64,000 bases of DNA, taken from Flaccisagitta enflata (Eukaryota). The DNA lies in contig OZ231126.1 of the NCBI GenBank assembly GCA_965153355.1, forward strand, positions 16,616,001 through 16,680,000. Direction: 5' to 3'. This document shows, piece after piece, positions 1 to 64,000 of this stretch. Every line of letters starts with the position of its first letter. Position 1 is the first letter of the stretch. The translations under genes were made by a program, and so were the position numbers. A model generated the notes under the pieces. That model had not been told where the DNA came from and made no database searches. It worked only from the letters and a program-made list of their open reading frames with translations.

Positions 1-14
1 TTCATATTTCTGCT

Positions 15-490
15 CACCGTGGGCAAAAAAAAAACCGTTAATGGCGTTTTTTTGTACCTTTGACCATTTTGATTTCAATAGAATCACAAAAATTAAAAGA
101 TATTTAAAAGTTCATCAAATCTAGACTAGGCAGAAAGTTGCTGATCAACTCGTTAAAAACTGGCAACAGTAGTATCACCAGAAGTATCACCATAATCTGT
201 TTGTTGAAGGGATTTTGTACTTTCAATTTTGTCTTTATAGTAAATGAAAACATGATTTATAACCTACAAAATAGCGCCAAGCAGCTCTTTTTAAACAATG
301 ATATTTAGTCCATGAATACACATAAAAATATAATATCTTGCAGACTTCAGTCAAAATTTTGTCCATTGACTTAAATCAGATTTTTTAAACTTAAAGTAAT
401 TCAAATGGTCACAGATTTTATATATTTTCTAAAAAGGCTTTGCCAATTCATAGTAGAAATAGGCTATATACGGTTTTTCTTGCCCATGGT
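15..490. mobile_element. Degenerate MITE with CACCGTGGGCAA-type terminal inverted repeats
   Basis: Left CACCGTGGGCAAAAAAAAAAACCGTTA vs right TACGGTTTTTCTTGCCCATGGT (imperfect inverted repeat); no TSD seen. Confidence 0.45.
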
Positions 491-717
491 TACTTTTTCA
501 ACTGGGTTTTACCAACTGCATCACACTGCATTACGTAAGGCTTAATCAACAATGAAGAAACCCATTATACAATTGACATTCGACCATCATTTTCATTCAA
601 ATATCAACAACGCTCACACAATCAATACAGAGCTTTGTTAGAGCACCCTCCATAAAGTAAGCAAAGGTTAATATAATCAATTGTGGGTTCTATAGAGTGC
701 ACAAGAGAAAAACTTAC

Positions 718-1989
718 AATTTGTCGTGCCGTAGTATCGAAGGGCAAACCGCGCATGCGTACGATGACCTGATTTCCGTCACCGCGGTCCAAAAACGCCT
801 TCGTCTCCTCGTCCGTCCCTGTTGTCAGTTTCGACGAGGATGACAACGAGGACGACAACGAGGACGACGACGAGGACGAGGGAGATGATATGGATGGCGC
901 CAGAGAAGGAGGTGCGATCGCGGAAGGCGTCGACATTTTGATCAGAATTAAAGAGGGAAACGTCGCGGAAGATGGCGTTATTGTTGCCGCCGTTATTTTT
1001 TTCAAAGGGTTGGGGGAGGATAAAAATGAAGAGTTGGAAGAAGATCAAATAGGACAGGGTAAATAAAAGTATCAACGAAAGTTCGAGAAAGGGGGAGGAA
1101 GAAAGGAAAGTTGGAGGTTAAAAAAAAAAACCTGAAAAACTACTCAACTCCCGAGAGGCCGCACGAGATACGACACACAGCGCCTCTTTAACAGATGATC
1201 GTGATGAAGGTCCATTCAATTTACGTTTGCAAGTGAACGCGAATGACGATCGTGAGACCGACGAGCAAACTTTTTGGCAAACTTTCGGCAGTCGATTTTG
1301 AAAAAAAATAAAGACGAGGGAAATTTGTCAAGTTCCGTGTAAAATTTCTAGAATCGAGAAAGAGTTTGCCTGAAGCGTTGCTCGTCCTTGAAGAGTCCCC
1401 CTAAAATTTAACGTCTCAATTATCCACTCTCGCTCTTTCTCTCTCCTTTTCGTTCAAAAGGATTCAGTTTCAGAATTTCACCGACGGCGACTGTCAACCT
1501 CGTTGGTCTCTAGTCGACCTCTTCCCAGTTTCGTCGCCAATTAAACTCACGTGAACTTTCGCTATCTCTCCGTTTCTGTCTCCTTCTCTGTCTCTTTCTC
1601 TCTCTTTCTCTCGCTCGCTCTCTCACTCGCGCTCGTAACTTGGTTATTCAGCCTTCCTATTTGTAGAAAAGAGGAAGAAACTAAAAACAACATTGTTAAA
1701 TAGGTTATGGAAACAAGAGAACCTTATAAAAGAAACACAACAAAAACGAAGATATTTTACGCGGACGAGGTAATCCAGTTATTACGAGGTGACACGGGTT
1801 GTCGGCTGTTGTCAGATGAAGAAAATGAGGAGCAATTGGCAATCCATCCAATATAAAGGAAAGCCACTTAACGTTTCTCTTTTGTATTTGATAACGAAAC
1901 CTCGTAAATAACGTTATATCATACAAGGATTGAGGTCAATCGATGTTGATTTCACGTTCTTTTGCTCTCATAGCTTAAATGCATAAAAG

Positions 1990-2076
<87 letters not shown>

Positions 2077-2506
2077 CAGAGATACATTCTGTTTCAGAGA
2101 TATAGATACATCGTTTTACAGCTGAATGATGCTGCGTCTAATCATATAAAGAGATGGTTATTTACTATAAAGTCTTTTCTTTTCTCTTGCTGATGTTATT
2201 TTGCTTTCATGTTTTGATTAACGTGCGTTTATGTTTTATAAGGCTTTGTGCGTCCATTCTACATTAAAGAGAGGCATTGGTTTTGTATTTTTCAAAAGGA
2301 CATGACAACTTGTTTTGCACTTAACAGCCTTTTCAAAAGAGAAAAATATATATTTGGAAAAAAATATATATATCTAAAGAAGAGCGTGAAAGAGGCGTTA
2401 CTTGCAAGAAGCAAACGACCGGAAATCTGCTAGGTTGTGGCCATCCGACTGAAAAAAGCCAAGGCGACAGCGTGACTGAGTGAGCAACTGACACCCCCTA
2501 TTCTCT

Positions 2507-2567
<61 letters not shown>

Positions 2568-2997
2568 CAGAGATACATTCTGTTTCAGAGATATAGATAC
2601 ATCGTTTTACAGCTGAATGATGCTGCGTCTAATCATATAAAGAGATGGTTATTTACTATAAAGTCTTTTCTTTTCTCTTGCTGATGTTATTTTGCTTTCA
2701 TGTTTTGATTAACGTGCGTTTATGTTTTATAAGGCTTTGTGCGTCCATTCTACATTAAAGAGAGGCATTGGTTTTGTATTTTTCAAAAGGACATGACAAC
2801 TTGTTTTGCACTTAACAGCCTTTTCAAAAGAGAAAAATATATATTTGGAAAAAAATATATATATCTAAAGAAGAGCGTGAAAGAGGCGTTACTTGCAAGA
2901 AGCAAACGACCGGAAATCTGCTAGGTTGTGGCCATCCGACTGAAAAAAGCCAAGGCGACAGCGTGACTGAGTGAGCAACTGACACCCCCTATTCTCT

Positions 2998-3075
<78 letters not shown>

Positions 3076-3344
3076 TCTCTCCTTTTGGCTTTCTACAAGC
3101 TTAATCGACAGAATCGACCTCCGAAAATGAGTCTTAATCAAATTAGTGAAATACTGAGAGAGAGAGAGGGAGAGCAAGCAAAGGAGGAAAGAGTTTTGAA
3201 CTTCTTATAATGTCATTATATCAATCGTCGATCATTTGAGTGACGGACGCGTTTACTTCGTTGAATGAGGTTATAGGGGTAGTTAAAAAATGAGGATGGA
3301 TTTATGCGCATTCTGTATGAAGGGACAGGGAACAAACAAGAAAG

Positions 3345-3383
<39 letters not shown>

Positions 3384-5858
3384 AGAGAGAGTTAGAGAGA
3401 GTTAGAGAGAGTGAGAGAGAGTGAGAGAGAGACAGACAGACAGACAGAGATAAGACAGAGATAAAGAACGTCTCATCTTTGCCCTTTTGTTCACTTTTTC
3501 CATCGGCCAGTTCAATAAATATATCAAATTGCTTGTAGCGCTCTCATGGCGGCGCCTGATGTTCTTTTCCTCTCTCGAAATAAACAACGTATACGACAAT
3601 AACTAGTAAAGGAAATGCTGCAACGATCTAAACCACAACAAAGATAATGGTCCAACTTCAACTAGGCCAACAAGGAAGACAACGACAACAACGGTCGCAA
3701 AGAGAACATCGACAGAGACAAAGATACTGCTTATTATAAGGTAGAGAACGTTCGACCATGACATAAGCAGTTACATTTGCTCGTTCTTCGATATCCAATA
3801 ATCAATTATGGCTTGGTATCGGAGGATAGTATCTGAGTTGCACGCGTCAGCTCATATCGCTGTTTGGCTTCTTGATTCCGATGCAATTACAAAAGACGAT
3901 ATCTCTTATGCTATTGAAGTAAAAGACTCAATCAACGTTTGTTCAAGCGTGCGCTGATGAGATGAGAAATGTTCATCGTGGGCGTCCATGACCGTTAAAT
4001 ATACAGTGCGATCGGAGCGACTCTACAACCCGCTTTGTCCGTCGGTCGGTTGGTCGGTCGGTCGGTTGGTCGGTCGGTCGGTCACACTTTACTTTTTTTA
4101 TCAATTCTATTTCTTTAGGTCATTTTTAGTCATTCTAAGTCATTCTAAGTCATTCTAAGTCATTCTAAGTCATTTTAAGTCATCTTAAGTCATTCTAAGT
4201 CATTATTGTCATTTTAGTCAATATAGTCCTTTTCATCATTTTAAGTTATTTTAAGTCATTTCAAGTTATTCTAAGTAATTTCAAGTGATTTTAAGGCATT
4301 ATAAGTCTTTCCAAGTCATTTTTAGTCATTATTGTCATTTTAGTCAATATAATCCTTTCCATCATTTTAAGTCATTTTAAGTCATTTTATGTCATTTTAA
4401 GTCATTACAAGTCATTATAAGTCATTATACATCATTTTAAGTCATTTTAAGTCATTTTAGATCATTTTTAGTCATTCTAAGTCATTCTCAGTCATTTTAG
4501 TCAATATAGTCATTTCACTTTTTATTTACATAATTATAGGTATTTGTAGGTCATTATAGGCCATTATGCAATTATAGGTAATCATAGGTCATTATAGGTA
4601 ATCATAGGCCATTGTAGGTAATTATAGGTCATTATGTAATTATAGGTAATTATAGGTCATTATAGGTAATTATAGATTTTTATGCAATTACAGTGGGAAC
4701 CCGATTTAACGTCCTTGAAGGGACCAGGGTATTTTGGACGTTAAATCTGAGTGTTGTTAAATCGAATTCTATTATTTCTATTATTTTTTCTTTTTACTAA
4801 ATATATTCTGGGCCTACGCTTTTCACAAACAAATAAGAAAAAAAAAGGAAAAAAAATGATTTAGGGGGATTGTAAAATCAAACAATGCAATGGATGATAG
4901 GTAACAATGCAATTTTAGCAATTGTATTACTGTAGCTATATCAAACATTATCACATAGATAATGGCAATTCAATATAACAGTCCAAATTTTGGAGAGACA
5001 GTTTTGGCAATGACAGAAGTCACACTGTATCCTAATAGGCATGTGGAAAAATTGCATGGAATGGATTTAAGAAAAAAAACATTCAGTGATTCGTATGAAA
5101 AAAATTTGTAATGATAGATTGATGGTGCAAACATGATTGCTTCAGTAACAAGGCTGGATACACGGCCACCAGTTGCGGACGGGTGGGCAGGGGCGGAAAT
5201 GCGCGTTTTCCCACCCTTTCGACTCGATCATTACGGACCAACGGATGGACGGACGGACGGACGGACGGACCGACAGATGGACCGACGGATGGACCAACGG
5301 ACGGACCAACTGACGAACGGACAAAGCCTCGTGTCCTCGTGTCCAAAACTAAAAATGGACGAGAGATGTAGAAAGTCATCTTGACGCGCAGAGGTTGAAA
5401 TCGAGGGTGCATCAGGTTCAGATGATTCATCATCTGACTCGTGAAAAAAGTCGTGATTCTGTTCCTCATTCTCTGCATTCAACTCATTTCGCAATGACAA
5501 AACGTTTCTGTTTGTCCAGCAGCGAGGTTACCATCAACGTTTAGATAATTGTTTGTGAAAAAAATGGCAAGAGGAATGTCAGCATCAGGGTCCTCGGTTT
5601 CAGAGTCCGGGCGAGGCGCCACGATTGGATCTGATGCTGCCAAGTCTCCCCAACACTTTCGAAAGCATTTGGTGATTGTGTCTGGAAGGACTTGGTTCCA
5701 TGCGGCGGCGGGATTTTGAGACCACTAGCTGGTGTAGATGAAATTTTCGGCATTCTTGTTCTTGAAAAAGTCGCGTATATTAGTGATGAAACAGGTTAAA
5801 ACGATAAAATTTTTTTTTTCTTCTATCGTAAACAATTGTGTTGGCTCTCTCTCTCATT

Positions 5859-5900
<42 letters not shown>

Positions 5901-6700
5901 GTTCCCATATCGGAGCCCTCACCGCCGAAATCTTATGGTCGAGGATCTCGCGGGTCAGAGGGTCGATAAATCGGAAGAAAGTGGTTTTGGGACCAAAATT
6001 TATGGACGGTCAATAGGGTTTGGACTTCGAAACAGGTGACAATGAATCGGAAGAAATTAGCACTACAGAAAATTCGGGACCAGACTATTCATGACGAAGA
6101 ATCCGAAATGACGTTGAATAGGGTGACGAAAAGGCAGTAGCCCACTGTATAGATCATTATTGGTAATTATAGGTCATTATGTTATCATAGGTATTCATAG
6201 GTAAGTATAGGTAATTATAGGTAATTATAGGTAATCATAGGTAATTACAGGTAATTACAGGTCATGTAATTATAGGTAATTATAGGTAATTATAGGTAAT
6301 AAGGGGTAATCATAGGTCATTATAGGTCATTATGCAATTATAGGTCATTATTGGTAATTATTGGTCATTTTGTAATTATAGATAATTATAGGTGATAAAA
6401 GGTAATTATAGATCATTATAGGTAATTCTAAGTCATTATGTTTCTCCATGTACCTCCTCATAAGAAAAAATGGCCTAGTCACGTTAAGAAAGCGGGCGTG
6501 AGCGAGTTCACGTGATGGAGTTTAATGGACACTAGAACGATCGCGTTCTCATTTATTAGACTCTATCATGATTTGTCTTATGCAACTCTATCTGTTCTAC
6601 AAAGGCTAACGCTATCACCCTCATGAGAAGTTATAATTTTCGCGTTTCGTAAACAAAAAGGCAAGCAAAAAGGTTTTTGGGATAAAGTTTTGATGAAAAA

Positions 6701-6762
<62 letters not shown>

Positions 6763-7898
6763 AGTGGAAACAGGCCCTCACGAATGGGGGAGAACAGAAT
6801 GATGAAATAGATTCTCGTTGGTAATCTTTTAGCAATCAAAAAAGCAAAATGAAAAAAAGAAAAAGATAAACAAGGCCATGTTTAGGTTGATAGATATGTC
6901 ATGGGAATAAGAAATAATGAATGAATAGATGTATCAATGAATGGATGAATGAATGGTTGAATTAATGGACAAATTGATGATCAATGAATGAACGAATAAA
7001 GGAATGACAGCGTCAATTTTTTTGCCGCCATTTTTTTGAAACTTTGGCATAGTCTTTGATGTTGCATTACCACGGTAGATTCCAATATCAACCGACAAAG
7101 AATAGCAGAAGAAGAAGAAGAAGAAGAAGAAGAAGAAGAAGAAGAAGAAGAAGAAGAAGAAGAAGAAGAAGAAGACGACGACAATGAAAAAGTTGTCTGC
7201 GTGTCTGCAACTAAAAAAAGAAGATGAATTCAACATGAAAGGACCATAATTTCACATCCATTATAAGCGGATTTCCGTTATTCTTGAATTTGATACAGCA
7301 TGATGTATATGTATGTTGTTTCTAGTCGCGTTCTACTTCCCCCTTTGTCCATCCATCGGCTGGTCAGACCCATGCTTTTACCCATATGGGGAATTTTTCC
7401 ATGTTGGTCATGACTTGCCCTTCTTTTTTAGTCGCATGCTACGCTACTCTACACCCTGCTTTGTTGGTCGGTCCGTTGGTCCGTCCGTCACTCTCGAGTT
7501 GAAAAGTGGGAAAACACGGATTTCCGCCCCTGCCCACCCGTCCGCAACTGGTGGCCGTGTATCCGGCCTTGTTCCAGTTTTCCTTCTCTTTTTCTTCCCT
7601 GCTTTATTTTGTTTGTTTCTTTTTAGTCGCATAGACACATAACTCTACACCTTTCAGTGTCGGTCGATAGGTCGGTCCGTCTGTGTGAAATGATTTTTTT
7701 CAAATCTGGTAAATTCTACATTACTGTACCTGTCCAGCCGGCTTTGACTGAATTACCGATATCTGACTTTTTTTTCTTTTCTCTTTCTTTCTCTATTTTA
7801 TTTTTACTAGATGTCTCGTTTATCTTTTTTTTTTCCTTCTTTTTTTCCTTTTTTCTTTTCTTTTTTTCTTTCTTTATTTCTTTCATTTTTCCATTAAT

Positions 7899-7953
<55 letters not shown>

Positions 7954-9865
7954 CTCTTTCTTTCTTTCTTGCCTTTTTTTTAAGTTGATGAATAAGAAAA
8001 AGAAATCTTTTGAACATTTTTCTGTTAAAGTGATTGTAAATATTTTCAATTTTTCTTTCATTCTAGACCAATCCCCGATCTGTATCTCAAACGGTTTAGG
8101 AGCTAAAGCTTGTCAAAGTTAAATTCTAATTTATAAAAATGCTGATTTTTCATTGGGATTGCAAACTGATAATGGCAATGTTTCTACTCATTATACACCA
8201 TTTCTAAACGAATAAAGCTAAAAGCTAATTGCCAGATTGGAGCCAAATGAAAGATTTTTTCAAGAGGTTTCTAATGGTCTAAGATTATAAGCTATTTTGA
8301 AATTCAATATGACGGCTGTTTTATTGAGTGGAGTAGTACATAAACATTGATCATAGAGTTAGAGAGATTTTGAGAGAGTCAGATAGAGATCGACCATCAT
8401 TTATTATTTCAGTAAATGCAGATAGAGGGAAAACAGGTGACGCCGGGTCACAAATTGTTACTGACGTGCGTGGGTGAGCAGGGCATACAACCCCCATTTA
8501 TACCTCCCCCACCCCATCCCCACCCCAACACAAACAATCATGCCTACAGCATCATAAATTCAAAACGCGATCACATGCAAAGACAGAAGACACTATCGCG
8601 GGACACTAAGGCAGAAAAGAGAAAAAAAGCTTGTCCTTAGCACCTGATGGTGCTTCTTTTTGGAAGGGTTATGGTAAAAAAAACGCGACCACGCCCGCGT
8701 TTTGCCCACTTATCACGGTGTGGTTTTGGCTGACGACATATCTCTGTTATTATAGGTAATTGTAGGTCATTATAGATAGTTATAGGTAATAATAAGTCAT
8801 TATGAAATTAAAGGTAATTATTGGTAATCAAAGGTCATTAAAGGTAATTATCGGTCATCTTTCAATTATAGGTAATTATAGCTAATTATAGCTAATCATA
8901 GGTAATTAAAGGTAAATATAGGTCATTATGCAATTATAGGTAATTATAGGTAATCATAGATCATTATAGGTCATTATGTTAGTAAAGGTAGTTATGGGTA
9001 ATTATGGGTAATCATAGGTCATTATAGGTAATTATTGGTCCATATGTAATTATAGGTAATCAAAGGTCTTTATAGGTACTTATAGGTCATTATTTAATTA
9101 TGAGTAATTATAGGTAATTATAGGTAATTATAGGTAATCATAGGGAATCATAAGTCATTATAGTTAATTATAGGTCATTATGTTATTATAGGTAATTGTA
9201 GGTAATTATGGGTAATCATACATCATTATAGGTAATCATTGGTCCATATGTAATTATAGGTAATCATAGGTCTTTACAGGTACTTATAGGTCATTATTTG
9301 ATAATGGGTAATTATAGGTAATTATAGGTCATTATAGGCAATCATAGGTCAATAGGTAATTATAGTCATTATTGTCATAGGTCAATAGGTAATTATAGTC
9401 ATGGAAATAACGCACTTAAATAATTAGGCGATTATGTAAGTAAGTCTCGCACGCGACTTATAGGTGTTGGCCTTATTTTTTAAAAATTGGGATCTATGCT
9501 AATTAATAAGTGCTATATTGCTTGAATAAATATTCTTCTCTCATTTTTCAACTTATGACTTGACTTCATTTTCACAGTTTTAACCTAGTTAATCGGATCC
9601 AGTAGAAAATTTTATTTACTTCTGAAAAAAAGATCAGCTCAATCAGACTATTTTTATAGGTTCTATGCCTGTTCTAAGCAGCGATGGCAACGCGATGCAT
9701 TTTAGACCAATTACAAGTCCGTGTACGTTACTGCATGAGCGAGTACGATTACGCTTACGATTCCACTTATCATTGACTGCGTACGATTACGATTACGAGT
9801 ACACAACGAGTACAACTTAATTTACAAGCTCCCTTGCATGGCAAAGCCGATTTTGGTCAAATTGA

Positions 9866-9937
<72 letters not shown>

Positions 9938-10805
9938 ATGAAAAAATTGAAGAATGAGAGAATGAAAGAATGAAAGAATGAAAGAATTAAGATTGAAGGT
10001 ATGAAGTAATGAGTAAAGATTTAAAAAAAGGAAAAAAGAAAGAAAAAGAGATAGAAAGAAAGAAAGAAAAAAAGAAAAAAAGAAAAAAAGAAAGAGAAAA
10101 AAAAGAAAGAAAGAGAAAAAGAAAGAAAGAAAGAAAGAAAGAAAGAATTGGATATTTTGCGCGGTTTTTAGTTGCGCCATAGCACCTCTTTAAGAGGCTC
10201 TGTCTGTCGGTTGGTCAGTTAGCCGTCATGCTCGAGTTGAAAATCTCTAAAAGAAGCAAAATTCACTGGAAATGATTCAGAAATATGCTAGGATGATTTT
10301 TAGATGCGCCATAGCATCTCTATAAGAGGCTCCGTCCGTTCGTCCATCTGTTGGTCATGCTCGAATGTAAAATTGCTGAAAATGTTTGAAATCAATTGAA
10401 AACTCATTTCGTTCATCATTGATGATACTCGTCATTTCATTCATTAAAGTATTCAGCTATGGTCAGGTCTGATAGAGCTGGGGATGGGTCATATAGGTCT
10501 GGTGATAGGTCGGACAGGTCTGGGGATAGGTCTGATAGAGCTGGTGATAGGTCTGACAGAACTTGGATAGGCCTGATAGAGCTCGGGATAGGTCTGATAG
10601 AGCTAGAGATAGGTCTAATAGAGCTAGGGATAGGTCTGAGGGTGCTAGGGATAGGTCTAAGAAATAATAATGTCCGGCGCACTGTCTTGGCCCGTGTATC
10701 CGGCCTTGTTAACCTTTGCATCACCAAGCAAGCAGACAACTGATCAACCTAGTGATGAGCGTGGATGCTCATGTCGCTCATGAGTTGCTTCAAAGGGGAA
10801 GGGTC

Positions 10806-10876
<71 letters not shown>

Positions 10877-11523
10877 GGCGTACGCGCGTACTCATTGGAA
10901 TGATGAACGCTTACGCTTACGCTTACGAGTCCACAGAAATTGAGGGAACGCTTACAATTACACTTACGAGTACAGCCAAAAAAGGCGAGTACTACGCGTC
11001 CGCGTCCGCGTACGATTACGCCATCACTGGTTCTAAGCTTTCCCCAAATACTAATTTACATATTTGTTCTGTTTGAAAAAACAGCGGGAAAACCTGTAAA
11101 AATAGTCTGACTGAGCTGATTTTTTTTTTAAAACCATATAAGATTTTTAGCCCAATCTGATGGGCTAGGTTAGAATATTGAAAAATAATGTCCTGATGAT
11201 GTCAAGTCACAAATTGAAGAATGAGAAAAACTAATATATTCAAGCAATAAAACAACCTTTAATTAGTATAGATCTTCATTTTTCATAAAGGTGTAAATCA
11301 AAGAAAATTAAGATATCTAAAATCTATCCTCCAGTCTAGGTCGTCTTTGCTCTCGTTGTAATGTATATACGATGAATTGCAGCGCCATATGGGACTCAAT
11401 GGTTTTGGGGGTGCCACCTCCAATTTGTATCACAACAACTTCTTTGTGTCCCAATTTATTTAACAAGTGATTTGTGTTTCTCTGTATGTATAGACAATGA
11501 TTTTTAGCTCATATCAATAAAAA

Positions 11524-11587
<64 letters not shown>

Positions 11588-13282
11588 CTCTCTCTCTTAG
11601 GGGGTGTGTGTCCCAACAAGGGGCCGCCATGGCGGCCCCGGCGGCCCCTTGCCATACGTCCCTGATGAATTGCTGCACTCGTCACATGTTAGGACTTTGA
11701 TTCCTGCCTTTTTAGACGAGCGATCGTGACTCAAGTGGTCTGTAGGTCGGTTGGTCCGTAGGTAGTGGCAGGTAAATAAAAATGACTATGTAAAACATAA
11801 TGTATAGATAAGAATAGGTAATTACAGGTTATTATTTTTCTCTCTGAGAGGTCATACGGATGATCTTCGATTTCCAATGGGCGTCATGAAAAATAAACAC
11901 CTCCATCCATCGCTTGCCAAACTGAGTTGACTACAAATTGGCCGTTTATTCGGCCTTGTTTCTTAATTGCTGTAAAATACGGAAGTGGATTTTTGAAAGA
12001 AAAGAGAAAATGGCGATGGCCCCTTGAATCATACTTTACTACCTAGGAAGTAATTTTTGCACCAAAAAAAGAAGCAGTTCATTTTATGATTTGATGTGTA
12101 CAAAGATATTTTCAAGCTATACAAAATACACGGTTAGACTTTCCTTTTGAGCAATTAGCACTTACATTCTTCAAGGCAATTGATCGTTACAAGGTTTTAA
12201 AGTGACACTTACCCAATTTCTCCCCTCCCCCATTAAAAGGTGCGGAAATAGGGAAAGATTAAACGAAAGAAACAAAAAAGAAAGTAATACTTATAAACAG
12301 AAGATTTTAAACTTTTGGTAGTTATAAAAGATAGTATTTGATCACTACAGCACTATTTCAACTAAATTATTCTACCATATCTACTCTCTGTGGGGTGGAA
12401 AATCAAGTGATTATCCAATTGGCCAAAAAAAAAAAATCAAAGACCAGGGGGTGAAAAAACCAAAAGCTATTTAACTTTATGCAGTGTATATTTTGCACCC
12501 CTTAAAATTTCACAACTTTTAAACAGGGGTGTATATAGTTGAGCAGCTTTTGATTTTATTCCCCCCCCCCTGCCTTTGATTTTCTTCCCCGCGACGCGTC
12601 GCGTCGTATTACAAAATGTTTGATTTTCTTCCCTCAAAGCTATAAACCAGTATATTTTAGGTTTAAATAGTGTTTAATTGTGTTGTAGTAATTGTATTTT
12701 ATGTTTTGGTACTGCCAAAAGTGTTAGATCTTCAAAAATTTTCTTTTTTCTTTTTTTCAAACTTTTGATTTTCTTCCCCATCTCCGAACCCTTTGATTTT
12801 ATTCCCCCCCACCGGGGGGGGGGAATACTCAACTTTATACACCCCTGCTTTTATAATACCGTGTTCCATTACATGCGTGAAGCGAAATTTTGGGTCACTC
12901 TCCTTCAAATTTAATAAGATTCCGCGAGACAGATTTTTAAATGGGCACAACTTACCGGGACCGGTGATATCCACAAACTCTTTGGCCGAAGCTTTGTAGA
13001 CCTCGATGTATCTTTGACCCATATGATGTTTGTGCCTCTTCACTGCCAAGTCCCTTTGTTGTGAGTTTTCCAATTTAACCAACGCTTCACCGTTTCTTCT
13101 ACCTTGCGAGCTCAAGCACAGGACGACGCCGCCCCTATAATGATCAAAACCAATTTAAAAAAAAGTTAATGTAAAACTACATGTATTTTTAAACGAAGGT
13201 CCTTAATTGAATGGACCGGTGTTTGGAAAACGCATGACCCCTAATTAACTCAATTAGCGATTGCTTAAGAAACGATAATGGA

Positions 13283-13347
<65 letters not shown>

Positions 13348-13677
13348 TAGACATACAGGCTGACTGATATTGTGAGAATGAGCGAGAGTGTCAAGCAGAG
13401 AAACAGAGACTGACAGTTCGACAGATTAACAATCAGACAGATGAACTGATGTACATAAAGGCAGGATAAACGGCTACCCTAGTCGCGTGCGGGTGGGCAG
13501 GGGCAGTGATGGAGAAGGTCACTGGGGCATTTGGGCAGGCGCAGTGAGCTCAAAACGCTCAAAACGCCGAAAAAGTAAAATGGGGACCGACCGACCAACC
13601 GACCGACCAACAGACCGACGGAAGGACGGGCAAAACGGGGTGTAGAGTCGACTAAAAATAGATAATCAGAAAGACAG

Positions 13678-13769
<92 letters not shown>

Positions 13770-15525
13770 GAGGATGGAGGCGCTAATTGAAGAATTATTC
13801 TTGAGTCGGTCCATTTATCAAGCTGTGTTTAGGACGTTGGCATTTTGGCCGACTAATTAAACTTTTATTGTTCAATTTTGTCACCAACTTTTATCATGAT
13901 GTTGAAAAATAAATTACGACATCGTGAATTCTTCCATTCCGTTTCATACAAGGTCAACAAATAGATTTAACATTGTCTATTAGACTTTTTACTGCTCTAG
14001 GAAAAGCGTATTTTCAAGGAGTGCCAGAGGGCAGGGAAGGGGCACAATATCTGTTAGGTGTTTTACCTCCATTTTCCTCTTTCATACTTCTTGTACTTCT
14101 TGTAGGATTGAAAAAAAAAAAAACATAAGATTTGTCTTATCTACAGGATGATAAAAAATTGAGTCCACTAGGGGCCCAAAAGGGTCTGATATGACGCTAA
14201 TTTACCAAACTTTAGTTTTTTTCCCCACCTCAGTCCAACCAAAATTATCCAACAGGTTCATTTTCACTATAATGGAACCTGTATCGTGATGTAGATAGAT
14301 GGCGATGAGAGCCCTTTGGCTTTGGCATTGGGTACCCAACCACTGGGAACCAGGGATCCCATATTGACCATTTATGTACTTTAAAAACTCCCTTCATTTA
14401 TGAAAATTAAGAAATTTAATGGATCTCATTTGATATATCCCTCAGAACAACCACAAAATGGGGAATACAGTTTTATCAAATGCGCAACTAACTAACAAAC
14501 CAACCGAGAGACAGACGCGACCTTAAATAGATATGAACAAATGAAAACTTTAAAAAGTCACATTAAAAACATTTGAGTGTCCTTTTTTAGTCGCGTGCAC
14601 GCGACTCTACACCTTGCTCTGTCGGTCGGTCCGTCCCTCCGTCCGTCCCTCCGTAACATTTTTAAAATTTTGATTGTTTTTTACGTTTTTTAACATTTTT
14701 TAACATTTTTTAACATTTTTTAACATTTTTTAACATTTTACCTTTTTTAACATTTTCAAGTTTTTTTTAACATTTTTTAGAATTTTTAACATTTTTCAAC
14801 TTTTTCAACTTTTTTTAACATTTTTTAACATATTTCAACATTCTTTAACAGTTTTTAACATATCTTAATATTCTTAACATTTAAACATGTTTTTGCTCTT
14901 TTGTTTTTCATTTCCAGACGCATGCGACTGTTGCCCTCTTGGGCTTGTTTTTCTTTTCTTCTTGTCGTGGCTTTCCCTAGCGCATAATGAAATGGCGCTG
15001 GCAATGTTCCGGATGCGTTTTTAGTCGCAGACACGCGACTCTACACCTTGCCGTGTCGGTCGTTAGGTCACATTTTTGAATTTCGAGCGGTTTCGGCATT
15101 ACAGCTTCAGCCCAACCGTCCGCGACTGGATTGCTGTGTTTCCGGCCTTGTTTTAGTTCATTTGAACCCGATTTGGTTTTCTGATATGATATTTTGATGT
15201 TCCATGACTTGGTCCGTCAATCCGTCCATCATTCTTGGCTTTTGACTTTTATTTGTTTTTCTTATTAGTAATGATATTATTAGTAATAATATTACCTTTC
15301 CACGTTGAGTCCACGAAAGAAGTTGGCGATATCTTGGTCCGTGCACTGCCAAGGTAATCCTCGAGCTCTCACAACGCAATTGTCATCCACCGGATCATCT
15401 TGGCTGAATCGATGTGAAGACGAACAATAGTAATTTTGAATACGTTTGGTTGCAACCTATATGTCTACATATTGTGTGTGCGTGTGCGTGTGTTCGTGTG
15501 CTCGTGTGCGTGTGCGTGTGTGTGT

Positions 15526-15623
<98 letters not shown>

Positions 15624-15780
15624 TTAACACAACAAGTAAAAATACAAAATGAAAGGTACATAAATTTAATTTTAGAAAATGAAATTATATAAAATTTAGA
15701 TATAAACATAAGATTAAATACTTACCACATTCCAGATTCCAATCTATCCCAAATTAGCTCTCGTTTTCCGAGGACGTGAC
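718..15780 (-). CDS. fus (ESRP1/2): Fusilli / epithelial splicing regulatory protein (ESRP family), partial: internal exons 15780-15726, 15403-15296, 13134-12956, 818-718
   Basis: GT-AG exons with compatible phases give [148 protein letters not shown], i.e. qRRM1 and the start of qRRM2 of ESRP/fusilli. The 5' and 3' exons are not in this window segment. Confidence 0.93.
2073..3002. repeat. Direct tandem duplication, 491-bp period, bounded by (CT)n microsatellites
   Basis: Identical 61-aa ORFs at 2248 and 2739 (offset 491); unique sequence 2073-2511 is repeated at 2564-3002. Confidence 0.95.
4010..9476 (+). mobile_element. DINE/HINE-like non-autonomous element with internal 10-bp satellites, interrupted by nested insertions
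   Basis: 5' GCGACTCTACAACCCGCTTTGTCC followed by (GGTC)n; (AGTCATTYTA)n and (ATAGGTAATT)n arrays; 3' CGCACGCGACTTATAGGTGTTGGCCTTATTTT, which matches the reversed end at ~58608-58640. Confidence 0.6.
4691..6147 (-). mobile_element. Internally deleted pogo/Tigger (Tc1/mariner) DNA transposon
   Basis: TA|CAGTGGG...CCCACTG|TA termini with TA TSD. Minus-strand remnants read [21 protein letters not shown] (~5650-5710; pogo DDE C-terminal motif) and QSIITNFF (~5095-5120; PIP-box-like tail typical of Tigger transposases). Confidence 0.75.
9679..11029. mobile_element. hAT-type MITE carrying nested repeats
   Basis: TIR CAGCGATGGC / GCCATCACTG; 8-bp TSD GTTCTAAG at 9671-9678 and 11030-11037; subterminal TTACG repeats. 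Confidence 0.75.
11380..11664. mobile_element. hAT-type MITE
   Basis: TIR CAGCGCCATATGG / CCATACGTCCCTG; 8-bp TSD ATGAATTG on both sides. Confidence 0.75.
12524..12847. mobile_element. hAT-type MITE, CAGGGGTGTATA family
   Basis: TIR CAGGGGTGTATATAGTTGAG / CTCAACTTTATACACCCCTG; TSD CTTTTAAA/CTTTTATA; related copies at 34769-35066 and ~63750-end. Confidence 0.75.
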
Positions 15781-15803
15781 CTGAGTTGATAAAAAGATGA
15801 GAG

Positions 15804-15883
<80 letters not shown>

Positions 15884-16532
15884 ACACACACACGACTATG
15901 ACAGCGCGTCATTTGTAATTAGGAAAGCGTCGCGGCTGGATTGTTCCAGTTGAAATTTCACTTCACGATACAGCCGCTTTACTTGTGTATAGCCATGGAC
16001 GTAAAACTATGAGACTTTCCTGCGCCTTGTTTTGATCAACAAAGACTTATCAGAACAAGGCCATCACCCGGAAATCACGTGCGGCATGTGCGCTTTTGAA
16101 ATCGGTGTACCACTCAAAATTCATACCTCATAATTCATAAATTACTAAAAAAGCCTCAAAATTCTATAGCAGAAATGGAATGGACCAACCATCCAGATAT
16201 CCCAGGGTCCTGTAGAGGCCTATACACCCTATACAAAATGTAGGGGCTCGGGCTTCAGGAAGGCCCGGAGGGCCCTTCAATTATCACAGAAATGAAAAGG
16301 AAAGAAAAAGAAAAAGGGATAAAAAAGAAAAAAAGTTTTTTTCTATTTTTGTTACAGATCAAACTACTTAGTTCAACACTTGGATTTTCTTTTTCAAAAA
16401 ATTTGTACAGAGACTGAGAAGTAATCCATGTAAAAACTACAAGTGCTATTATTACAGCCGGCAATCACGCTAAAACTAGAGGGGCCCGGATTTTTGGATT
16501 GTACTATCTTCGCCAAAAGAAACGCGACACCC

Positions 16533-16542
16533 NNNNNNNNNN
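16533..16542. other. Assembly gap (10 N)
   Basis: N run; truncates Gypsy pol inside RNase H; sequence left of the gap is not pol-like. Confidence 0.99.
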
Positions 16543-18960
16543 CCGGCGCTGCGTTGACGTCAGCTTTTTCGATCCATAGCTGATGACTTTCTCCTTGCCG
16601 TCGACTTTCTGCGTGAGCACGTAGCCAATGGCAGATAGGGACGCGTCAGACTTGACGATGAATGGCTTGGAGAAATCAGGGTAGTTCATCACCTGATCGG
16701 ACGTCAGAATGCGCTTTAGAGTCTCGAAAGCTATTTGATGTTCGTCGTTCCAGACCCATTCCGCATCATCGTGCGTTAAGTCCGTTAAGGGCTGCGCGAT
16801 TTTGGAGTAGTCTTTGACGAATTGGCGATAGTAACCCGTTAAGCCAAGAAATGTCTTCAGCTTCTTGGAGTTGGTTGGCGGGTTCCAGGCTCTGATTTTG
16901 TCAATATTTGCAGGGTCTGGTGACATCCCGTCTTTCGACAGCAAATGCCCCAGGCAGACAACAGAGTCCTGTGCAATACTGCACTTCGCCGGATTAAGCT
17001 TGAGTCCAGCACGCTCAAGAGCTGTGAGGACTTGGTCGAGATAGAAGATGTGGTCTTCCATTGTGTTGGACGCGACGAGGATGTCGTCGAGATAACTAAG
17101 AACATGCTGCGGCGGAAGGCCTCGCAGCACGAGTTGCATGAGAGCGCAGAGGGTGCTTGGCGAATTTTTGGCACCCATTGGGGCAACCAAATATTCCAAG
17201 TGCATCGATTCCGTGGAAAATGCAAAGTACTTGCGATCCTCGGGATGCACCGGAATTTGCCAGAATCCTTTCGTCAAGTCGAGAGACGTAAAGAATTCTG
17301 GCTTGTCAAGCTTTTGCAAGGAGTCCTCGATCCGCGGGAGAGGGTACACTACCTTGTTGCACTGCTCGTTGATTTTGCGGAAGTCGGTTAAGAAGCGCCA
17401 GCCACCAAGTTTCTTTTTCGCCAGAAGGATGGGCGCCGAGAAGGGGCTGGTGCTGTGAGCGACCAAGCCATCGGCGATCATTTCGTAGGCTTGGTTATCG
17501 ATGACTTCGCGCATTTCAGGTCTTGTTCGGTAAGGAGGTACGTTGATTGGAGTCATGTCTCTATCCTTGAGATTGGCGCGGTAATGGATCAAGTGAGTTT
17601 TTCCATAGTCGCGGTCATGGCGAGAGAATGCTTTCGCATGATCAATCTCCAGAAATTGTTTGAGACGAGCTTTGTAGGGGAGAGCTCTTTTAGAAAGCTT
17701 TGTCCAATCCAATTTGAGCCTTTTTGCCCCAGGCGGGATACTCATATCCGGCGACGATGGGAGGTCAGGCTGCTGATTGGAGGGGGGAGCTGGAGGAGGA
17801 GCTGGAGGAGGATCGGGAGGAGGAGGATCTGTTGGAGGGGGGGTATCTTGAGGAGAGCAAGACGCAGCGGGACGCTTTGCCTGTGCTGAGGGGGGAGGGG
17901 GGTCACACACGATCTCCTCCAAGTCTTCGTCGTCATCGTCGTCAGCATTGGCGTTGAAATCGACGGCTTCACTATCAGCGCTGGGCGGGGCTTTAGCTTC
18001 TTCTGAAGGATCGGCTCCATAATGACAGAACATTTCGGTTCTGACTACGCGCGATGTCAAGTCGTCCTCGGTGTAGAACTTGGCGTAGCCGAGCACTCTG
18101 CCACGTTCCATTTTGATTGGATATTTATGAGCGTTGATGACTTCTGTTGGGAAGAGTCCATCTTTCACTATGCTGACGCATCGATTCGCCCACAATTCGC
18201 TGGATGCATTGTTGAATGGCTGGGTTTCGACAATGTTGGATATGCATTTTATGTCGTTGAGCATCGCTTCGACCTTGCACACCGTTTTGCTGTTTGCGGG
18301 CACCACGAAGTCTTCAAGGACCCTGTAGTAACATCCGCTGATTTCGGACGTGTCCTTGATGAGGGGGGTTGAATCGCCGTACCTTGGGAACTCTACAGTT
18401 CCTTTGTCAGGATCGAGAAAGGCACCACAGCTTGAGAACCAATCCCAGCCCAAGAAGATGTCTTGGACCAGTCCTCGAACCACACGAAAGTTTGTTGAAT
18501 GGAACCGTCCATTAATACGAAACGCAACATTCACGATCCCGAGGGTCATGACTTTGGATCCGTTGATGGCGGTGCCACGGGTGGTGAGGGGCCTGTAGGG
18601 ACGAGTTTGCAAGTGTGGAGATCGCAGGAAGAAATCTTCGGACATGGCGCTTTTCGTGCAGCCAGTGTCGCCAATGACGCGTTGTTGAATTCTACGCTTA
18701 TTCACCTTATTCACACGAATATGTACATAGAACTCGGCTTTATACCGAGGCTTCGGATCAGACGGGGGACCGCGGGAAGGTGGAGGTTTAGGAGGAGGAG
18801 ACGGAGAGGTATCGGGCGAGGAGTTGGGATTTTTGCGGGTTTTGCGGTTTTTGCGGGTTTTCGCGCGGGAAGGACGGCTATCTACAGGGCTATTTACATT
18901 CGGGGCCTCATTTTCAATTCCGACATCAACGGGCCCCGGGGCTGAGTCGGGTTCTAGTTT
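16543..18960 (-). CDS. pol: Gypsy Pol (protease, RT, N-terminal RNase H), predicted to be expressed by -1 frameshift; truncated by gap
   Basis: Frame open from the slippery site through IGDTGC (protease), PPYR...SPFSAPILL...WRFLTDFRKIN...YPLPRIED...LDLTKGFWQI...PMGAKNSP...YLDDILV (RT) and PFIVKSDAS (RNase H). Confidence 0.93.
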
Positions 18961-18963
18961 CCC
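18901..18963 (-). promoter_or_regulatory. -1 programmed ribosomal frameshift signal (G GGA AAC + H-type pseudoknot)
   Basis: Heptamer at 18963-18957 directly before the gag stop; 6-nt spacer; stem1 CCGACTCAGC/GTTGA(T)GTCGG; loop CGGGGCC can pair with downstream GGCCCCG; pol is in the -1 frame. Confidence 0.85.
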
Positions 18964-20237
18964 CGACCATAGCCCACGGCACCCTGAGACTCCTCTTCGT
19001 TGGAGTCCTCAGAGTCCTCGTCTGCGGTTTCAATGGCCCGGTATTGGTCGTTCCGATCGGGACGATCGTTCCGACCACGGTTGCCACTGTCGCGGGTATT
19101 GCGGCGGTCGTCGCGAGGCTGGCTACGCTGATCGTTGCGGTCATCGCCGCGTTGGTTCCCATTGTCGCGGCGGTCGTCGTTGCGACGGCCAGGTTGGTTG
19201 TTGCTGCGACGGTCATCATTGCGGCGGTCATCATTGTTGCGGCGCTCACCTCTGTTGTTGCTGTTGGAGCGCGAGTTGTTAGAGCCACGGGACCAGCTGC
19301 GGTTGTTGCGAGAGCCACCCTGGTTTTGGCGACCTTGGTTGTAGCCACTGTTGTTGTTGCGTCCACAATCACCCGACGGGTAGTTGGAGCGAGAATTACT
19401 TTGGTACCCACCACTTTGGCTCCCTTGGCGTTGAGCTCTTTCAAGTGCTTCAATGCGGTCCACCAAGCGGCGGTTGGAAACTGCCAGGTTCTCCAACTGG
19501 GTGGTGATTCCAGCCATCGCAGTTTCGAGGCTGGTAGCGCGATCCGGATGCAGACTGGCGCTGGCAAAGGCGACTCCTTGTGCTGGATCACCGTCGGTCG
19601 CTTCGCCATCGTCGTCGGCGGTGGATAGCTGGTAGCGGAGTGCGACCTCCTTTGCCATTTCCAGCGTACGATTGTTGGCCGGGCAACCCATGTCGATGAT
19701 TCGACGCATCGGCTTTTTGAAGGCGTTGCGGAAGCGGAAGAAGTACTCCCGCGTTTTGAACTCATCCGGCATCTCTTTGTCGTACCGGTTGACGGCTTGG
19801 ACAACACGAGCGGCCAGATTGTGGAACGACTCCTTGCCGTCCCACTTGATGGTGGTGTACTTAGCCTGCCACTTGTAGCGTTCTTGGGGATCAATGAAGA
19901 GCCCAATGAGTTCTTCCTTAAGATCGGGCCAGACCGTGCTCGTCGCTTGGAGGTAGGTCACGTAGGCTGAGGAATGCAGTTTCAGAGGTAGCCACTCCAA
20001 GAAGAGGCTGCGGAGAGTTGGAGTGTCACGCACGTTGGTGGCCAACTTAACTGCCTTTTCAAAAAGTTCCACCCATTGTTCGAAGTCATCTTGACTGGCG
20101 TTGAAATCCCGTACATTGATGCTTGATGCACCTCTTTCCAATCGTGACGGGAAGGCAGGGGCGGCTGCGGCGGCGGCCCTAAGGGGGTCGTTGGGATCCA
20201 TTGCATCATTAGCGCCGTTAGCACCTTGACCTAGCAT
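18954..20237 (-). CDS. gag: Gypsy Gag, 427 aa
   Basis: ATG in AAAATG context; capsid-like DFNASQDDFEQWVELFEKAV...WPDLKEELIGLF...ESFHNLAARV; basic RNDDRR-repeat C-terminus without a CCHC knuckle; directly upstream of pol. Confidence 0.85.
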   Translation of the reverse strand: MLGQGANGANDAMDPNDPLRAAAAAAPAFPSRLERGASSINVRDFNASQDDFEQWVELFEKAVKLATNVRDTPTLRSLFLEWLPLKLHSSAYVTYLQATSTVWPDLKEELIGLFIDPQERYKWQAKYTTIKWDGKESFHNLAARVVQAVNRYDKEMPDEFKTREYFFRFRNAFKKPMRRIIDMGCPANNRTLEMAKEVALRYQLSTADDDGEATDGDPAQGVAFASASLHPDRATSLETAMAGITTQLENLAVSNRRLVDRIEALERAQRQGSQSGGYQSNSRSNYPSGDCGRNNNSGYNQGRQNQGGSRNNRSWSRGSNNSRSNSNNRGERRNNDDRRNDDRRSNNQPGRRNDDRRDNGNQRGDDRNDQRSQPRDDRRNTRDSGNRGRNDRPDRNDQYRAIETADEDSEDSNEEESQGAVGYGRGN

Positions 20238-20388
20238 TTTGCTGTGTTGGATGTGCGAAAATTACAAAAGATTTCACCGAGGATATCACACAAACCGTTC
20301 GAATGAAAGGGGATCCAGACTGAGCTTGGGCCGTCTCAGTTACTGAATAATGGGGGGGGAAAAGGTTTGACAAAAATACTCGGCGGAT

Positions 20389-20700
20389 TTAAGCGAGGGA
20401 GAAGAGGCTACGCAAGCCACGTAGCGCGCTGTTGTCGGATTCCACAACGTAGTCACAGTAGTTAAGCAAATTCGAATTGGCTCGAACGGCGTATCTGAGA
20501 GCTCGCACTTCCAATTCAGTAGTAGACCACTGTTGACGCTGTTGCTGGGTTAGAGTTTTAGAACCAAACGAAACAATGCGTTCCTCTCCTTCGATTCTGG
20601 CGGTCAACACAAAGCTGAAGGCGGTGCGGGTGGTGTGAATTTTGACAATTACTGGGAAGGCACTGGGCATGGCCCTTGGGTTGATGTTTTGGCGTGACAT
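20389..20700 (-). CDS. Stand-alone RNase H-like ORF (103 aa from ATG), probably catalytically inactive, in the Gypsy leader
   Basis: PVIVKIHTTRTAFSFVLTARIEGEERIVSFGSKTLTQQQRQ aligns without gaps to Pol PFIVKSDASLSAIGYVLTQKVDGKEKVISYGSKKLTSTQRR (18/41 identical by hand count), then continues WSTTELE...VVESDNSAL. Confidence 0.75.
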   Translation of the reverse strand: MSRQNINPRAMPSAFPVIVKIHTTRTAFSFVLTARIEGEERIVSFGSKTLTQQQRQQWSTTELEVRALRYAVRANSNLLNYCDYVVESDNSALRGLRSLFSLA

Positions 20701-20852
20701 ATTGATGACGAAAGAGTCCGATTTAGATTTCACTATTCGATGTTACGAAACCAATTACACAAAAAGGCGGAAGGCTGTCGGGATAAAGACACACGCGGAA
20801 AGGCACAATGGTGATGCGTGGTTACAATGGCAAAGATTACTTACGACGTAGT

Positions 20853-20981
20853 TCACAGCCAGTTTTCCATCGCCATCTTCTTGGTTTCTTTGGACTTCTT
20901 CTTTTCGCCTTTTTCGTATGCAGCTTTGACGGCTTCTTTAAACGCTTTGCGCCATTCTTCGAAGTCGTCTTTTCCGTCCAT
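20853..20981 (-). CDS. 42-aa mini-Gag ORF (copy of capsid N-terminal helices) in the Gypsy leader
   Basis: Hand translation: MDGKDDFEEWRKAFKEAVKAAYEKGEKKKSKETKKMAMENWL*. DDFEEWRKAFKEAVKAA matches Gag DDFEQWVELFEKAVKLA (10/17); start context ACAATGG. Below the ORF-track length cutoff. Confidence 0.65.
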   Translation of the reverse strand: MDGKDDFEEWRKAFKEAVKAAYEKGEKKKSKETKKMAMENWL

Positions 20982-21793
20982 TGTTAATAAGCTGCCTTAC
21001 CTCTAGATTGCACTTGTGGAGGTATCGTGAATAGACGGAATTGTCGTGATAATTAGAAAAAGTGGGGTTTATGCGTCATTGAATAAGGGGGGGATCGTCA
21101 TAAAATGTCCGTAAGAACGGGTCGAATGAGAAGCTAAATTCTGTTAGAGAAAAACGTGGCTTTAAATGATGATACGGTATGCCAGTCTCATCGCCAAAAG
21201 AGAAAGAGGAAGAACAGATGGGTAGCAATTCCAAAGAGGGGGCTTACAGACCGTGGGCTGATCCGACTACTTCGGCCTGTCAGACACTGTCAACCTAGCA
21301 ACAATGCCCTTTCTCTTCGTCGGGAGAGCACTAAACAGCAGAAAGCAAGTCCAGACTGTGGAAAGCTGGGAAAGGGGGAGAGCCTAGGATCGAGGGGGGG
21401 GCAGTCCGTGAATGCAGAGGCAGGCTTACACACTCGAACTGGACATCTGCTGCCACGAACAATGAAGTTCCCAGATGTGCGCGACACAACCGAAGGGGGA
21501 GGAGGGGAAACTGGGATCAGAGGAATATGCGGGGGGAGTGGGACCACAACCACGTCACTTCCAACACAGTTTCCACACCAGCCTTCGGGACGAAAACTGG
21601 AGTGAAAGGAAGACTGTCCAAACAGCTGGGCAGAGGGGACCAAACGGGGGGTTGGGACAGCTGTTGAACACCCAAGTAGTGATCCTGCTGACAGCACCCT
21701 CAGAACCAATCTAAAGTTGAGACCGGCGGGGCAGTACCTACAAAGAGGGGTAGGGACTTACAGGATGGGGGGCCACTCAAGGGGTAAGAGAGG

Positions 21794-21803
21794 CGATGCA
21801 CCA
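21794..21803 (-). promoter_or_regulatory. Primer-binding site, probably tRNA-Gly(GCC)
   Basis: TGGTGCATCG one base after the LTR end; complementary to the ...CGATGCACCA 3' end I recall for arthropod tRNA-Gly(GCC). Confidence 0.6.
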
Positions 21804-21804
21804 A

Positions 21805-22176
21805 TATAAGTGGCTATTCTGGGAGGATTAGCAACTTACGTGAATGCATGAGTCCTTGGCATTCTGTATCATCGGCGGGCTTATCGTCATTAGTTCTATG
21901 CCCATGCTAGAGTCAATTCAGTATAAGTGTCTGTCATCTAGAGAGGCAAATAGAACAGGCTATGATTATATGCACGGACGATAGTTAGTATAGTTAGGAT
22001 GGATACTTAGTAGGATCATGCAGTTATTAGATTATCCGTATATCATTAAAGCCACTAATGCTAGGCTGAATCTATAACTGAAGATAGCAAAAGGGAATGA
22101 AGGCATGCAAAGTAATATGCGTGGCATGCTAAATAATATCAAGCGTGAATGATTAGAAGCATGAAAAGCCATTACA
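21805..22176 (-). repeat. 5' LTR (372 bp)
   Basis: Starts TGTAATGGC and ends GCCACTTATA (imperfect terminal inverted repeat), followed by the PBS; no second LTR is available for confirmation. Confidence 0.7.
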
Positions 22177-22227
22177 GGGAAGCAGCTAATAGCGGGATTA
22201 AGCATGCACAAAATGTACTCCTACACC

Positions 22228-22940
22228 ATCTTTCTGCCTTTCCATCTTTCTGCCTTTCCATCTTTCTGCCTTTCCATCTTTCTGCCTTTCTATAATTCTG
22301 CCTTTCTATCTTTCTGCCTTTCCATCTTTCTGCCTTTCCATCTTTCTGCCTTTCCATCTTTCTGCCTTTCTATCTTTCTGCCTTTCTATCTTTCTGCCTT
22401 TCTATCTTTCTGCCTTTCTATCTTTCTGTCTTTCTATCTTTCTGTCTTTCTATCTTTCTGTCTTTCTATCTTTCTGTCTTTCTATCTTTCTATCTGTCTT
22501 TCTATCTTTCTATCTGTCTTTCTATCTCTGCCTTTCTATCTTTCTGCCTTTCTATCTTTCTATCTTTCTGCCTTTCTATCTTTCTGCCTTTCTATCTTTC
22601 TGCCTTTCTATCTTTCTGCCTTTCTATCTTTCTGTCTTTCTTACTTTGTCCTTTAGTTTTTCAACTTTCATGCCATTCCATTTTTCTTCTGCCTTTTTAT
22701 TTTTCTGCCTTTTCCGCACATTTCTGCATCCCACATCCTTCTGCCTTTGTTTTTCTACCTTAATCTCTATTTCTATCTGCCTTTCTATCTATCTGCCTTT
22801 CTATCTGCCTTTCTATCTTTCTGCCTTTCTATCTTTCTGCCTTTCTATCTTTCTGCCTTTCTATCTTTCTGCCTTTTGTTTCTGTGATCAGCCTTTCTAT
22901 CGTTCTGCCTTTCTATCTTTCTGCCTATCTTCCTTTGTTC
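22228..22940. repeat. Pyrimidine-rich 16-bp tandem repeat (TTTCYATCTTTCTGCC)n
   Basis: Visible periodicity; produces spurious LSFCLSIFLPFY ORFs. Confidence 0.9.
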
Positions 22941-23062
22941 TATAATTTTTCATGGCATTCCATTTTTCTGCCTTTCCCGCATCTTTCTGCTTCTCCATCT
23001 GACTATCTCTTCATCGGAGGCTGTAGTTGTTTGGTCGTTAATTTGCCTCGATTCTTGGCTAG

Positions 23063-24058
23063 GAACGAATTATTCCCAAATCTTGGTTGACTCCACTCTT
23101 CCCCGCTCAATGGCATCGGCTGCTTCGTTTGGAAACCGAGGTGGATATCGGGCCGTTGGACTTGCCCACGGATGACTTTCGCCGATCATGTTTACGCTGT
23201 GGGCGGATATTACTCCAAGACGTGGACCATTGTTGGCGATGGACGGGATTCCATTTTGGAGTTGATCTTCTCATTTCCTACCAGAAACGTCAAATCACCG
23301 TCAAAAGAAACACCGGAAGTCACAAGTGCCCGACTTCGGTTTCGTTACATCCTCAGGTAGGCCTATATCATTGCGGGTTATCAGACGTACTGAGATTTTC
23401 CCAATTGTTTTATTATTCCGCAAAGGAATTCTGGAAGTAAGAAGCCTGTTAGGAAACCAATGCAAGTAATTAGTCAGAGCAGTGTCTGCTCGGGGTAAAA
23501 AAAAGATGGGACAAAAAATTGGCAAAATCACTCTATTTTTGGAACGCAATTTAACTATTTGCATCTCGCCATCTTTTTTTCTTTTTTTTTCAGCGTAATC
23601 TGATGCTCTGCATTTCCGTGGTTTCTCTCGAGCCCCAATCTGGTCGCATTCTTTACGAAAAGTCTTCGGCTGTAACGGGACTGTCCTTAGCCCCCGACGA
23701 AGAACGCGTCTTTCTCAGCATCGAGCGACACGCACCTTTCCCGCTTCACGTCTCTGTTAAGATGCTGTTCTTCACTCCAACTCCAGAAGACTTGAAGTGG
23801 TACGTCGAGCAAGATGTGGAAGAGGAAGAGGAAAACGGGGATCCTATTATCGACGTCGATGAGATGGTTGAAAGTGACAACGTTTTAGGAGAATCGAATG
23901 CCGACGAGACTCATTTGGGCGATCGGCCCTCTTCTTCATCTTCTGTACGGAAAAACCTTACGTTAGCTTTTGAGGATGGAGATGATGATGCCTCGATTGG
24001 GGATTCTTCCACGCCCTCCATTTCGCGCTCTCGCATCCGAGATCTTCGAAAAATTTGA
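23063..24058 (+). CDS. gcl (GMCL1): Germ cell-less (GMCL1) homolog, last two coding exons 23063-23356 and 23594-24058
   Basis: ERIIPKSWLTPLFPAQWHRLLRLETEVDIGP...CLRCGRILLQDVDHCWRWTGFHFGVDLLISY...KRNT...SVSLHPQ|RNLMLCISVVS...FPLHVSVKMLFFTP matches the GCL C-terminal domain (RCGR...CWRWTGFxFGxDL); phase-0 GT-AG intron. Confidence 0.9.
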
Positions 24059-24820
24059 AAGTTGTTCGAATCTTCGCGATCGAGCGTCGGGTTTATTCGT
24101 TCCTCGATTGGTTCCTCGGCTTGGTTGTGTAACGAACACGCAGCCGGCTCAGCCTCTCCGAGGCTCAACGTCGGCCTCACGACGTATTTATATTGCTTCC
24201 TCTCCGACAATCGTCGTTCTTTCTTTGAGCCGAGATCTACTACCATCGTCACATAAGTCTTTCCACCTGAAAACTGTCATCATTGAATTAAGCCACAACA
24301 ACCTAATGTGTCCCTTTTTAAAAGAGTTGTTGTAACTCCTTCAAATAGGGCCAAACTGGGATCAGTAGCTTTATTCGTTTAGGAGCAACATTCTCCCGAA
24401 GATGCTTGTTTTCAGGCGGAAAGATTTTAATTGTGAAGAGACTGAAGATGATAGTGGTAGCCTCAAACTCTTTAAGGCTTCATTAAATTATTTGATATAT
24501 GCAATTTGCAGCTACACGTTTGATTGGTCAATTCCGTCACTTCCGTGCGCACTTGAGCCTAGTCAATGATCGATAAGACTTACCCATTGCCCGTGCATTT
24601 GTTGGTATCATCCCGTGGCATTTTTTTCAATACCGGCATCCTCGATCCCCAAAACGAATTTGTTTTGTAACTCCGCTCTCATCGTGATTGTTATTAATGA
24701 TAATTGGATATCTGTATCTGTCGCTCTATTTTATAAATATTTTGTTATAGGTGGGGGTTACATATATAAAGAATCAAACTAAGTCATCGGCACGAGGTAT
24801 TTGTTCCCTTCATTTTAAAA

Positions 24821-27800
24821 ATGCCTTCTTTGACGGGACCCTCGAAGAAGGAGAACGAACTGAAGGCGCATTTGGATGGAAATAAACTCGATTTGTCGCT
24901 TATGCAACACGATGCCATCACTCCCGCGCTCGTTCGGCAGATCGCCGCTCTTCCGAAAGGTGAATACGATTAGGAAGGTGGAAACTGCGTCGATTCACGC
25001 TCTCTGAATCTTTTCTTCAGGCCTGGCCCAGCCCTACCTGCTTTTCGCCTTCCATGGGAATTACACAATTTTTTCATTTTCTTGTCAATTTTCCATCCTA
25101 TTCAATGGGTATCCTTTATTTTTTCATTATTTGCATTTGTATTTGTCAATTTCCCATTATATTCAATGGGAATTCCACATTTTTTTTTCACTTTCTCGTC
25201 AATTTTCCATATTTATCCAATGGGGATTACAATTTTTTTCCATTTTTTTGTCAATTTTCCATGCTGTTCAATGGAAATTGTTGAAATCCTCGTTTTTTGT
25301 CGATTTTCCATGAAATTGAGCTTGATTACGATGAAAACGAGGAGAATGAAAGGAAGGGAAGGGAAGAAGAAAAACAGGACTCGGGAGGCTCCGACCATGA
25401 AAAGGAGGAGGAAACCGGGGAAGAGGAGGAAACTGGGGAAGAGGAGGAGGAGGAGGAACCGGCGGAACCGGCGACCGACGGGAAAAAGAAAAAGAAGAAC
25501 AGGAGGCGAAACCAGGAGAGACAAAGGAAGAAAGAAAAAGAGGGGAAACAGAAAGAGAAAAGGGTCGATGAGATGGAAATGGGGGCCGAAGACCCAACGA
25601 GACCGGCTAATCGGTCTCCTGGAAGGCATGAGTCCCTCCAGTTTCTGGCGAGACACCGAGCGGAGGTCCAGAGGAGAAAGGGATGGACGGAGGAAGAAAT
25701 TGAGGAGGATCGAAAGAAAAGGGAAGAGGAGGAAAGGATAGAGGACGATAGGAGAGAGAAAGAGGCGAAAAAGGAGAGAAGAAAAGATAGAAAGAAAAAG
25801 GAGGAAGAAGAAAAAATGGCAGAACAAGAAAGAAGAGAAAGAGAAGCATATGAGATGCTTGCAGAAAAGAAAAAGGAAATATGGGAAAAGAGAACCCAGA
25901 GCAGACAGGAAGTGGCGAATCTTGAACGCGAATTGGAACAATGCAAAAAAAATGCGTGGGAGACTAGGCACCGCGGCAATGAGATGAGACGGCCTTGGTC
26001 CTCCTCCCCAAAACCGTCGTCATGGGAACAACGCGAGAGAGGTAACAACAACAACAACAACCACGACAGTGTCCATCGTGGCGGCACCCATCATGGCGGC
26101 AAAACCAACCATGGCGGCAACACCTACAGTGGCGGCAACACCTACAGTGGCGGCAACACCTACAGTGGCGGCAACACCTTTCGTGGCGGCAACACCTTTC
26201 GTGGCGGCAACACCTTTCGTGGCGGCAACACCTTTCGTGGTGGCAACACCTACCGCGGTGGCAACACCTACCGCGGCGGCGGCGGTCCTCTCCGTGGCGG
26301 CACCGCGCCGCATCACCGTTCATCACTCTCGATCGAAGAAACTCAGAGCCAGAGACACCGGTCCCGTTCGCCAACTAGAGACTTTCATGGGCCACTCAAT
26401 CAACAACAAAACTCCGGAAGAGGCCGCTCCTCACGCCAGGAACGACACCAAAACGAGCGGCAACAACCTTTCCAACAACGCGATGATCGGCATCAGCAGC
26501 AGCAGCAACAGCAACAGCAAGAAGCGACGGGGACATCGATGGCGCAAGAAATGCGCCAATTCATGGCGGAAATACGGGACGCCTTGGGAACTAGGCGTCA
26601 AGAAGGACAAACAAGGAAGGAGTGAATTTAATTTCGGAGGATGTAACTGTGAATGGGACTGTCCTTTCGTTTGGGGCGGAAATACGAACTGATGTGATGG
26701 TTTAGTTCTTGGGAAGTAGATGTAGCAATTGTTTGTCTCCAAGTCAACAGGCGATTCGCCTTACTTTATTGGAGTACTTGAATTTGAATTTGAATTTATT
26801 CAATGGTGCAATGGTGCTCTCACATCCAATTGGGAAAAACTTCCCCCTGTGTTCTACAGGGCATCTACCCCTTCGGGGCCGCTGCCCTATTAACCATCAC
26901 CCACATAGACGAGCATACAAAGCAGGGCAACGGGTATCGCTGACCTCATATTGCTCTAGGGCGACTGGTTACTTTTCGGCGTTTTTGAGCTTTTTGGGCA
27001 GCGGCCCCAAAGGGCCGATGTCCTGTAGGACACAGGGCACACTGTCTCGAGCGGTTCTTATATAGCGAAAAAAAGGCAGTATTTTTCTCATTGAATACAA
27101 CCATTGAACAGTGTCAATACAAGTGTTCTTGAAAATTGACAAAATGCAAACTTCCCATTGAATGATATGAAAAATTAACGGAAAAGCGAAAAATGTATGT
27201 TTCTTATTGAATAACATGGAAAATTGATGAAAACTGAAAATAATGTTGAATTCCTATTGAATAATATGGCAAATTGACAAGAAATGAAAAACAAGGCCAA
27301 GAGATGTCCAATAGATGCGTCCTCTTTAGAAGTACGATATTATCATATAAATTACCAAGATATTACGATATAAAGATTCAGAGATAAAGAGAGAAAATAT
27401 TAACTGATTCCTCTCTCCCCTCCCCACCCCCCCCCCCCACAGAAATAAGAGATATAAGAGACATATTGGAGAAATAAGAGACATATAGGAGACAAAAGAG
27501 ACAAAAGAGATGAAAGATACAAAAGAAATATAAGAGACATGAAGAGAAATATAGAGAAAACCTTAAAAATCGCGTTTTAAAATTTTCGCGTTCCGGACAT
27601 TCAGACAGACAGACAGACATTCAGACAGACCAAGGGACACACCCTCTTATAGAGATGCGAGGACGCATTTAAAAAACAAAGTTGCCATTGAATATTATGG
27701 ATAACTGCTCAGGACGTATGGAAATTTACCCCGTGTCCTACAGGACATCGGCCCTTTGGGGCCGCTACTCTGCTCTTACTCCACTTCTTTTGCTAATCTC

Positions 27801-30800
27801 TCCAAGCAGGGCATCGGGATGACTTGTTGAACCTACTGCTCCCGCCAAAATGCTCAAGTGACCTTCTCCAGCACTGCTCCTGCCCACCCGCACGCGACTT
27901 GGGTAGCCGTTTATCTGGCCTTTCCCTTCCATCCTATCAACCTATCTATCTTTCTTCCTCTTCCTACCTCCTTCCTCTTCCTTCCTCCCTTCCTCCCTTT
28001 CACTCCCTCCACCCTTACCTTACCAGAAACTTGCTTTCTTCCCCCCCCCCCTTTTGTTTCACTCGCCTCCTCTTTTCAGTTTTCACCCTCTTCCATCTTT
28101 CGTTTAACTCTTTACTTCACTTTATTTCCTTTTTAAGTGCGTCCTCGCACTTCTAAAAGAGGTCATGTCCGTCGGTCGGTCGGTTGGTTGGTTGGTTGGT
28201 TGGTCGGTCGGTCGGTCAGACAAACGTTTGAAATGCGCAAAATGGCTGATTCTGACGTATTTCTTCATTCCTATCACCTTTCATGCCTTACCACATTCAT
28301 ATTCATTCATTCATTCGTTCATATATTCATTCATTCATCAAAAACGTTCATTCACAAAATCTTACACTCAATAAAGGCCTTCAAAAGGCCTTAAAACTGT
28401 CTGAAATTCTTAAGAACTATCATCTAGGATGTCTTGGCTACCTAAAACAACATCAGACTAAATCATTTGAATGCAAAATTTAGATAAAAGTAGGTAAACG
28501 CCCTAATTCTTTGAGGCGCAAAAATGTCGCTAGAGAGTAGAAAAACGGAATGGAACCATTTTGGATCTTCCCTTGCAAAGCTCCGAAAACGGTTAAAAAT
28601 GTTTATATGAACCAAGGAAAGTATGATTCTGAATGCTGACGACACGAGCTATCGATTGGTGTAAGTTTTGAAAGCCAACTATGAGAACAAGATATTGTTT
28701 TTCCTCTTTTCTTGCTTTCCTGACTTGTTACGGCGATATGCGAATATGAACTTTGATGCATATGGGCTCAATAGATGCAGTTTTGTTTTTTCTTTCAAAT
28801 GAGACCTTTCCGAAACTTGAGATCAGCCCCACGCGGCCTCACGAATGATATTAAGAAGACTCTATCTGCTCGATTTTCCGTAGTTTTCTTTCGCGATGTT
28901 TGGTTAACCGCATAAGCTACTTCACTTCACATGAATGAAATAATCAACTGTGCGGTTCCGTCTGTAGACTCGCGATTCCGTCAGTAGACTCGCGATTCCG
29001 TCTGTAGACTCGCGATTCCATCTGTAGACTCGCAATTCCGTCTGTAGACTCGCGATTCCATCTGTAGACTCGCGATTCCGTCTGTAGACTCGCAATTCCG
29101 TCTGTAGACTCGCAATTCCGTCTGTAGACTCGCGATTCCGTCTGTAGACTCGGGATTCCGTCTGTAGACTCGCGATTCCGTCTGTAGACTCGCGATTCCA
29201 TCTGTAGACTCGCGATTCCGTCTGTAGACTCGCGATTCCATCTGTAGACTCGCGATTCCGTCTGTAGACTCGCGATTCCATCTGTAGACTTGCCATTCTG
29301 TCTGTAGACCTGCCATTCTGTCTGTAGACTCGCGAGTCCATCTGTAGACTCGCGATTCCGTCTGTAGACTCGCAATTCCGTCTGTAGACTTGCGATTCTG
29401 TCTGTAGACTCGCAATTCCGTCTGTAGACTCGCGATTCCGTCTGTAGATTCGTCATTCCGTCTGAAGGCTCACCATTCCGTCTGTAGACTCGCGATTCCG
29501 TCTGTAGACTCACGATTCCATCTGTACACTCGCGATTCTGTCTGTAGACTCGCGATTCCATCTGTAGACTCGCGATTCCGTCTGTAGACTTGCGATTCCA
29601 TCTGTAGACTCGCGATTACGTATGTAGACTCGCGATTACGTCTGTAGACTCTTGATTACATCTGTAGACTCTTGATTCCGTCTGTAGACTCGCGATTCCG
29701 TCTGTAGACTCGCGATTCCATCTGTAGACTCGCCATTCCGTCTGTAGACTCGCCATTCCGTCTGTAGACTTGCCATTCCGTCTGTAGACTCGCCATTCTG
29801 TCTGTAGACTCGCGAGTCCATCTGTAGACTCGCGAGTCCATCTGTAGACTCGCGATTCCGTCTGTAGATTCGTCATTCCGTCTGAAGGCTCGCCATTCCG
29901 TCTGTAGACTCGCCATTCTGTCTGTAGATTCGTCATTCCATCTGTAGACTCGCCATTACGTCTGTAGATTTGTCTCTCCGTCTGTAGACTCGCCACTCCG
30001 TCTGTAGACTCGCAATTCCGTCTGTAGACTCGCAATTCCGTCTGTAGACTCGCGATTCTGTCTGTAGACTCGCGATTCTGTCTGTAGACTCGCGTTCCGT
30101 CTGTAGACTCGTGTTCCGTCTGTAGACTTGCGATTCCGTCTGTAGACTCGCGATTCGGTGCATAGATTCGGGATTCCGTGCATAGAATCGCGATTCCATC
30201 TGTAGACTCGCGATTCCGTCTGTAGACTCGCGATTCTGTCTGTAGACTCGCGGTTTTTTGTTGTTTTCATAAGTACATACAACATGCGTGGTAGGTTCTT
30301 GGCACTTTTTAAGCATTTTTGACCATTTTTATAAGTATTTCAAGGGACCAACTGCGTAAAACAAAGGTGCCAAAAATCTTGCTAATTTCTCCCCTTAAAA
30401 ATTCATGAAATCAACATGGTCAATTTTGTTTTTTTGGGCCAAAAATGTCTGAAACCTTCAAAAACCCCACCCCAGAGACACTTTCGGGTGAAAAAGAGCC
30501 ATGAATGGTAACTGACATGAATTTGGAAGAATTAGGCCTTATACCTAATAAAAGTCATTTTTTTGGCAAAAATCAAGTATTTTTTAGCATATTTGGCATT
30601 TTTTCTGTTCACATAGCTTCCAAAACTTTAGAAAATACCTGAAACGTGTAGGGATACCTAATATACAACTGCTTTTACCATTTTAAGCTAGTTTTGGTTA
30701 ATATTTTAAAGATAAGAGCAAAAAAATAGCAAAAAAACAGCAAATTAAGCTGTTTTTTAATATTTTTTCTGCCTTAAAATTGTTCTAGCTATTTTAAAAA

Positions 30801-33800
30801 GCCTGTAAACTATAAAAAGTGTGTGGAAACAGTTGGATTACATGTAGTTTCAACTTTTTTAGCAATTTTAATGAAATATCTATCACTTAAAAGTTTAAAA
30901 AATGACTTGGAATCCGTAAATTCAGGCTTTTTTGTATTTTCAAGCTTCATCATGATCAAATTGTTTCTTAAGATGATTGGTTTTATATCAACGGACCGAT
31001 GGACGGAAGGACGGATGAACGGACGGATGGACAAAGCTTCTTATAGAGATGCGTGGACGCATCTAGAAATGCTATGGGATGGAGTGACCAACCTGCCGAC
31101 CAACACAGCAAGGTATAAGGTTGCGTGTCCGTGATTAAGACTACAAAATATTGAAATATATGTAAAAACATTTGTAATAGTTAGATATCTATGAAAATAT
31201 ATATAATATATATCTTTAAATAAACAAAATAATTAAGAAACAATTTGATCATGATGAAGCTTGAAAATACCAAAATAAATCTTGAAAGAGTATGGGTCCG
31301 CAACTGGGGTCAATCGGCATTGTCAAATGGCGTTGTCAAACGGCGTTGTCAAACGGCGTTGTCAAACGGCGTTGTCAAATGGCGTTGTCAAATGGCGTTG
31401 TCAAACGACATTGTCAAACGGCGTTGTCAAACGGCGTTGTCAAACGGCGTTGTCAAATGGCGTTGTCAAATGGCGTTGGCAAACGGCGTTGTCATGCGTC
31501 TTTGTCATGCGGCGTTGTCATACGGCGTTGTCATACGGCGTTGTCATACGGCGTTGTCATACGGCGTTGTCATACGGCGTTGTCATACGGCGTTGTCATA
31601 CGGCGTTGTCATACGGCGTTGTCATACGGCGTTGTCATACGGTGTTGTAAAACAGCGTTGTAATACGGCGTTGTAAAACGGCGTAATACGGCGTTGTCAA
31701 ACGGCGTTGTCAAACAACGTTGTCAAACGACATTGTCAAACGACATTGTCAAACGACATTGTCAAACAACATTGTCAACAAACATTGTCAAACGACATTG
31801 TCAAATGACATTGTCAAACGACATTGTCAAACGACATTGTCAAATGGCATTGTCAAACGGCTTTGTCAAACGGCATTGGCAACAGCATTGTCAAACAGCA
31901 CTTATTGGCCTTCACTAGGCCTTGTTTCTTTCCTCAAGCCTCTTCCCTTTCCTTTCCGCTTTCCATTAAAGTGAAGCCTTCAAACAATTCATCCAAAGTT
32001 TTCCTCCTCCAGCCACCGAAGTTGACCTTTCGTGCAACCGTCTCCAAACCTTGGCACCTCACTTCTGTTCCCTGACTCAAATTACTCATCTCGACTTGTC
32101 CAAAAATGCCATATCGGAATTACCGGAAGAAATTGGACTGATGACGGGTACATTATCTTGCCTTGGTTTTTTATTTTACTCGTTTCATAGTTGCAGTGAA
32201 TTGGTAAAAATAGTTGGTCGCAATTGCCATTGAATACGGTGTCTAGAATAGTTCAAGTTTAATCTAAAAAGCAACAACGGGTTTCATTTTCAACTCTTGA
32301 TATTTTCAACTCATTTCAGGATTACGCCACCTGGATTTAAGCGGGAACAAGATCTTGTCATTGCCGCTTTCGTTTGGAGAACTCGAAAATCTTCGTTGGT
32401 TGGATTTGAAAGACAACCCCTTGGAACCGCATTTGGGAGCGGTTGCTGGCGATTGTCTCGACAAGAAACAGTGCACAAACGCCGCTAAACAGGTAAAAAA
32501 AGTGGGGCTTGCGATATGAATTAATGTGCAATGGCAAATTTAAGATCCTCAAAAAATCAAAATCATCCCTTGTAGGTGTGCGTTTACATGAGGACTCTTG
32601 CAGAAGCCCACGAAAAGGCGATAGAGAAAAAGAAAAAGAAGAAAGAAAACTTGGACGAAAAGAAGCAGAGGAAAAAGGTACATAACTTGTATATCACGTA
32701 ATCAATCATGAGTATTCACTCTTGATGTGGGACCACCTCTAGTAACCGCCATCTGATAATTGATCTTGTCCGCTTGTATGAACTTCTTGTCAACCCCCCC
32801 TCTCCTCACCTTCCTTTCATGGGCTTCCTTAATCAGGAGGAAAAAGAAAAAGCAGTCAAGGAAGAACAAAAAGCTGCAAAGAAGATGGAAAAGGAAAGGA
32901 AACGGAAGGAATACGAGGAGAGGAGATTAAGAGAGCAGAAGGAAGTCGAAAATGTCGGTCCAATGGGTGACAAGAGGGACACAGGTAAGTCGATCTTTTC
33001 TCATCCATGTTTCTATTTCTGTCCAGTTTTCTGTGCCTCGCCTTTTCTCTCTGCCTGCAACTGCATTCTCTATCTGATTCTCCTTACCTTGCTCTCTGTT
33101 GAGCGGCGGCTCTTCTCTCCATTTGCCTCCCTTTCTGTTAATCTCCCTGCCTGTCAATCAAAAAGAGTACTTCCTTTTTGGGCAGCGGCCCCGGAGGGGT
33201 CGATGACCTATGGTTCCACACAGGGCAATTTTTCCGATCTAATGTCAGTGTCCCCCCCCCAAAGCCCCTAATCAGGCCTCTCAGACCTCAAAGCAGGCCT
33301 CTCAGACCTCAAATCAGGCCCCTCAGACCCCAAATCAGGCCTCTCAGACCCCAAATCAGGCTTTTCAGACCCCAACTCAGGTCTCTCAGACCTCAAAGCA
33401 GGCCTCTAAGACCTGAAATCCGGCCTATTAGACCCCAAATCAGGCCTCTCAGACCCCAAATCAGGCTTTTCAGACCCCAAATCAGGCTTTTCAAACCCCA
33501 ACTCAGGTCTCTCAGACCTCAAAGCAGGCCTCTAAGACCTCAAATCCGGCCTATTAGACCCCAAATCAGGCCTCTCAGACCTCAAATCAGGCTTCTCAGA
33601 CCCCCAATCAGGCCTCTCGGATTCAAAATCAGGCCTCTCGGACTCAAAATCAGGCCTCCCAGACCCCAAATCAGGCCTCTCAAGCTACAAATCCAGCATC
33701 TGGGATCCCAAATCAGGCCTCTCAGACCCCAAATCAGGCCTCTTAGAGATCTTTTCAGGCTTCTTAAGCCTTAACTCAGGCCTCCCAGACCTATTATCAG

Positions 33801-35635
33801 GCCTCTCTCACCCCAGATCAGACCTTATGGACCCCAGATCAGACCTCTCAGACCCAAGATCATGCCTCCCAAAACAAAATTGCCCTGTGTGGAATCATAG
33901 GTCATCGACCCCTTCGGGGCCGCTGCCCCATTACCCCAACACTACAATACTAAATCATATCAATGGGGCATCGGGAACCGCTGACCATAATGACGCTTGA
34001 GCGGCCTGTTACGTTTAATAAAAGGAAAATTGCCTCCTACCCACCTTGATCTGGGGGCTCAGAAAAACCCGAGATGAATCTAGCATGTTTCAATAGCTTA
34101 ATTTACATGAAAAGCATACTTCTAGTTAACCCAGTGAGATGAAATTTTAACTGAAGCTCTGCAAAACCATCGGCTTTCTTCATGTAAAATTTCATCTCAC
34201 TGGGGCAACTAGAAGTATGCTTTTCATGTAATTTAAGCTATTGAGATTCATCTCGGGTTTTTCTCAGCCCCCAGATCAAGGTGCTACCTTTCTCACGTTC
34301 TGCTCCTTTCATTTTGTCCACCGTTTCAAGATTCAGAAGCTGAGGCCGAGCTTCGTCGACGTTCCGCCAAATCCAAAAAATCCACCACCACCTCATTCGG
34401 CGTCTCATTCCTGCTCTTCCTGCTCCGTGTTCTTAAACTGTTGTTCGTTCTCACGACTTTCTCGGTCGCTATGACTGCCGTCCTGATCGGTTGGTGTCAA
34501 GGATCGCGCCGCGTTCAGTCGCCGGTTTGCAGTTCCGCGCGCGACGCCGTGGCTCAATTTAGCGTCGTTATTCCCACTCTTCACGGATTTGACTTCGACG
34601 AGTTTTGCGACAAGGCCGGCAATCAAACGCGGGATGCTATAGAGTTGGGGAAAGTCCATTTGGCGGACCTCAACGAACGACTACGACCGTGGACGAAGAA
34701 GGTGCGACTCTGACACAGTGAAAGAACCGTGTAATTTAGTGAAAAATTTTTTTTTAAAAGATCGACAACAGGGGTGTATATAATTCCATAACCTTTAATT
34801 CCTCCCCCCCTTTGATTTGCTTCTCCGTTACAAAATCTATGATTTTCTTCTAAATATACAATAAGCAATAAAACAGTGTTTTTAATGTTTAAATAGTGCT
34901 TAATTGTGTTTTATTTATCAGTTTTTATGATTTGGTAATGGCAAAAGTTTTATTTTCCCCGAATTTTCTTTTTTTCATTTTCCCCCCTTAAATTTCCTTC
35001 CCCATCTCTAAACCCTTTATTTCCCACTCCCCACAGGGGGGGAATGTAGAACTATATACAGGTCTGATCGACAATGATCTAAAAAGACCCCTATTAAGTT
35101 GGAATCGTCATGTCAACCTCAATTCTATTTCTTTGCTCCAGTTGTTAATTTTCTACGAAGAACACGTTGCTCCGCTTGTCGCCACGATTTACAAGAAAAG
35201 TCATTGCGTTTTCTGCCATTTATTTGACTCGGCCTCTGAATTTTACCGGGAACGATTTCTACCTGCCGTCACGTTAGCCTGGGCGAGGATCAGCCAATGG
35301 TGTCAACGGACTTACAAAGATGCGATGGTCGTCTTCGAAGCGAAAGTGCTGCCTACCCTCATCATTATCAGGTAAGGACTAATTTCAAAATCAGCCCAAG
35401 ATATTGTCGAGTGACTTGTCATTGACAACGAAATTCCGTATATTCTGTTAATTAGGTTTATTCGCTTGATTATTTCACTCCCCCCCTTCCCCTCAGGGAC
35501 CGACTTATTGAGATTTATCTTCTCATCGTGGAACACGTCATGCAAATTTGCGATCTTTACGTTTTTCCTGGATGTGAGAAGATCTTCGCCTCCGCAGCGG
35601 ACGTCTTCCACAGCCTAAAAACCTCCGCCGGTTGA
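24821..35635 (+). CDS. LRRC59: Leucine-rich repeat-containing protein 59 (ER membrane); exons 24821-24959, 32013-32147, 32320-32492, 32576-32677, 32837-32984, 34331(or 34337)-34701, 35142-35371, 35497-35635
   Basis: LDGNKLDLSL...AALPKATEVDLSCNRLQTL...LRWLDLKDNPLEPHLGAVAGDCLDKKQC, a K/E coiled coil with ERKRKEYE, and a TM segment LLFLLRVLKLLFVLTTFSVAMTAVLIGWC; all splice phases are compatible. Confidence 0.9.
25050..27710. mobile_element. Foldback-like element: ~50-bp repeats (TTGTCAATTTTCCATxTATTCAATGGGA) in opposite orientation at left (25050-25311) and right (27085-27290, ~27680-27710)
   Basis: Left units read TTGTCAATTTTCCAT..ATTCAATGGGA; right units read TCCCATTGAAT..ATGGAAAATTGAC; several insertions lie between them. 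Confidence 0.5.
25311..26797 (+). mobile_element. 5'-truncated retroposed insert with an open ~440-codon low-complexity ORF (stop 26625) and a (TTGAAT)3 tail
   Basis: Charged coiled-coil, GGNT(Y/F)(R/S)-repeat and polyQ ORF; ~150-nt 3' UTR with hairpins; tandem tail at 26778-26797; interrupts a host repeat unit (TTTTCCAT|...|ATTCAATGG). Confidence 0.55.
28956..30252. repeat. 20-bp minisatellite (TCTGTAGACTCGCGATTCCG)n, ~65 units
   Basis: Clear 20-bp register with a near-invariant TCTGTAGACT half and a variable second half. Confidence 0.95.
31316..31898. repeat. 13-bp minisatellite (TGTCAAACGGCGT)n with blockwise variants
   Basis: Visible periodicity; blocks of AAACGGCG, ATACGGCG and AAACGACA variants. 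Confidence 0.92.
33176..34010 (+). mobile_element. Non-autonomous element with ~53-bp inverted repeats around a 21-bp satellite plus a 3' tail (GGGCAGCGGCCCC family)
   Basis: GGGCAGCGGCCCCGGAGGGGTCGATGACCTATGGTTCCACACAGGGCAATTTT ... AAAATTGCCCTGTGTGGAATCATAGGTCATCGACCCCTTCGGGGCCGCTGCCC; related copies at ~26830-27045, 27710-27830, 48655-49085, 51355-52022 and 60920-61382. Confidence 0.7.
34042..34283. mobile_element. Palindromic MITE with CAC termini and 5-bp TSD (Transib-like)
   Basis: CACCTTGATCTGGGGGCT...AGCCCCCAGATCAAGGTG; ~100-bp arms; CTACC on both sides. Confidence 0.75.
34769..35066. mobile_element. hAT-type MITE, CAGGGGTGTATA family
   Basis: TIR CAGGGGTGTATATA / TATATACAGGTCTG; 8-bp TSD ATCGACAA. 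Confidence 0.75.
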
Positions 35636-35978
35636 CACGCTCGGATCATGGAAATGATAGTCTTAATTCTTAAATTCTTTTTATCGACCTAATTATGTTG
35701 ATTAAATCGTTCTCGCGGTCTTGATTGTGACTCGGAGTGTAGGACATGAGCGGGTCAGCTATCATGGTCCTGCTTGTACTCCGGATGACGATATTTGATC
35801 TCAGTATTGGTAGGTAAAATTTTCTTTCTCTTCCATAAAAAGATTGCTGGAATATAAAGAGAATTTCGCTCTTGAAAGCTATTGGCATGGGTGAGAATTT
35901 ACATCGAATAAACAGATTGTTGTCGTCTTACGGTTCAATGAATCTAATCTATTTTCGCTATAAACCATTCGTCTTTTT

Positions 35979-37610
35979 GTCCGCGACGGAATATCATTCC
36001 GACGCGGACTATAATTCAAGGCGGGTGGGTGTCGTCGTCGTCGTTGTCGTCGTCGTTGTCGTAACGGATTTTAAAAAATGGATAACTTTTTTATGCTTTG
36101 ACCGATTTGGTTCATATTTGGTGGGAAGTTGTGCTAGGGTAAGGCGCTTTACATCCTATCCGATTTTTGTGATCCGACCAACCCAACCGGCCCAACCAGC
36201 CTACCGGCCTAAAAGTGAAAAACGCGCATAACTTTGGCATTTTTCAACCGATTTGGCTGAAATTTGGTATGGAGTCTCTAAATGGAAGGCCTCAACATAT
36301 GTATATGATTTATATGCATTTGAGCATGCTAACCAGCCAAACCGACCTACCACCCAACCAGCCAACCGGCCTAAAAGTGAAAAACTTGCGTAACTTTGTC
36401 ATTTTTCAACTGATTTGGTTGAAACTTGGTATGGAGTCTCTAAATGGAAGGACTCAGCATATGCAAACTATTTATCCTGTTAAACCAGCCTACCACCCAA
36501 CCAGCCTACTGGCCTAAAAGTGAAAAACGTGCATAACTTTGGCATTTTTCAACCGATTTGGCTGAAATTTGGTATGGAGTCTCTAAATGGAAGGCCTCAA
36601 CATATGTATATGATTTATATGCATTTGAGCATGCTAACCGGCCAAACCGACTTACCACCCAACCAGCCAACCGGCCTTAAAGTGAAAAACTTGCGTAACT
36701 TTGTCATTTTTCAACTGATTTGGTTGAAACTTGGTATGGAGTCTCTAAATGGAAGGACTCAGCATATGCAAACTATTTATCCTGTTAAACTAGCCTACCA
36801 CCCAACCAGCCTACCAGCCTAAAAATGAAATATGTGCATATCTTTGGCATTTTTCAACCGATTTTGTTGAAATTTGGTGTGGAGTCTCCAAATGGAAGGA
36901 CTCATCATACGTATGTGATTTATATGCATTTGAGCATGCTAACTGGCCAAACTGACCTACCACCCAACCAGCCTACCTACCAAAAAGTGAAAACTTGCAT
37001 AACTTTGTCATTTTTCAATCAATTTGGTTGAAACTTGATATGGAGTCTCTAAATGGAAGAACTCAACATATGCACACTATTTATCCTGTCAAACCAGCCT
37101 ACCACTCAACCAGCCTACCAGCCTAAAAGTGAAAAATGTGCATATCTTTGGCGTTTTTCAACCAATTAGGTTGAACTTTGGTATGGAGTCTCTAAATGGA
37201 AGGACTCAGCACATGTATGTGATTTATTTATGTTTGAGCATGCCAACCAGCCAAACCCACCTACCACCCAACCAGCTTACCGGCGTAAAAGTTAAAAACT
37301 TGCATAAGTTGGATATTTTTCAACCAATTTGGTTGAAACTTGGTATGGAGTCTCTAAATGAAAGACCTCAACATATGCACACTATTTATCCAAACCAGTT
37401 TACCACCCAACCACCCTACTAGCCTAAAAGTGAAAAATGTGCATAACTTTGCCATTTTTCATCGGATGTGCATGAAACTTTGTATGGAGGCTCTTAATTA
37501 TAGTTTTAGCGAACTTACGGGGTTAGCGATCTTTTGGTCATAGCGATCTTATGGAATTGGTGATCTATAACCCCCTTCCGTCGCGGACCCAGATACTGAT
37601 CAGATTTTTA
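35979..37610 (+). mobile_element. DINE/HINE-like element family A with ~150-bp internal tandem units (~305-bp dimer)
   Basis: T-run, 5' hairpin GTCCGCGACGGAAT..ATTCCGACGCGGAC, (GTC)n, tandem array, 3' subTIR TTCCGTCGCGGAC, T-run; repeated ORFs at 36215, 36520, 36825 and 37129. Confidence 0.75.
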
Positions 37611-37921
37611 TATGATCACTGCACCATTCCCCCACTGAGGACAGCGACTCGGTATTTTAAACATTGAATGTTTATTTCACAGATCGCCCTTTCGCCTTAG
37701 GGTGAATTTCGAGTTCTTGAAACAGTGACAAGACCATGAACCATGGCAGTGATTGTGAATCAACCGTCAGTGAGATGAAATGAAATTGAGATTAAAAAGC
37801 TGGTCGGTGTATTGTGACCAAACGACTCGATTGTAACTCGGTAGTGAAACTTCCAAGGTTTAAAAGAATCAGCACGATCAACATTCTGTTCTTTATTACC
37901 ACGTGACTTATACCTTTCACG

Positions 37922-40900
37922 ATGAAGCGCGCGTCTAATACCAACGGCATCGATATAGCGGACTTTCTGGCGTCACGAGTCGCCCTCCAGCGTCAGATCA
38001 TGGCGTCATCGAACACTTCCGCCGCTACTCCGCCGTTGGGAGTGATCAGAGCCGATGAGGAACCGGCGGAGAAAATGAGACGCATGGAAGAGGCTCTTGT
38101 GCAAAAGAGAAGGTAAGGCGTTGTTGCGCAGTTTGCGTGAGCGCTATACAAATAACCTGATGATATACGACAAAGGGCGTAATTGTAATTTTATCCTTGC
38201 ACAGCGCTAATGGAGGAGACTCCAACACGATAGAGCTATCCGCGGAAGAAGCGATTGCGCTTGGAATGATTCAGGGACCCGTCGGCGTCAGCAAACGCCA
38301 AACTGACGATGCGCTTATCATTCCTGGTTAGTATATAATGAACTTCATTGATTCGATTGATGTCGTGGACAGTTTCTGTCCTTGGAAAAGAGCAGCTGAT
38401 TGACTGTGGAAAAAAACAAAATTGACGTCTTTCTTTTAGATAACACCTACACCGTCGAGGATGTTTCAGAAAACCTTATCATTCAGCATATGGATATCGG
38501 GGAACCTCTCAACACATTAAGAGCTCTGCTCGCCCAGGTAAGAACAAATTAGATGTTGTATTTTCATGAAGGAAATGAATAAGGCCAAGTTAAGGCCAAC
38601 AAGTGCGCCTCGCTTGATTAAGACTTTGTGAATGAACATTTTTAATGAATGGATGAATGAATGAATGAATGAATGAATGAATGAATGAATGAAAGAAAAT
38701 GAATGTGGCAAGGCATAAAAGGTGATAGGTATGAAGAAATTCGTCAGAATCAGCCGTTTTGCGCATTTCAAACGATTGTGTTACCGACCAACCAACCGAC
38801 CGATCAACTAACCGACCAACCTATAGAAGTGCGTATAGAACTAAGAAGTGCGAGGACGCACTTTAAAAGTTTTTGTTTTCCAAATATTTTCTCATTTTCG
38901 TCTCCCTTTTGATCCTTCTTCACGCAGAGACTTCACGTCAATTTGGATCACTACGAGTTTTGGTTGCAAAATCAGCAGATCCTAGATCCGGACAAGAATC
39001 TCGTCGAGCAATGTGTCCAAGTAAGTCGTCACTCGTCAGTGTGTGATGTTTCAAAAGAGGGGGCATCCACTCTCAAGTTCTCGCTCACACAATGCTGTTC
39101 CATGCGCAGGGTGAAGGAACGGTTCAGGTGAACTGCGAAGTCGGCGAGTATCCCGGCGCATCAACCCCTCGAATTAACATCGTGGACATTCTAAAACCTG
39201 CCGAAGAAGTGACTCCGGATATGCTGCCGCCGCGTCCGCAGCTGCAGAATGACCGCGAGCGGTTGTTCGAACAAGATGTGGAAACGGAGGAAGAAAAGGA
39301 GGAAGAAGTGACGAGATGGGTCGTTGATCAGCATTTTCGGAAGGAGCAAGAAAGATTGGGGATTCCTCTGGGTAAGAACCTACTGCTCATAATTTTTGCT
39401 TGATATCCATGAATTTACCGATTTTCGACTTGATACATTCTCCTTGTTCTACAGATCCGCGCCACTGGACTCCCTTTCACGTCGCTCACTGGATACGATG
39501 GGCCATCGGCAAGTTCCGTCTCCATAGCGTCGACGCCAACGAGTGGATCCACATTACGGGTCAAGACATCGTGGACATGTCCCACGAGATGTTCGCCGCC
39601 CTCGTCCCAGATGATAAGGTGATTGACGAATGTTTATTGTTGAACGAACTTTTGGGTGCTTCCACTTTTGGATACTTAGGGACTTCATTTGTATCTCAAG
39701 ATGTTCCTCATTGGATTGACATTCACTCACCGCCCTTATCTAGGACGACGTATTCTGGACTCATTTGGAGCTCTTGCGCAAGTGCAAGTTTGTCGCCATC
39801 GTTCAAACGCAGCCGAAGAACGCCCCGACGAGGTCGACGCCGTCTTCGAAACCTTCCTCTCAGAACTGTTCAGGTGTGATATTCTTACTGTAGTTGTTCA
39901 CTCATTTGCTTAATTTGAGGCTTGCAGTTGCTCTGTGATCATATGATGAATTGCGGTTTATTATTTATAGGCCGTGTTATTACAGGTAGTAGGCCTAAAT
40001 TGTCACATCATTGATTTGAATTTCCACAGTGAGCGTCCGTTCATTGGGCTCTGCTCGTCCTCCTTCCTACCGTGGTGATTCTCCCGTCCACGTTTCTCCG
40101 GCCGCCTTTAGCAATATCTCTTCTCCTGGCACGCACAACATTAACTTTAACAACAACAGCAGTAACAATAACAACAACCATATCAACAATCGTCCTCGTT
40201 CACCTCATCGCGCGTCTGGTTTCGAAACTCGCCTTCCTTCTGCGTCTGGCCCGGTTTCAGCAGGGGCAGCCTCGGCCAAAAATGCTAATAATGGACAAAT
40301 TCAGTTGTGGCAATTTCTATTGGAACTTTTGACCGACTACTCTTGTAGGTTAGTAACTAGATTGAAACGTCAGATGCTTTGAGCTCGTCTTCCCTGATGC
40401 CCAATTGTTTCGTTTATCGTGCCCTTTTTGCCCTCTTTTCGTGCCTCATCTTTTTGGTTGCGGACACGTAAAGTTCTGTGTAAAAGGCATTGTCGGTACG
40501 TTGGTCCATTCGTCGGTCCGTCCATGATTATCGAATGGAAAAGTATAAACTCGCTATGATGATGCAGAACTTGATGTTCCACCCGTTTGCAACGATAATG
40601 TGACCCCGCGTCACTTGCCTCGATGTTTTTTGTCGCTTGCCAAGCGACTCTATAAGAGGGTGTGTCCGCAAGTAGGAAGGTATGACGGTAACGCGGAGTT
40701 TTTTTACGACGCGGTATCTACTGAAATTGTGATTTCTAGCCAGCTTTTTTTCTGTCTCTTCTTTTATTCTGTCTCCTCTTTTTTTCTGTTTTTTTTTTCT
40801 TTTCTTTTTTTTCGTCTCTCTTTTTTTTTCTGTCTTCTTTTTTTCTGCCTATTCTTTTATCTGTCTTTTCTTTTTTTGTCCTCGACGATCAGTTTACGTC

Positions 40901-43900
40901 GAGGACTATAACATAGCCTTGATCGTGTAGTGAGTCGTGTGTTCGTCGTCGTCGTGTCAACCCTTAAAAACTTGAGAACCACAACTCAGATGTTGATGAA
41001 ACTTGGTCAGTGTTATTTTTAGGGCATTACTAACCTGTGTACCAACTTTCAACAACATTCATAAATATTTAATACCCTTTGCCTATTATTTTTGTAGTAA
41101 TATTAATTCCTGGACTTGTGCAATTTACATAGGGGAAGGGTAGTAAAGGTTCACCAATGTTGTTCAAACTTGTTGTGAAGGTTTATTGCATCAATTAAAG
41201 CTCCCCTGCAAGATTTCAGATAATTCTGAGTATTGGTTTAGAAGATATAAGGGTATTTTGCTAGTAATATTAATTCCTAGACTTGTGCAATTTACATAGG
41301 GGAATGGTAGTAAAGGTTCACCAATGTTGTTCAAACTTGTTGTGAAGGTTCATTGCATCAATTAAAGCTCCCCTGCAAGATTTCAGTAAATTCTGAGTAT
41401 TGGTTAAGAAAATATAAGGGTATTTATGATGTATCTAGTAACATTATTTTTTGGACTTAAGAATTTTTTTGTCGAAAAAAAATTTTTTTTTTTTTGAAAA
41501 AAATTTTTGTCCGCGACGGAATATCATTCCGACGCGGACTATAATTCAAGGCGGGTGGGTGTCGTCGTCGTCGTCGTCGTCGTTGTCGTCCCGGATTTTA
41601 AAAAATGGATAACTTTTTTATGCTTTGACCGATTTGGTTCATATTTGGTGGGAAGTTGTGCTAGGGTAAGGCGCTTTACATCCTATCCGATTTTTGTGAT
41701 CCGACCAACCCAACCGGCCCAACCAGCCTACCGGCCTAAAAGTGAAAAACGTGCATAACTTTGGCATTTTTCAACCGATTTGGCTGAAATTTGGTATGGA
41801 GTCTCTAAATGGAAGGCCTCAACATATGTGTATGATTTATATGCATTTGAGCATGCTAACCGGCCAAACTGACCTACCACCCAACCAGCCAACCGGCCTA
41901 AAATGAAAAACTTGCGTAACTTTGTCATTTTTCAACTGATTTGCTGAAACTTGGTATGGAGTCTCTAAATGGAAGGACTCAGCATATGCAAACTATTTAT
42001 CCTGTTAAACCAGCCTACCACCCAACCAGCCTACTGGCCTAAAAAAAACGTGCATAACTTTGGCATTTTTCAACTGATTTGGCTGAAATTTGGTATGGAG
42101 TCTCTAAATGGAAGGCCTCAACATATGTATATGATTTATATGCATTTGAGCATGTAACTGGCAAAACTGACCTACCACCCAACCAGCCAACCGGCCTTAA
42201 AGTGAAAACTTAACCTGTCATTTTTCAACTGATTTGGTTGAAACTTGGTATGGAGTCTCTAAATGGAAGGACTCAGCATATGCAAACTATTTATCCTGTT
42301 AAACCAGCCTACCACCCAACCAGCCTACCGGCCTAAAATGAAAACGTGCATAACTTTGGCGTTTTTCAACCGATTTGTTGAAATTTGGTATGGAGTCTCT
42401 AAATGGAAGGACTCAACAAATGTATGTTATATGCATTTGAGCATGCTAACCGCCAAACCGACCTACCACCCAACCAGCCAACCGGCCTTAAAGTGAAAAA
42501 CTTGCGTAACTTTGTCATTTTTCAACTAATTTGGTTGAAACTTGGTATGGGGTCTCTAAATGGAAGAACTCAACATATGCGCACTATTTATCCTGTCAAA
42601 CCAGCCTACCACCCAACCAGCCTACCAACCAAAAAGTGATAAATGTGCATATCTTTGAAGAGCGACCAATTTGGTTGAAATTTAGTATGGAGTCTCTAAA
42701 TGGAAGGACTCAACACATGTATATGATTTATGTTTGAGCATGCTAACTGGCCAAACCAACCTACCACCCAACCAGCTTACCGGTTTAAAAGTAAAAACTT
42801 ACATAAATTTGACATTTTTCAACCAAATTGGTTGAAACATGGTATGGAGTCTCTAAATGGAAGAACTCAACATACGCACACTATTTATCTAAACCAGCCT
42901 ACCACCCAACCACCCTACTAGCCTAAAAGTGAAAAACGTGCATAACTTTGTCATTTTTCAACGGATTTGCATGAAACTTTGTATGGCGGCTCTAAATGTA
43001 AAGTCTTATAGTTTTGGCGAACTTATGTTAGCGATCTTTGGTCATAGCGATCTTACGGAATTGGTGATCTTTAACCTTCCGCGGGACCCAGATACTGTTC
43101 AGATTTTTTTTAAATTTTTATTTTTTTTTAAATTTTTTTTGAAAAAAAATTTTTTTTTTTAAAAAAATTTTTTTTTGAAAAATTTTTTCTTTTGAAATTT
43201 TTTTTTTTTTGAAAAATTTTTTTTTACTTTAAGGTATGCAATTGGTAGCCGGGTCAGACTGAGTAGCCGGGTCAGACTGAGTAGCCGGGTCAGACTGAGT
43301 AGCCGGGTCAGACTGAGTAGCCGGGTCAGACTGAGTATCCGGGTCAGACTGAGTATCCGGGTCAGACTGAGTAGCCGGGTCAGACTGAGTAGCCGGGTCA
43401 GACTGAGTAGCCGGGTCAGACTGAGTAGCCGGGTCAGACTGAGTAGCCGGGTCAGACTGAGTAGCCGGGTCAGACTGAGTAGCCGGGTCAGACTGAGTAG
43501 CCGGGTCAGACTGAGTAGCCGGGTCAGACTGAGTAGCCGGGTCAGACTGAGTAGAGTAGAGTAGACGATTATGCCCCTAGGCCAGCTTACGCCAGCATTG
43601 CGGGGATGTCGAGTCGAGTAGTATTAGCGATGATTGTTTGTTTTTTCGCTCTCGTCCTGTAGCGTTGACTGCTTATTCAGCATTTTCTTCACCGCCCGCC
43701 GCCTCCGGCGTGTTTTTCCTCCATTTGTCGTAGCTATTCTTAAAGCTGTTGATCGACGTCACCTTCTTCGTCCCGTCTGGCAGCGCATTCCACAATTTGG
43801 CCGCCCTTACTGTAAAAAAGTTCCGACGAACCTCCAGCCTGGCTCTTTCGACCTTTAATACATGCTCCTTCCTCACTTCCCCTTCTTCCGTTATGTTCAC

Positions 43901-46900
43901 CGTCGATCTTGTTGGCCGTGCTTCCTCTCCCACTTCCGTGAACCAACTTTCTTTTTCCACTCGATTAAACCCTTTCATCGTCTTAAACACTTCAATCACA
44001 TCTCCCCTTCTCCTCCTCTCTCTTAGTGTCGTCAGTCCTACATCCTGCAGCTTCTCCTCATAGGAAGACCCTTTTACATCTGACAGCGATCTAATCATTC
44101 TCTCTTGCACCTTCTCGACAGTTTTTACATCTGCTTCCGTCCATGGACACCATGCTGCAGCCGCGCACTCGATCTTTGGCCTGACAAAGGTTTTGTAGAG
44201 AGGAATAACGAAATCTTTTTTCCGATAATGGAAGGCACGTTGCAGCTGTCCAAGCGCGAAGTTTGCAGCCTTGGCCGCTGCTGCACATTGCTTCGTCGGT
44301 TTCATAGTGACCTCTGTCCACACACCCAAATCTTTCTCTTCGTTGGCCTCCATGATCTCAATTCCGTTCATGACATACCTTTGTTTAGGGTTCTTCCTCC
44401 CGAAGTGGAGCACCTTGCACTTTTTGACGTTAAACGCCATTCCCCAACGGTTCGCCCATTCTGCCAGTCGGTTAATCATCCTTTGCATTTCCTCCGCATC
44501 CTTCAGCGATTCGATTAGTTTCGCCACCTTCGTATCGTCGGCAAATTTCCTCAAGAACGCTTGGATTGTTTCGTCGTCGATGTCGTCTATGAACAGGTCG
44601 AAAAGGATTCCACCTAGAACCGAACCCTGCACCACACTGCTTATGACATCAACCCAATCAGAAAACTCCCCTTCAACTCTTACTCGTTGTTTCCTTCCGC
44701 GTAACCAGTCTTTCAACCACTCGAGCACTTCACCCGTCACACCAAATTCCTGCAGCTTCACTACCAAACGTGCGTGACATACCTTGTCGAAGGCTTTACT
44801 GAAATCCAAGTAAAGTACATCGAATGATTTTCCTTCGTCCCACCATTTGGTCGTTACGTCAAAGAATTCGATCAGGTTGGTTTGGACGGACCTCCCCGTT
44901 CTGAAACCATGTTGTGAGTTCGACAATAGATTATTCCTTTCAATGTGATTGACCAAATGCTTCTTGACGATCCGTTCCATCATCTTCCCTATAACATTTG
45001 TTAGGCTTACCGGCCTATAATTACCCGGTTCACTTTTTTTTCCTTTCTTGAAAATCGGCGTCACGTTGGCCAGTCTCCAGTCATCCGGAATTCTCGATTC
45101 TTTTATCGACTTCTGGAAAATAATAGTGATTGGGGTAATTAGTTGGTGTTTCAATTCTTTTATAACTCTCGGTGGTATTTTGTCCGGTCCTGCAGCTGAG
45201 TCCTCCTTCAGCCCGTCAATTGCCTCTCCTACACAATTTTCAGTCACCAAAATCTCTTCTAGGACACCCCCTCCTCCTCCTCCTTCAACTCCTCCTCCCC
45301 TTTGCCTCGCTTCCGGCACTTCTCCATCTGTCCTCGTGAATACGGATGCGTAATACTCGTTCAAGATCCGCGCTTGTTCCCTTGGTTCAACCACAACTAC
45401 GTCGTCATGTACCAGGGGCCCAATCTTATTTTTCGTTACTTTTGCCCGATTTAGATGCGAGTAATAAAGTTTCGGGTTTGTCTTTCTATTCTTCATGATG
45501 TTTCTTTCTACTTCGTTCTTTCTGTTTCTTATTTTCTTCTTCAGCTCCGTCACCTTCTTTTTGTATTCTTCTTTTTCTTGGCTTCTTCCTGTTCCTTTCC
45601 ATTTTCTCCATGCTTTCCTTTTTTCTTCGATTTTTTTCTGGATTTCGCGATTGAACCAAGGCGGTTCATTGTTCTTCCGCGGTTTTTTCATTGGGATATG
45701 GGTCTGCATCACTGCTTTAACTTTATCCCTCATCACCTCCCATGCCTCATTCACATTCATGTCTCTCATCAACCCTCTCCAGTCATTCTTGTCAAGCGTC
45801 GCTCGCATCTCTATAAAATTTGCGCGTTTGTAATTTGGACGTACACGTTTTTCTTTTTCGTTCTTTTCATTGATCGCCATTTCAAATGTTACAATATCGT
45901 GGTCGCTTTTACCAATGCGGCCTTCCGTTTTGACCTCCCTAATCAGTCCTTCGCGGTTGCTAAGGATCAGATCTAGGGTATGCCCGCTTACGTGAGTTGG
46001 TTCCGTGACGAGTTGCTCCATGAACATATCCGCCGTCGTTTCGTAGAACTCGCGACTTCGTGCTCCACTTGTTCCGTTCTCCCAATCGATATCTGGGTAA
46101 TTGAAATCACCTATCAATACGTTAGTTCCCGTGAGTCCGGCCATCCAGTTACAAAGCGCCTCATCATTCACGCGACTTGAATTGGGCGATCTATATACTA
46201 CACTTAATCCGATATTTTCATTTCCATTCTTAATTTTAACCAATACAGCTTGGTTGAAAGTAGTGTCAATGTCCAATTGCCACGCGACTACATATTTTTT
46301 TGCATACACGAGGATCCCTCCTCCTCTTCCTCCTTCAGTGTCATTCCGGTCACTTCTTGCCACTATCTCGTACTCTTCTAAAGTCAGCAAAGCATCCCCT
46401 ATAGCGTCGTTAGTCCATGTTTCTGTTAACGCGACTAAATCCGGTTTCATAACTGATACCAATGCCCTCAGTTCGTTTATCTTGTTAACGATGCTCTGAG
46501 CGTTCATCATCACCACTTTCAAGCTCTCCTTGCCCCTTCCTCCTTCCATGCCAGTTTCCTCCTTCCTTTCCTTCCCACCATCATCCACTTTCCCTCCTTT
46601 CCCTCGTCCCTTGCCTCCGCCGTCTTTTCGTCCGCCTCCTTCCTCAGCCTTTCCACCGTTTTCCTGTCCTCTTCCCGTTCCTTTGGGGTCATGTCTGGTG
46701 CCACATACACATTCCTCCATCCTTGCTTCCGCGTCTCCTCGTCTTCCACCTTGACAATGAGCGGTCTCGGCTTGTCCGCTTCCGTTCGTTTTTTCCCAGC
46801 TCGGAACTTGACCTCGATCGCCCCCGTCGCCTGCACCTCCAGCGCTTCGACCACATCGTTCGTCTTCGCAACGTCGTCGGCTTTTCTCTCTCCGTCTGTC

Positions 46901-49900
46901 GTCTTCTCGGATTCCGGGATTCCATAGATGACGATGTTCGCGCTCCTGCTCTCCTTCTCTTTTGTCTCAGCCGCGATTTCCTCCTTTGCCCCTTGTATCG
47001 CTTTCTCCATCCCTGACTCCATCTCTTTCTCCATATCCCCCATTTTACAAGTCACCTGTTCGGATTTGTCCTCCTGTCTTGCGATTCTTGCCGTCAGGTT
47101 CTTGATCTCGAGTTGCGCGATCTGCAGCAGGTGTCTCAACTCCTTCGTCTCGTTCTTGACGTCTTGAATGTACTTGTTATGCAGCGAGATGATCTTGCGG
47201 CAAATGGTGCATAAGAACGCCGATCCTCCACCAATCTTGTTCATCTTGTCGCACGTGTCGATGAACTCGGCTGTCATGCCGTTGATGCATTTCGCGTGGA
47301 ACCAGAAGGTGCAGTAACCGCAGATGATGCTTGTGCCGGATTTACACTCCGTCATGCATTTCCCACATGGGTTTTTGACCTTTTTCTCCTTTGCTCTTGT
47401 TGAGGATCTCGCCGGACCACTCGGGAAGTCCATCATGGGCGGTTCCTCATCGTTGTCGTCGCTGTCATCATCTTCCTCGTCGTCGCGGAACACGGCAGAT
47501 TCGGTTCTTTCTTTGTCTTTACTCATGATCGACTAGAAACCAGCGTCGTCGTATCGCGTTGTTGCCGTACTGCGTTGTTGCCGTACTGCGTTGTTGCCGT
47601 GCCGCGTTGTTGCCGTACCGCGTTGTTGCCGTACCGCGTCGTTGCCGTACCGCGTCGTTGCCGTACCGCGTCGTTGCCGTACCGCGTCGTTGCCGTACCG
47701 CTTCGTTGCCGTACCGCGTCGTCGCCGTACCGTGTCGTCGCCCACGTTTTACAATGTCACTGGGTTCGAGTCTCAACTTTTTTCAATTCGAGTCTTTACA
47801 CATTTGACATTTGAGTTTTTGTCAGAGAAGCTCATTGAGTTTCTTTTTAGCATAAATTGTCCGCGTGTTGTTTTGAACGTCGGTCCTCCCGCCCGAGATC
47901 AAATTATCTCCCAGGGCCTTCGTTTAAATCAATACCTGACAACTTAAACAAGTGAAGTAGTAGAAAGTAGCTGGGTAGTAGAAAGTAGCCGGGTCAGACT
48001 GAGTAGCCGGGTCAGACTGAGTAGCCGGGTCAGACTGAGTAGCCGGGTCAGACTGAGTAGCCGGGTCAGACTGAGTAGCCGGGTCAGACTGAGTAGCCGG
48101 GTCAGACTGAGTAGCCGGGTCAGAAACCAAATAGACTACAGTCGAGGACTGTTGTTTTTAAGCTTTTCTGTCTCTTCTTTTCTCTGTCTCTTCTTTTTTT
48201 CTGTCTCTTCTTTTTTTTCTGTCTCTTCTTTTTTTCTGTCTCTTCTTCTTTTCTGTCTCTTCTTTTTACTGTCTCTTCTTTTTTTCTGTCTCTTCCTTTT
48301 TTTCTGTCTCTTCTTTTTTTCTGTCTCTACTTTTTTTCTGTCTCTTCTTTTTTTCTGTCTCTTCTTTTTACTGTCTCTTCTTTTTTTCTGTCTCTTCCTT
48401 TTTTTCTGTCTCTTCTTTTTACTGTCTCTTCTTTTTTTCTGTCTCTTCTTTTTTTCTGTCTCTTCCTTTTTTCTGTCGCTTCTTTATTTCTGTCGCTTCT
48501 TTATTTCTCTCCCTTTTTTATATCCCTTTTTGATATGACTTTGCCATCGTGTGAATATCATGTCTCTGGAATAAATCCATTTGTTAATTCCTAAATTCTC
48601 TCCCTTCTTTTTTTTCTGTCCCTTCTTTTTTTCTGTCCCTACTTTTTTTTTCCTTTTGGGCAGCGGCACACATATGGAGAATTTCCTCCTCCTTCCTCTC
48701 CGTACCCCCCCCCTCCCCCCAGCCTCCAGGCCCATTTCTCAGCCTCCAGGCCCATATCCCAGCCTCGAGGCCCAAATACCACCCTCAAGGCCCAAATCCC
48801 AAGACCCAAATCCCAATCCCAAGGCCCAGATTCCACTTTCTAGGGATTTGGGCCCCAAGACTGGGATTTAGGCTGGGATATGGGCCTCCAGGCTGAGATA
48901 TGGGCCTGGAGGCTGGGGGAGGGGAGGTGCGGAGGAGAAGGAGGAGGAGAAAATTCCCCATATGTGTCAAAGCATAGGTCATCGAACCCTTCGGGGCCGG
49001 TGCCCTGCTCCCCCCTCAACTTCAACCACAACCTACTTAAGCAGGGCACGGGTACCGCTGACCATCTTACGCTTTTACGACTTTCTTTTTTCCTGTCTCT
49101 TTTTTCTGTCTTTCCTTCTTTTTTTCTTTCTCTTCTTTTTTTCTGTCTCTACTTTATTTCTGTCTCTACTTTATTTCTGTCTCTTCTTTATTTCTGTCCC
49201 TTTTTCTTTCTTTCTTTTATTTTTATTTTTTTTTTTGCTTCTATCTTCCTCTTTACTTTTGTGTTTTTACAGAGATGCGATTCATTGGTTGGGTGAGGAA
49301 GGAGAATTCAAGCTGCAAAATCCAGAACTCGTCGCGCAAATGTGGGGTCAAAGAAAAAACAAACCAACCATGAACTACGACAAACTCTCGCGGGCTCTTC
49401 GTTACTACTACGATGGAGACATGATCACCAAAGTTCAAGGAAAGAGGTTCGTATAAGAGTGTACGTAAAAACTGAACTTTGACATGGTTGATTTACAAAT
49501 TGGTGGTAATTTGGCACAGTATTTTGAACACAGTATTACTGTAGCATCCTATTTGAACCCGTTTTGAACCACTATGGTTTACCATTTTAGATTCGTTTAC
49601 AAGTTTGTTTGCGACTTGAAGACACTCCTCGGCTACAGTCCTAAAGAGCTCGCGTCTCTTGTGCAAGAGTGTGCCGCGAAAAAAGCCGCCAAATCGGCGG
49701 AATTGAGAATCAGGTAATTTGCATTGGCATGTCGCGAGGTTGATTCTTAGAGGTTGCGTGGTTAATCAAGTCGCTTGCTGTGATGTAGTCGCCCATTTCT
49801 GTTACCTTGCAAATGAACTGGTACCAAAAGTAACCTAAGAAACGATCGAATGTCGGGGATCATGGGTGGACGGATGGACCAAACAATAATCAGTTAACCA

Positions 49901-50489
49901 TCCGACAAGAACCATGAGTGATGATGAGTTGCCTTATTTTTCCCACGAGGAGGTCGAGTCTTGGTCTAGGCGCCGACGCTCTGAATGATTTTTCCGCGGA
50001 AACTGAGGAAGACGACGGAGACGATGATGCGGCTTCCATCGCCCTTCAAACGGCCGTCAACAATTTATCCCAGCTTAGCGCTTCGGTAATTCATCCTCCT
50101 TTATATCCTTATTAAGTTTTATAATCAATATTTATTTATTTGTATTCTTTTACTCAGTTCGAATTTCATGATAGTTTTCTCTCGTTGGTTATTGTTTACT
50201 CGCTTGACAGTCTGTGTTCTTGATACGACTGTGTGCACAATTTCATAATTATACCATGATCTCACTTCAGGGTGGTCACGTCGCTGGATTTGTCCCGTCG
50301 TCGACTTCCTCGTCCCCCTCAACTATGGTGCCTTCTTCATCCTCTTCCTTTTCCTCGCTGCCTTCCGCTTCTCCCGCCTCGATGCCTTCCTTCGCCGCTT
50401 CTTCCGGACCTCGAATCCTCGTCCGTCGGCCCGTCAACGTTTCCACTTTATCGTCGTTCTCGAGTTCCATTGTAGACGACGTCGATTGA
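37922..50489 (+). CDS. GABPA (Ets97D): GABP-alpha / Ets97D ETS transcription factor; exons 37922-38112, 38205-38326, 38440-38537, 38928-39020, 39110-39371, 39455-39618, 39744-39873, 40030-40348, 49273-49446, 49591-49713, ~49950-50085, 50271-50489
   Basis: OST domain ([15 protein letters not shown]...[21 protein letters not shown]), PNT domain (VTRWV...[13 protein letters not shown]...[10 protein letters not shown]), ETS domain ([16 protein letters not shown]...[63 protein letters not shown]). The last two exons are less certain (GAG acceptor). Confidence 0.92.
41509..43110 (+). mobile_element. Second copy of HINE-like family A
   Basis: Start and tandem array nearly identical to 35979-37610. 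Confidence 0.8.
43245..43553. repeat. 18-bp minisatellite (GAGTAGCCGGGTCAGACT)n, left part, ~17 units
   Basis: Clear periodicity; resumes at 47985-48124 beyond the LINE. Confidence 0.95.
43673..46720 (-). CDS. LINE ORF2: AP endonuclease + reverse transcriptase (true start probably near MMNAQ, ~46512)
   Basis: [34 protein letters not shown] (APE); [25 protein letters not shown] (RT); CR1-like C-terminus RRNFFTVR...WNALP. Confidence 0.95.
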   Translation of the reverse strand: MEECVCGTRHDPKGTGRGQENGGKAEEGGGRKDGGGKGRGKGGKVDDGGKERKEETGMEGGRGKESLKVVMMNAQSIVNKINELRALVSVMKPDLVALTETWTNDAIGDALLTLEEYEIVARSDRNDTEGGRGGGILVYAKKYVVAWQLDIDTTFNQAVLVKIKNGNENIGLSVVYRSPNSSRVNDEALCNWMAGLTGTNVLIGDFNYPDIDWENGTSGARSREFYETTADMFMEQLVTEPTHVSGHTLDLILSNREGLIREVKTEGRIGKSDHDIVTFEMAINEKNEKEKRVRPNYKRANFIEMRATLDKNDWRGLMRDMNVNEAWEVMRDKVKAVMQTHIPMKKPRKNNEPPWFNREIQKKIEEKRKAWRKWKGTGRSQEKEEYKKKVTELKKKIRNRKNEVERNIMKNRKTNPKLYYSHLNRAKVTKNKIGPLVHDDVVVVEPREQARILNEYYASVFTRTDGEVPEARQRGGGVEGGGGGGVLEEILVTENCVGEAIDGLKEDSAAGPDKIPPRVIKELKHQLITPITIIFQKSIKESRIPDDWRLANVTPIFKKGKKSEPGNYRPVSLTNVIGKMMERIVKKHLVNHIERNNLLSNSQHGFRTGRSVQTNLIEFFDVTTKWWDEGKSFDVLYLDFSKAFDKVCHARLVVKLQEFGVTGEVLEWLKDWLRGRKQRVRVEGEFSDWVDVISSVVQGSVLGGILFDLFIDDIDDETIQAFLRKFADDTKVAKLIESLKDAEEMQRMINRLAEWANRWGMAFNVKKCKVLHFGRKNPKQRYVMNGIEIMEANEEKDLGVWTEVTMKPTKQCAAAAKAANFALGQLQRAFHYRKKDFVIPLYKTFVRPKIECAAAAWCPWTEADVKTVEKVQERMIRSLSDVKGSSYEEKLQDVGLTTLRERRRRGDVIEVFKTMKGFNRVEKESWFTEVGEEARPTRSTVNITEEGEVRKEHVLKVERARLEVRRNFFTVRAAKLWNALPDGTKKVTSINSFKNSYDKWRKNTPEAAGGEENAE
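46519..47526 (-). CDS. LINE ORF1 (PHD finger, coiled coil, RRM-like region)
   Basis: C4HC3 pattern CGKC...[13 protein letters not shown]...[33 protein letters not shown]. Confidence 0.9.
   Translation of the reverse strand: MSKDKERTESAVFRDDEEDDDSDDNDEEPPMMDFPSGPARSSTRAKEKKVKNPCGKCMTECKSGTSIICGYCTFWFHAKCINGMTAEFIDTCDKMNKIGGGSAFLCTICRKIISLHNKYIQDVKNETKELRHLLQIAQLEIKNLTARIARQEDKSEQVTCKMGDMEKEMESGMEKAIQGAKEEIAAETKEKESRSANIVIYGIPESEKTTDGERKADDVAKTNDVVEALEVQATGAIEVKFRAGKKRTEADKPRPLIVKVEDEETRKQGWRNVYVAPDMTPKEREEDRKTVERLRKEADEKTAEARDEGKEGKWMMVGRKGRRKLAWKEEGARRA
47985..48124. repeat. 18-bp minisatellite, right part, ~7-8 units
   Basis: Same unit as 43245-43553. Confidence 0.95.
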
Positions 50490-53201
50490 TCGTGACGCAC
50501 TCAACGCCTTATTTAGGTTTATGCTGATTTGAATAGCTGATTATGTATAAAACTCAATTCCGCGAACTCTTCTGTATTGTTCATTAGCAGTGTTCAGCGT
50601 TTGTCTTATCTTTTCCATCAATCACCGGCCCATGTCTTAAGCAGTAAAAAGAAGATGAAAGAACAGTTTTGTGTTCAGTATGCGAGTGCCATTTGATGTT
50701 ATTATCAAAGCAGCGTGTGGATATTGCACAATTTTGTTTGTGGACCGGATGGGTGTTTACTGTCGTTGCGCGTTGATTCGATCCTGTTCTTGAGTGTCTT
50801 TCTTCTGATTGCTTACGTTGAGATGATGTAAATGTATATTTGTTCCTCATGATTCTTTTTGCGACAAACCTTTCCGTGCCTCAATCATATTGATCGTAAG
50901 CGCAAATTTATGTCGTTAGATGTTATCGGTATGTATACTATCGAGCGCCCATCATCCTTTGGAGTCTCTTTCAGTTGCTGGATGTCAACCTTCGCTGACT
51001 AATTTCTTATGAGGTAAAACTGTAAAAGTTACAGTACGACGGTGCCAAAGACGACCTAGACTTGAGAATAGATTCTAAGTATTTTTATTTGATTATATAT
51101 ATAAAAGATTTGAGATTTATATTAATTAAAAGTTGTTTTATTAAAGAAATATAGTTGCCACTCTTTGATTTTGATTTGTGACTTGACTTTAAAGTTTTAT
51201 TTTATCAGATCAGGTAAAAAAAAATTCTTATAAAAAAAAATAAAGTTGGATACACGGCTACCCTAGTCGCGTGCGGGTGGGCAGGAGCAGTGCTGGAGAG
51301 GGTCATTAGAGCATCTGGGCAGGAGCCGTATGCTCAAAAAGATCAGAAAGTAACTAGTCATCCAAGGATCGCACATGGTCAGCGGTACCCGATGCCCTGC
51401 TAGGAGTGATCAGCTGAAGAAGTATAGTGATAGCAGGGCAGCGGCCCCAAAGGACCGATGTCCTGTAGGACACAGGGGTGAATTTCCAGACGTCCTTAGA
51501 AGGCACATTAAAGGGCTGACATGCTTGATTTTGAGCCTGACAAGGCTGATTTAGGGTATTAGAGAGCTAATTTTGGAGCTGAAAGGGCTGATTTTGGGCC
51601 TGAGAGGACTGGTTTTGGGCCTGACAGAGCTGATTTTGGGCTTGAGAGGGCTGATTTTGGGCTTGAGAGGGCTGATTTGGGGCTAATTTGGAGCTAATTT
51701 TGGAGCTGAAAGAGCTGATTTTGAGTCTGAGAGGGCTGATTTTGAGTCTGAGAGGGCTGATTTTGGGCCTGAGAGGGCTGATTTTGGGCTTGAGAGGGCT
51801 GATTTTGGGCTTGAGAGGGCTGATTTTGGGCCTGAGAGGGCTAGTTTTGGGCTTGAGAGGGCTGATTTTGGGCTTGAGAGGGCTGATTTGGGGTCTGAGA
51901 GGGGCCTTGGGGGGGGGGGACGTACGTACGGACGTACGGACGTACGGACGTACGTACGGACATCTGGAAATTCACCCCTGTGTCCTACAGGACATCGGCC
52001 CTTTGGGGCCGCTGCCCAAAAAGGGGACCGACTGACCAACCGATCGACGAACTGACATAGTGGGGTGTAGAGGCATATAGCATGTTAATAAAAATCAAGT
52101 CAATTGTATTATTTTTATATATTTTTTGGAAAAGATAATTATGTAAATTGACATTGAATGAAATTTAAAATGGCCACAAATTTGTTTGGATAACTGATTT
52201 TTCTTTCCAAATTATGTGAAATTTTCTGCTCACCAACAGAAAAAGTAAAAACTTTATGTCCTGATAAAATCAAATTATTTAACTAAAATTTTTAACGAAA
52301 AAATATATTCATCAAGTAGAGAAATCTTTAATAGCATAGATCTTTAATTTTTCATAGATTGAATAAAATTAGAATATTTAAAATTCATCCTCCAATCTGT
52401 CATCTTCGCTCTAATCGTACTGTATCTGGAAAAGTTATCTCACAAGGCGATGTCTATGCTCGTCCTTCAATTGGGAAAGGATCCTCCCAGCGTGATTGGA
52501 AATTTCTCCATGCAAATCTCGAGTTTCGTCCCATTGTTCATTTTCTATTCATATCCAGCTCATCGCCTACATTTAGTTAGCAATATTTGGGCCAAGCTCG
52601 TTCTGCTTGTATGAATGGCTTTTATGAATTGTTGATAATGTACCTTATACGATCTCTTTTTTTCCCGCTTTGATTGGAGTTAAGATGAATATATCCATAC
52701 AGATGATGGGACAGTTGAGGTTTATTAGTAACTCAGAACGCACATGATTCCTTATGAACCATCCCAACAATCAAGGTTTACTGCCTAGGTTTGTAACTTG
52801 TTTCATGTCTTCGGTCCCCTGTTGAAGCCTGTCACCCCCCTTGCCTTCCACCACCCTCAAACATTAACCGAACTATCCTCCGTAGAACTAGTCCGCTCTC
52901 CTACTTAAGCCATACTGCCTAATTAGACATAGCATTCATTTCATGGTTAGATTTCGAATCTTTGGAAATTTTGGGAAGGTGTACAATTTCTAAGAAAATT
53001 ACGTGGTTGACAAAAATTGGCCTCTTTTATATTATCCGACGGAAGTTTTGTGAAATGTTGATCAAGTTTTCCTTTAAAAAGAAACTGTTGCGACTCTTTT
53101 GACCGTTTTGATCTTGGTTTTCATCCGTTTAGATTAAGTATTTACAACATCCGTGTCGTTAAGGAATCGTTTTTGGGGTCAGACTGTTGAACATTAGGAC
53201 A

Positions 53202-56200
53202 ATGAACTCTGTTAACATGATCTCGTTGACGTTGGTGGCGTTGATCTCGATGGCGACGACGTCGTTCGGTGGCGTGGCGTCCAATTCCTTCCTCACCGCC
53301 TCAGACCAGAGTAGACTAGTCGGAATATTCCAGGTAAAGTCACAAGTATTCTCAGTGGGGTATGATTGGGACAAGGTCGGACACTCGGCAAGATGCGGAG
53401 TCTATGATCGTGTGACGCGATGACGTAACCGTAACGTCGACCCCGCGCTACGTTTTGCTGTGGATAGACTAAGCGACCAACCGATATCGAGAGCGTAGGT
53501 CTCGCAAGTGAACAGATTGGTTATCAAAAAGCTTAGTTTTCGTTTTATTAACCCCTTGCTTTCCGACTCTATTGACCTCAGGGCGCTTTGTCCTCTGCGA
53601 CAGACGGCGCCACCCTTCACCACGGCGTCAAGGGCTTGCGAGCGTTGGGGGCTGATGTTGCCGATGCCGGTGCCGTATGTGGGAAACTAGCCGACAGCCT
53701 CGACGCCTCAAATCTCGAATCCGTGTACTATGTCGCCTCTGCGGGTAGGGATATTTGTCACTTCCGGTTTCATTATGTGTAACATGCGCTATCAATTCTT
53801 GGGATTTGGGAGTCTCATTTAACTAACACAACCTCAAATCCTTGACACACTATCACTCTCTTTTTCTCTCGTACTTAGGTTCTATTCTCGGCTGCCCTCC
53901 ATCGGTTGACGCCGGCATGATCACGGCTGCCATTTCGTCGCCTTCGTCCGTCACCGCGATGTTCCACGCCGTTGGCGCCGCTTCTGCGTTAGGTTTGGAA
54001 ATCGACGCCGCCACCGCGTTGGCTTCCCTATCAGCCTTGCTCAAGAAAGATGACGGCATTCTCGCCATGGGTTATTCATTTCACATCGCATCAGCAGTTG
54101 GAGGTCTGCATCTTCTGTCGATCATTGAATCATGTTTCTGATTGCTTCTTTTTACTGATACTTGTATTTATGCTGCTTTGTATTTGGCGCGCAGGCCGCT
54201 TGTAATAGTAATGGAATTGTATGGCAAGCTCAAATGGAATGGATCCTTGCAAACCACTCAAATTGGACCATACTATTCTACCAACCATAACCAAACATTC
54301 TATTTCTTACAGGCGCTCTTCAGCAATTCTACGATAACATCGAAGATGTGGTGGAGCAAGCGGACGAGGTCGATGGTCGTTTCCTGCAGTTCGAAGGCGG
54401 TCTTTACACATCCGCTGTGGTTGTGGATGGTGCGTTCAAGCTGGCGCAGGCCGCCGGCGCCGCCTCCGTCGCACCAGCGGACAAAGTCGTGCAGATGGCC
54501 AACTATTTTCTCAGTCGGAAAAACGTCCATCATATCAAAAGTGCCGCGTGGATGGTTTCGGTTATCAAAACGCTCAACACCAACGGGTAGGCTTCAATTC
54601 CAATACTAAAGGTTGTTTAGCTGGACGTCAGGTTGTCTGTTGGATGGTTGGCGTTTAGATACAGAGAAAATGATTTGGTTGATTTGAGTGTGGAAAATGG
54701 CCAACGAAAATATCGACTTGATCAATTGAACTTGAATCGGATTGCCGCCTTTTGTACTCTTTCACCACTTTTTAGTCGTGAACACGCGACTCTACACCTT
54801 GCCATGTCGGTTGGCCCGTCTGTCGGTCCCTCCATCCTTCACATTTTTGAATTGTGACCGTCCTCGACACTGGTGAAGTGTATCGAATCCTGCCTTGTTT
54901 AACTTCCCATTTTCTCGTTGATTTTTTAGCTTCCACCGTCCCGTGGTTGTGCGGCGATCCTCCCCCGTGTCCATTCCCACATCGGCGAAGAAAGTCGTTG
55001 TCAGTGTCTCGGATCTAATGGGCGGTGCGATCGGGGGACTGGATGTCGTCGCCGATTCTCTCACCAAGAAGGGAGACTCCGCTCCTGTTTTGCAAAAGGT
55101 TTGTCGCGTTTGGCCAGTGACTATCCTTGCTATTGATTAGGAGGAAGTTAGGCCTGCCTATGAAAACCCCGCTGATTGGAAGCATGTTGTCGTTTTTCTG
55201 ATGAGTTACGTACTAAGTCGGATGTCAATATGTGGAAGAATTTTTGATCGGTGTATTGACATAAAAGAGTGAAAAGATGTAGATTTTTAGCAGTTTTATT
55301 CTTTTCTCTGTTCTTTTAGTACAAGAAAAGACAGTTAATGATTTATGTATTACTGATGTCATAAATTACCCAGTTTTGCTGAAAATGAGACCCATAAATT
55401 CTACAGAGATTAGTTTTGTTTTTGTTTTATTATTTTTACGGAGAATGATTCTTTGCTAGTACAGTCGAGCCCCGCTCTAACGGACCCGCCACCAACAGAA
55501 TTCTGTTTATAACAGATGCAAATTTATAGTTGCTTTGAGTTAATTTCTTTAATTTCCTCTATTGGCAATAACAGAAGTCCGCCTAAATTTTAAAAAAAAT
55601 TATTGGTCCCCTGAAATCCGTTAGAGCGGGGTTCAACTGTATAAATGGATTTTATCCACTCGCGACCTCGATTCTCACGACAGGTTCCTCTGGTCGCTAT
55701 TTCCGAGGATGGATCTCTCTTTGAACTCGACTTCTCCGTCGCCGGTAAAGACGCTAATCGTGGATTCTATCTCCTCACCGTGTCCGCCACATTGGCCGTG
55801 AAGGCCAAACAGGAAGGCGAACAGGTGGATGCCGCCATCCCACTCATCGGTAACGTTGGCGCCCAAGTAGAGCTCACGGTAAGTTATATGTGTTTGGTAG
55901 GAGTTCATATTATTCGAGAATTACTTTGGTGTCTACGTATACTATCTGCTTGGTCATTACCATCTTTATTTCTTGCCTATTGTATTAGGTTATCACCGAA
56001 GTAAGCGTTGAGAATGTCGAGATTGGAATCGCGGATCGTGATCAGTCAGTCGCTCCCAAAACCACGCGAGTCCAATTCCCGAACAAAGTGAGTGAACCGA
56101 GTGATTTTCTGGTGTTGTGACGCGGACAGCTTGTATTTCAACTGGCAACAAACAACTGTTTCATGAGTAAATCGAATTAAACAGTAATCTTTTTAGTCGC

Positions 56201-57181
56201 GGACTCGCGACTCTAGAACTCGCCGTGTCGGTCGGTCGGTCGGTCGGTCGGTCGGTCGGTCGGTCGGTCCGTAACAAAAACAAAATGCGAGCGTTTCTTC
56301 GCTATTCTGCTCCTGCCCACCCGTCCGCGACTTAGGGGGAGTGTATACGGCCTTGTTCCTTTTTGCAGGTGCCAACTATGTTGGAAGTGGATTCTCATCA
56401 AAAGGTCATCATGAAGTTCTCTTTGAAAGATGTGAACGACGCCAGTTCCTCATCCATTCAAGTTCATCAGGTAAGCAACCAACTAGGATTCTTAAACTTA
56501 GGCTTCTCACTCGATACTCGTAAGAATTTGGCTTTCAGATTGTGAACGTTTTAGGTTCAGACAGTGTCTGAATCAGACACACAACTCTACAAAAGGCTCT
56601 TTCCGTCCATCCATCGGTTCATGGGTCTGTTGGTTCATCGGTCCGTGGTCAGAAAAACGAGCTTCATAGATACTTGTTATGTACGACATTGTACGTTTGT
56701 GTGTGGTGGTTTGGATTGGGATGTGGATGGGGGTTGATGCCCCTGCCCACCCGTCTGTAACGATATTGTGACCCCGCGTCACTTGCTTAATCAACCCTTG
56801 TGTGCTTTCTGCTGATTTAAGGCGTTTGTGCGACTGTCTTCTGGTGGGCGTGACGTCTTTTTCGTCGCCGATGTTGAGCCAGGCACGGGTCTCTACAAGT
56901 TTGATATGGATGTCGGAGCTTCGGCAAAGGACTTCTCTAGTCAATCAGGTGGGTTCAAATTGATCCCCTTTGAATCTGGTGGCGTATGCCTAGAATTGTA
57001 TTTTCGGAGATGTCTCTGCACTTTTCAAGCCTACTGGCTACCCCTTTAACTCTCAGGAAAATATTCCATGTATTTGGTGGTCGGCGATGCGCTCATTGCC
57101 AATCCCATCGCGTGGGAATTGGTGGACATGCAACTTACCTTTCAAGGAGAGCCCACCCCACTCGCGTCCCATCAAAAACAG
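53202..57181 (+). CDS. RPN2: Ribophorin II (oligosaccharyltransferase subunit), partial; exons 53202-53333, 53582-53744, 53879-54103, 54313-54586, 54930-55098, 55684-55878, 55989-56087, 56369-56470, 56822-56948, 57057-57181
   Basis: Signal peptide; IEDVVEQADEVDGRFLQFEGGL; DRDQSVAPKTTRVQFP; DSHQK; VHQAFVRL; VFFVADVE..LYKFDMD; YLVVGDALIANPIAW; splice phases compatible; the C-terminal TM exons were not found in the window. Confidence 0.92.
55462..55639. mobile_element. Tc1/mariner-type MITE
   Basis: TIR CAGTCGAGCCCCGCTCTAACGGA / TCCGTTAGAGCGGGGTTCAACTG with TA on both sides. Confidence 0.85.
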
Positions 57182-58147
57182 GTGCTTGGTCCTCCCTGAT
57201 TTCCTTGATGTAGCGTTCAAGATTTTCCTCTGACGTTTACTCAGTCCGACCATCTTTTCTCATTCTTTATTTCTGTCTTTCAATCCGTCCTCCGTTCAAT
57301 TCTGGCTGTCTTTTTGACATTTACTCTTCCTCTCATGCTGCCTTTCAACCCAATTTTCAGTCTGCCTGTTTCTATCCCTCATTAGTCACGTCTCATACTC
57401 CCTCTCATTCTGCCTCTCATTCTACTTCTTATTCTGCCTCTTTACATCTCATTCTACCTCTCTACATCTCATTCTACCTCTTATTCGCCTTCTCATACTG
57501 CCTCTCATTTTGCCTCTCTACATCTTATTCTACCTCTTCATTCTATCCCTCATTCTGCTTCTTATTCTGCTTCTCATACTGCCTCTGATTCTGCCTCTGA
57601 TTCTGCCTCTGATTCTGCCTCTGATTCTGCCTCTCATTCTATTTCATTCCACTTTTCATTCTACCTTTCATTCCGCTTTTCATTCTACCTTTCATGCCAC
57701 TTTTCATTCTACCTTACATTCCACTTTTCTCTCAACCTCATTCTGCCTCTTATTCTACCTCAGCTTACCTCTCATTCTTCTACTCATTGTTCGATCTTCC
57801 TAGTATTTTTCCTAAAATTATTACACTTTTCTTTCTCTCTTTTATTAGGATTCCTATCATTCTGCCTTTCATTCTTCCTCGCTCTTTTCTCCTTTTCTCC
57901 TTTTCTCCTTTTCTCCTTTTCTCCTTTTCTCCTTTTCTCCTTTTCTCCTTTTCTCCTTTTCTCCTTTCCTCCTTTTCTTTTCTGGGGTTTATGATCCTTT
58001 TCATCTCACGGCGTCCAGTAACAAACCCTAGGTCCAAAAAAATGGTCAAGCCTCCTGACCAGGGGAAATGTTTTTTTTGATGCATTAGCTACAAATTAAT
58101 GGTAAAAAAAAAAATCTGCTAAGAAATATAGAATTGATGGTTAAATG

Positions 58148-58607
58148 AACGGATTTTAAAAAATGGATAAGTTTTTTATGCTTTGACCGATTTGGTTAAT
58201 ATTTGGTGGGAAGTTGTACTAGGGTAAGGCGCTTTACATCCTTTCCGATTTTTGTGATCCGACCAACCCAACCAGCCCAACCAGCCTATCGGCCTAAAAG
58301 TGAAAAACGTGCATAACTTTGGCATTTTTCAACCAATTTGGTTGAAATTTGGTATGGAGTCTCTAAATGGAAGGACTCAACATATGTATGTGATTTATAT
58401 GCATTTGAGCATGCTAACTGGCCAAACCGACCTACCACCCAACCAGCCAACGGGCCTAAAAGTGAAAAACTTGCATAACTTTGTCATTTTTCAACTAATT
58501 TGGTTGAAACTTGGTATGGAGTCTCTAAATAGAAGAACTCAACATACGCACACTATTTATCCTGTCAAACCAGCCTACCACCCAACCAGCCTACCAGTTT
58601 AAAAGTG
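58148..58607 (+). mobile_element. Truncated third copy of HINE-like family A
   Basis: Matches 36063-36520; interrupted at 58608 by the reversed 3' end of another element. Confidence 0.8.
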
Positions 58608-58699
58608 AACAAGGCCAACACCTATAAGTCGCGTGCAGGACAATAATAACTGAACTGACCTGACTCCTTATTGTATCTTTTTATTGAAAATCAGACTTA

Positions 58700-60020
58700 A
58701 ACGCAACCCAAAACAGACCCAAACCAGACTCAAACCAGACACAAACTAGACTCAAACCAGACTCAAACCAGACTCAAACCAGAATTAAACCAGACCGAAA
58801 CCAGACATAAACCAGACATAAACCAGATTTAAGCCAGACTCAAACTAGACTCAAACCAGACTCAAACCCTACTCAAACCCTACTCAAACCCTACTCAAAC
58901 CAGACTCAAACCAGACTCAAACCAGACTCAAACCAGGATCAAACCAGACTCAAACCAGACTTAAACCAGACCGAAACCAGGCTCAAACCAGGCTCAAACC
59001 AGAATCAAAACAGACTCAAACCAGACTCAAACCAGACCAAAACCAGACCAAAACCAGACCAAAACCAGACCAAAACCAGACCAAAACCAGACCAAAACCA
59101 GACCTAAATCAGACCTAAATCAGACCTAAACCAAACATAAATCATACATAAACGTAAATCAAACATAAACCAGACAAAAAACAGACATAGACCAGACCTA
59201 AACCAGACCTAGACCAGACCTAACCCAGACCTAAACCAGACATAAATCAGACATGAACCAGTCTTAAACCAGACTTAAACCAGACTTAAACCAGACTTAA
59301 ACCAGACATAAACCAGACTTAAACCAGACTTAAACCAGACTTTAACCATACTTAAACCAGACTTAAACCAAACTTTAACCAGACTTAAACCTTTAGATTT
59401 AAACCAGCAGACTTAAACCAGCAGACTTAAACCAGCAGATTTAAACCAGCGGACAAAAATGACCAAAATGACAAAAAATGATCAAAAATGACCAAAAATG
59501 ACCAAAAATGACCAAAAATGACCAAAAATGACCAAAAATGACCAAAAATGACCAAAAATGACCAAAAATGACCAAAAATGACCAAAAATGACCAAATTGA
59601 CCAAATTGACCAAAAATGACCAAAAATGACCAAAAATAACAAAAATGAAAAAAATGACAAAAATGACAAAAATGACCAAATATAATTGAAAATGACCCAC
59701 CATGAATCCTCGGAACCGCCAGGACGATTTTTGGATAACAGTAAGTTTTTCTTCAGTTTGGTACTGTACCCATGTGCGGGAATCAAGATGCTTCCATTAA
59801 AAAATATTTCATCGGGCACTTTTTGAAAAAAAATCACTTTTTGTAAAAATGTGTTGCATATGCGAAATATGTTGCATATGCGAAATACACATGTTGCATA
59901 TGCGAAATACAGGTGTTGCATATGCGAAATATGTTGCATATGCGAAATACAGGTATTGCAAATGCGAAATATACTGCATTTTCAACATGTGTGACATATG
60001 CAACATACATATATTGCATT
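58700..60020. repeat. Series of satellites: 11-bp (AAACCAGACTY)n, 10-bp (ACCAAAAATG)n, 18-22-bp (TGTTGCATATGCGAAATA)n
   Basis: Visible periodicities downstream of a reversed HINE-like terminus at ~58608. Confidence 0.9.
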
Positions 60021-60344
60021 TGCTTATTAAAGCTATCTAAAGATCACACGCAACTAGCGTTAAGATCTAGGTAGTTATTTGTGACTATTTATCCATTTCA
60101 TGATGAGCATAGTGACAGACAAAGATGGTCAACTAAACATCATATTCAAAATATTGTGAGACCATATATGTTACACATGGTAAGAATGGTTGAAGTAAGG
60201 ACTTATCATCAGCTTTTCATCGATAAATACCGATGAATACTGATGAGACGTCCTTCTCGGTGAAGAAGTCAGTTTCTCAAAGAGAAAAGGTTCATCGATC
60301 GAGAGCTGATTCAAACCCTAACTCTTAATTCGTATGAATTTACT

Positions 60345-60560
60345 TTTCAGTCGCGTGCTACGCGACTCTACACCCCGCTTTGTCGGTCCGTCCGTCGGTC
60401 CGTCCGTCCGTCCGTCGGTCTGTCGGTCCGTCACACTTTACTTTTTCGGCGTTTCTGGGGTTTTTGGCTAAACCGTTCCTGCCCAAATGCTCCACTGACC
60501 ACAAATATGGCCCCTGCCCACCCGCACGCGACTGGGGTAGCCGTGTATCCGGCCTTGTTA
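60345..60560 (+). mobile_element. Short DINE/HINE-like element, representative of more than 15 dispersed copies (e.g. ~5147-5355, 7425-7575, 13455-13660, 14585-14950, 15020-15155, 56190-56357, 61675-61955)
   Basis: T-run, palindrome AGTCGCGTGCTACGCGACT, (GTCC)n, 3' CCTGCCCACCCGCACGCGACT..GCCGTGTATCCGGC hairpin, CTTGTT. Confidence 0.75.
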
Positions 60561-62364
60561 ATACATGTCTTCTTCATCTCTATCATTATACGACATTTAA
60601 ATATGATGGCTAAATGAAAGGGGTCTAATAAACAAACAAAACAAAAACAATTATATGTATGACCCATATTAGATTAGAATTTCTGCCAAGGATTCTTTTT
60701 CACGGACCGAGCTTTATCATCGGCGATATGGGTAGCGATGATCACCTTACTCTTAAGGGGTAAGGCCGGAGTGTCATCATCGGTGATTTTGGTTGCGCGA
60801 GGCCGGATACACGGCTACCCTAGTCGCGTGCTGGTGGGCAGGAGCAGTGCTGGAGAAGGTCACCAGGGCATCTGGGCAGGAGCAGTAGGCTTAAAAAGCT
60901 CGAAAACGCCGAAAAAGTAACTAGTCATCCAAGGATTGCACATGGTCAGCACCTGTGGAACATAGGGGGGAATTTCCAGACGTCCTTAGGGGCATATTTC
61001 AGGCCTTAGATGATTGATTTAGGCCACTGAATGCATATTTGAAGGCTGGAGGGCAGAATCAAGGCTTGGAGAGCAGATTTGAGATTTGAAGGGCAAATTG
61101 GAGCCACTGAGGCCTGATTTGCCGCTTGGAGGGCTAATTGAAGGTTTGGAGGGCAGATTTGATGTCTGGAGGCCAGATTAGAGGGGGGGGCTGATTTGAA
61201 GTCTGGTAGGCTGATTTGATGCCTGGAGGGTTAAGTTGAGGGCTGGGAGGGCATATTTGAAGCCTTGATGGTCAACGGGGGGGGGGGAATGAAAGGATGG
61301 AAGGACGGACGGAAGGATGGACGTCTGGTAATTCCCCCCTGTGTTCTACAGGACATCGGCCCTTTGGGGCCGCTGCCCAAAAAGGGAACCACCGACCGAC
61401 CAACGGATTGACCGACCGACCAAAGGACCGAGGTGTTGAGTCGCATAGCACGCGTCTAAAAATGTGTGTCAGAAACCCATGGTGGAACATATTGATCGAC
61501 ATATCTCACTTCGATTACCAATTTTGTCAAAGTGCCAAAATATCCAGTTGACTCTAATTCAGTCCCGATCTAGAATAGATTGAGTATAAAACAAAAAAAT
61601 TCTAAAAAAAATCACCGAAGTTGCACCATGAGTCCAATTTTTTCTTTATGAAAGTTGAAACAACATTGCCCTTAAACAAGGCCGGTTACACGGCCACCTG
61701 TTGCGGATGAGTGGGCAAGGGCGGAAATGCGCGTTTTCCCACTTTTCAACTTGAGCGTGACAGACCGACCAATGGACCGACGGACCGACGAACCAAGCCC
61801 CTTATAGAGTTGCGTGTCCGCAACTAAACAAGGCAGCACTGGTCGCGAACGGGTGGGCAGGAGGGAAAAACCTCGAAAAGTGACTGTTTCGGACAGACCG
61901 ACGGACCAACGGACCGACAAAGTGGCTTATAGAGTCGCGTGTCCACGACTAAAAAGGTGGCCAGACATACTAGTAAGCAGAGGCGCGTAATTTTTTCCAC
62001 ATCTCAACGTCCTTAACGAATTGAGCAAGAGACCCTGGATTGATCCTATGTTAGACAGGGAAAGCGAAGATTTTCATGGGTTTGAATCCTGCCTTTTCAG
62101 CTAGAAAAACGGGAAGCCGCTAAAGGCCGCTGCCTAAATGTTGCTGTTTGTTAATGATTTGTGTTCAGCAGCTTCATAGCTACATTGTATAAAAAAGTAC
62201 AAATCAAAACGCCATCAGATCTACTTCACTGACAAATATTTACATGTTGCGTCATACACTAACTCCACTATGAAAAACGGACTCGAAAGTTTCACTTTCC
62301 CTCGCTACCTATGTTGAATATTTTACACACATTGTTTCAATGGTAACAATCTGGGGTCTGTAGC

Positions 62365-63243
62365 TTTTTTAGATGCGTCCTCGCATCTCTATAAGAGGGT
62401 GTGTCCCCTTCATATCTCTTCATGTCTCTAACATCTCTTTTGTCTCTTTTGTCTCTTTTGTCTCTTTTGTCTCTCGTATGTCTCTTATGTCTCCTATATG
62501 TCTTTTTTATCTCTCATGTCTTTAATTTCTTATGTATCTTAGGTCTCTTATGTCTCCTATGTCTCTTATGTCTCTTTTGTCTCTTTTGTCTCTTTTGTCT
62601 CCTACATCACTTTCGTACCTATATGTCTCTTATGTCCCCTATGTCTTCTATATGTCTCTCATGTCTCTTATGTCTCTTAAGTCTCTTATGTCTCTTATGT
62701 CTCTTATGTCTCTTATGTCTCTTATGTCTCTTAGGTCTCTTAGGTCTCTTATGTCTCTTATGTCTCTTATGTCTCTTCATGTCTCTTTATGTCTCATATG
62801 TCTCCTTATGTTTCCTTATGTCTCTTCATGTCACTCCATGTCTCTTCAAGTCCCTTCATGTCTCTTCATGAGGACAAGCTGAGGGGAGGCGTGGGGGGGA
62901 TGGGGAGGCGTCGGGGGGTGGGGGGGCGTGGGGGTTATGGGGAGCCGTGGGGGATGGAGGTGTGGGGGAGTGGAGGCGTGGTGTGTGTGGGGAGGTGTGG
63001 GGGGTCAGGTAGGCGGTGGGGGGTGGGGAGGCGTGGAGGTGGGGAGGCGTAGGGGGTGGGGAGGCGTGGGGGCGATGGGGAGGGGTGGGGGTTGATGGAG
63101 GAATCAGTTCATATTTTTCTCTTACTATGTATCTTTATATTTTCATATCATTATATCCTAATATCTTTATATCTTAATAATTTCTATCATTATATCTTAC
63201 ATCTAAAGAGGACGCATCTATTGGACATCTCTTGGCCTTGTTT
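62365..63243 (+). mobile_element. HINE-like element (AGATGCGTCCTCGCATCT family) with a 9-bp (ATGTCTCTT)n satellite
   Basis: 5' palindrome AGATGCGTCCTCGCATCT; 3' GAGGACGCATCTATTGGACATCTCTTGGCCTTGTT; reversed copy at ~27290-27676. Confidence 0.7.
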
Positions 63244-64000
63244 GTTGAGAGAAATGCTCTCTCAAAGTTGATGCAAATTTTGGATGAAATGGCATTATCA
63301 GATGAAGTATATAAAAATGAAATGGAGCCAATTGATCATTGAATTCAGACGTCATTATAATTCATAACTCTAAAACAAACATGAAATTCGGCCAGTTGAA
63401 ATGTGTAAATCCCATACCCCACCTAGATCATTAAAAGAATTTGCAATTTCATGTAACACGGAAAAAAGAAGAGGGTTTAGATATAAATGATTAAAAGCCC
63501 CCCTACCAATACCTTTTATAAATGCCGGGAACTGTATTCAACAACAGCGCGGAGCATACCTGCGCCATGCATACTAAATCTAAACGCAAATTTGATGCTT
63601 CATGGTTTTCGCATAGAAACCCGAATATTACTCAACTTGCGCGGAATGTAGTCATTGCGCAAGAATAGTCTTTTTTTGTGATCTCGCTACTTTTCTTTCT
63701 TACACCTCCACGTTTTCTCGTTATTTATTTACTTATTTTCATCTTAATGCAGGCCTGCATATTATTGCGTTCCCCTCCCCCAGTGGGAGGGGGGGGAAAT
63801 CAAAGGGTCTGAAGATGGGGGGAAAAAAGGGGAAAAAAAGGGGAAAAAAAGAGAAAAAAAAAAGGAAATTTGGGGAAAATATAACTTTTTACAGTACCAA
63901 ATCATAAAACACAATTAGTATAACACAATTTTACACTATTCAAACCTTAACTACGTTGATTTATTGCCATATGGGGTTGAAAGTCATAGATATAGAAACT

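What the first reader, a model, noticed from the sequence alone, without database searches (positions are those of the whole stretch)
20242..21000. Candidate decoy-protein module in a Gypsy leader: mini-Gag plus dead RNase H inside a predicted intron
Seen: between the PBS and gag lie two intact, ATG-initiated, same-strand ORFs, each resembling a different domain of this element's own polyprotein (capsid N-terminus; RNase H). Both are diverged mainly by conservative substitutions and have no stops or frameshifts. Neither is flanked by the sequence a nested relic should carry: a Gag fragment is followed directly by RNase H, with no PR or RT between them. Known: a truncated Gag product (p22) restricts yeast Ty1 copy number, and complex retroviruses express accessory ORFs by alternative splicing. 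Inference: this element may encode dominant-negative or host-factor-decoy proteins for self-regulation, interference with competitors or counter-defence. I do not recognise this architecture from described Gypsy elements.
Basis: partly seen in the sequence, partly recalled or inferred. Interest (0 to 1): 0.88.

Follow-up and report, generated by a model that had tools for sequence, protein, structure and literature searches.

The report
Dead RNase H mini-gene before gag
A family of Gypsy retrotransposons from a marine eukaryote carries, just ahead of its capsid gene, a small conserved gene copied long ago from its own RNase H and since disabled, next to a scrap of its own capsid gene; this looks like a new kind of self-made accessory gene, but what it does is untested.

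Summary
On the minus strand, just upstream of the gag ATG (20237) of a Ty3/Gypsy element whose pol is cut by a 10-N gap, lie a 42-aa ORF (20981-20853) and a 103-aa ORF (20700-20389). The second is a true RNase H piece (Pfam PF17917, E 2.7e-10, profile 5-86 of 105). It lacks the last part of the domain and has His at the first catalytic Asp. The first matches Gag residues 49-66 (10 of 18; no shuffle of 2000 reaches it). The module is not a one-off: four public DNA runs hold the stretch in many diverged contigs, and contigs bridge gag to the ORFs. Metagenome proteins show one clade (support 100/100) of stand-alone RNase H-like ORFs, intact forms 86-121 aa. They fall to 35-41% identity but keep the same domain limits, His/Tyr at that site in 7 of 8 lineages, and the Glu and second Asp. 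The clade branches from this Gypsy lineage's own Pol. The RNase H ORF is therefore most likely a conserved, self-derived accessory gene. The mini-Gag is less sure: its head is constant, its tail varies. No ATG lies between 20670 and gag, which fits scanning or reinitiation better than the predicted intron. A decoy role remains untested.

The parts
20389..20700 (-). RNase H-like small ORF of 103 aa. The conserved form probably starts at Met11 (ATG at 20670, 93 aa). It covers beta1-beta4 and helix A of the RNase H fold, has His at the first catalytic Asp, keeps Glu and the second Asp, and lacks the C-terminal part that carries the last Asp.
   Evidence: PF17917, E 2.7e-10; the 93-aa form P0003 is on 41 contigs, the 103-aa form P0005 on 4. 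AF2 pLDDT 80.3; best fold matches are RT structures; conserved residues.
20853..20981 (-). Mini-Gag ORF of 42 aa. Residues 4-21 resemble Gag 49-66. The start context AACAATGG is strong. The tail is Lys-rich and variable.
   Evidence: z about 7; profile E 7.6e-7; 22 variants with the first 24 aa nearly constant and four kinds of C-end.
20701..20852 (-). Spacer 1, between the mini-Gag stop and the RNase H ORF. It holds no ATG. Small indels among copies fall here.
   Evidence: table 4: deletions at 20724 and 20732.
20238..20388 (-). Spacer 2, between the RNase H ORF stop and the gag ATG. It holds no ATG. Together with the ORF body it forms an ATG-free run of 433 nt (20670 to 20237).
   Evidence: dinucleotide shuffles give a mean of 4.46 ATG, P(0) = 0.0027. 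The test was made post hoc.
20952..20971 (-). 20-nt motif shared with gag (18 of 20 identical to 20073-20092). It contains an 8-nt palindrome.
   Evidence: score 30 against 18.7 +/- 2.2 in shuffles; the best of 300 shuffles also scored 30.
20073..20092 (-). The gag copy of the same 20-nt motif (codons for Gag 49-55).
18954..20237 (-). gag, 427 aa. It has no Pfam match, an Arg/Asn/Asp-rich tail, and Gag-like features by the language model only.
   Evidence: nearest clusters carry Retrotrans_gag, score 0.92 with a low shared count, so this is only a lead.
16543..19008 (-). pol frame holding protease-like, RT and the first 45 residues of RNase H, cut off by the assembly gap.
   Evidence: RVT_1 1.9e-32; RT_RNaseH_2 1.9e-20; 73.6% identical to P0034 over 352 aa.
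16533..16542 (.). Run of 10 N (assembly gap). The rest of RNase H, the integrase and the 3' LTR are not in the window.
   Evidence: no integrase match anywhere in the window.
21001..22150 (-). Upstream repeated region, co-amplified with the element: leader plus probable 5' LTR. Word depth rises from about 21592 upward. The ends are not defined.
   Evidence: table 2; no second copy and no terminal inverted repeat found; a tandem array starts at 22228.
21182..21196 (-). Candidate PBS, a TGG-initial 15-mer. Not verified. It lies 23 nt after the nearest CA, and no matching tRNA is at hand.
   Evidence: sequence; 0 tRNA genes in the window.

Best explanation
The 759-nt stretch is a regular, inherited part of a multi-copy Ty3/Gypsy family of a marine eukaryote. 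It is neither a nested relic nor an assembly error.

The module was made long ago from the lineage's own genes. The likely route is an internally deleted copy in which the start of gag was joined to the RNase H region, later placed ahead of a full gag-pol by recombination during reverse transcription. This origin is inferred.

The RNase H-like ORF, about 93 aa from Met11, is a protein-coding accessory gene kept by purifying selection. It is a stand-alone RNase-H-fold protein that cannot cut: the first catalytic Asp is replaced and the last is missing. It still keeps the fold's core, the catalytic Glu and the second Asp.

The most likely expression route (inferred) is from the unspliced full-length RNA. 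Ribosomes translate the short mini-Gag ORF, resume scanning, and start either at the small RNase H ORF or, after a 433-nt stretch free of ATG, at gag.

The most likely activity (inferred, low certainty) is non-catalytic binding to the element's RT/RNase H or to RNA-DNA hybrids. That would tune or limit reverse transcription, in the way the dead RNase H 'connection/tether' serves retroviral RT.

The mini-Gag may be a second small protein or mainly a short upstream ORF that sets the reinitiation balance.
For: SHOWN
1. Part of the element.
- 4 of 4 public DNA runs hold the whole 16543-22150 stretch. X3 has 357 contigs laid, in identity classes 90/85/87/95.
- Word depth in the module bins is 894-1364, against 635-4729 in gag/pol.
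- One contig spans 19891-20707 with 5 differences; others span 20684-21018 and 20543-20902.

2. ORF kept in diverged copies.
- One cluster has 16 variants at 90-100% identity, all 103 or 93 aa.
- A second subfamily at 66-68% identity has 4 of 4 members of 121 aa, the same C-end and one in-frame codon gap.

3. Deep family.
- phmmer over 1.84 billion representatives gave 27 hits. The top 4, and 5 of the top 7, are small proteins of 78-104 aa at 38-59% identity.
- All small ORFs scanned (the window's, P0021, P0024, P0027) match PF17917 over profile 5/6 to 86-88 of 105.
- Their 90% clusters keep length: 4 of 4 are 104 aa; 13 of the 15 listed (of 21) are 86 aa; 5 of 7 and 7 of 7 are 92 aa.

4. One origin from this lineage. 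In the ML tree the 13 small ORFs form one clade (100/100), joined with 10 Pol pieces of the host lineage (96/99) against other Gypsy Pols.

5. Protein-level constraint.
- The catalytic Glu and second Asp are kept in 7 of 7 deep lineages.
- The first Asp is His or Tyr in 7 of the 8 lineages that have the column.
- Site variability in the small clade correlates with that in Pol (Spearman 0.28, p 0.006, 92 columns).
- Among the contig pieces listed, a variant with 25 differences in 287 nt of the ORF has no gap, while the listed indels lie in the spacer.

6. Fold. The AF2 model has pLDDT 80.3 and shows beta1-3, helix A and beta4. The best PDB matches are RT structures: CaMV, MoMLV, foamy virus and Ty3.

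7. Translation layout. There is no ATG in any frame from 20670 to 20237 (P 0.0027) and none in either spacer (P 0.015). The mini-Gag AUG sits in a strong context.

8. Origin hints. P0067 is a mini-Gag fused in frame to the RNase H part and still has Asp at the first site. P0047 is a Gag N-part fused directly to the RT-connection/RNase H region.

9. Precedent. Small ORFs upstream of gag on an unspliced transcript are translated in the MDG1 group (bioRxiv 10.1101/2025.03.14.642691, passages read).
Against: - No nucleotide sequences of other copies could be fetched, so dN/dS was not computed.
- The protein collections hold only called ORFs. Broken copies are invisible, so intactness is over-counted.
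- 3 of 9 deep lineages are represented by damaged or partial forms: P0023 lacks the N-part, and P0041 and P0067 have frameshifted tails.
- The genomic position of the diverged small ORFs (P0021-P0027) relative to gag is unknown.
- At least one contig lacks 20360-20943, that is, the whole RNase H ORF and most of the mini-Gag (X3, depth 57, against 894-2003 in the bins it spans). Copies without the module therefore exist.
- The small clade sits on a long stem (1.2 changes per site) and is internally deep, so constraint is weaker than, or different from, that on Pol.
- The mini-Gag tail varies by frameshift and stop loss.
- The ATG-free run was noticed post hoc. It is only the 7th longest on this strand of the window.
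- No RNA data exist, and no binding partner is shown.
- The LTR and PBS are not defined, so 'leader' rests on position next to gag and on co-amplification.
Confidence: 0.55

Rival explanations
1. Translation-control module only. The two ORFs matter as upstream ORFs on the gag mRNA that throttle or gate Gag-Pol synthesis by reinitiation or leaky scanning. The peptides themselves have no role.
For: - A strong AUG on a 42-codon ORF is followed by ATG-free spacers and an ATG-free 433 nt up to gag.
- The mini-Gag tail is free to vary while its start and first 24 residues are kept.
Against: - A pure uORF needs no particular peptide. Yet the RNase H ORF keeps fold-specific residues and its domain limits down to 35-41% identity, and its site variability tracks that of Pol.
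- An ORF of 93-121 codons is long for efficient reinitiation (general knowledge).
Confidence: 0.2
2. Hitch-hiking relic. A recombinant ancestor picked up a deleted gag-RNase H remnant in its leader. The remnant is neutral and looks intact only because the family is young and the databases list only open frames.
For: - Only called ORFs are visible.
- Some lineages show frameshifted tails (P0041, P0067), read-through (P0020) or loss of the whole module (joint 20359 to 20944).
- A 103-codon ORF arises in 3% of shuffles.
Against: - Six deep lineages at 37-68% identity keep the same start region and the same end in the domain, each with several members of constant length.
- The shared derived state at the first catalytic site and the single clade cannot come from independent decay.
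- Neutral drift to this divergence should have broken the frame.
Confidence: 0.15
3. Not one element. The module belongs to another unit, such as a non-autonomous deletion derivative, a host gene, or a + strand element ending in the polypurine run at 21196-21215. It would abut gag here by nesting or mis-assembly.
For: - The LTR and PBS are not defined.
- A PPT-like polypurine run followed by TG lies on the + strand at 21196-21221.
- The window's copy is truncated by a gap.
Against: - Contigs from independent runs and studies bridge gag and the ORFs with few differences, and depth is alike along the stretch.
- No ORF with homology lies on the + strand there.
- The ORFs are on the same strand as gag.
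Confidence: 0.05

Closest known systems
sORF1 and sORF2 of the Drosophila MDG1 group of Ty3/Gypsy elements (412, Mdg1, Stalker2, Blood). Source: bioRxiv 10.1101/2025.03.14.642691, passages on sORFs read.
   Same: [quoted passage not shown]
- They are carried on the full-length unspliced transcript.
- They are reported as conserved and translated.
   Different: - The preprint describes sORF1 as helix-turn-helix-like and nuclear, and sORF2 as a FAST-like membrane fusogen.
- Here the ORFs are copies of the element's own RNase H and Gag N-part, with an RNase H fold.
- No sequence comparison was possible, since no MDG1 sequences were at hand.
- The order and sizes differ: 42 aa then 93-103 aa here, about 110 then about 70 aa there.
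Ty1 p22/p18 self-encoded restriction factor. Source: abstracts of PMC4599808 and PMC8458377, as shown in the search listing.
   Same: A product derived from the element's own structural gene that could act in trans on the parent protein.
   Different: [quoted passage not shown]
- The mini-Gag here is a separate, diverged 42-aa ORF that copies 18-36 residues of the N-terminal part of Gag.
- No inhibition has been shown.
Retroviral tether/connection domain and the degenerate gRNH of plant Tat elements. Source: PMC4408406, passages read.
   Same: An RNase H fold of Ty3/Gypsy origin that lost catalytic residues and is kept for a non-catalytic role. The model's best PDB matches include MoMLV and foamy-virus RT.
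   Different: - Those domains sit inside Pol, next to a newly acquired active RNase H.
- Here the dead copy is a stand-alone, C-terminally truncated ORF upstream of gag. Pol's own RNase H keeps its first Asp in the window (KSDASL), and Pol pieces of relatives keep all three catalytic residues of the aligned part.
Extra ORFs upstream of gag in plant Tat/Ogre elements. Source: PMC4408406, passages read; PMC7264820, one passage seen.
   Same: An additional ORF at a non-conventional place ahead of gag in Ty3/Gypsy elements.
   Different: Those ORFs carry captured PMD or transposase-28 domains, not copies of the element's own domains.
Polycistronic translation by leaky scanning or delayed reinitiation, as in rice tungro bacilliform virus ORFs I-III and the ATF4/GCN4 uORF switch. 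Recalled, not read here. PMC5902531 on pararetrovirus leaders was seen only in a search listing.
   Same: AUG-poor stretches that let scanning ribosomes reach a downstream ORF, and a short first ORF followed by a choice between a second ORF and the main ORF.
   Different: Nothing here is tested. Only the ATG map of one copy is known.

Membership tests
Pfam RT_RNaseH (PF17917), the RNase H-like domain of LTR-element reverse transcriptases | Profile match above the curated cut-off | tested here: met
   40.8 bits against a cut-off of 24.8, E 2.7e-10, profile 5-86 of 105. Relatives P0021, P0024 and P0027 also pass.
Pfam RT_RNaseH (PF17917), the RNase H-like domain of LTR-element reverse transcriptases | Complete domain with the four catalytic carboxylates (D-E-D-D) | tested here: not met
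   The first Asp is His here, and His or Tyr in 7 of 8 lineages. Glu and the second Asp are kept. The ORF stops before the part that carries the last Asp. The identity of the catalytic columns rests on the alignment with Pol domains and on general knowledge of the fold.
Pfam RT_RNaseH (PF17917), the RNase H-like domain of LTR-element reverse transcriptases | Lies inside a Pol polyprotein, after RT | tested here: not met
   It is a stand-alone ORF with its own ATG and stop, upstream of gag, with no RT or PR remnant beside it.
Ty3/Gypsy (Metaviridae) LTR retrotransposon (the host element) | gag, protease, RT and RNase H in this order on one strand | tested here: met
   The protease match is below Pfam's cut-off (21.4 against 24.3 bits).
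Ty3/Gypsy (Metaviridae) LTR retrotransposon (the host element) | Integrase after RNase H | not testable with these tools
   It lies behind the 10-N gap, and the window holds no integrase. The relative P0034, 73.6% identical in RT, has Integrase_H2C2 and rve after RNase H.
Ty3/Gypsy (Metaviridae) LTR retrotransposon (the host element) | Paired LTRs, a PBS after the 5' LTR, and a PPT | tested here: inconclusive
   The window holds no second copy, no tRNA gene and no terminal inverted repeat. There is only a rise of contig depth above about 21592.
MDG1-type accessory sORFs upstream of gag | [quoted passage not shown] | tested here: met
   The position relative to gag is certain; the position relative to the LTR is not.
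MDG1-type accessory sORFs upstream of gag | sORF1 helix-turn-helix-like; sORF2 a FAST-like transmembrane helix with a polybasic patch | tested here: not met
   The AF2 model is a beta-sheet RNase H fold. By eye, the mini-Gag is highly charged with no hydrophobic stretch. The description of the sORFs comes from the preprint's passages. No sequence comparison was made.
Ty1 p22-type self-encoded Gag-derived restriction factor | [quoted passage not shown] | tested here: not met
   The mini-Gag matches Gag 49-66 (N-terminal part) at 10 of 18 residues and is a separate ORF.
Ty1 p22-type self-encoded Gag-derived restriction factor | Trans-dominant inhibition of transposition | not testable with these tools
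   This needs an experiment.

The most novel reading that the evidence does not exclude
A clade of marine Gypsy elements has turned pieces of its own gag and RNase H into a two-gene accessory module. It would comprise a stand-alone, catalytically disabled RNase-H-fold protein acting in trans on reverse transcription (copy-number control, or interference with rival elements) and a short Gag-head ORF. Together with an ATG-free runway, that short ORF would form a reinitiation switch, ATF4-like and so possibly stress-tuned, between making the regulator and making Gag-Pol.
Probability: 0.18. Interest if true: 0.85.

Novelty: new variant of a known kind. Interest (0 to 1): 0.62.

Why it matters
Accessory genes of LTR retrotransposons are few. 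The ones known so far are captured foreign domains (env, PMD, fusogens) or products of the intact gag (Ty1 p22).

This would be a case where an element duplicated and disabled one of its own enzyme domains and kept it as a separate small gene across deep divergence. That is the same evolutionary move that produced the retroviral connection/tether, but in trans.

If the protein binds RT or RNA-DNA hybrids, it offers a natural, genetically simple handle on how Gypsy-type reverse transcription is regulated. It would also be a second, independent example of self-encoded copy-number control.

The ATG-free runway also makes the leader a candidate model for polycistronic translation in animal or protist retroelements.

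In five literature searches I found no description of a self-derived RNase H or Gag mini-ORF upstream of gag. Subscription journals and supplements were not searched.

Tried and rejected
- Whole genome: none is held for this window. Copy counts, LTR pairs and insertion ages could therefore not be obtained.
So there is no dN/dS and no check of the position of the diverged ORFs.
- RNA evidence: no RNA holder was listed. The intron and expression were not tested.
- Long tandem duplication of the leader plus gag start: rejected. Only a 20-nt match stands out.
- RNA structure around the 20-nt motif: z -2.08 at the mini-Gag copy and +0.63 at the gag copy. No case can be made.
- Rfam on 20000-23000: 0 matches.
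- Earlier findings of the scan: nothing in 4 look-ups.
- Complex prediction (a relative's RT-RNase H, residues 1-430, with the small ORF, residues 11-103): no verdict, score 0.00. This is no evidence either way.
- Gag: no PDB sequence match. The single-sequence AF2 model of Gag 1-254 is poor (pLDDT 46.8) and was not used.
- Long Pol relatives (P0030, P0037) start at the protease, so they say nothing about the Gag head in relatives.
- Joints 20093 to 20993 (X2) and 19877 to 20993 (X3) have sides of only 23-25 nt and unknown letters between. I read them as diverged relatives, not as spliced or deleted copies, and I drew no conclusion from them.
- Dropped rows: P0053, a 390-aa bacterial IS3-type transposase listed in the mini-Gag cluster, was treated as a clustering error. 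P0029 (DUF236 repeats) and the unexamined P0026 and P0035 were left out of the tree. The window's own Pol was left out too, because only 45 residues of its RNase H domain are present.
- LTR end and PBS: candidates at 21196, 21803 and about 21600 were inspected by eye. None could be confirmed.
Full report
WHAT IS THERE

The element lies on the minus strand.
- gag runs 20237-18954 (427 aa).
- The pol frame runs 19008-16543. It holds a protease-like stretch, RT (RVT_1, E 1.9e-32) and the first 45 residues of RNase H.
- At 16533-16542 a run of 10 N ends it. What follows is unrelated sequence.
- The rest of RNase H, the integrase and the 3' LTR are therefore absent. No integrase is found anywhere in the window, nor any second copy of the element or its upstream region.

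IS THE LIKENESS REAL?

RNase H ORF:
- It passes Pfam's cut-off for RT_RNaseH (40.8 against 24.8 bits, E 2.7e-10, profile 5-86 of 105).
- It is 43.9% identical over 41 aa to the element's own Pol (E 2.5e-7).
- It is 34.9% identical over 86 aa to the complete RNase H of a relative.
- An AlphaFold2 model built with 12 family members has mean pLDDT 80.3. It shows beta1-beta3, helix A and beta4 of the RNase H fold, followed by a low-confidence helix.
- Its best PDB matches are reverse transcriptases: CaMV, MoMLV, XMRV, foamy virus and Ty3, with TM 0.5-0.63 on the query.
- The ORF stops before the part of the domain that carries the last catalytic Asp, and it has His where Pol has the first Asp.

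Mini-Gag:
- The likeness is short: 10 of 18 residues against Gag 49-66, with tblastn E 0.48 in the whole window. It is still not chance.
- No shuffle of 2000 reaches its score (58 against 27.5 +/- 4.2, maximum 48).
- A profile of 22 natural variants finds Gag 49-66 at E 7.6e-7 for that single target.
- A relative's mini-Gag aligns to Gag over 36 residues (E 0.002).
- At the DNA level only a 20-nt stretch is shared (18 of 20). A long duplication of the leader is not supported.

No PR or RT remnant lies between or beside the ORFs.

IS IT A ONE-OFF?

No. No genome is held, but 17 of the 24 listed public runs hold at least part of the stretch, from 10 studies: marine metagenomes and one coded organism. 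I laid the contigs of four of them.
- All four cover the stretch. Bins with depth were 30, 30, 30 and 25 of 30.
- X3 has 357 contigs laid, spread over four identity classes (90/85/87/95). This means many diverged copies.
- Summed word depth in the module (894-1364) is like that in gag/pol (635-4729). It is higher above about 21592 (3360-4856), as expected if an LTR lies there.
- One contig spans 19891-20707, from gag's start through the whole RNase H ORF, with 5 differences. Others span 20684-21018 and 20543-20902.
- Only 32 of 784 pieces were printed, so these are minimum counts.
- One contig lacks 20360-20943 (depth 57), so some copies have lost the module.

IS THE RNase H ORF CONSERVED?

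A word-based search found two clusters.
- The first has 16 variants at 90-100% identity, all 103 or 93 aa. The 93-aa form starts at Met11 and is seen on 41 contigs; the 103-aa form identical to the window's is seen on 4.
- The second is a subfamily at 66-68% identity. All 4 of its members are 121 aa, with the same C-terminal end and a single in-frame codon gap.

An exhaustive phmmer search of 1.84 billion representatives gave 27 hits.
- The top four, and five of the top seven, are small proteins of 78-104 aa at 38-59% identity. A sixth small one (P0041) lies further down the list.
- The nearest long proteins are about 40% identical. They are Pol proteins of the same Gypsy lineage as the host element.
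- The small proteins begin with Met a few residues before beta1. Those scanned (the window's ORF, P0021, P0024, P0027) match the Pfam profile from position 5-6 to 86-88, and the intact ones stop soon after the motif that holds the second Asp.
- Their own 90% clusters keep length: 4 of 4 are 104 aa; 13 of 15 listed (of 21) are 86 aa, one of these on 49 contigs; 5 of 7 and 7 of 7 are 92 aa.

The ML tree used 31 RNase H pieces and 92 columns.
- The 13 small ORFs form one clade (100/100).
- That clade joins 10 Pol pieces of the host lineage (96/99), against other Gypsy Pols.
- This points to a single old origin from this lineage's own RNase H, followed by deep divergence. The stem is 1.2 changes per site.

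Residue-level signs of constraint:
- Glu and the second Asp are kept in 7 of 7 deep lineages.
- The first Asp is His or Tyr in 7 of the 8 lineages that have the column. The exception, P0067, keeps Asp.
- Site-by-site variability in the small clade correlates with that in Pol domains (Spearman 0.28, p 0.006).

Caveats: the collections list only open frames, so broken copies are hidden. Three of nine deep lineages are represented by partial or frameshifted forms. I could fetch no nucleotide sequences, so there is no dN/dS and no proof that the diverged ORFs also sit upstream of gag.

THE MINI-GAG

Twenty-two variants share a nearly constant first 24 residues and the start codon. The Lys-rich tail ends in four different ways, through frameshifts or a stop read as Trp with 4-5 more codons. 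One copy reads on to 80 aa.

A subfamily at 72-77% identity has two 39-aa members (one on 18 contigs) with the same start, the same end motif and an in-frame 3-residue gap. Its other two forms read on to 67 and 122 aa.

In one copy of that subfamily (P0067, 122 aa) the mini-Gag is fused in frame to the RNase H part. So the two pieces travel together in a diverged lineage.

P0047 is a Gag N-part fused directly to the RT-connection/RNase H of a host-type Pol. It shows that such internal deletions arise in this lineage. Together these suggest the module's origin as a deleted gag-RNase H copy. This is an inference.

HOW IT MAY BE EXPRESSED

From 20670 (Met11 of the RNase H ORF) to the gag ATG there is no ATG in any frame over 433 nt. 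Dinucleotide shuffles give a mean of 4.46 and P(0) = 0.0027. Both spacers are ATG-free (P 0.015). The mini-Gag AUG has a strong context. This was noticed post hoc and in one copy only.

The layout fits translation from an RNA that keeps the module:
- a short first ORF;
- then reinitiation at the small RNase H ORF;
- or onward scanning to gag.

No RNA holder was listed, and no joint at 20242/21001 appeared among the DNA contigs. The MDG1-group precedent, in which unspliced transcripts and both sORFs are seen by mass spectrometry, shows that such a layout can work (bioRxiv 10.1101/2025.03.14.642691, passages read).

WHAT IT DOES

This is unknown. My best guess is a non-catalytic RNase-H-fold protein that binds RT or RNA-DNA hybrids and tunes or limits reverse transcription. 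It would be a trans version of the dead RNase H that serves as the connection/tether in retroviral RT (PMC4408406, passages read). One complex prediction gave no verdict and counts for nothing.

VERDICT

- The module is a genuine, amplified and, for the RNase H ORF, deeply conserved part of a Gypsy lineage.
- It is a new variant of the known kind 'accessory ORFs upstream of gag'. What is new is that it is self-derived and enzymatically disabled.
- The PBS, the LTR ends, the intron, expression and function remain open.

Noticed in passing
window 16533-16542: A 10-N assembly gap cuts the element inside its RNase H domain. The sequence beyond it is unrelated, so the 3' half of this copy was never assembled here.
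   Followed up: partly
window 21196-21221 (+ strand): A polypurine run directly followed by TG, which looks like a PPT-LTR junction in the opposite orientation to the element. It may simply be the complement of a pyrimidine-rich end of the 5' LTR.
   Followed up: partly
window 22228-22930: A tandem array of 44 copies with period 16 (also read as period 8), next to the repeated upstream region. It may lie inside or beside the LTR.
   Followed up: partly
window 28922-30316 (- strand): A long array of a unit of about 20 codons that stays open in several frames (repeats of a peptide like ESRVYRRNRESTDGIASLQT). It could be a minisatellite or a repetitive coding gene.
   Followed up: no
window 25573-26625 (+ strand): A 350-aa ORF with a Lys/Glu/Arg-rich half, Gly-Gly-Asn-Thr-aromatic repeats and a poly-Gln run. 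It may be a host gene with low-complexity domains.
   Followed up: no
window 43242-43537 and 48000-48115 (+ strand): Two arrays with an 18-nt period, both sharing the word TGAGTAGC. They turned up as near-matches in a motif search.
   Followed up: no
protein P0047 (JGI/IMG, 166 aa, contig of 1231 nt): A Gag N-part fused directly to the RT-connection/RNase H of a host-type Pol, with Gly at the first catalytic Asp and Asn at the second. It is an independent, younger gag-RNase H deletion derivative.
   Followed up: partly
protein P0053 (390 aa): A bacterial IS3-type transposase listed as a member of the mini-Gag 90% cluster. This is evidently a clustering error in the collection.
   Followed up: partly
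window 20952-20971 and 20073-20092 (- strand): A 20-nt motif, 18 of 20 identical between the mini-Gag and gag, although the flanks do not align. It contains an 8-nt palindrome. It may be a recombination hot spot or a cis signal. Folding gave no clear structure.
   Followed up: partly

Follow-up and report, generated by a model that had tools for sequence, protein, structure and literature searches.

Organization of the element

The window, i.e. the whole 64-kb stretch of DNA analysed here, contains on its minus strand the 5′ portion of an LTR retrotransposon of the Ty3/gypsy type, a member of a multi-copy family in this marine animal. The element reads in the order LTR, leader, gag, and then protease, reverse transcriptase and RNase H in the −1 frame. 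Its features, in window coordinates, are:

21100 to 22226, minus strand: candidate 5′ LTR, placed by the satellite boundary and by depth in DNA runs
20853 to 20981, minus strand: mini-Gag open reading frame (ORF) of 42 amino acids, with its ATG at 20981 and its stop at 20855–20853
20389 to 20700, minus strand: RNase H-like ORF of 103 amino acids; a second in-frame ATG at 20670 would give 93 amino acids
18954 to 20237, minus strand: gag, an ORF of 427 amino acids with its ATG at 20237
18957 to 18963, minus strand: heptamer GGGAAAC in the gag/pol overlap, with pol in the −1 frame
16543 to 19008, minus strand: pol, encoding protease, reverse transcriptase and the first ~45 residues of RNase H
16533 to 16542, no strand: run of 10 N (scaffold gap) that cuts pol inside RNase H and ends the element

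The candidate 5′ LTR begins with TGTAGG directly past a 16-bp satellite whose end lies at 22228, and its 3′ end is uncertain (about 21100–21290). In three DNA runs the word depth of 21103–22227 is about 2–3 times that of the leader. The sole TATAA (21970–21966) lies inside the candidate LTR together with four further GTAAG motifs, and possible starts of a primer binding site (TGG) are found at 21233, 21196 and 21184. Self-comparison of the 64-kb window displays no second copy of the element and no second (3′) LTR, so the boundaries of the 5′ LTR are putative; a tRNA gene for comparison with the primer binding site was not found within the window.

The gag product has neither a Pfam match nor a CCHC knuckle, and its C-terminal tail is rich in R, N and D. 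The heptamer in the gag/pol overlap suggests that pol may be expressed by −1 frameshifting at this site. Protease (GDTGC, read directly) and reverse transcriptase (YLDDIL) motifs are present in pol, with Pfam scores of 1.9e-32 for RVT_1, 8.6e-21 for RT_RNaseH_2 and 1.1e-9 for RT_RNaseH, while Asp_protease_2 (4.2e-4) falls under the Pfam cut-off. An aspartic protease precedes the reverse transcriptase and an RT_RNaseH-type RNase H comes immediately after it, as is characteristic of Ty3/gypsy elements. Sequence past the gap of 10 N is not element-like, and the region after RNase H, where integrase would be positioned, therefore lies outside the visible element. The window also encodes GABP-alpha, SAM_PNT, Ets and ribophorin II domains of animal-type genes; the ribophorin II gene lies at 53576–57196, and an hnRNP-like gene at 15456–12735. 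In a protein atlas, a ribophorin II exon scored 0.81–0.84, no better than chance.

All 30 depth bins of the element, leader included, are covered in three DNA runs, which yielded 270, 479 and 96 contigs on the element, distributed across identity classes of at least 99%, 95–99% and 90–95%. Contigs from other samples bridge 19891–20707 and 20684–21018. A Gag query against JGI metagenome contigs and viral contigs returned 99 and 5 pattern matches, respectively, none of which was confirmed, and a degenerate DNA pattern for the invariant core of the RNase H-like ORF had 0 matches in either collection.

The RNase H-like open reading frame

The original prediction had called the second leader ORF RNase H-like, a label that is borne out by the present data: the 103 amino acids form an RT_RNaseH domain (Pfam PF17917, 1.9e-10) and align with the RNase H of the element's own Pol at 44% identity (E = 1e-10). 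Nineteen further versions of this ORF were retrieved, 15 at 90–100% and 4 at 66–68% identity, all of which are open and share the same terminal residues. The position of the first catalytic Asp is occupied by His in 18 of these and by Tyr in the remaining one. A profile search of 1.84 billion representatives yielded 90 matches. Stand-alone ORFs of 78–104 amino acids account for four of the five best of these, and further ones follow; wherever the position of the first Asp is covered they carry His or Tyr, whereas nearly all of the Pol matches inspected carry D-A-S there. One stand-alone protein, P0025 (56% identity), begins with M-x-R-Q-N, as does the window ORF when read from the ATG at 20700.

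In a tree of 42 rows, 12 short ORFs form one clade (support 100/100) on a long stem, and this clade is nested in a group (99/99) with the Pol RNase H of the same lineage. Hence, the short RNase H-like ORFs share a single origin; the distant ones (P0026–28, P0032, P0045) are represented by proteins only, and the placement upstream of gag is seen for the window copy alone.

In the alignment of family members (A3), all 12 members that cover the position have His or Tyr in place of the first Asp. The Glu and the second Asp (corresponding to E54 and D79) are retained, and the ORF stops before the last Asp, leaving two of the four residues of the D-E-D-D catalytic set absent. Judging from these residues, the encoded protein cannot be catalytic, because the first Asp has been exchanged for His or Tyr and the last one is missing. 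The predicted structure (pLDDT 86, pTM 0.74) comprises strands at residues 7–13, 17–26 and 29–39, a helix at 50–64 and a strand at 74–78, corresponding to beta1–3, helix A and beta4, and is modelled as a truncated RNase H fold. The top fold matches are reverse transcriptase/RNase H chains of CaMV, MoMLV, foamy virus and Ty3 (8r0s, 4mh8, 7o24, 4ol8), with TM scores on the query of 0.57–0.66 and with E ≤ 0.001 for the first only. The ORF has no hydrophobic segment.

The mini-Gag open reading frame

The first leader ORF starts at an ATG in strong context (A at −3, G at +4) and had been named mini-Gag in the original prediction. Its homology to Gag holds up in alignments of 18–36 amino acids: the window copy displays 56% identity over 18 amino acids (E = 7e-5), and its variant P0023 aligns with Gag over 36 amino acids (E = 4.6e-6). 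By these alignments, mini-Gag is a partial copy of Gag residues ~49–84, and it is the counterpart of the first helices of the Gag core. Five variants of 39–67 amino acids were found (64–91% identity), in which the N-terminal core is kept while the C-termini and stops vary. Direct reading displays a highly charged protein without a hydrophobic segment.

In one variant (P0020), the protein tail would fit retention of GTAAGT but is no proof of it. A tblastn comparison of 12 variant proteins with the element gave colinear matches only and no junction-like variant; the odd tail of P0024 matched nowhere in the element.

The leader of ~750 nt is not junk. Its two small ORFs originated when parts of the element's own genes were duplicated, and they have since been retained as conserved features of the family. 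The variant proteins stem from a database of called ORFs, in which broken copies cannot appear. This ascertainment bias inflates the apparent conservation among close copies, and the argument therefore rests on the deep divergence (36–59% identity) and on the fold.

Splice-like motifs in the leader

The original prediction had described a layout of two donors and two acceptors by which unspliced RNA would present mini-Gag, splicing to the first acceptor the RNase H-like ORF, and splicing to the second one Gag-Pol. The motifs, together with the best further acceptor-like site of the leader, are:

20995 to 21000, minus strand: donor-like GTAAGG preceded by gag, first G at 21000, 19 nt before the mini-Gag ATG
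20839 to 20844, minus strand: donor-like GTAAGT, 9 nt past the mini-Gag stop
20733 to 20737, minus strand: named acceptor AATAG, 33 nt before the ATG at 20700, with 11/20 pyrimidines
20242 to 20250, minus strand: named acceptor CCAACACAG, 4 nt before the gag ATG at 20237, with 12/20 pyrimidines
20343 to 20364, minus strand: best acceptor-like site of the leader, CTTTTCCCCCCCCATTATTC followed by AG, with 18/20 pyrimidines and CAG

All four motifs and the three ATGs of this layout lie exactly where they had been placed, but the two named acceptors are no better than chance. The segment 20669–20238 is free of ATG, so that any of its 22 AGs would present Gag, and the 3 AGs in 20869–20701 are each equally able to present the RNase H-like ORF. 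At the named acceptors the pyrimidine content is 11–12/20, compared with 13–18/20 at seven acceptors inferred for ribophorin II, a neighbouring gene. Two better acceptor-like sites exist in the leader. The one at 20343 lies in the spacer between the stop of the RNase H-like ORF and the gag ATG, 106 nt before the latter, and in a copy from run X1 its C run is two bases longer (place 20351). The other one, at 20775 (13/20 pyrimidines, CAG), lies 75 nt before the ATG at 20700. The host splice sites used for comparison were derived from Pfam-guided exon boundaries; the donors among them are loosely defined, with any of A, G, C or T after GT, and both donor-like motifs of the leader match them. The host introns carry long microsatellites.

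The donor-like motifs fare better. Of the 6 GTs in 21200–20982, the GTAAGG at 21000 alone resembles the consensus. Among 5000 dinucleotide shuffles of 21200–20701, 2.5% had a GTAAG within 50 nt before the first ATG and 1.5% had one within 24 nt past the mini-Gag stop; just 0.06% had both, which argues against random placement. GTAAG is also enriched throughout the 1.4 kb of LTR and leader at the 5′ end (6 observed, 0.96 expected, P = 0.0005), with zero occurrences in the 4.3 kb of gag-pol. Hence, the two sites are part of a broader pattern and do not constitute a specific pair.

Among 40 differences listed of the 286 between copies, none falls in 21000–20995, 20844–20839 or 20250–20242, and one, at 20736, alters AATAG while its AG is kept. 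A contig from run X1 that leaves the stretch at 20989 was considered as a splice junction and rejected, as the break lies 11 nt past the donor and not at it. We read this contig as a diverged subfamily; its loose letters resemble, by eye, a diverged mini-Gag start.

Of 12.16 million reads taken from the organism's polyA RNA run X23, about 6% of its total, none mapped to the 5.7 kb of 16543–22227, which is too little to judge expression or splicing. Metatranscriptome runs X17–X19 contain next to none of the words of the stretch, and a run search listed no RNA run as containing it.

AUG content and proposed translation of the leader

The leader cistrons are separated by spacers of 152 nt and 151 nt. 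Before gag, a stretch of about 430 nt (20667–20238) contains 0 ATG compared with 4.4 in shuffles (P = 0.0045), a value obtained for one copy only and for a stretch chosen after the data had been seen. Over 741 nt, 5 ATGs are observed compared with 9.2 in shuffles (P = 0.056). No depletion of ATG is seen in gag, in pol, in the LTR or on the antisense strand. Avoidance of AUG is not a family-wide property, because 8 of 13 RNase H-like members in alignment A3 have an internal in-frame Met.

Based on this dataset, we prefer polycistronic translation of unspliced RNA over splicing of the leader, and assign to it a probability of roughly 0.45. The full-length unspliced RNA would then be a three-cistron message. 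Ribosomes would translate the short mini-Gag ORF from its strong AUG and resume scanning. Reinitiation, which would be needed because the first AUG stands in strong context, would follow at the RNase H-like ORF 152–182 nt further on or, past its moderate-context AUGs, at gag, which would be reached through the 430-nt stretch without AUG. Reinitiation after an ORF of 93–103 codons is normally inefficient, and Gag would therefore depend on ribosomes that skip these two moderate-context AUGs. We infer that the small ORFs are translated by such a combination of reinitiation and leaky scanning. The GTAAG motifs may act as U1-binding sites that suppress premature 3′-end formation, or as occasional donors; a role in U1 binding appears more likely than that of donors of an obligatory switch. 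Suppression of 5′ LTR polyadenylation by U1 snRNP at the major splice donor is described in the available part of one report (PMC3694450).

The preference for unspliced polycistronic RNA is founded on the closest precedent, the MDG1 group of Ty3/gypsy elements of Drosophila (412, mdg1, Stalker, Blood, Tabor), in which two small ORFs, sORF1 and sORF2, precede gag. According to the accessible part of the preprint (bioRxiv 10.1101/2025.03.14.642691), the full-length transcripts are unspliced, peptides of both sORFs and of Gag were found, and the sORFs are conserved, with a low dN/dS cited. The sORF1 of ~110 amino acids is predicted to form a helix-turn-helix, and the sORF2 of ~70 amino acids is a membrane protein that resembles the FAST family, small viral proteins of cell fusion (bioRxiv 10.1101/2025.03.14.642691). 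Small ORFs before gag have only recently been shown to matter, with one MDG1 sORF mediating spread from cell to cell, as stated in the same part of that preprint (bioRxiv 10.1101/2025.03.14.642691).

Like the MDG1 group, the element studied here is an animal element of the Ty3/gypsy type that carries a pair of conserved small ORFs in sense orientation ahead of gag, downstream of the 5′ LTR. In contrast to that group, its ORFs are derived from its own genes and come small-then-large, a charged Gag fragment of 42 amino acids followed by a truncated RNase H fold; a FAST-like sORF2 is absent, as neither leader ORF has a hydrophobic segment. The comparison covers the layout and the small ORFs, and the element is not classed as a member of the group.

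A second precedent for the scanning route is rice tungro bacilliform virus, for which leaky scanning across 900 nt of ORFs that contain no internal AUG is described in the part of the source available (PMC5902531). Like the element, the virus has serial ORFs on one reverse-transcribed RNA. Its upstream ORFs are free of internal AUGs over hundreds of nt, which lets ribosomes arrive at the main ORF, and the window copy of the element likewise has an AUG-free stretch before gag. The virus differs in being a plant DNA pararetrovirus that, as far as this part of the source goes, uses a shunt and a non-AUG first start, whereas the AUG-free stretch of the element is shorter (430 nt) and is not common in-frame to all relatives.

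Alternative explanations

In a corrected form of the splicing proposal, a donor at 21000 (or 20844) would be joined to an acceptor before gag, so that the small ORFs are removed, the gag AUG becomes the first AUG of a long ORF, and the unspliced RNA remains as message for the small ORFs and as genome. The site at 20343 would be a more plausible acceptor than the one at 20242, since with 18/20 pyrimidines and CAG it equals the best inferred host acceptor; combined with the GTAAGG 19 nt before the first ORF, the sole consensus-like donor in the 220 nt upstream of that ORF, it fits a leader intron. Intron sizes of 502–759 nt lie inside the inferred host range of ~108–890 nt, and the joint placement of both GTAAGs in 0.06% of shuffles also speaks for this explanation. 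On the other hand, no joined or intron-less form of the leader was found among the DNA contigs of the three runs, which are short and from which rare forms are lost; the named acceptors are weak and only one choice of many; and GTAAG need not mark a used donor, because it is enriched through the whole LTR and leader. The AUG poverty of the would-be intron would also go unexplained, being needless if the intron were always spliced out.

The placement of GTAAGG 19 nt before the first ORF is that of a retroviral major splice donor, and retroviral Gag is also made from unspliced RNA. Spliced RNAs are described for BARE, a copia-type element of barley, in which splicing favours a Gag-only message from a single ORF (PMC3735527), and for Cer1, a gypsy-type element of C. 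elegans, in which the spliced RNA encodes a different protein and the unspliced 8-kb RNA encodes Gag and Pol (PMC3315495). With BARE, Cer1 and retroviruses, the proposal shares the idea of separate RNA pools for translation and packaging and a donor between the PBS region and gag, as far as the available parts of these sources go. However, the spliced RNAs of BARE and Cer1 as described there do not remove upstream ORFs in order to expose gag, and in the accessible portion of the preprint the MDG1-group elements of like layout are unspliced. Within the retroelement literature available in part, no case was found where gag becomes accessible only once an intron of the leader has been spliced out. 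Splicing of the leader appears unlikely, and a splicing-dependent Gag would be notable only if junctions were found.

Gag might also be reached without scanning of the leader, if the 151-nt spacer contained an IRES or a transcription start of its own, or if spliced-leader trans-splicing at 20343 or 20775 divided the RNA into separate messages. In accordance with this, each downstream ORF has a strong, unpaired acceptor-like site a comparable distance ahead of it (75 nt and 106 nt), Cer1 RNA was found with an SL1 leader (available part of PMC3315495), and retro-elements that use an IRES or a shunt typically have long leaders laden with upstream ORFs (available part of PMC5902531). Nothing in this analysis points to trans-splicing in this animal, an IRES or internal start has no support from structure or promoter analysis, and the AUG poverty favours scanning, which together make this route quite improbable.

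That the leader ORFs are untranslated remnants, now decaying, of an ancient recombination with a deleted relative, and the four motifs chance, would agree with their being fragments of element genes, with the loss of two of four catalytic residues, with the variable C-termini and stops of mini-Gag and with a database confined to open ORFs, but is very doubtful given that RNase H-like ORFs at 36–59% identity keep their length, their start, the fold-defining residues and the exchange of Asp to His or Tyr, form one well-supported clade with long internal branches, and suffice as a 13-sequence alignment for a confident fold, whereas neutral decay over such a distance would have closed the frame.

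Possible functions of the leader proteins

A further hypothesis can be put forward tentatively, with the odds somewhat against it. In a lineage of Ty3/gypsy-type elements of marine animals, the pseudo-RNase H and the one-helix mini-Gag would be accessory proteins encoded by the leader, with the pseudo-RNase H acting in trans on replication, while reinitiation or splicing in the leader would control how much of the small proteins and of Gag is made. If so, the pseudo-RNase H may be a binder of RNA/DNA hybrids that does not cut, a partner of reverse transcriptase that would fill in trans the role which the connection domain of retroviruses has in cis, or a dominant-negative inhibitor that limits copy number. 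Pieces of gag and RNase H that were recycled and kept through deep divergence represent a testable case of a new gene made from an element's own parts, and a natural half-RNase H that is predicted to be catalytically dead offers a function that can be assayed. For annotation, it follows that leader ORFs of this kind should not be taken for nested fragments or pseudogenes.

Degenerate RNase H domains are known from Pol, namely the tether or connection domain of retroviruses and the gRNH of plant Tat elements, and Tat/Ogre elements may have extra ORFs upstream of gag (available parts of PMC4408406 and PMC7264820). The leader protein resembles the tether/connection domain and gRNH in that the RNase H fold is kept (as predicted) without the catalytic residues, and MoMLV reverse transcriptase is among its fold matches. 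It differs in that the dead RNase H of retroviruses and Tat is a domain within Pol, whereas that of the present element is a separate, truncated ORF of the leader; the extra ORFs of Tat, as far as described in those parts, encode plant mobile domain or transposase-28 proteins and not RNase H.

Leader ORFs and their origin

The real content of the leader region, the stretch between the 5' LTR and gag, is a conserved three-ORF architecture in which both small ORFs are recycled, one from gag and one from RNase H. Accessory ORFs upstream of gag are a known kind of system, of which the present element is a variant. Motif positions and start codons of the original prediction are all exact in minus-strand reading, and its ORF labels (Gag-like and RT_RNaseH) are correct.

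Features of the leader (window coordinates)
starts 21000, minus: donor-like motif gag/GTAAGG, 19 nt upstream of the mini-Gag ATG
ATG 20981, stop 20855-20853, minus: mini-Gag ORF, 42 codons
20844-20839, minus: donor-like motif GTAAGT
ends 20733, minus: acceptor-like motif AATAG, upstream of the RNase H-like ATG at 20700
ATG 20700, second in-frame ATG 20670, minus: RNase H-like ORF, 103 codons
ends 20242, minus: acceptor-like motif CCAACACAG, 4 nt upstream of the gag ATG
ATG 20237, minus: gag ORF, 427 codons

Mini-Gag (42 aa) matches Gag residues 49-66 with 56% identity (E=7e-5), and its variant P0023 extends the match to 36 residues, up to a common '...WL' end (E=4.6e-6). Judged by these alignments, mini-Gag is a piece of the element's own gag. 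Its five variants (64-91% identity, 39-67 aa) have the first ~27 residues in common and differ at their ends.

The 103-aa ORF matches RT_RNaseH (PF17917) over profile positions 5-86 of 105 (1.9e-10) and shares 44% identity with the beginning of Pol RNase H of the same element (E=1e-10); on sequence grounds it is a piece of the element's own RNase H gene. S-D-A-S of Pol is aligned to I-H-T-T in the leader ORF, the D of the Pol D-A-S motif being generally recognized as the first catalytic Asp. The last catalytic Asp is missing, as the leader ORF stops ~10 residues past the second.

Among 5.8 billion clustered proteins, two clusters of the RNase H-like ORF were found, from which 19 members were read (15 of the 16 listed in one, 4/4 in the other). 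Identity is 90-100% in the first cluster and 66-68% in the second; members have 93, 103 or 121 aa, the same last five residues, and His at the catalytic-Asp position (Tyr in one). The position upstream of gag is demonstrated for the window copy only. A profile search of all 1.84 billion representatives gave 90 matches at E<=0.001. The top four, together with P0032 and P0045, are free-standing ORFs with lengths of 78-104 aa, and His or Tyr occupies the Asp position wherever they cover it. Pol proteins rank next, with D-A-S in nearly all of those read, and the nearest of these plainly belong to the element's own lineage. The relative P0025 (56% identity) starts with M-P-R-Q-N and the window ORF with M-S-R-Q-N, hence the start codon at 20700 is ancient.

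A 42-row tree was calculated by maximum likelihood from 12 short ORFs together with 30 Pol segments, the best ones spanning the domain in proteins of >=180 aa. The short ORFs group as a single clade (100/100) with a long stem, nested in a 99/99 group that also contains Pol RNase H from this lineage. For the 93-aa form, a 13-row alignment gave a confident predicted fold (pLDDT 86, pTM 0.74), in which three strands are followed by helix A and one more strand. Structurally, this model comes closest to the RT/RNase H chains from CaMV, MoMLV, foamy virus and Ty3, with E<=0.001 only for the first.

The nearest architecture is that of the Drosophila MDG1 group, whose small proteins are unrelated in kind to the leader ORFs: one is predicted to be a helix-turn-helix, the other is a FAST-like membrane protein (bioRxiv 10.1101/2025.03.14.642691). 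Dead RNase H folds are known inside Pol (the retroviral tether and Tat gRNH), and Tat elements have extra ORFs upstream of gag (PMC4408406; PMC7264820). In literature outside subscription journals, searches for an ORF of RNase H type ahead of gag returned only these two papers.

Possible routes of expression of the leader ORFs

We favour, tentatively and with a probability of roughly 45%, that the leader ORFs and gag are expressed from unspliced RNA. The 741 nt from the mini-Gag ATG to gag contain 5 ATGs vs 9.2 expected (P=0.056): two in frame inside mini-Gag, the two RNase H-like starts, and one opening a 5-codon ORF. The last 430 nt before gag, a stretch picked after the fact, have 0 vs 4.4 expected (P=0.0045). 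Such depletion is absent from gag, pol, LTR and the antisense strand. Around the mini-Gag AUG, position -3 is A and +4 is G; the three starts that follow lie in moderate contexts, and the spacers between the leader ORFs and to gag measure 152 and 151 nt. AUG-poor leader, start contexts and spacers together give the layout expected for a mechanism in which reinitiation after the short mini-Gag ORF would be followed by leaky scanning towards gag. Against this reading stand the post hoc choice of the 430-nt stretch and an internal Met in 8/13 relatives of the RNase H-like ORF. In rice tungro bacilliform virus, leaky scanning was shown over 900 nt without internal AUGs (PMC5902531).

Removal of a leader intron before gag, as in the proposed switch between mini-Gag, RNase H-like ORF and Gag-Pol, appears unlikely. 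Spliced retrotransposon RNAs are described for BARE, as a Gag-only subgenomic RNA (PMC3735527), and for Cer1, where the spliced RNA codes a different protein and the unspliced RNA Gag and Pol (PMC3315495). As host reference, seven ribophorin II introns were inferred from Pfam-guided exon ends, taking the best pyrimidine tract in two that allowed several frame-keeping choices. The inferred donors are loose (GTAGGG, GTCTGC, GTAGGC, GTTTGT, GTGAGT, GTAAGC, GTGGGT), acceptors show 13-18 pyrimidines among the 20 nt preceding TAG, CAG or AAG, and introns span ~108-890 nt. By this standard both leader GTAAG sites are fine donors; in shuffles, their placement arises in 2.5% and 1.5% singly and 0.06% jointly. 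The sense strand of 22226-20835 holds 6 GTAAG vs 0.96 expected (P=0.0005), on the minus strand at 21839, 21761, 21429, 21247, 21000 and 20844, all downstream of the only TATAA of the region (21970); the antisense strand of 20835-22226 has two, and gag-pol none.

The acceptors proposed at 20242 and 20733 are not credible as specified, with 12 and 11 pyrimidines of 20 and many AGs around them (22 from the last ATG ahead of gag to the gag start codon, 3 before the RNase H-like ATG). Higher counts occur at CTTTTCCCCCCCCATTATTCAG (20343; 18) and at a CAG (20775; 13). The acceptor motifs carry no information. No leader joint was found among the DNA contigs, the five joints listed all lying in gag or LTR, although this counts for little given how short the contigs are; nor does any variant protein map discontinuously onto the element. 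A polyA RNA run of the organism placed 0 of 12.16 million reads on the element, without bearing on splicing either way. By analogy with HIV-1 and foamy viruses, where U1 snRNP at the major splice donor suppresses 5' LTR polyadenylation (PMC3694450), the donor-like motifs could serve such a non-splicing role.

Other routes to Gag expression seem slightly less probable still than a leader intron. Least likely, the leader ORFs would be non-functional relics. Protein databases contain called ORFs only, so that decayed copies could not show up; selection is argued from relatives that have diverged deeply and yet retain length, start, fold and the common Asp replacement.

Element body, LTR and copies

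18954-19008, minus: gag/pol overlap, 55 nt, pol in -1 frame
18963-18957, minus: GGGAAAC heptamer, directly 5' of the gag stop
16533-16542: scaffold gap of 10 N, where the pol frame stops inside RNase H

The open frame 3' of gag carries RVT_1 (1.9e-32) and the beginning of RT_RNaseH_2 (8.6e-21; Pfam), as well as a protease motif. The heptamer, the -1 frame and the overlap make a programmed -1 frameshift from gag to pol likely. Gag has a C-terminal tail rich in R/N/D, and its 427-codon ORF lacks a CCHC zinc knuckle. Past the gap the sequence is unrelated and not element-like, hence the assembly lacks integrase and 3' LTR here; self-comparison found no second LTR or element copy in the 64-kb window.

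A 16-bp satellite ends at 22228, followed by TGTAGG as candidate LTR start. The satellite (22228-22930) comprises ~44 copies with an 8-bp sub-period and directly adjoins this start. In three DNA runs, 21103-22227 has 2-3x the leader depth, as an LTR should show, and is read as candidate LTR, its 3' end being approximate only. The sense strand of the element part present in the window contains no AATAAA/ATTAAA.

The element stretch is present in sequencing runs from marine metagenomes and from one organism. Contigs matching 5.7 kb of it numbered 270, 479 and 96 in three DNA runs, two from that organism and one from a marine metagenome. They fall into the >=99%, 95-99% and 90-95% identity classes, with 30/30 depth bins covered, so the element belongs to a multi-copy family with diverged members, leader included. 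Other samples contribute contigs over 19891-20707 (5 differences, 5 gaps) and 20684-21018 (24 differences, 6 gaps), and perfect-match contigs cover 20412-20700 and 20799-20973. One metagenome contig (run X1) tracks LTR and leader to 20989 and then diverges, with letters that by eye resemble a diverged mini-Gag start; this suggests a further subfamily that may also keep the ORF.

Neighbourhood

Exons of GABP-alpha/SAM_PNT/Ets and ribophorin II genes lie near the element and mark the host as an animal. A LINE-type element (43676-47532, minus) has a 1097-aa ORF with an endonuclease/exonuclease/phosphatase domain and RVT_1, preceded by a 337-aa ORF without Pfam match. It is probably intronic, as it is flanked by the SAM_PNT (~39376-39876) and Ets (~48872-49453) exons of the GABP-alpha/ETS-like gene (plus strand). 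At 28925-30339 (minus), overlapping ORFs with weak repetitive matches (phage ALC, DUF6545) look like low-complexity artefacts, and a 446-aa ORF at 25285-26622 (plus) has no Pfam match. RRM-like exon pieces of an hnRNP F/H-like gene were recognized by eye at 12735-15456 (minus; no Pfam match at E<=0.001), and its introns are densely packed with repeats of 10 bp and of the (GA)n, (TC)n and (AGAC)n types.

Follow-up and report, generated by a model that had tools for sequence, protein, structure and literature searches.

A truncated RNase H-derived reading frame, probably conserved as a protein, upstream of gag in a Ty3/gypsy-type LTR retrotransposon lineage

The window, by which is meant the whole 64-kb stretch of DNA analysed here, contains a stand-alone open reading frame (ORF) on the minus strand that is derived from a retrotransposon RNase H domain and situated upstream of gag (20389-20700, 103 amino acids, coordinates including the stop codon TAA). 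The ORF is probably a conserved protein encoded by the element, and it is somewhat favoured that it serves as an accessory gene of the window's Ty3/gypsy-type LTR retrotransposon lineage. The original prediction described a pseudo-enzyme. This stands in so far as the ORF is separate, originates from RNase H and lacks two of the four catalytic carboxylates; that the protein is inactive is itself read from the missing residues.

Comparison with the element's own Pol protein by tblastn reproduces the ungapped alignment with the RNase H domain that had been reported from the first inspection of the sequence, with 18 of 41 residues identical (43.9%, E 3e-9) up to the point where the alignment terminates at the assembly gap of 10 N (16533-16542). 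Full sibling Pol proteins are 34-42% identical to the ORF over 78-86 residues. The search against RNase H profiles that had been proposed as a check gives a match to Pfam PF17917 (RT_RNaseH) with an E value of 1.9e-10 and 41.2 bits, above the cut-off of 24.8. This match spans residues 16-97 of the ORF, corresponding to positions 5-86 of 105 in the profile. PF17919 (RT_RNaseH_2) is matched as well (E 3.8e-7, 30.5 bits, cut-off 29.8).

The catalytic residues were mapped by aligning the ORF with sibling Pol proteins and by aligning the RNase H of one sibling Pol with 4OL8, the Ty3 RT/RNase H (E 2.4e-11). The residue pattern proposed originally holds against both. The first catalytic Asp (SDAS in Pol) is replaced by His22 (IHTT in the ORF), the Glu (DRE in Pol) is kept as Glu64 (TELE) and the second Asp (TDH in Pol) is kept as Asp89 (SDN). 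The ORF ends 14 residues past Asp89, well short of the HADADA motif that holds the last Asp in Pol. The DEDD active site is incomplete in that two of its four carboxylates are absent from the ORF, and on these residues the protein should be catalytically inactive and would not cut RNA. In the Pol of the family the RNase H is still intact and has all three motifs, DAS, TDH and HADADA.

A model of the protein made with AlphaFold2 and 31 family sequences has a mean pLDDT of 79.8 (about 90 in the core) and a pTM of 0.68. Its elements are strands at residues 17-23, 27-36 and 39-49, a helix at 60-74 and a strand at 84-88, followed by a last helix of low confidence. This arrangement fits an RNase H fold from its N-terminus to about two thirds of its length, namely strands 1-3, helix A, strand 4 and a short helix B. 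A complete fold of this type has five strands in its sheet and helices A to E; the ORF breaks off behind strand 4 and the short helix, and strand 5 and the last helices are missing from the model.

Structural matching with Foldseek and VIA-align gives RNase H or connection domains of reverse transcriptases (RTs) as the best matches to the model, with Z values that are middling by the tool's own scale. The values are 10.4 for CaMV RT, 9.1 for residues 444-537 of foamy virus RT, 8.4-8.5 for XMRV/MoMLV RT and 7.6 for residues 345-437 of Ty3 RT chain B (rmsd 2.7 over 86). The first 85-88 residues of cellular RNase H1 match with Z of about 7-7.5 and rmsd of 2.0-2.6. Overall the matched part of the RNase H domains is confined to roughly their first 85-90 residues. 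No match was found when a profile of the ORF family was compared with PDB sequences at E 0.01. The expectation of a folded domain is supported, for a partial RNase H fold, by the AlphaFold2 model, the structural matches and the Pfam profiles together.

The ORF lies in front of a gag-pol element on the same strand. Gag (18954-20237, minus strand, 427 amino acids) has its start codon at 20237 and is in a different frame from the ORF. A spacer of 151 bases (20238-20388, minus strand) separates the stop of the ORF from the gag ATG; it has no ATG and includes a 14-base C-run motif at 20344-20357 that recurs at 21080-21093. A leader duplication inferred from this pair of motifs was considered weak, the score being reached in 10 of 300 shuffles. 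No Pfam family matches gag at E 0.1 and an obvious zinc knuckle is lacking, and its C-terminal third is of low complexity and rich in Arg, Asn and Asp. A metagenome scan with the Pol protein P0084 gave three loci (L001, L002 and L003), and the gag of the window is 44% identical to that of L002 and L003.

Pol (16543-18645, minus strand) includes the reverse transcriptase and the beginning of RNase H, with matches to Pfam RVT_1 and to the first 70 residues of RT_RNaseH_2. It is 84% identical to the sibling Pol P0020 over 411 aligned residues, in an alignment that reaches just beyond the gap. The gap at 16533-16542 interrupts pol within the RNase H domain, and the window lacks the integrase, the 3' LTR and the remainder of RNase H. 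Past the gap the sequence is unrelated to the element after about five codons. Several long (CT)n/(GA)n tracts and related microsatellites are found on this far side of the gap (10782-15900).

Upstream of the ORF there is a mini-ORF of 42 amino acids (20853-20981, minus strand) with a weak likeness to the N-terminal part of gag. It is 52.6% identical to the gag of the window over 19 amino acids (E 0.002) and 62.5% identical to the gag of L002 and L003 over 16 amino acids. Its start codon has a good context, with A at -3 and G at +4. A GTAAGT directly follows the mini-ORF and a pyrimidine run with CAG is present at about 20335-20357, and an intron around the ORF was considered possible. The region further upstream (20997-22015, minus strand) is likewise repeated in the sequencing runs and presumably includes the leader and 5' LTR. 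A word beginning with TGGCGA at about 21182-21196 (minus strand) is a candidate primer-binding site; scans for tRNA and Rfam matches gave nothing that pins it down. The sole hint of the upstream limit of the element is a loose end at 22016 (4 contigs, X6), and no second copy of the element or LTR pair was found within the 64-kb window.

The surroundings are rich in repeats. A tandem array with a 16-base unit (8-base sub-period) in 44 copies adjoins the upstream side of the element at 22228-22930. Contigs from all four sequencing runs pile up on it to an extreme summed depth (X1: about 1.2 million), which marks it as a satellite-like repeat of very high abundance. Two further arrays have a 20-base unit in 65 copies (28952-30252) and a 13-base unit in 45 copies (31309-31896), and both give spurious long ORFs in several frames. 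An ORF of 350 amino acids on the plus strand (25573-26625) has a part rich in Lys and Glu; it could be either a gene of the host or an artefact of low complexity. Within it, at 26094-26280, an 18-base repeat encodes units of Gly-Gly-Asn-Thr-Tyr/Phe-Arg/Ser.

The connection between the ORF and gag-pol was followed by placing contigs from four runs on 16543-23000, one of them from organism A and three from marine metagenomes (two studies). In these data the summed depth is high over the whole of 16543 to about 22160, and in the ORF region it is comparable to that of gag and pol. A 258-base contig from the organism A run (X1-7) has a depth of 674 and differs from the window at five positions. The stretch from the end of the ORF into gag (20136-20460) is bridged by X2-16, with 29 other letters and 23 gap letters, and by X6-22, which come from two marine metagenome runs. 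Further contigs span 20431-20766 and 20543-20902. The 40 contig variants listed, out of 1241, include none within the ORF. A joint between 19877 and 20993 was discounted since it has just 25 letters on one side.

These contigs bear on whether an RNase H fragment was mis-joined to gag in a gapped scaffold, a concern raised by the 10-N gap that cuts the element and leaves the rest of it missing. Such an assembly artefact is extremely improbable, because independent contigs of two marine metagenome runs span the junction, the neighbouring stretches are also spanned and the exact protein has been recorded from 4 contigs. The bridging contigs and the repeat-like depth argue both against a mis-join and against a single-copy host gene. 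A domesticated gene of that kind, or a decoy directed at the host that binds a host factor, such as a sensor or a nuclease of RNA/DNA hybrids, in place of the element's RT, would suit the fact that the relatives of the ORF are all unnamed metagenome proteins. This explanation is improbable. Apart from the depth of X1-7 in the organism A run, the host-gene form is contradicted by the intact gag-pol of its own parent family that adjoins the ORF, and by a diverged copy that retains the junction between ORF and gag. None of these observations contradicts the decoy form. That the ORF is probably part of the element is suggested by its position 151 bases upstream of gag on the same strand and by a junction bridged in several contigs including a diverged one. 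This position upstream of gag is known for the window's own lineage, and it is to this lineage that the proposed accessory role applies.

Relatives of the ORF were collected as called proteins, all of them from ENA, and broken copies are therefore under-counted. Besides the contigs with the exact window protein, 41 contigs carry a form of 93 amino acids that is identical from Met11; these contig counts may reflect one locus assembled from many samples. The ORF's own cluster at 90% contains 16 variants with at least 90% identity. A second cluster has 4 variants with 66-69% identity and the same C-terminal end as the window protein. When cluster representatives are searched exhaustively, stand-alone proteins of 78-104 amino acids rank above any Pol (29 matches, E <=0.001). 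A profile search extends the family to 27 clusters (90% identity) of 55-121 amino acids, mostly 92, which are all stand-alone and reach down to about 35% identity with the window protein.

The second in-frame ATG of the ORF (Met11, 20668-20670, minus strand) is near the start used by the relatives of 92-93 amino acids and is therefore likely to be the conserved start. The first 10 residues of the ORF are a lineage-specific extension. The stop is similarly placed across the family, 12-14 residues past Asp89 in most of the 30 aligned representatives and 6-17 residues past it in all those where the end is present. The core is nearly free of indels in these representatives, and Gly38 and Gln54 are invariant. 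At the position of the first catalytic Asp there are 9 sequences with His, 20 with Tyr and none with Asp, one sequence being without the position. Glu64 is retained without exception (29 of 29), as is Asp89 (28 of 28). These two invariant residues beside His or Tyr suggest a binding site preserved for a metal or a partner rather than plain decay.

In neutral walks from the window codons to 40% protein identity, made with substitutions only, 122 of 2000 (about 6%) remain free of stop codons, and indels would lower this fraction further. Full-length clusters down to about 35% identity, combined with the few walks that stay open, lead us to take the frame as selected, for which there is good, though indirect, evidence. 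It had been stated that disruption of the ORF in most sibling copies would speak against the prediction; among called proteins, full-length relatives are instead found in 27 clusters.

A competing explanation is that the ORF is a neutral relic, left over from an internally deleted or nested older copy and copied along with a master element, so that its open frame reflects the youth of the family and the calling of open frames alone as proteins. The family in the window is indeed young, with only 5 letters in 258 differing in X1-7, and broken variants occur: P0158 is a frameshifted P0198, and a few sequences are short. Neutrality would not be expected to give 27 clusters that share the start region, the stop region and nearly no indels over such divergence, four invariant residues (Gly, Gln, Glu and Asp) or a predicted fold that is confident in the core, and few neutral walks stay open even without indels. 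A relic is thus unlikely, and a protein maintained by selection is the preferred reading.

The family seems to be abundant in marine plankton DNA, as it occurs in sequencing runs of organism A and in those of marine metagenomes (10 studies), mostly as small shares. The ESM Atlas contains RNase H-like clusters, including one of 92 amino acids with 72 members. Pattern matches to the ORF family in JGI metagenome contigs (205) and in IMG/VR (66) gave no confirmed member.

A maximum-likelihood tree was calculated from 96 shared columns and 76 rows. The rows were 50 Pol domains, with the family's Pol proteins sampled at every second one, and 26 short ORFs, four very short or broken ones having been omitted. 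The comparison with Pol RNase H domains, another of the checks proposed at the outset, places all 26 short ORFs in a single clade (bootstrap/SH-aLRT 100/100). This clade is nested within the Pol RNase H clade of the element family itself (100/98), and more distant Pol proteins fall outside. A quick tree of all 149 rows agrees, with the exact sister of the short-ORF clade being ambiguous.

The stem of the short ORFs has 0.78 changes per column and their internal branches are much longer than those of Pol. The two main sub-clades of short ORFs are far more diverged than the family's Pol domains are. The longer branches indicate that the ORF has evolved several times faster than the parent Pol RNase H. 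Such a rate fits a conflict with a partner and also a relaxed constraint. Proteins in conflict with a partner typically evolve fast while their frame is kept, which is in line with a host decoy; the long branches within the clade are likewise what a relic would give.

The tree points to a single origin, by which part of the element's own Pol RNase H domain was duplicated to the region upstream of gag. The probable route is an internally deleted copy of the element that became fused upstream of a full gag-pol, presumably by template switching. An internally deleted copy is the probable source because the gag-like scrap at 20853-20981 is situated directly upstream of the ORF. Derivatives of this type exist. 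One is P0162, a relative of 166 amino acids from JGI that has an internal deletion and joins the N-terminal part of gag to the RT-connection/RNase H region; both its Asp positions are changed, to Gly and Asn. It may represent the type of deletion derivative from which the upstream module stems. The resemblance to debris of a deleted copy, and the existence of gag-RNase H deletion derivatives, also count in favour of a relic.

The three loci from the metagenome scan give some indication of how widely the ORF is distributed. L001 is a more distant relative with a Pol that is 45% identical over 706 aligned residues, and it has neither an RNase H ORF upstream of gag nor an LTR pair. L002 and L003 reach less than 170 bases upstream of gag. 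The absence of the ORF from L001 implies that the gene marks a sub-lineage and is dispensable for the wider family. On the JGI contig of L001 an open frame of 1358 amino acids is present upstream of the element (132-4205, plus strand).

From the first ATG of the ORF to the ATG of gag there is one further ATG, in frame, compared with 5.9 expected, and 48 of 3000 shuffles are as low. Counted within the ORF only, out-of-frame ATG codons are not significantly scarce (970 of 3000). The overall scarcity fits leaky scanning to gag from one RNA. The ORF might accordingly be translated off the genomic RNA ahead of gag, with gag being reached by leaky scanning, if the region is a leader as assumed here.

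The same arrangement could mean that translation before gag is what matters, for the translation of gag or for RNA packaging, and that the peptide is functionless. The position directly upstream of gag and the scarce ATG codons (1 against 5.9 expected) are in agreement with such a cis-acting upstream ORF, and retro-transcribing elements commonly have long leaders that contain upstream ORFs (PMC5902531). A functionless peptide would not be expected to retain a hydrophobic RNase H-like core, the same Glu and Asp throughout and an unchanged length while sequences diverge by about 65%, nor to give a confident predicted fold, and this explanation has little probability.

For a protein that is itself conserved, the proposed action is in trans on the reverse-transcription complex of the element. 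The dead RNase H-like module would occupy the docking site of the second subunit or the RNA/DNA hybrid. This would tune or limit the cutting by RNase H and may help or restrain transposition. [quoted passage not shown] A free half RNase H retains much of the substrate-facing fold and could therefore compete for the docking site or the hybrid. Competition of this kind is put forward tentatively as the mode of action. More speculative is the full scheme, which would make the ORF a novel type of accessory gene of retrotransposons and in which a free-standing, fast-evolving dead half RNase H, duplicated from the element itself, competes in trans for the docking site of the second RT subunit and in this way sets the element's own rate of RNase H cutting or copy number, or interferes with rival sub-lineages. 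A complex prediction of the ORF with the RT-RNase H part of the sibling Pol P0020 (residues 410-862), made without alignments or controls, had a score of 0.00 and speaks neither for nor against a complex.

LTR retrotransposons with extra ORFs are known already, as are RTs with degenerate RNase H modules. What seems to be new is a separate, conserved and truncated RNase H gene that comes from the element's own domain and exists beside an intact Pol RNase H. The full texts of open-access papers and preprints gave no description of an LTR retrotransposon with such an ORF, be it a stand-alone or a truncated RNase H. If the ORF acts on the RT complex, it would constitute a natural experiment on how the second subunit regulates RNase H in Ty3-type RTs, and a present-day counterpart of the way in which the retroviral connection domain arose. 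The protein is small, apparently foldable according to the prediction, and easily tested.

Shortened versions of an element's own proteins that act on the complex of the full-length protein are represented by Ty1 p22, a truncated Gag, and HIV-1 p51. Each comes from the gene of the full-length protein itself, either through internal initiation or through proteolysis. The ORF differs from both in being a separate and diverged gene and in being an RNase H fragment, which neither p22 nor p51 is.

The plant Tat elements with dual RNase H (gRNH and aRNH) resemble the present element in that they belong to a Ty3/gypsy lineage and have two RNase H modules, one of which is degenerate (PMC4408406). The active extra RNase H in Tat is of archaeal type, captured from the host and placed inside pol, and the original copy is the one that degenerates. 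Here the extra copy is instead a duplicate of the element's own domain, is itself degenerate and forms a separate ORF. Tat and Ogre elements also have additional ORFs (eORFs) upstream of gag that are conserved within a lineage and obscure in their role, as is the case here (PMC4408406 and PMC7264820). The upstream eORFs described in the literature consulted have a plant mobile domain, a transposase-28 domain or no known domain, and none is described there as an RNase H fragment.

A further comparison is with the connection domain, or tether, of retroviruses, which descends from an old Ty3/gypsy-type RNase H (PMC4408406 and PMC11363490). Like the ORF, the tether has an RNase H fold from a Ty3/gypsy-type RNase H, has lost catalytic residues and has a non-catalytic role, which for the ORF is the role proposed above. 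Connection domains, those of MoMLV/XMRV and foamy virus RTs, are among the best structural matches of the ORF model. The tether forms an entire domain of the RT chain itself, whereas the ORF is separate, 92-103 amino acids long, situated upstream of gag and ends after helix B. All catalytic residues have degenerated in the tether, whereas the Glu and the second Asp are kept in the ORF. The tether is placed within the RT chain between the thumb and the active RNase H, in contrast to the ORF, and the Pol of this family passes from RT directly to its own RNase H. If the ORF protein does compete in trans with the second RT subunit, it would be a trans version of the process by which an old retroviral RNase H became a connection domain in cis.
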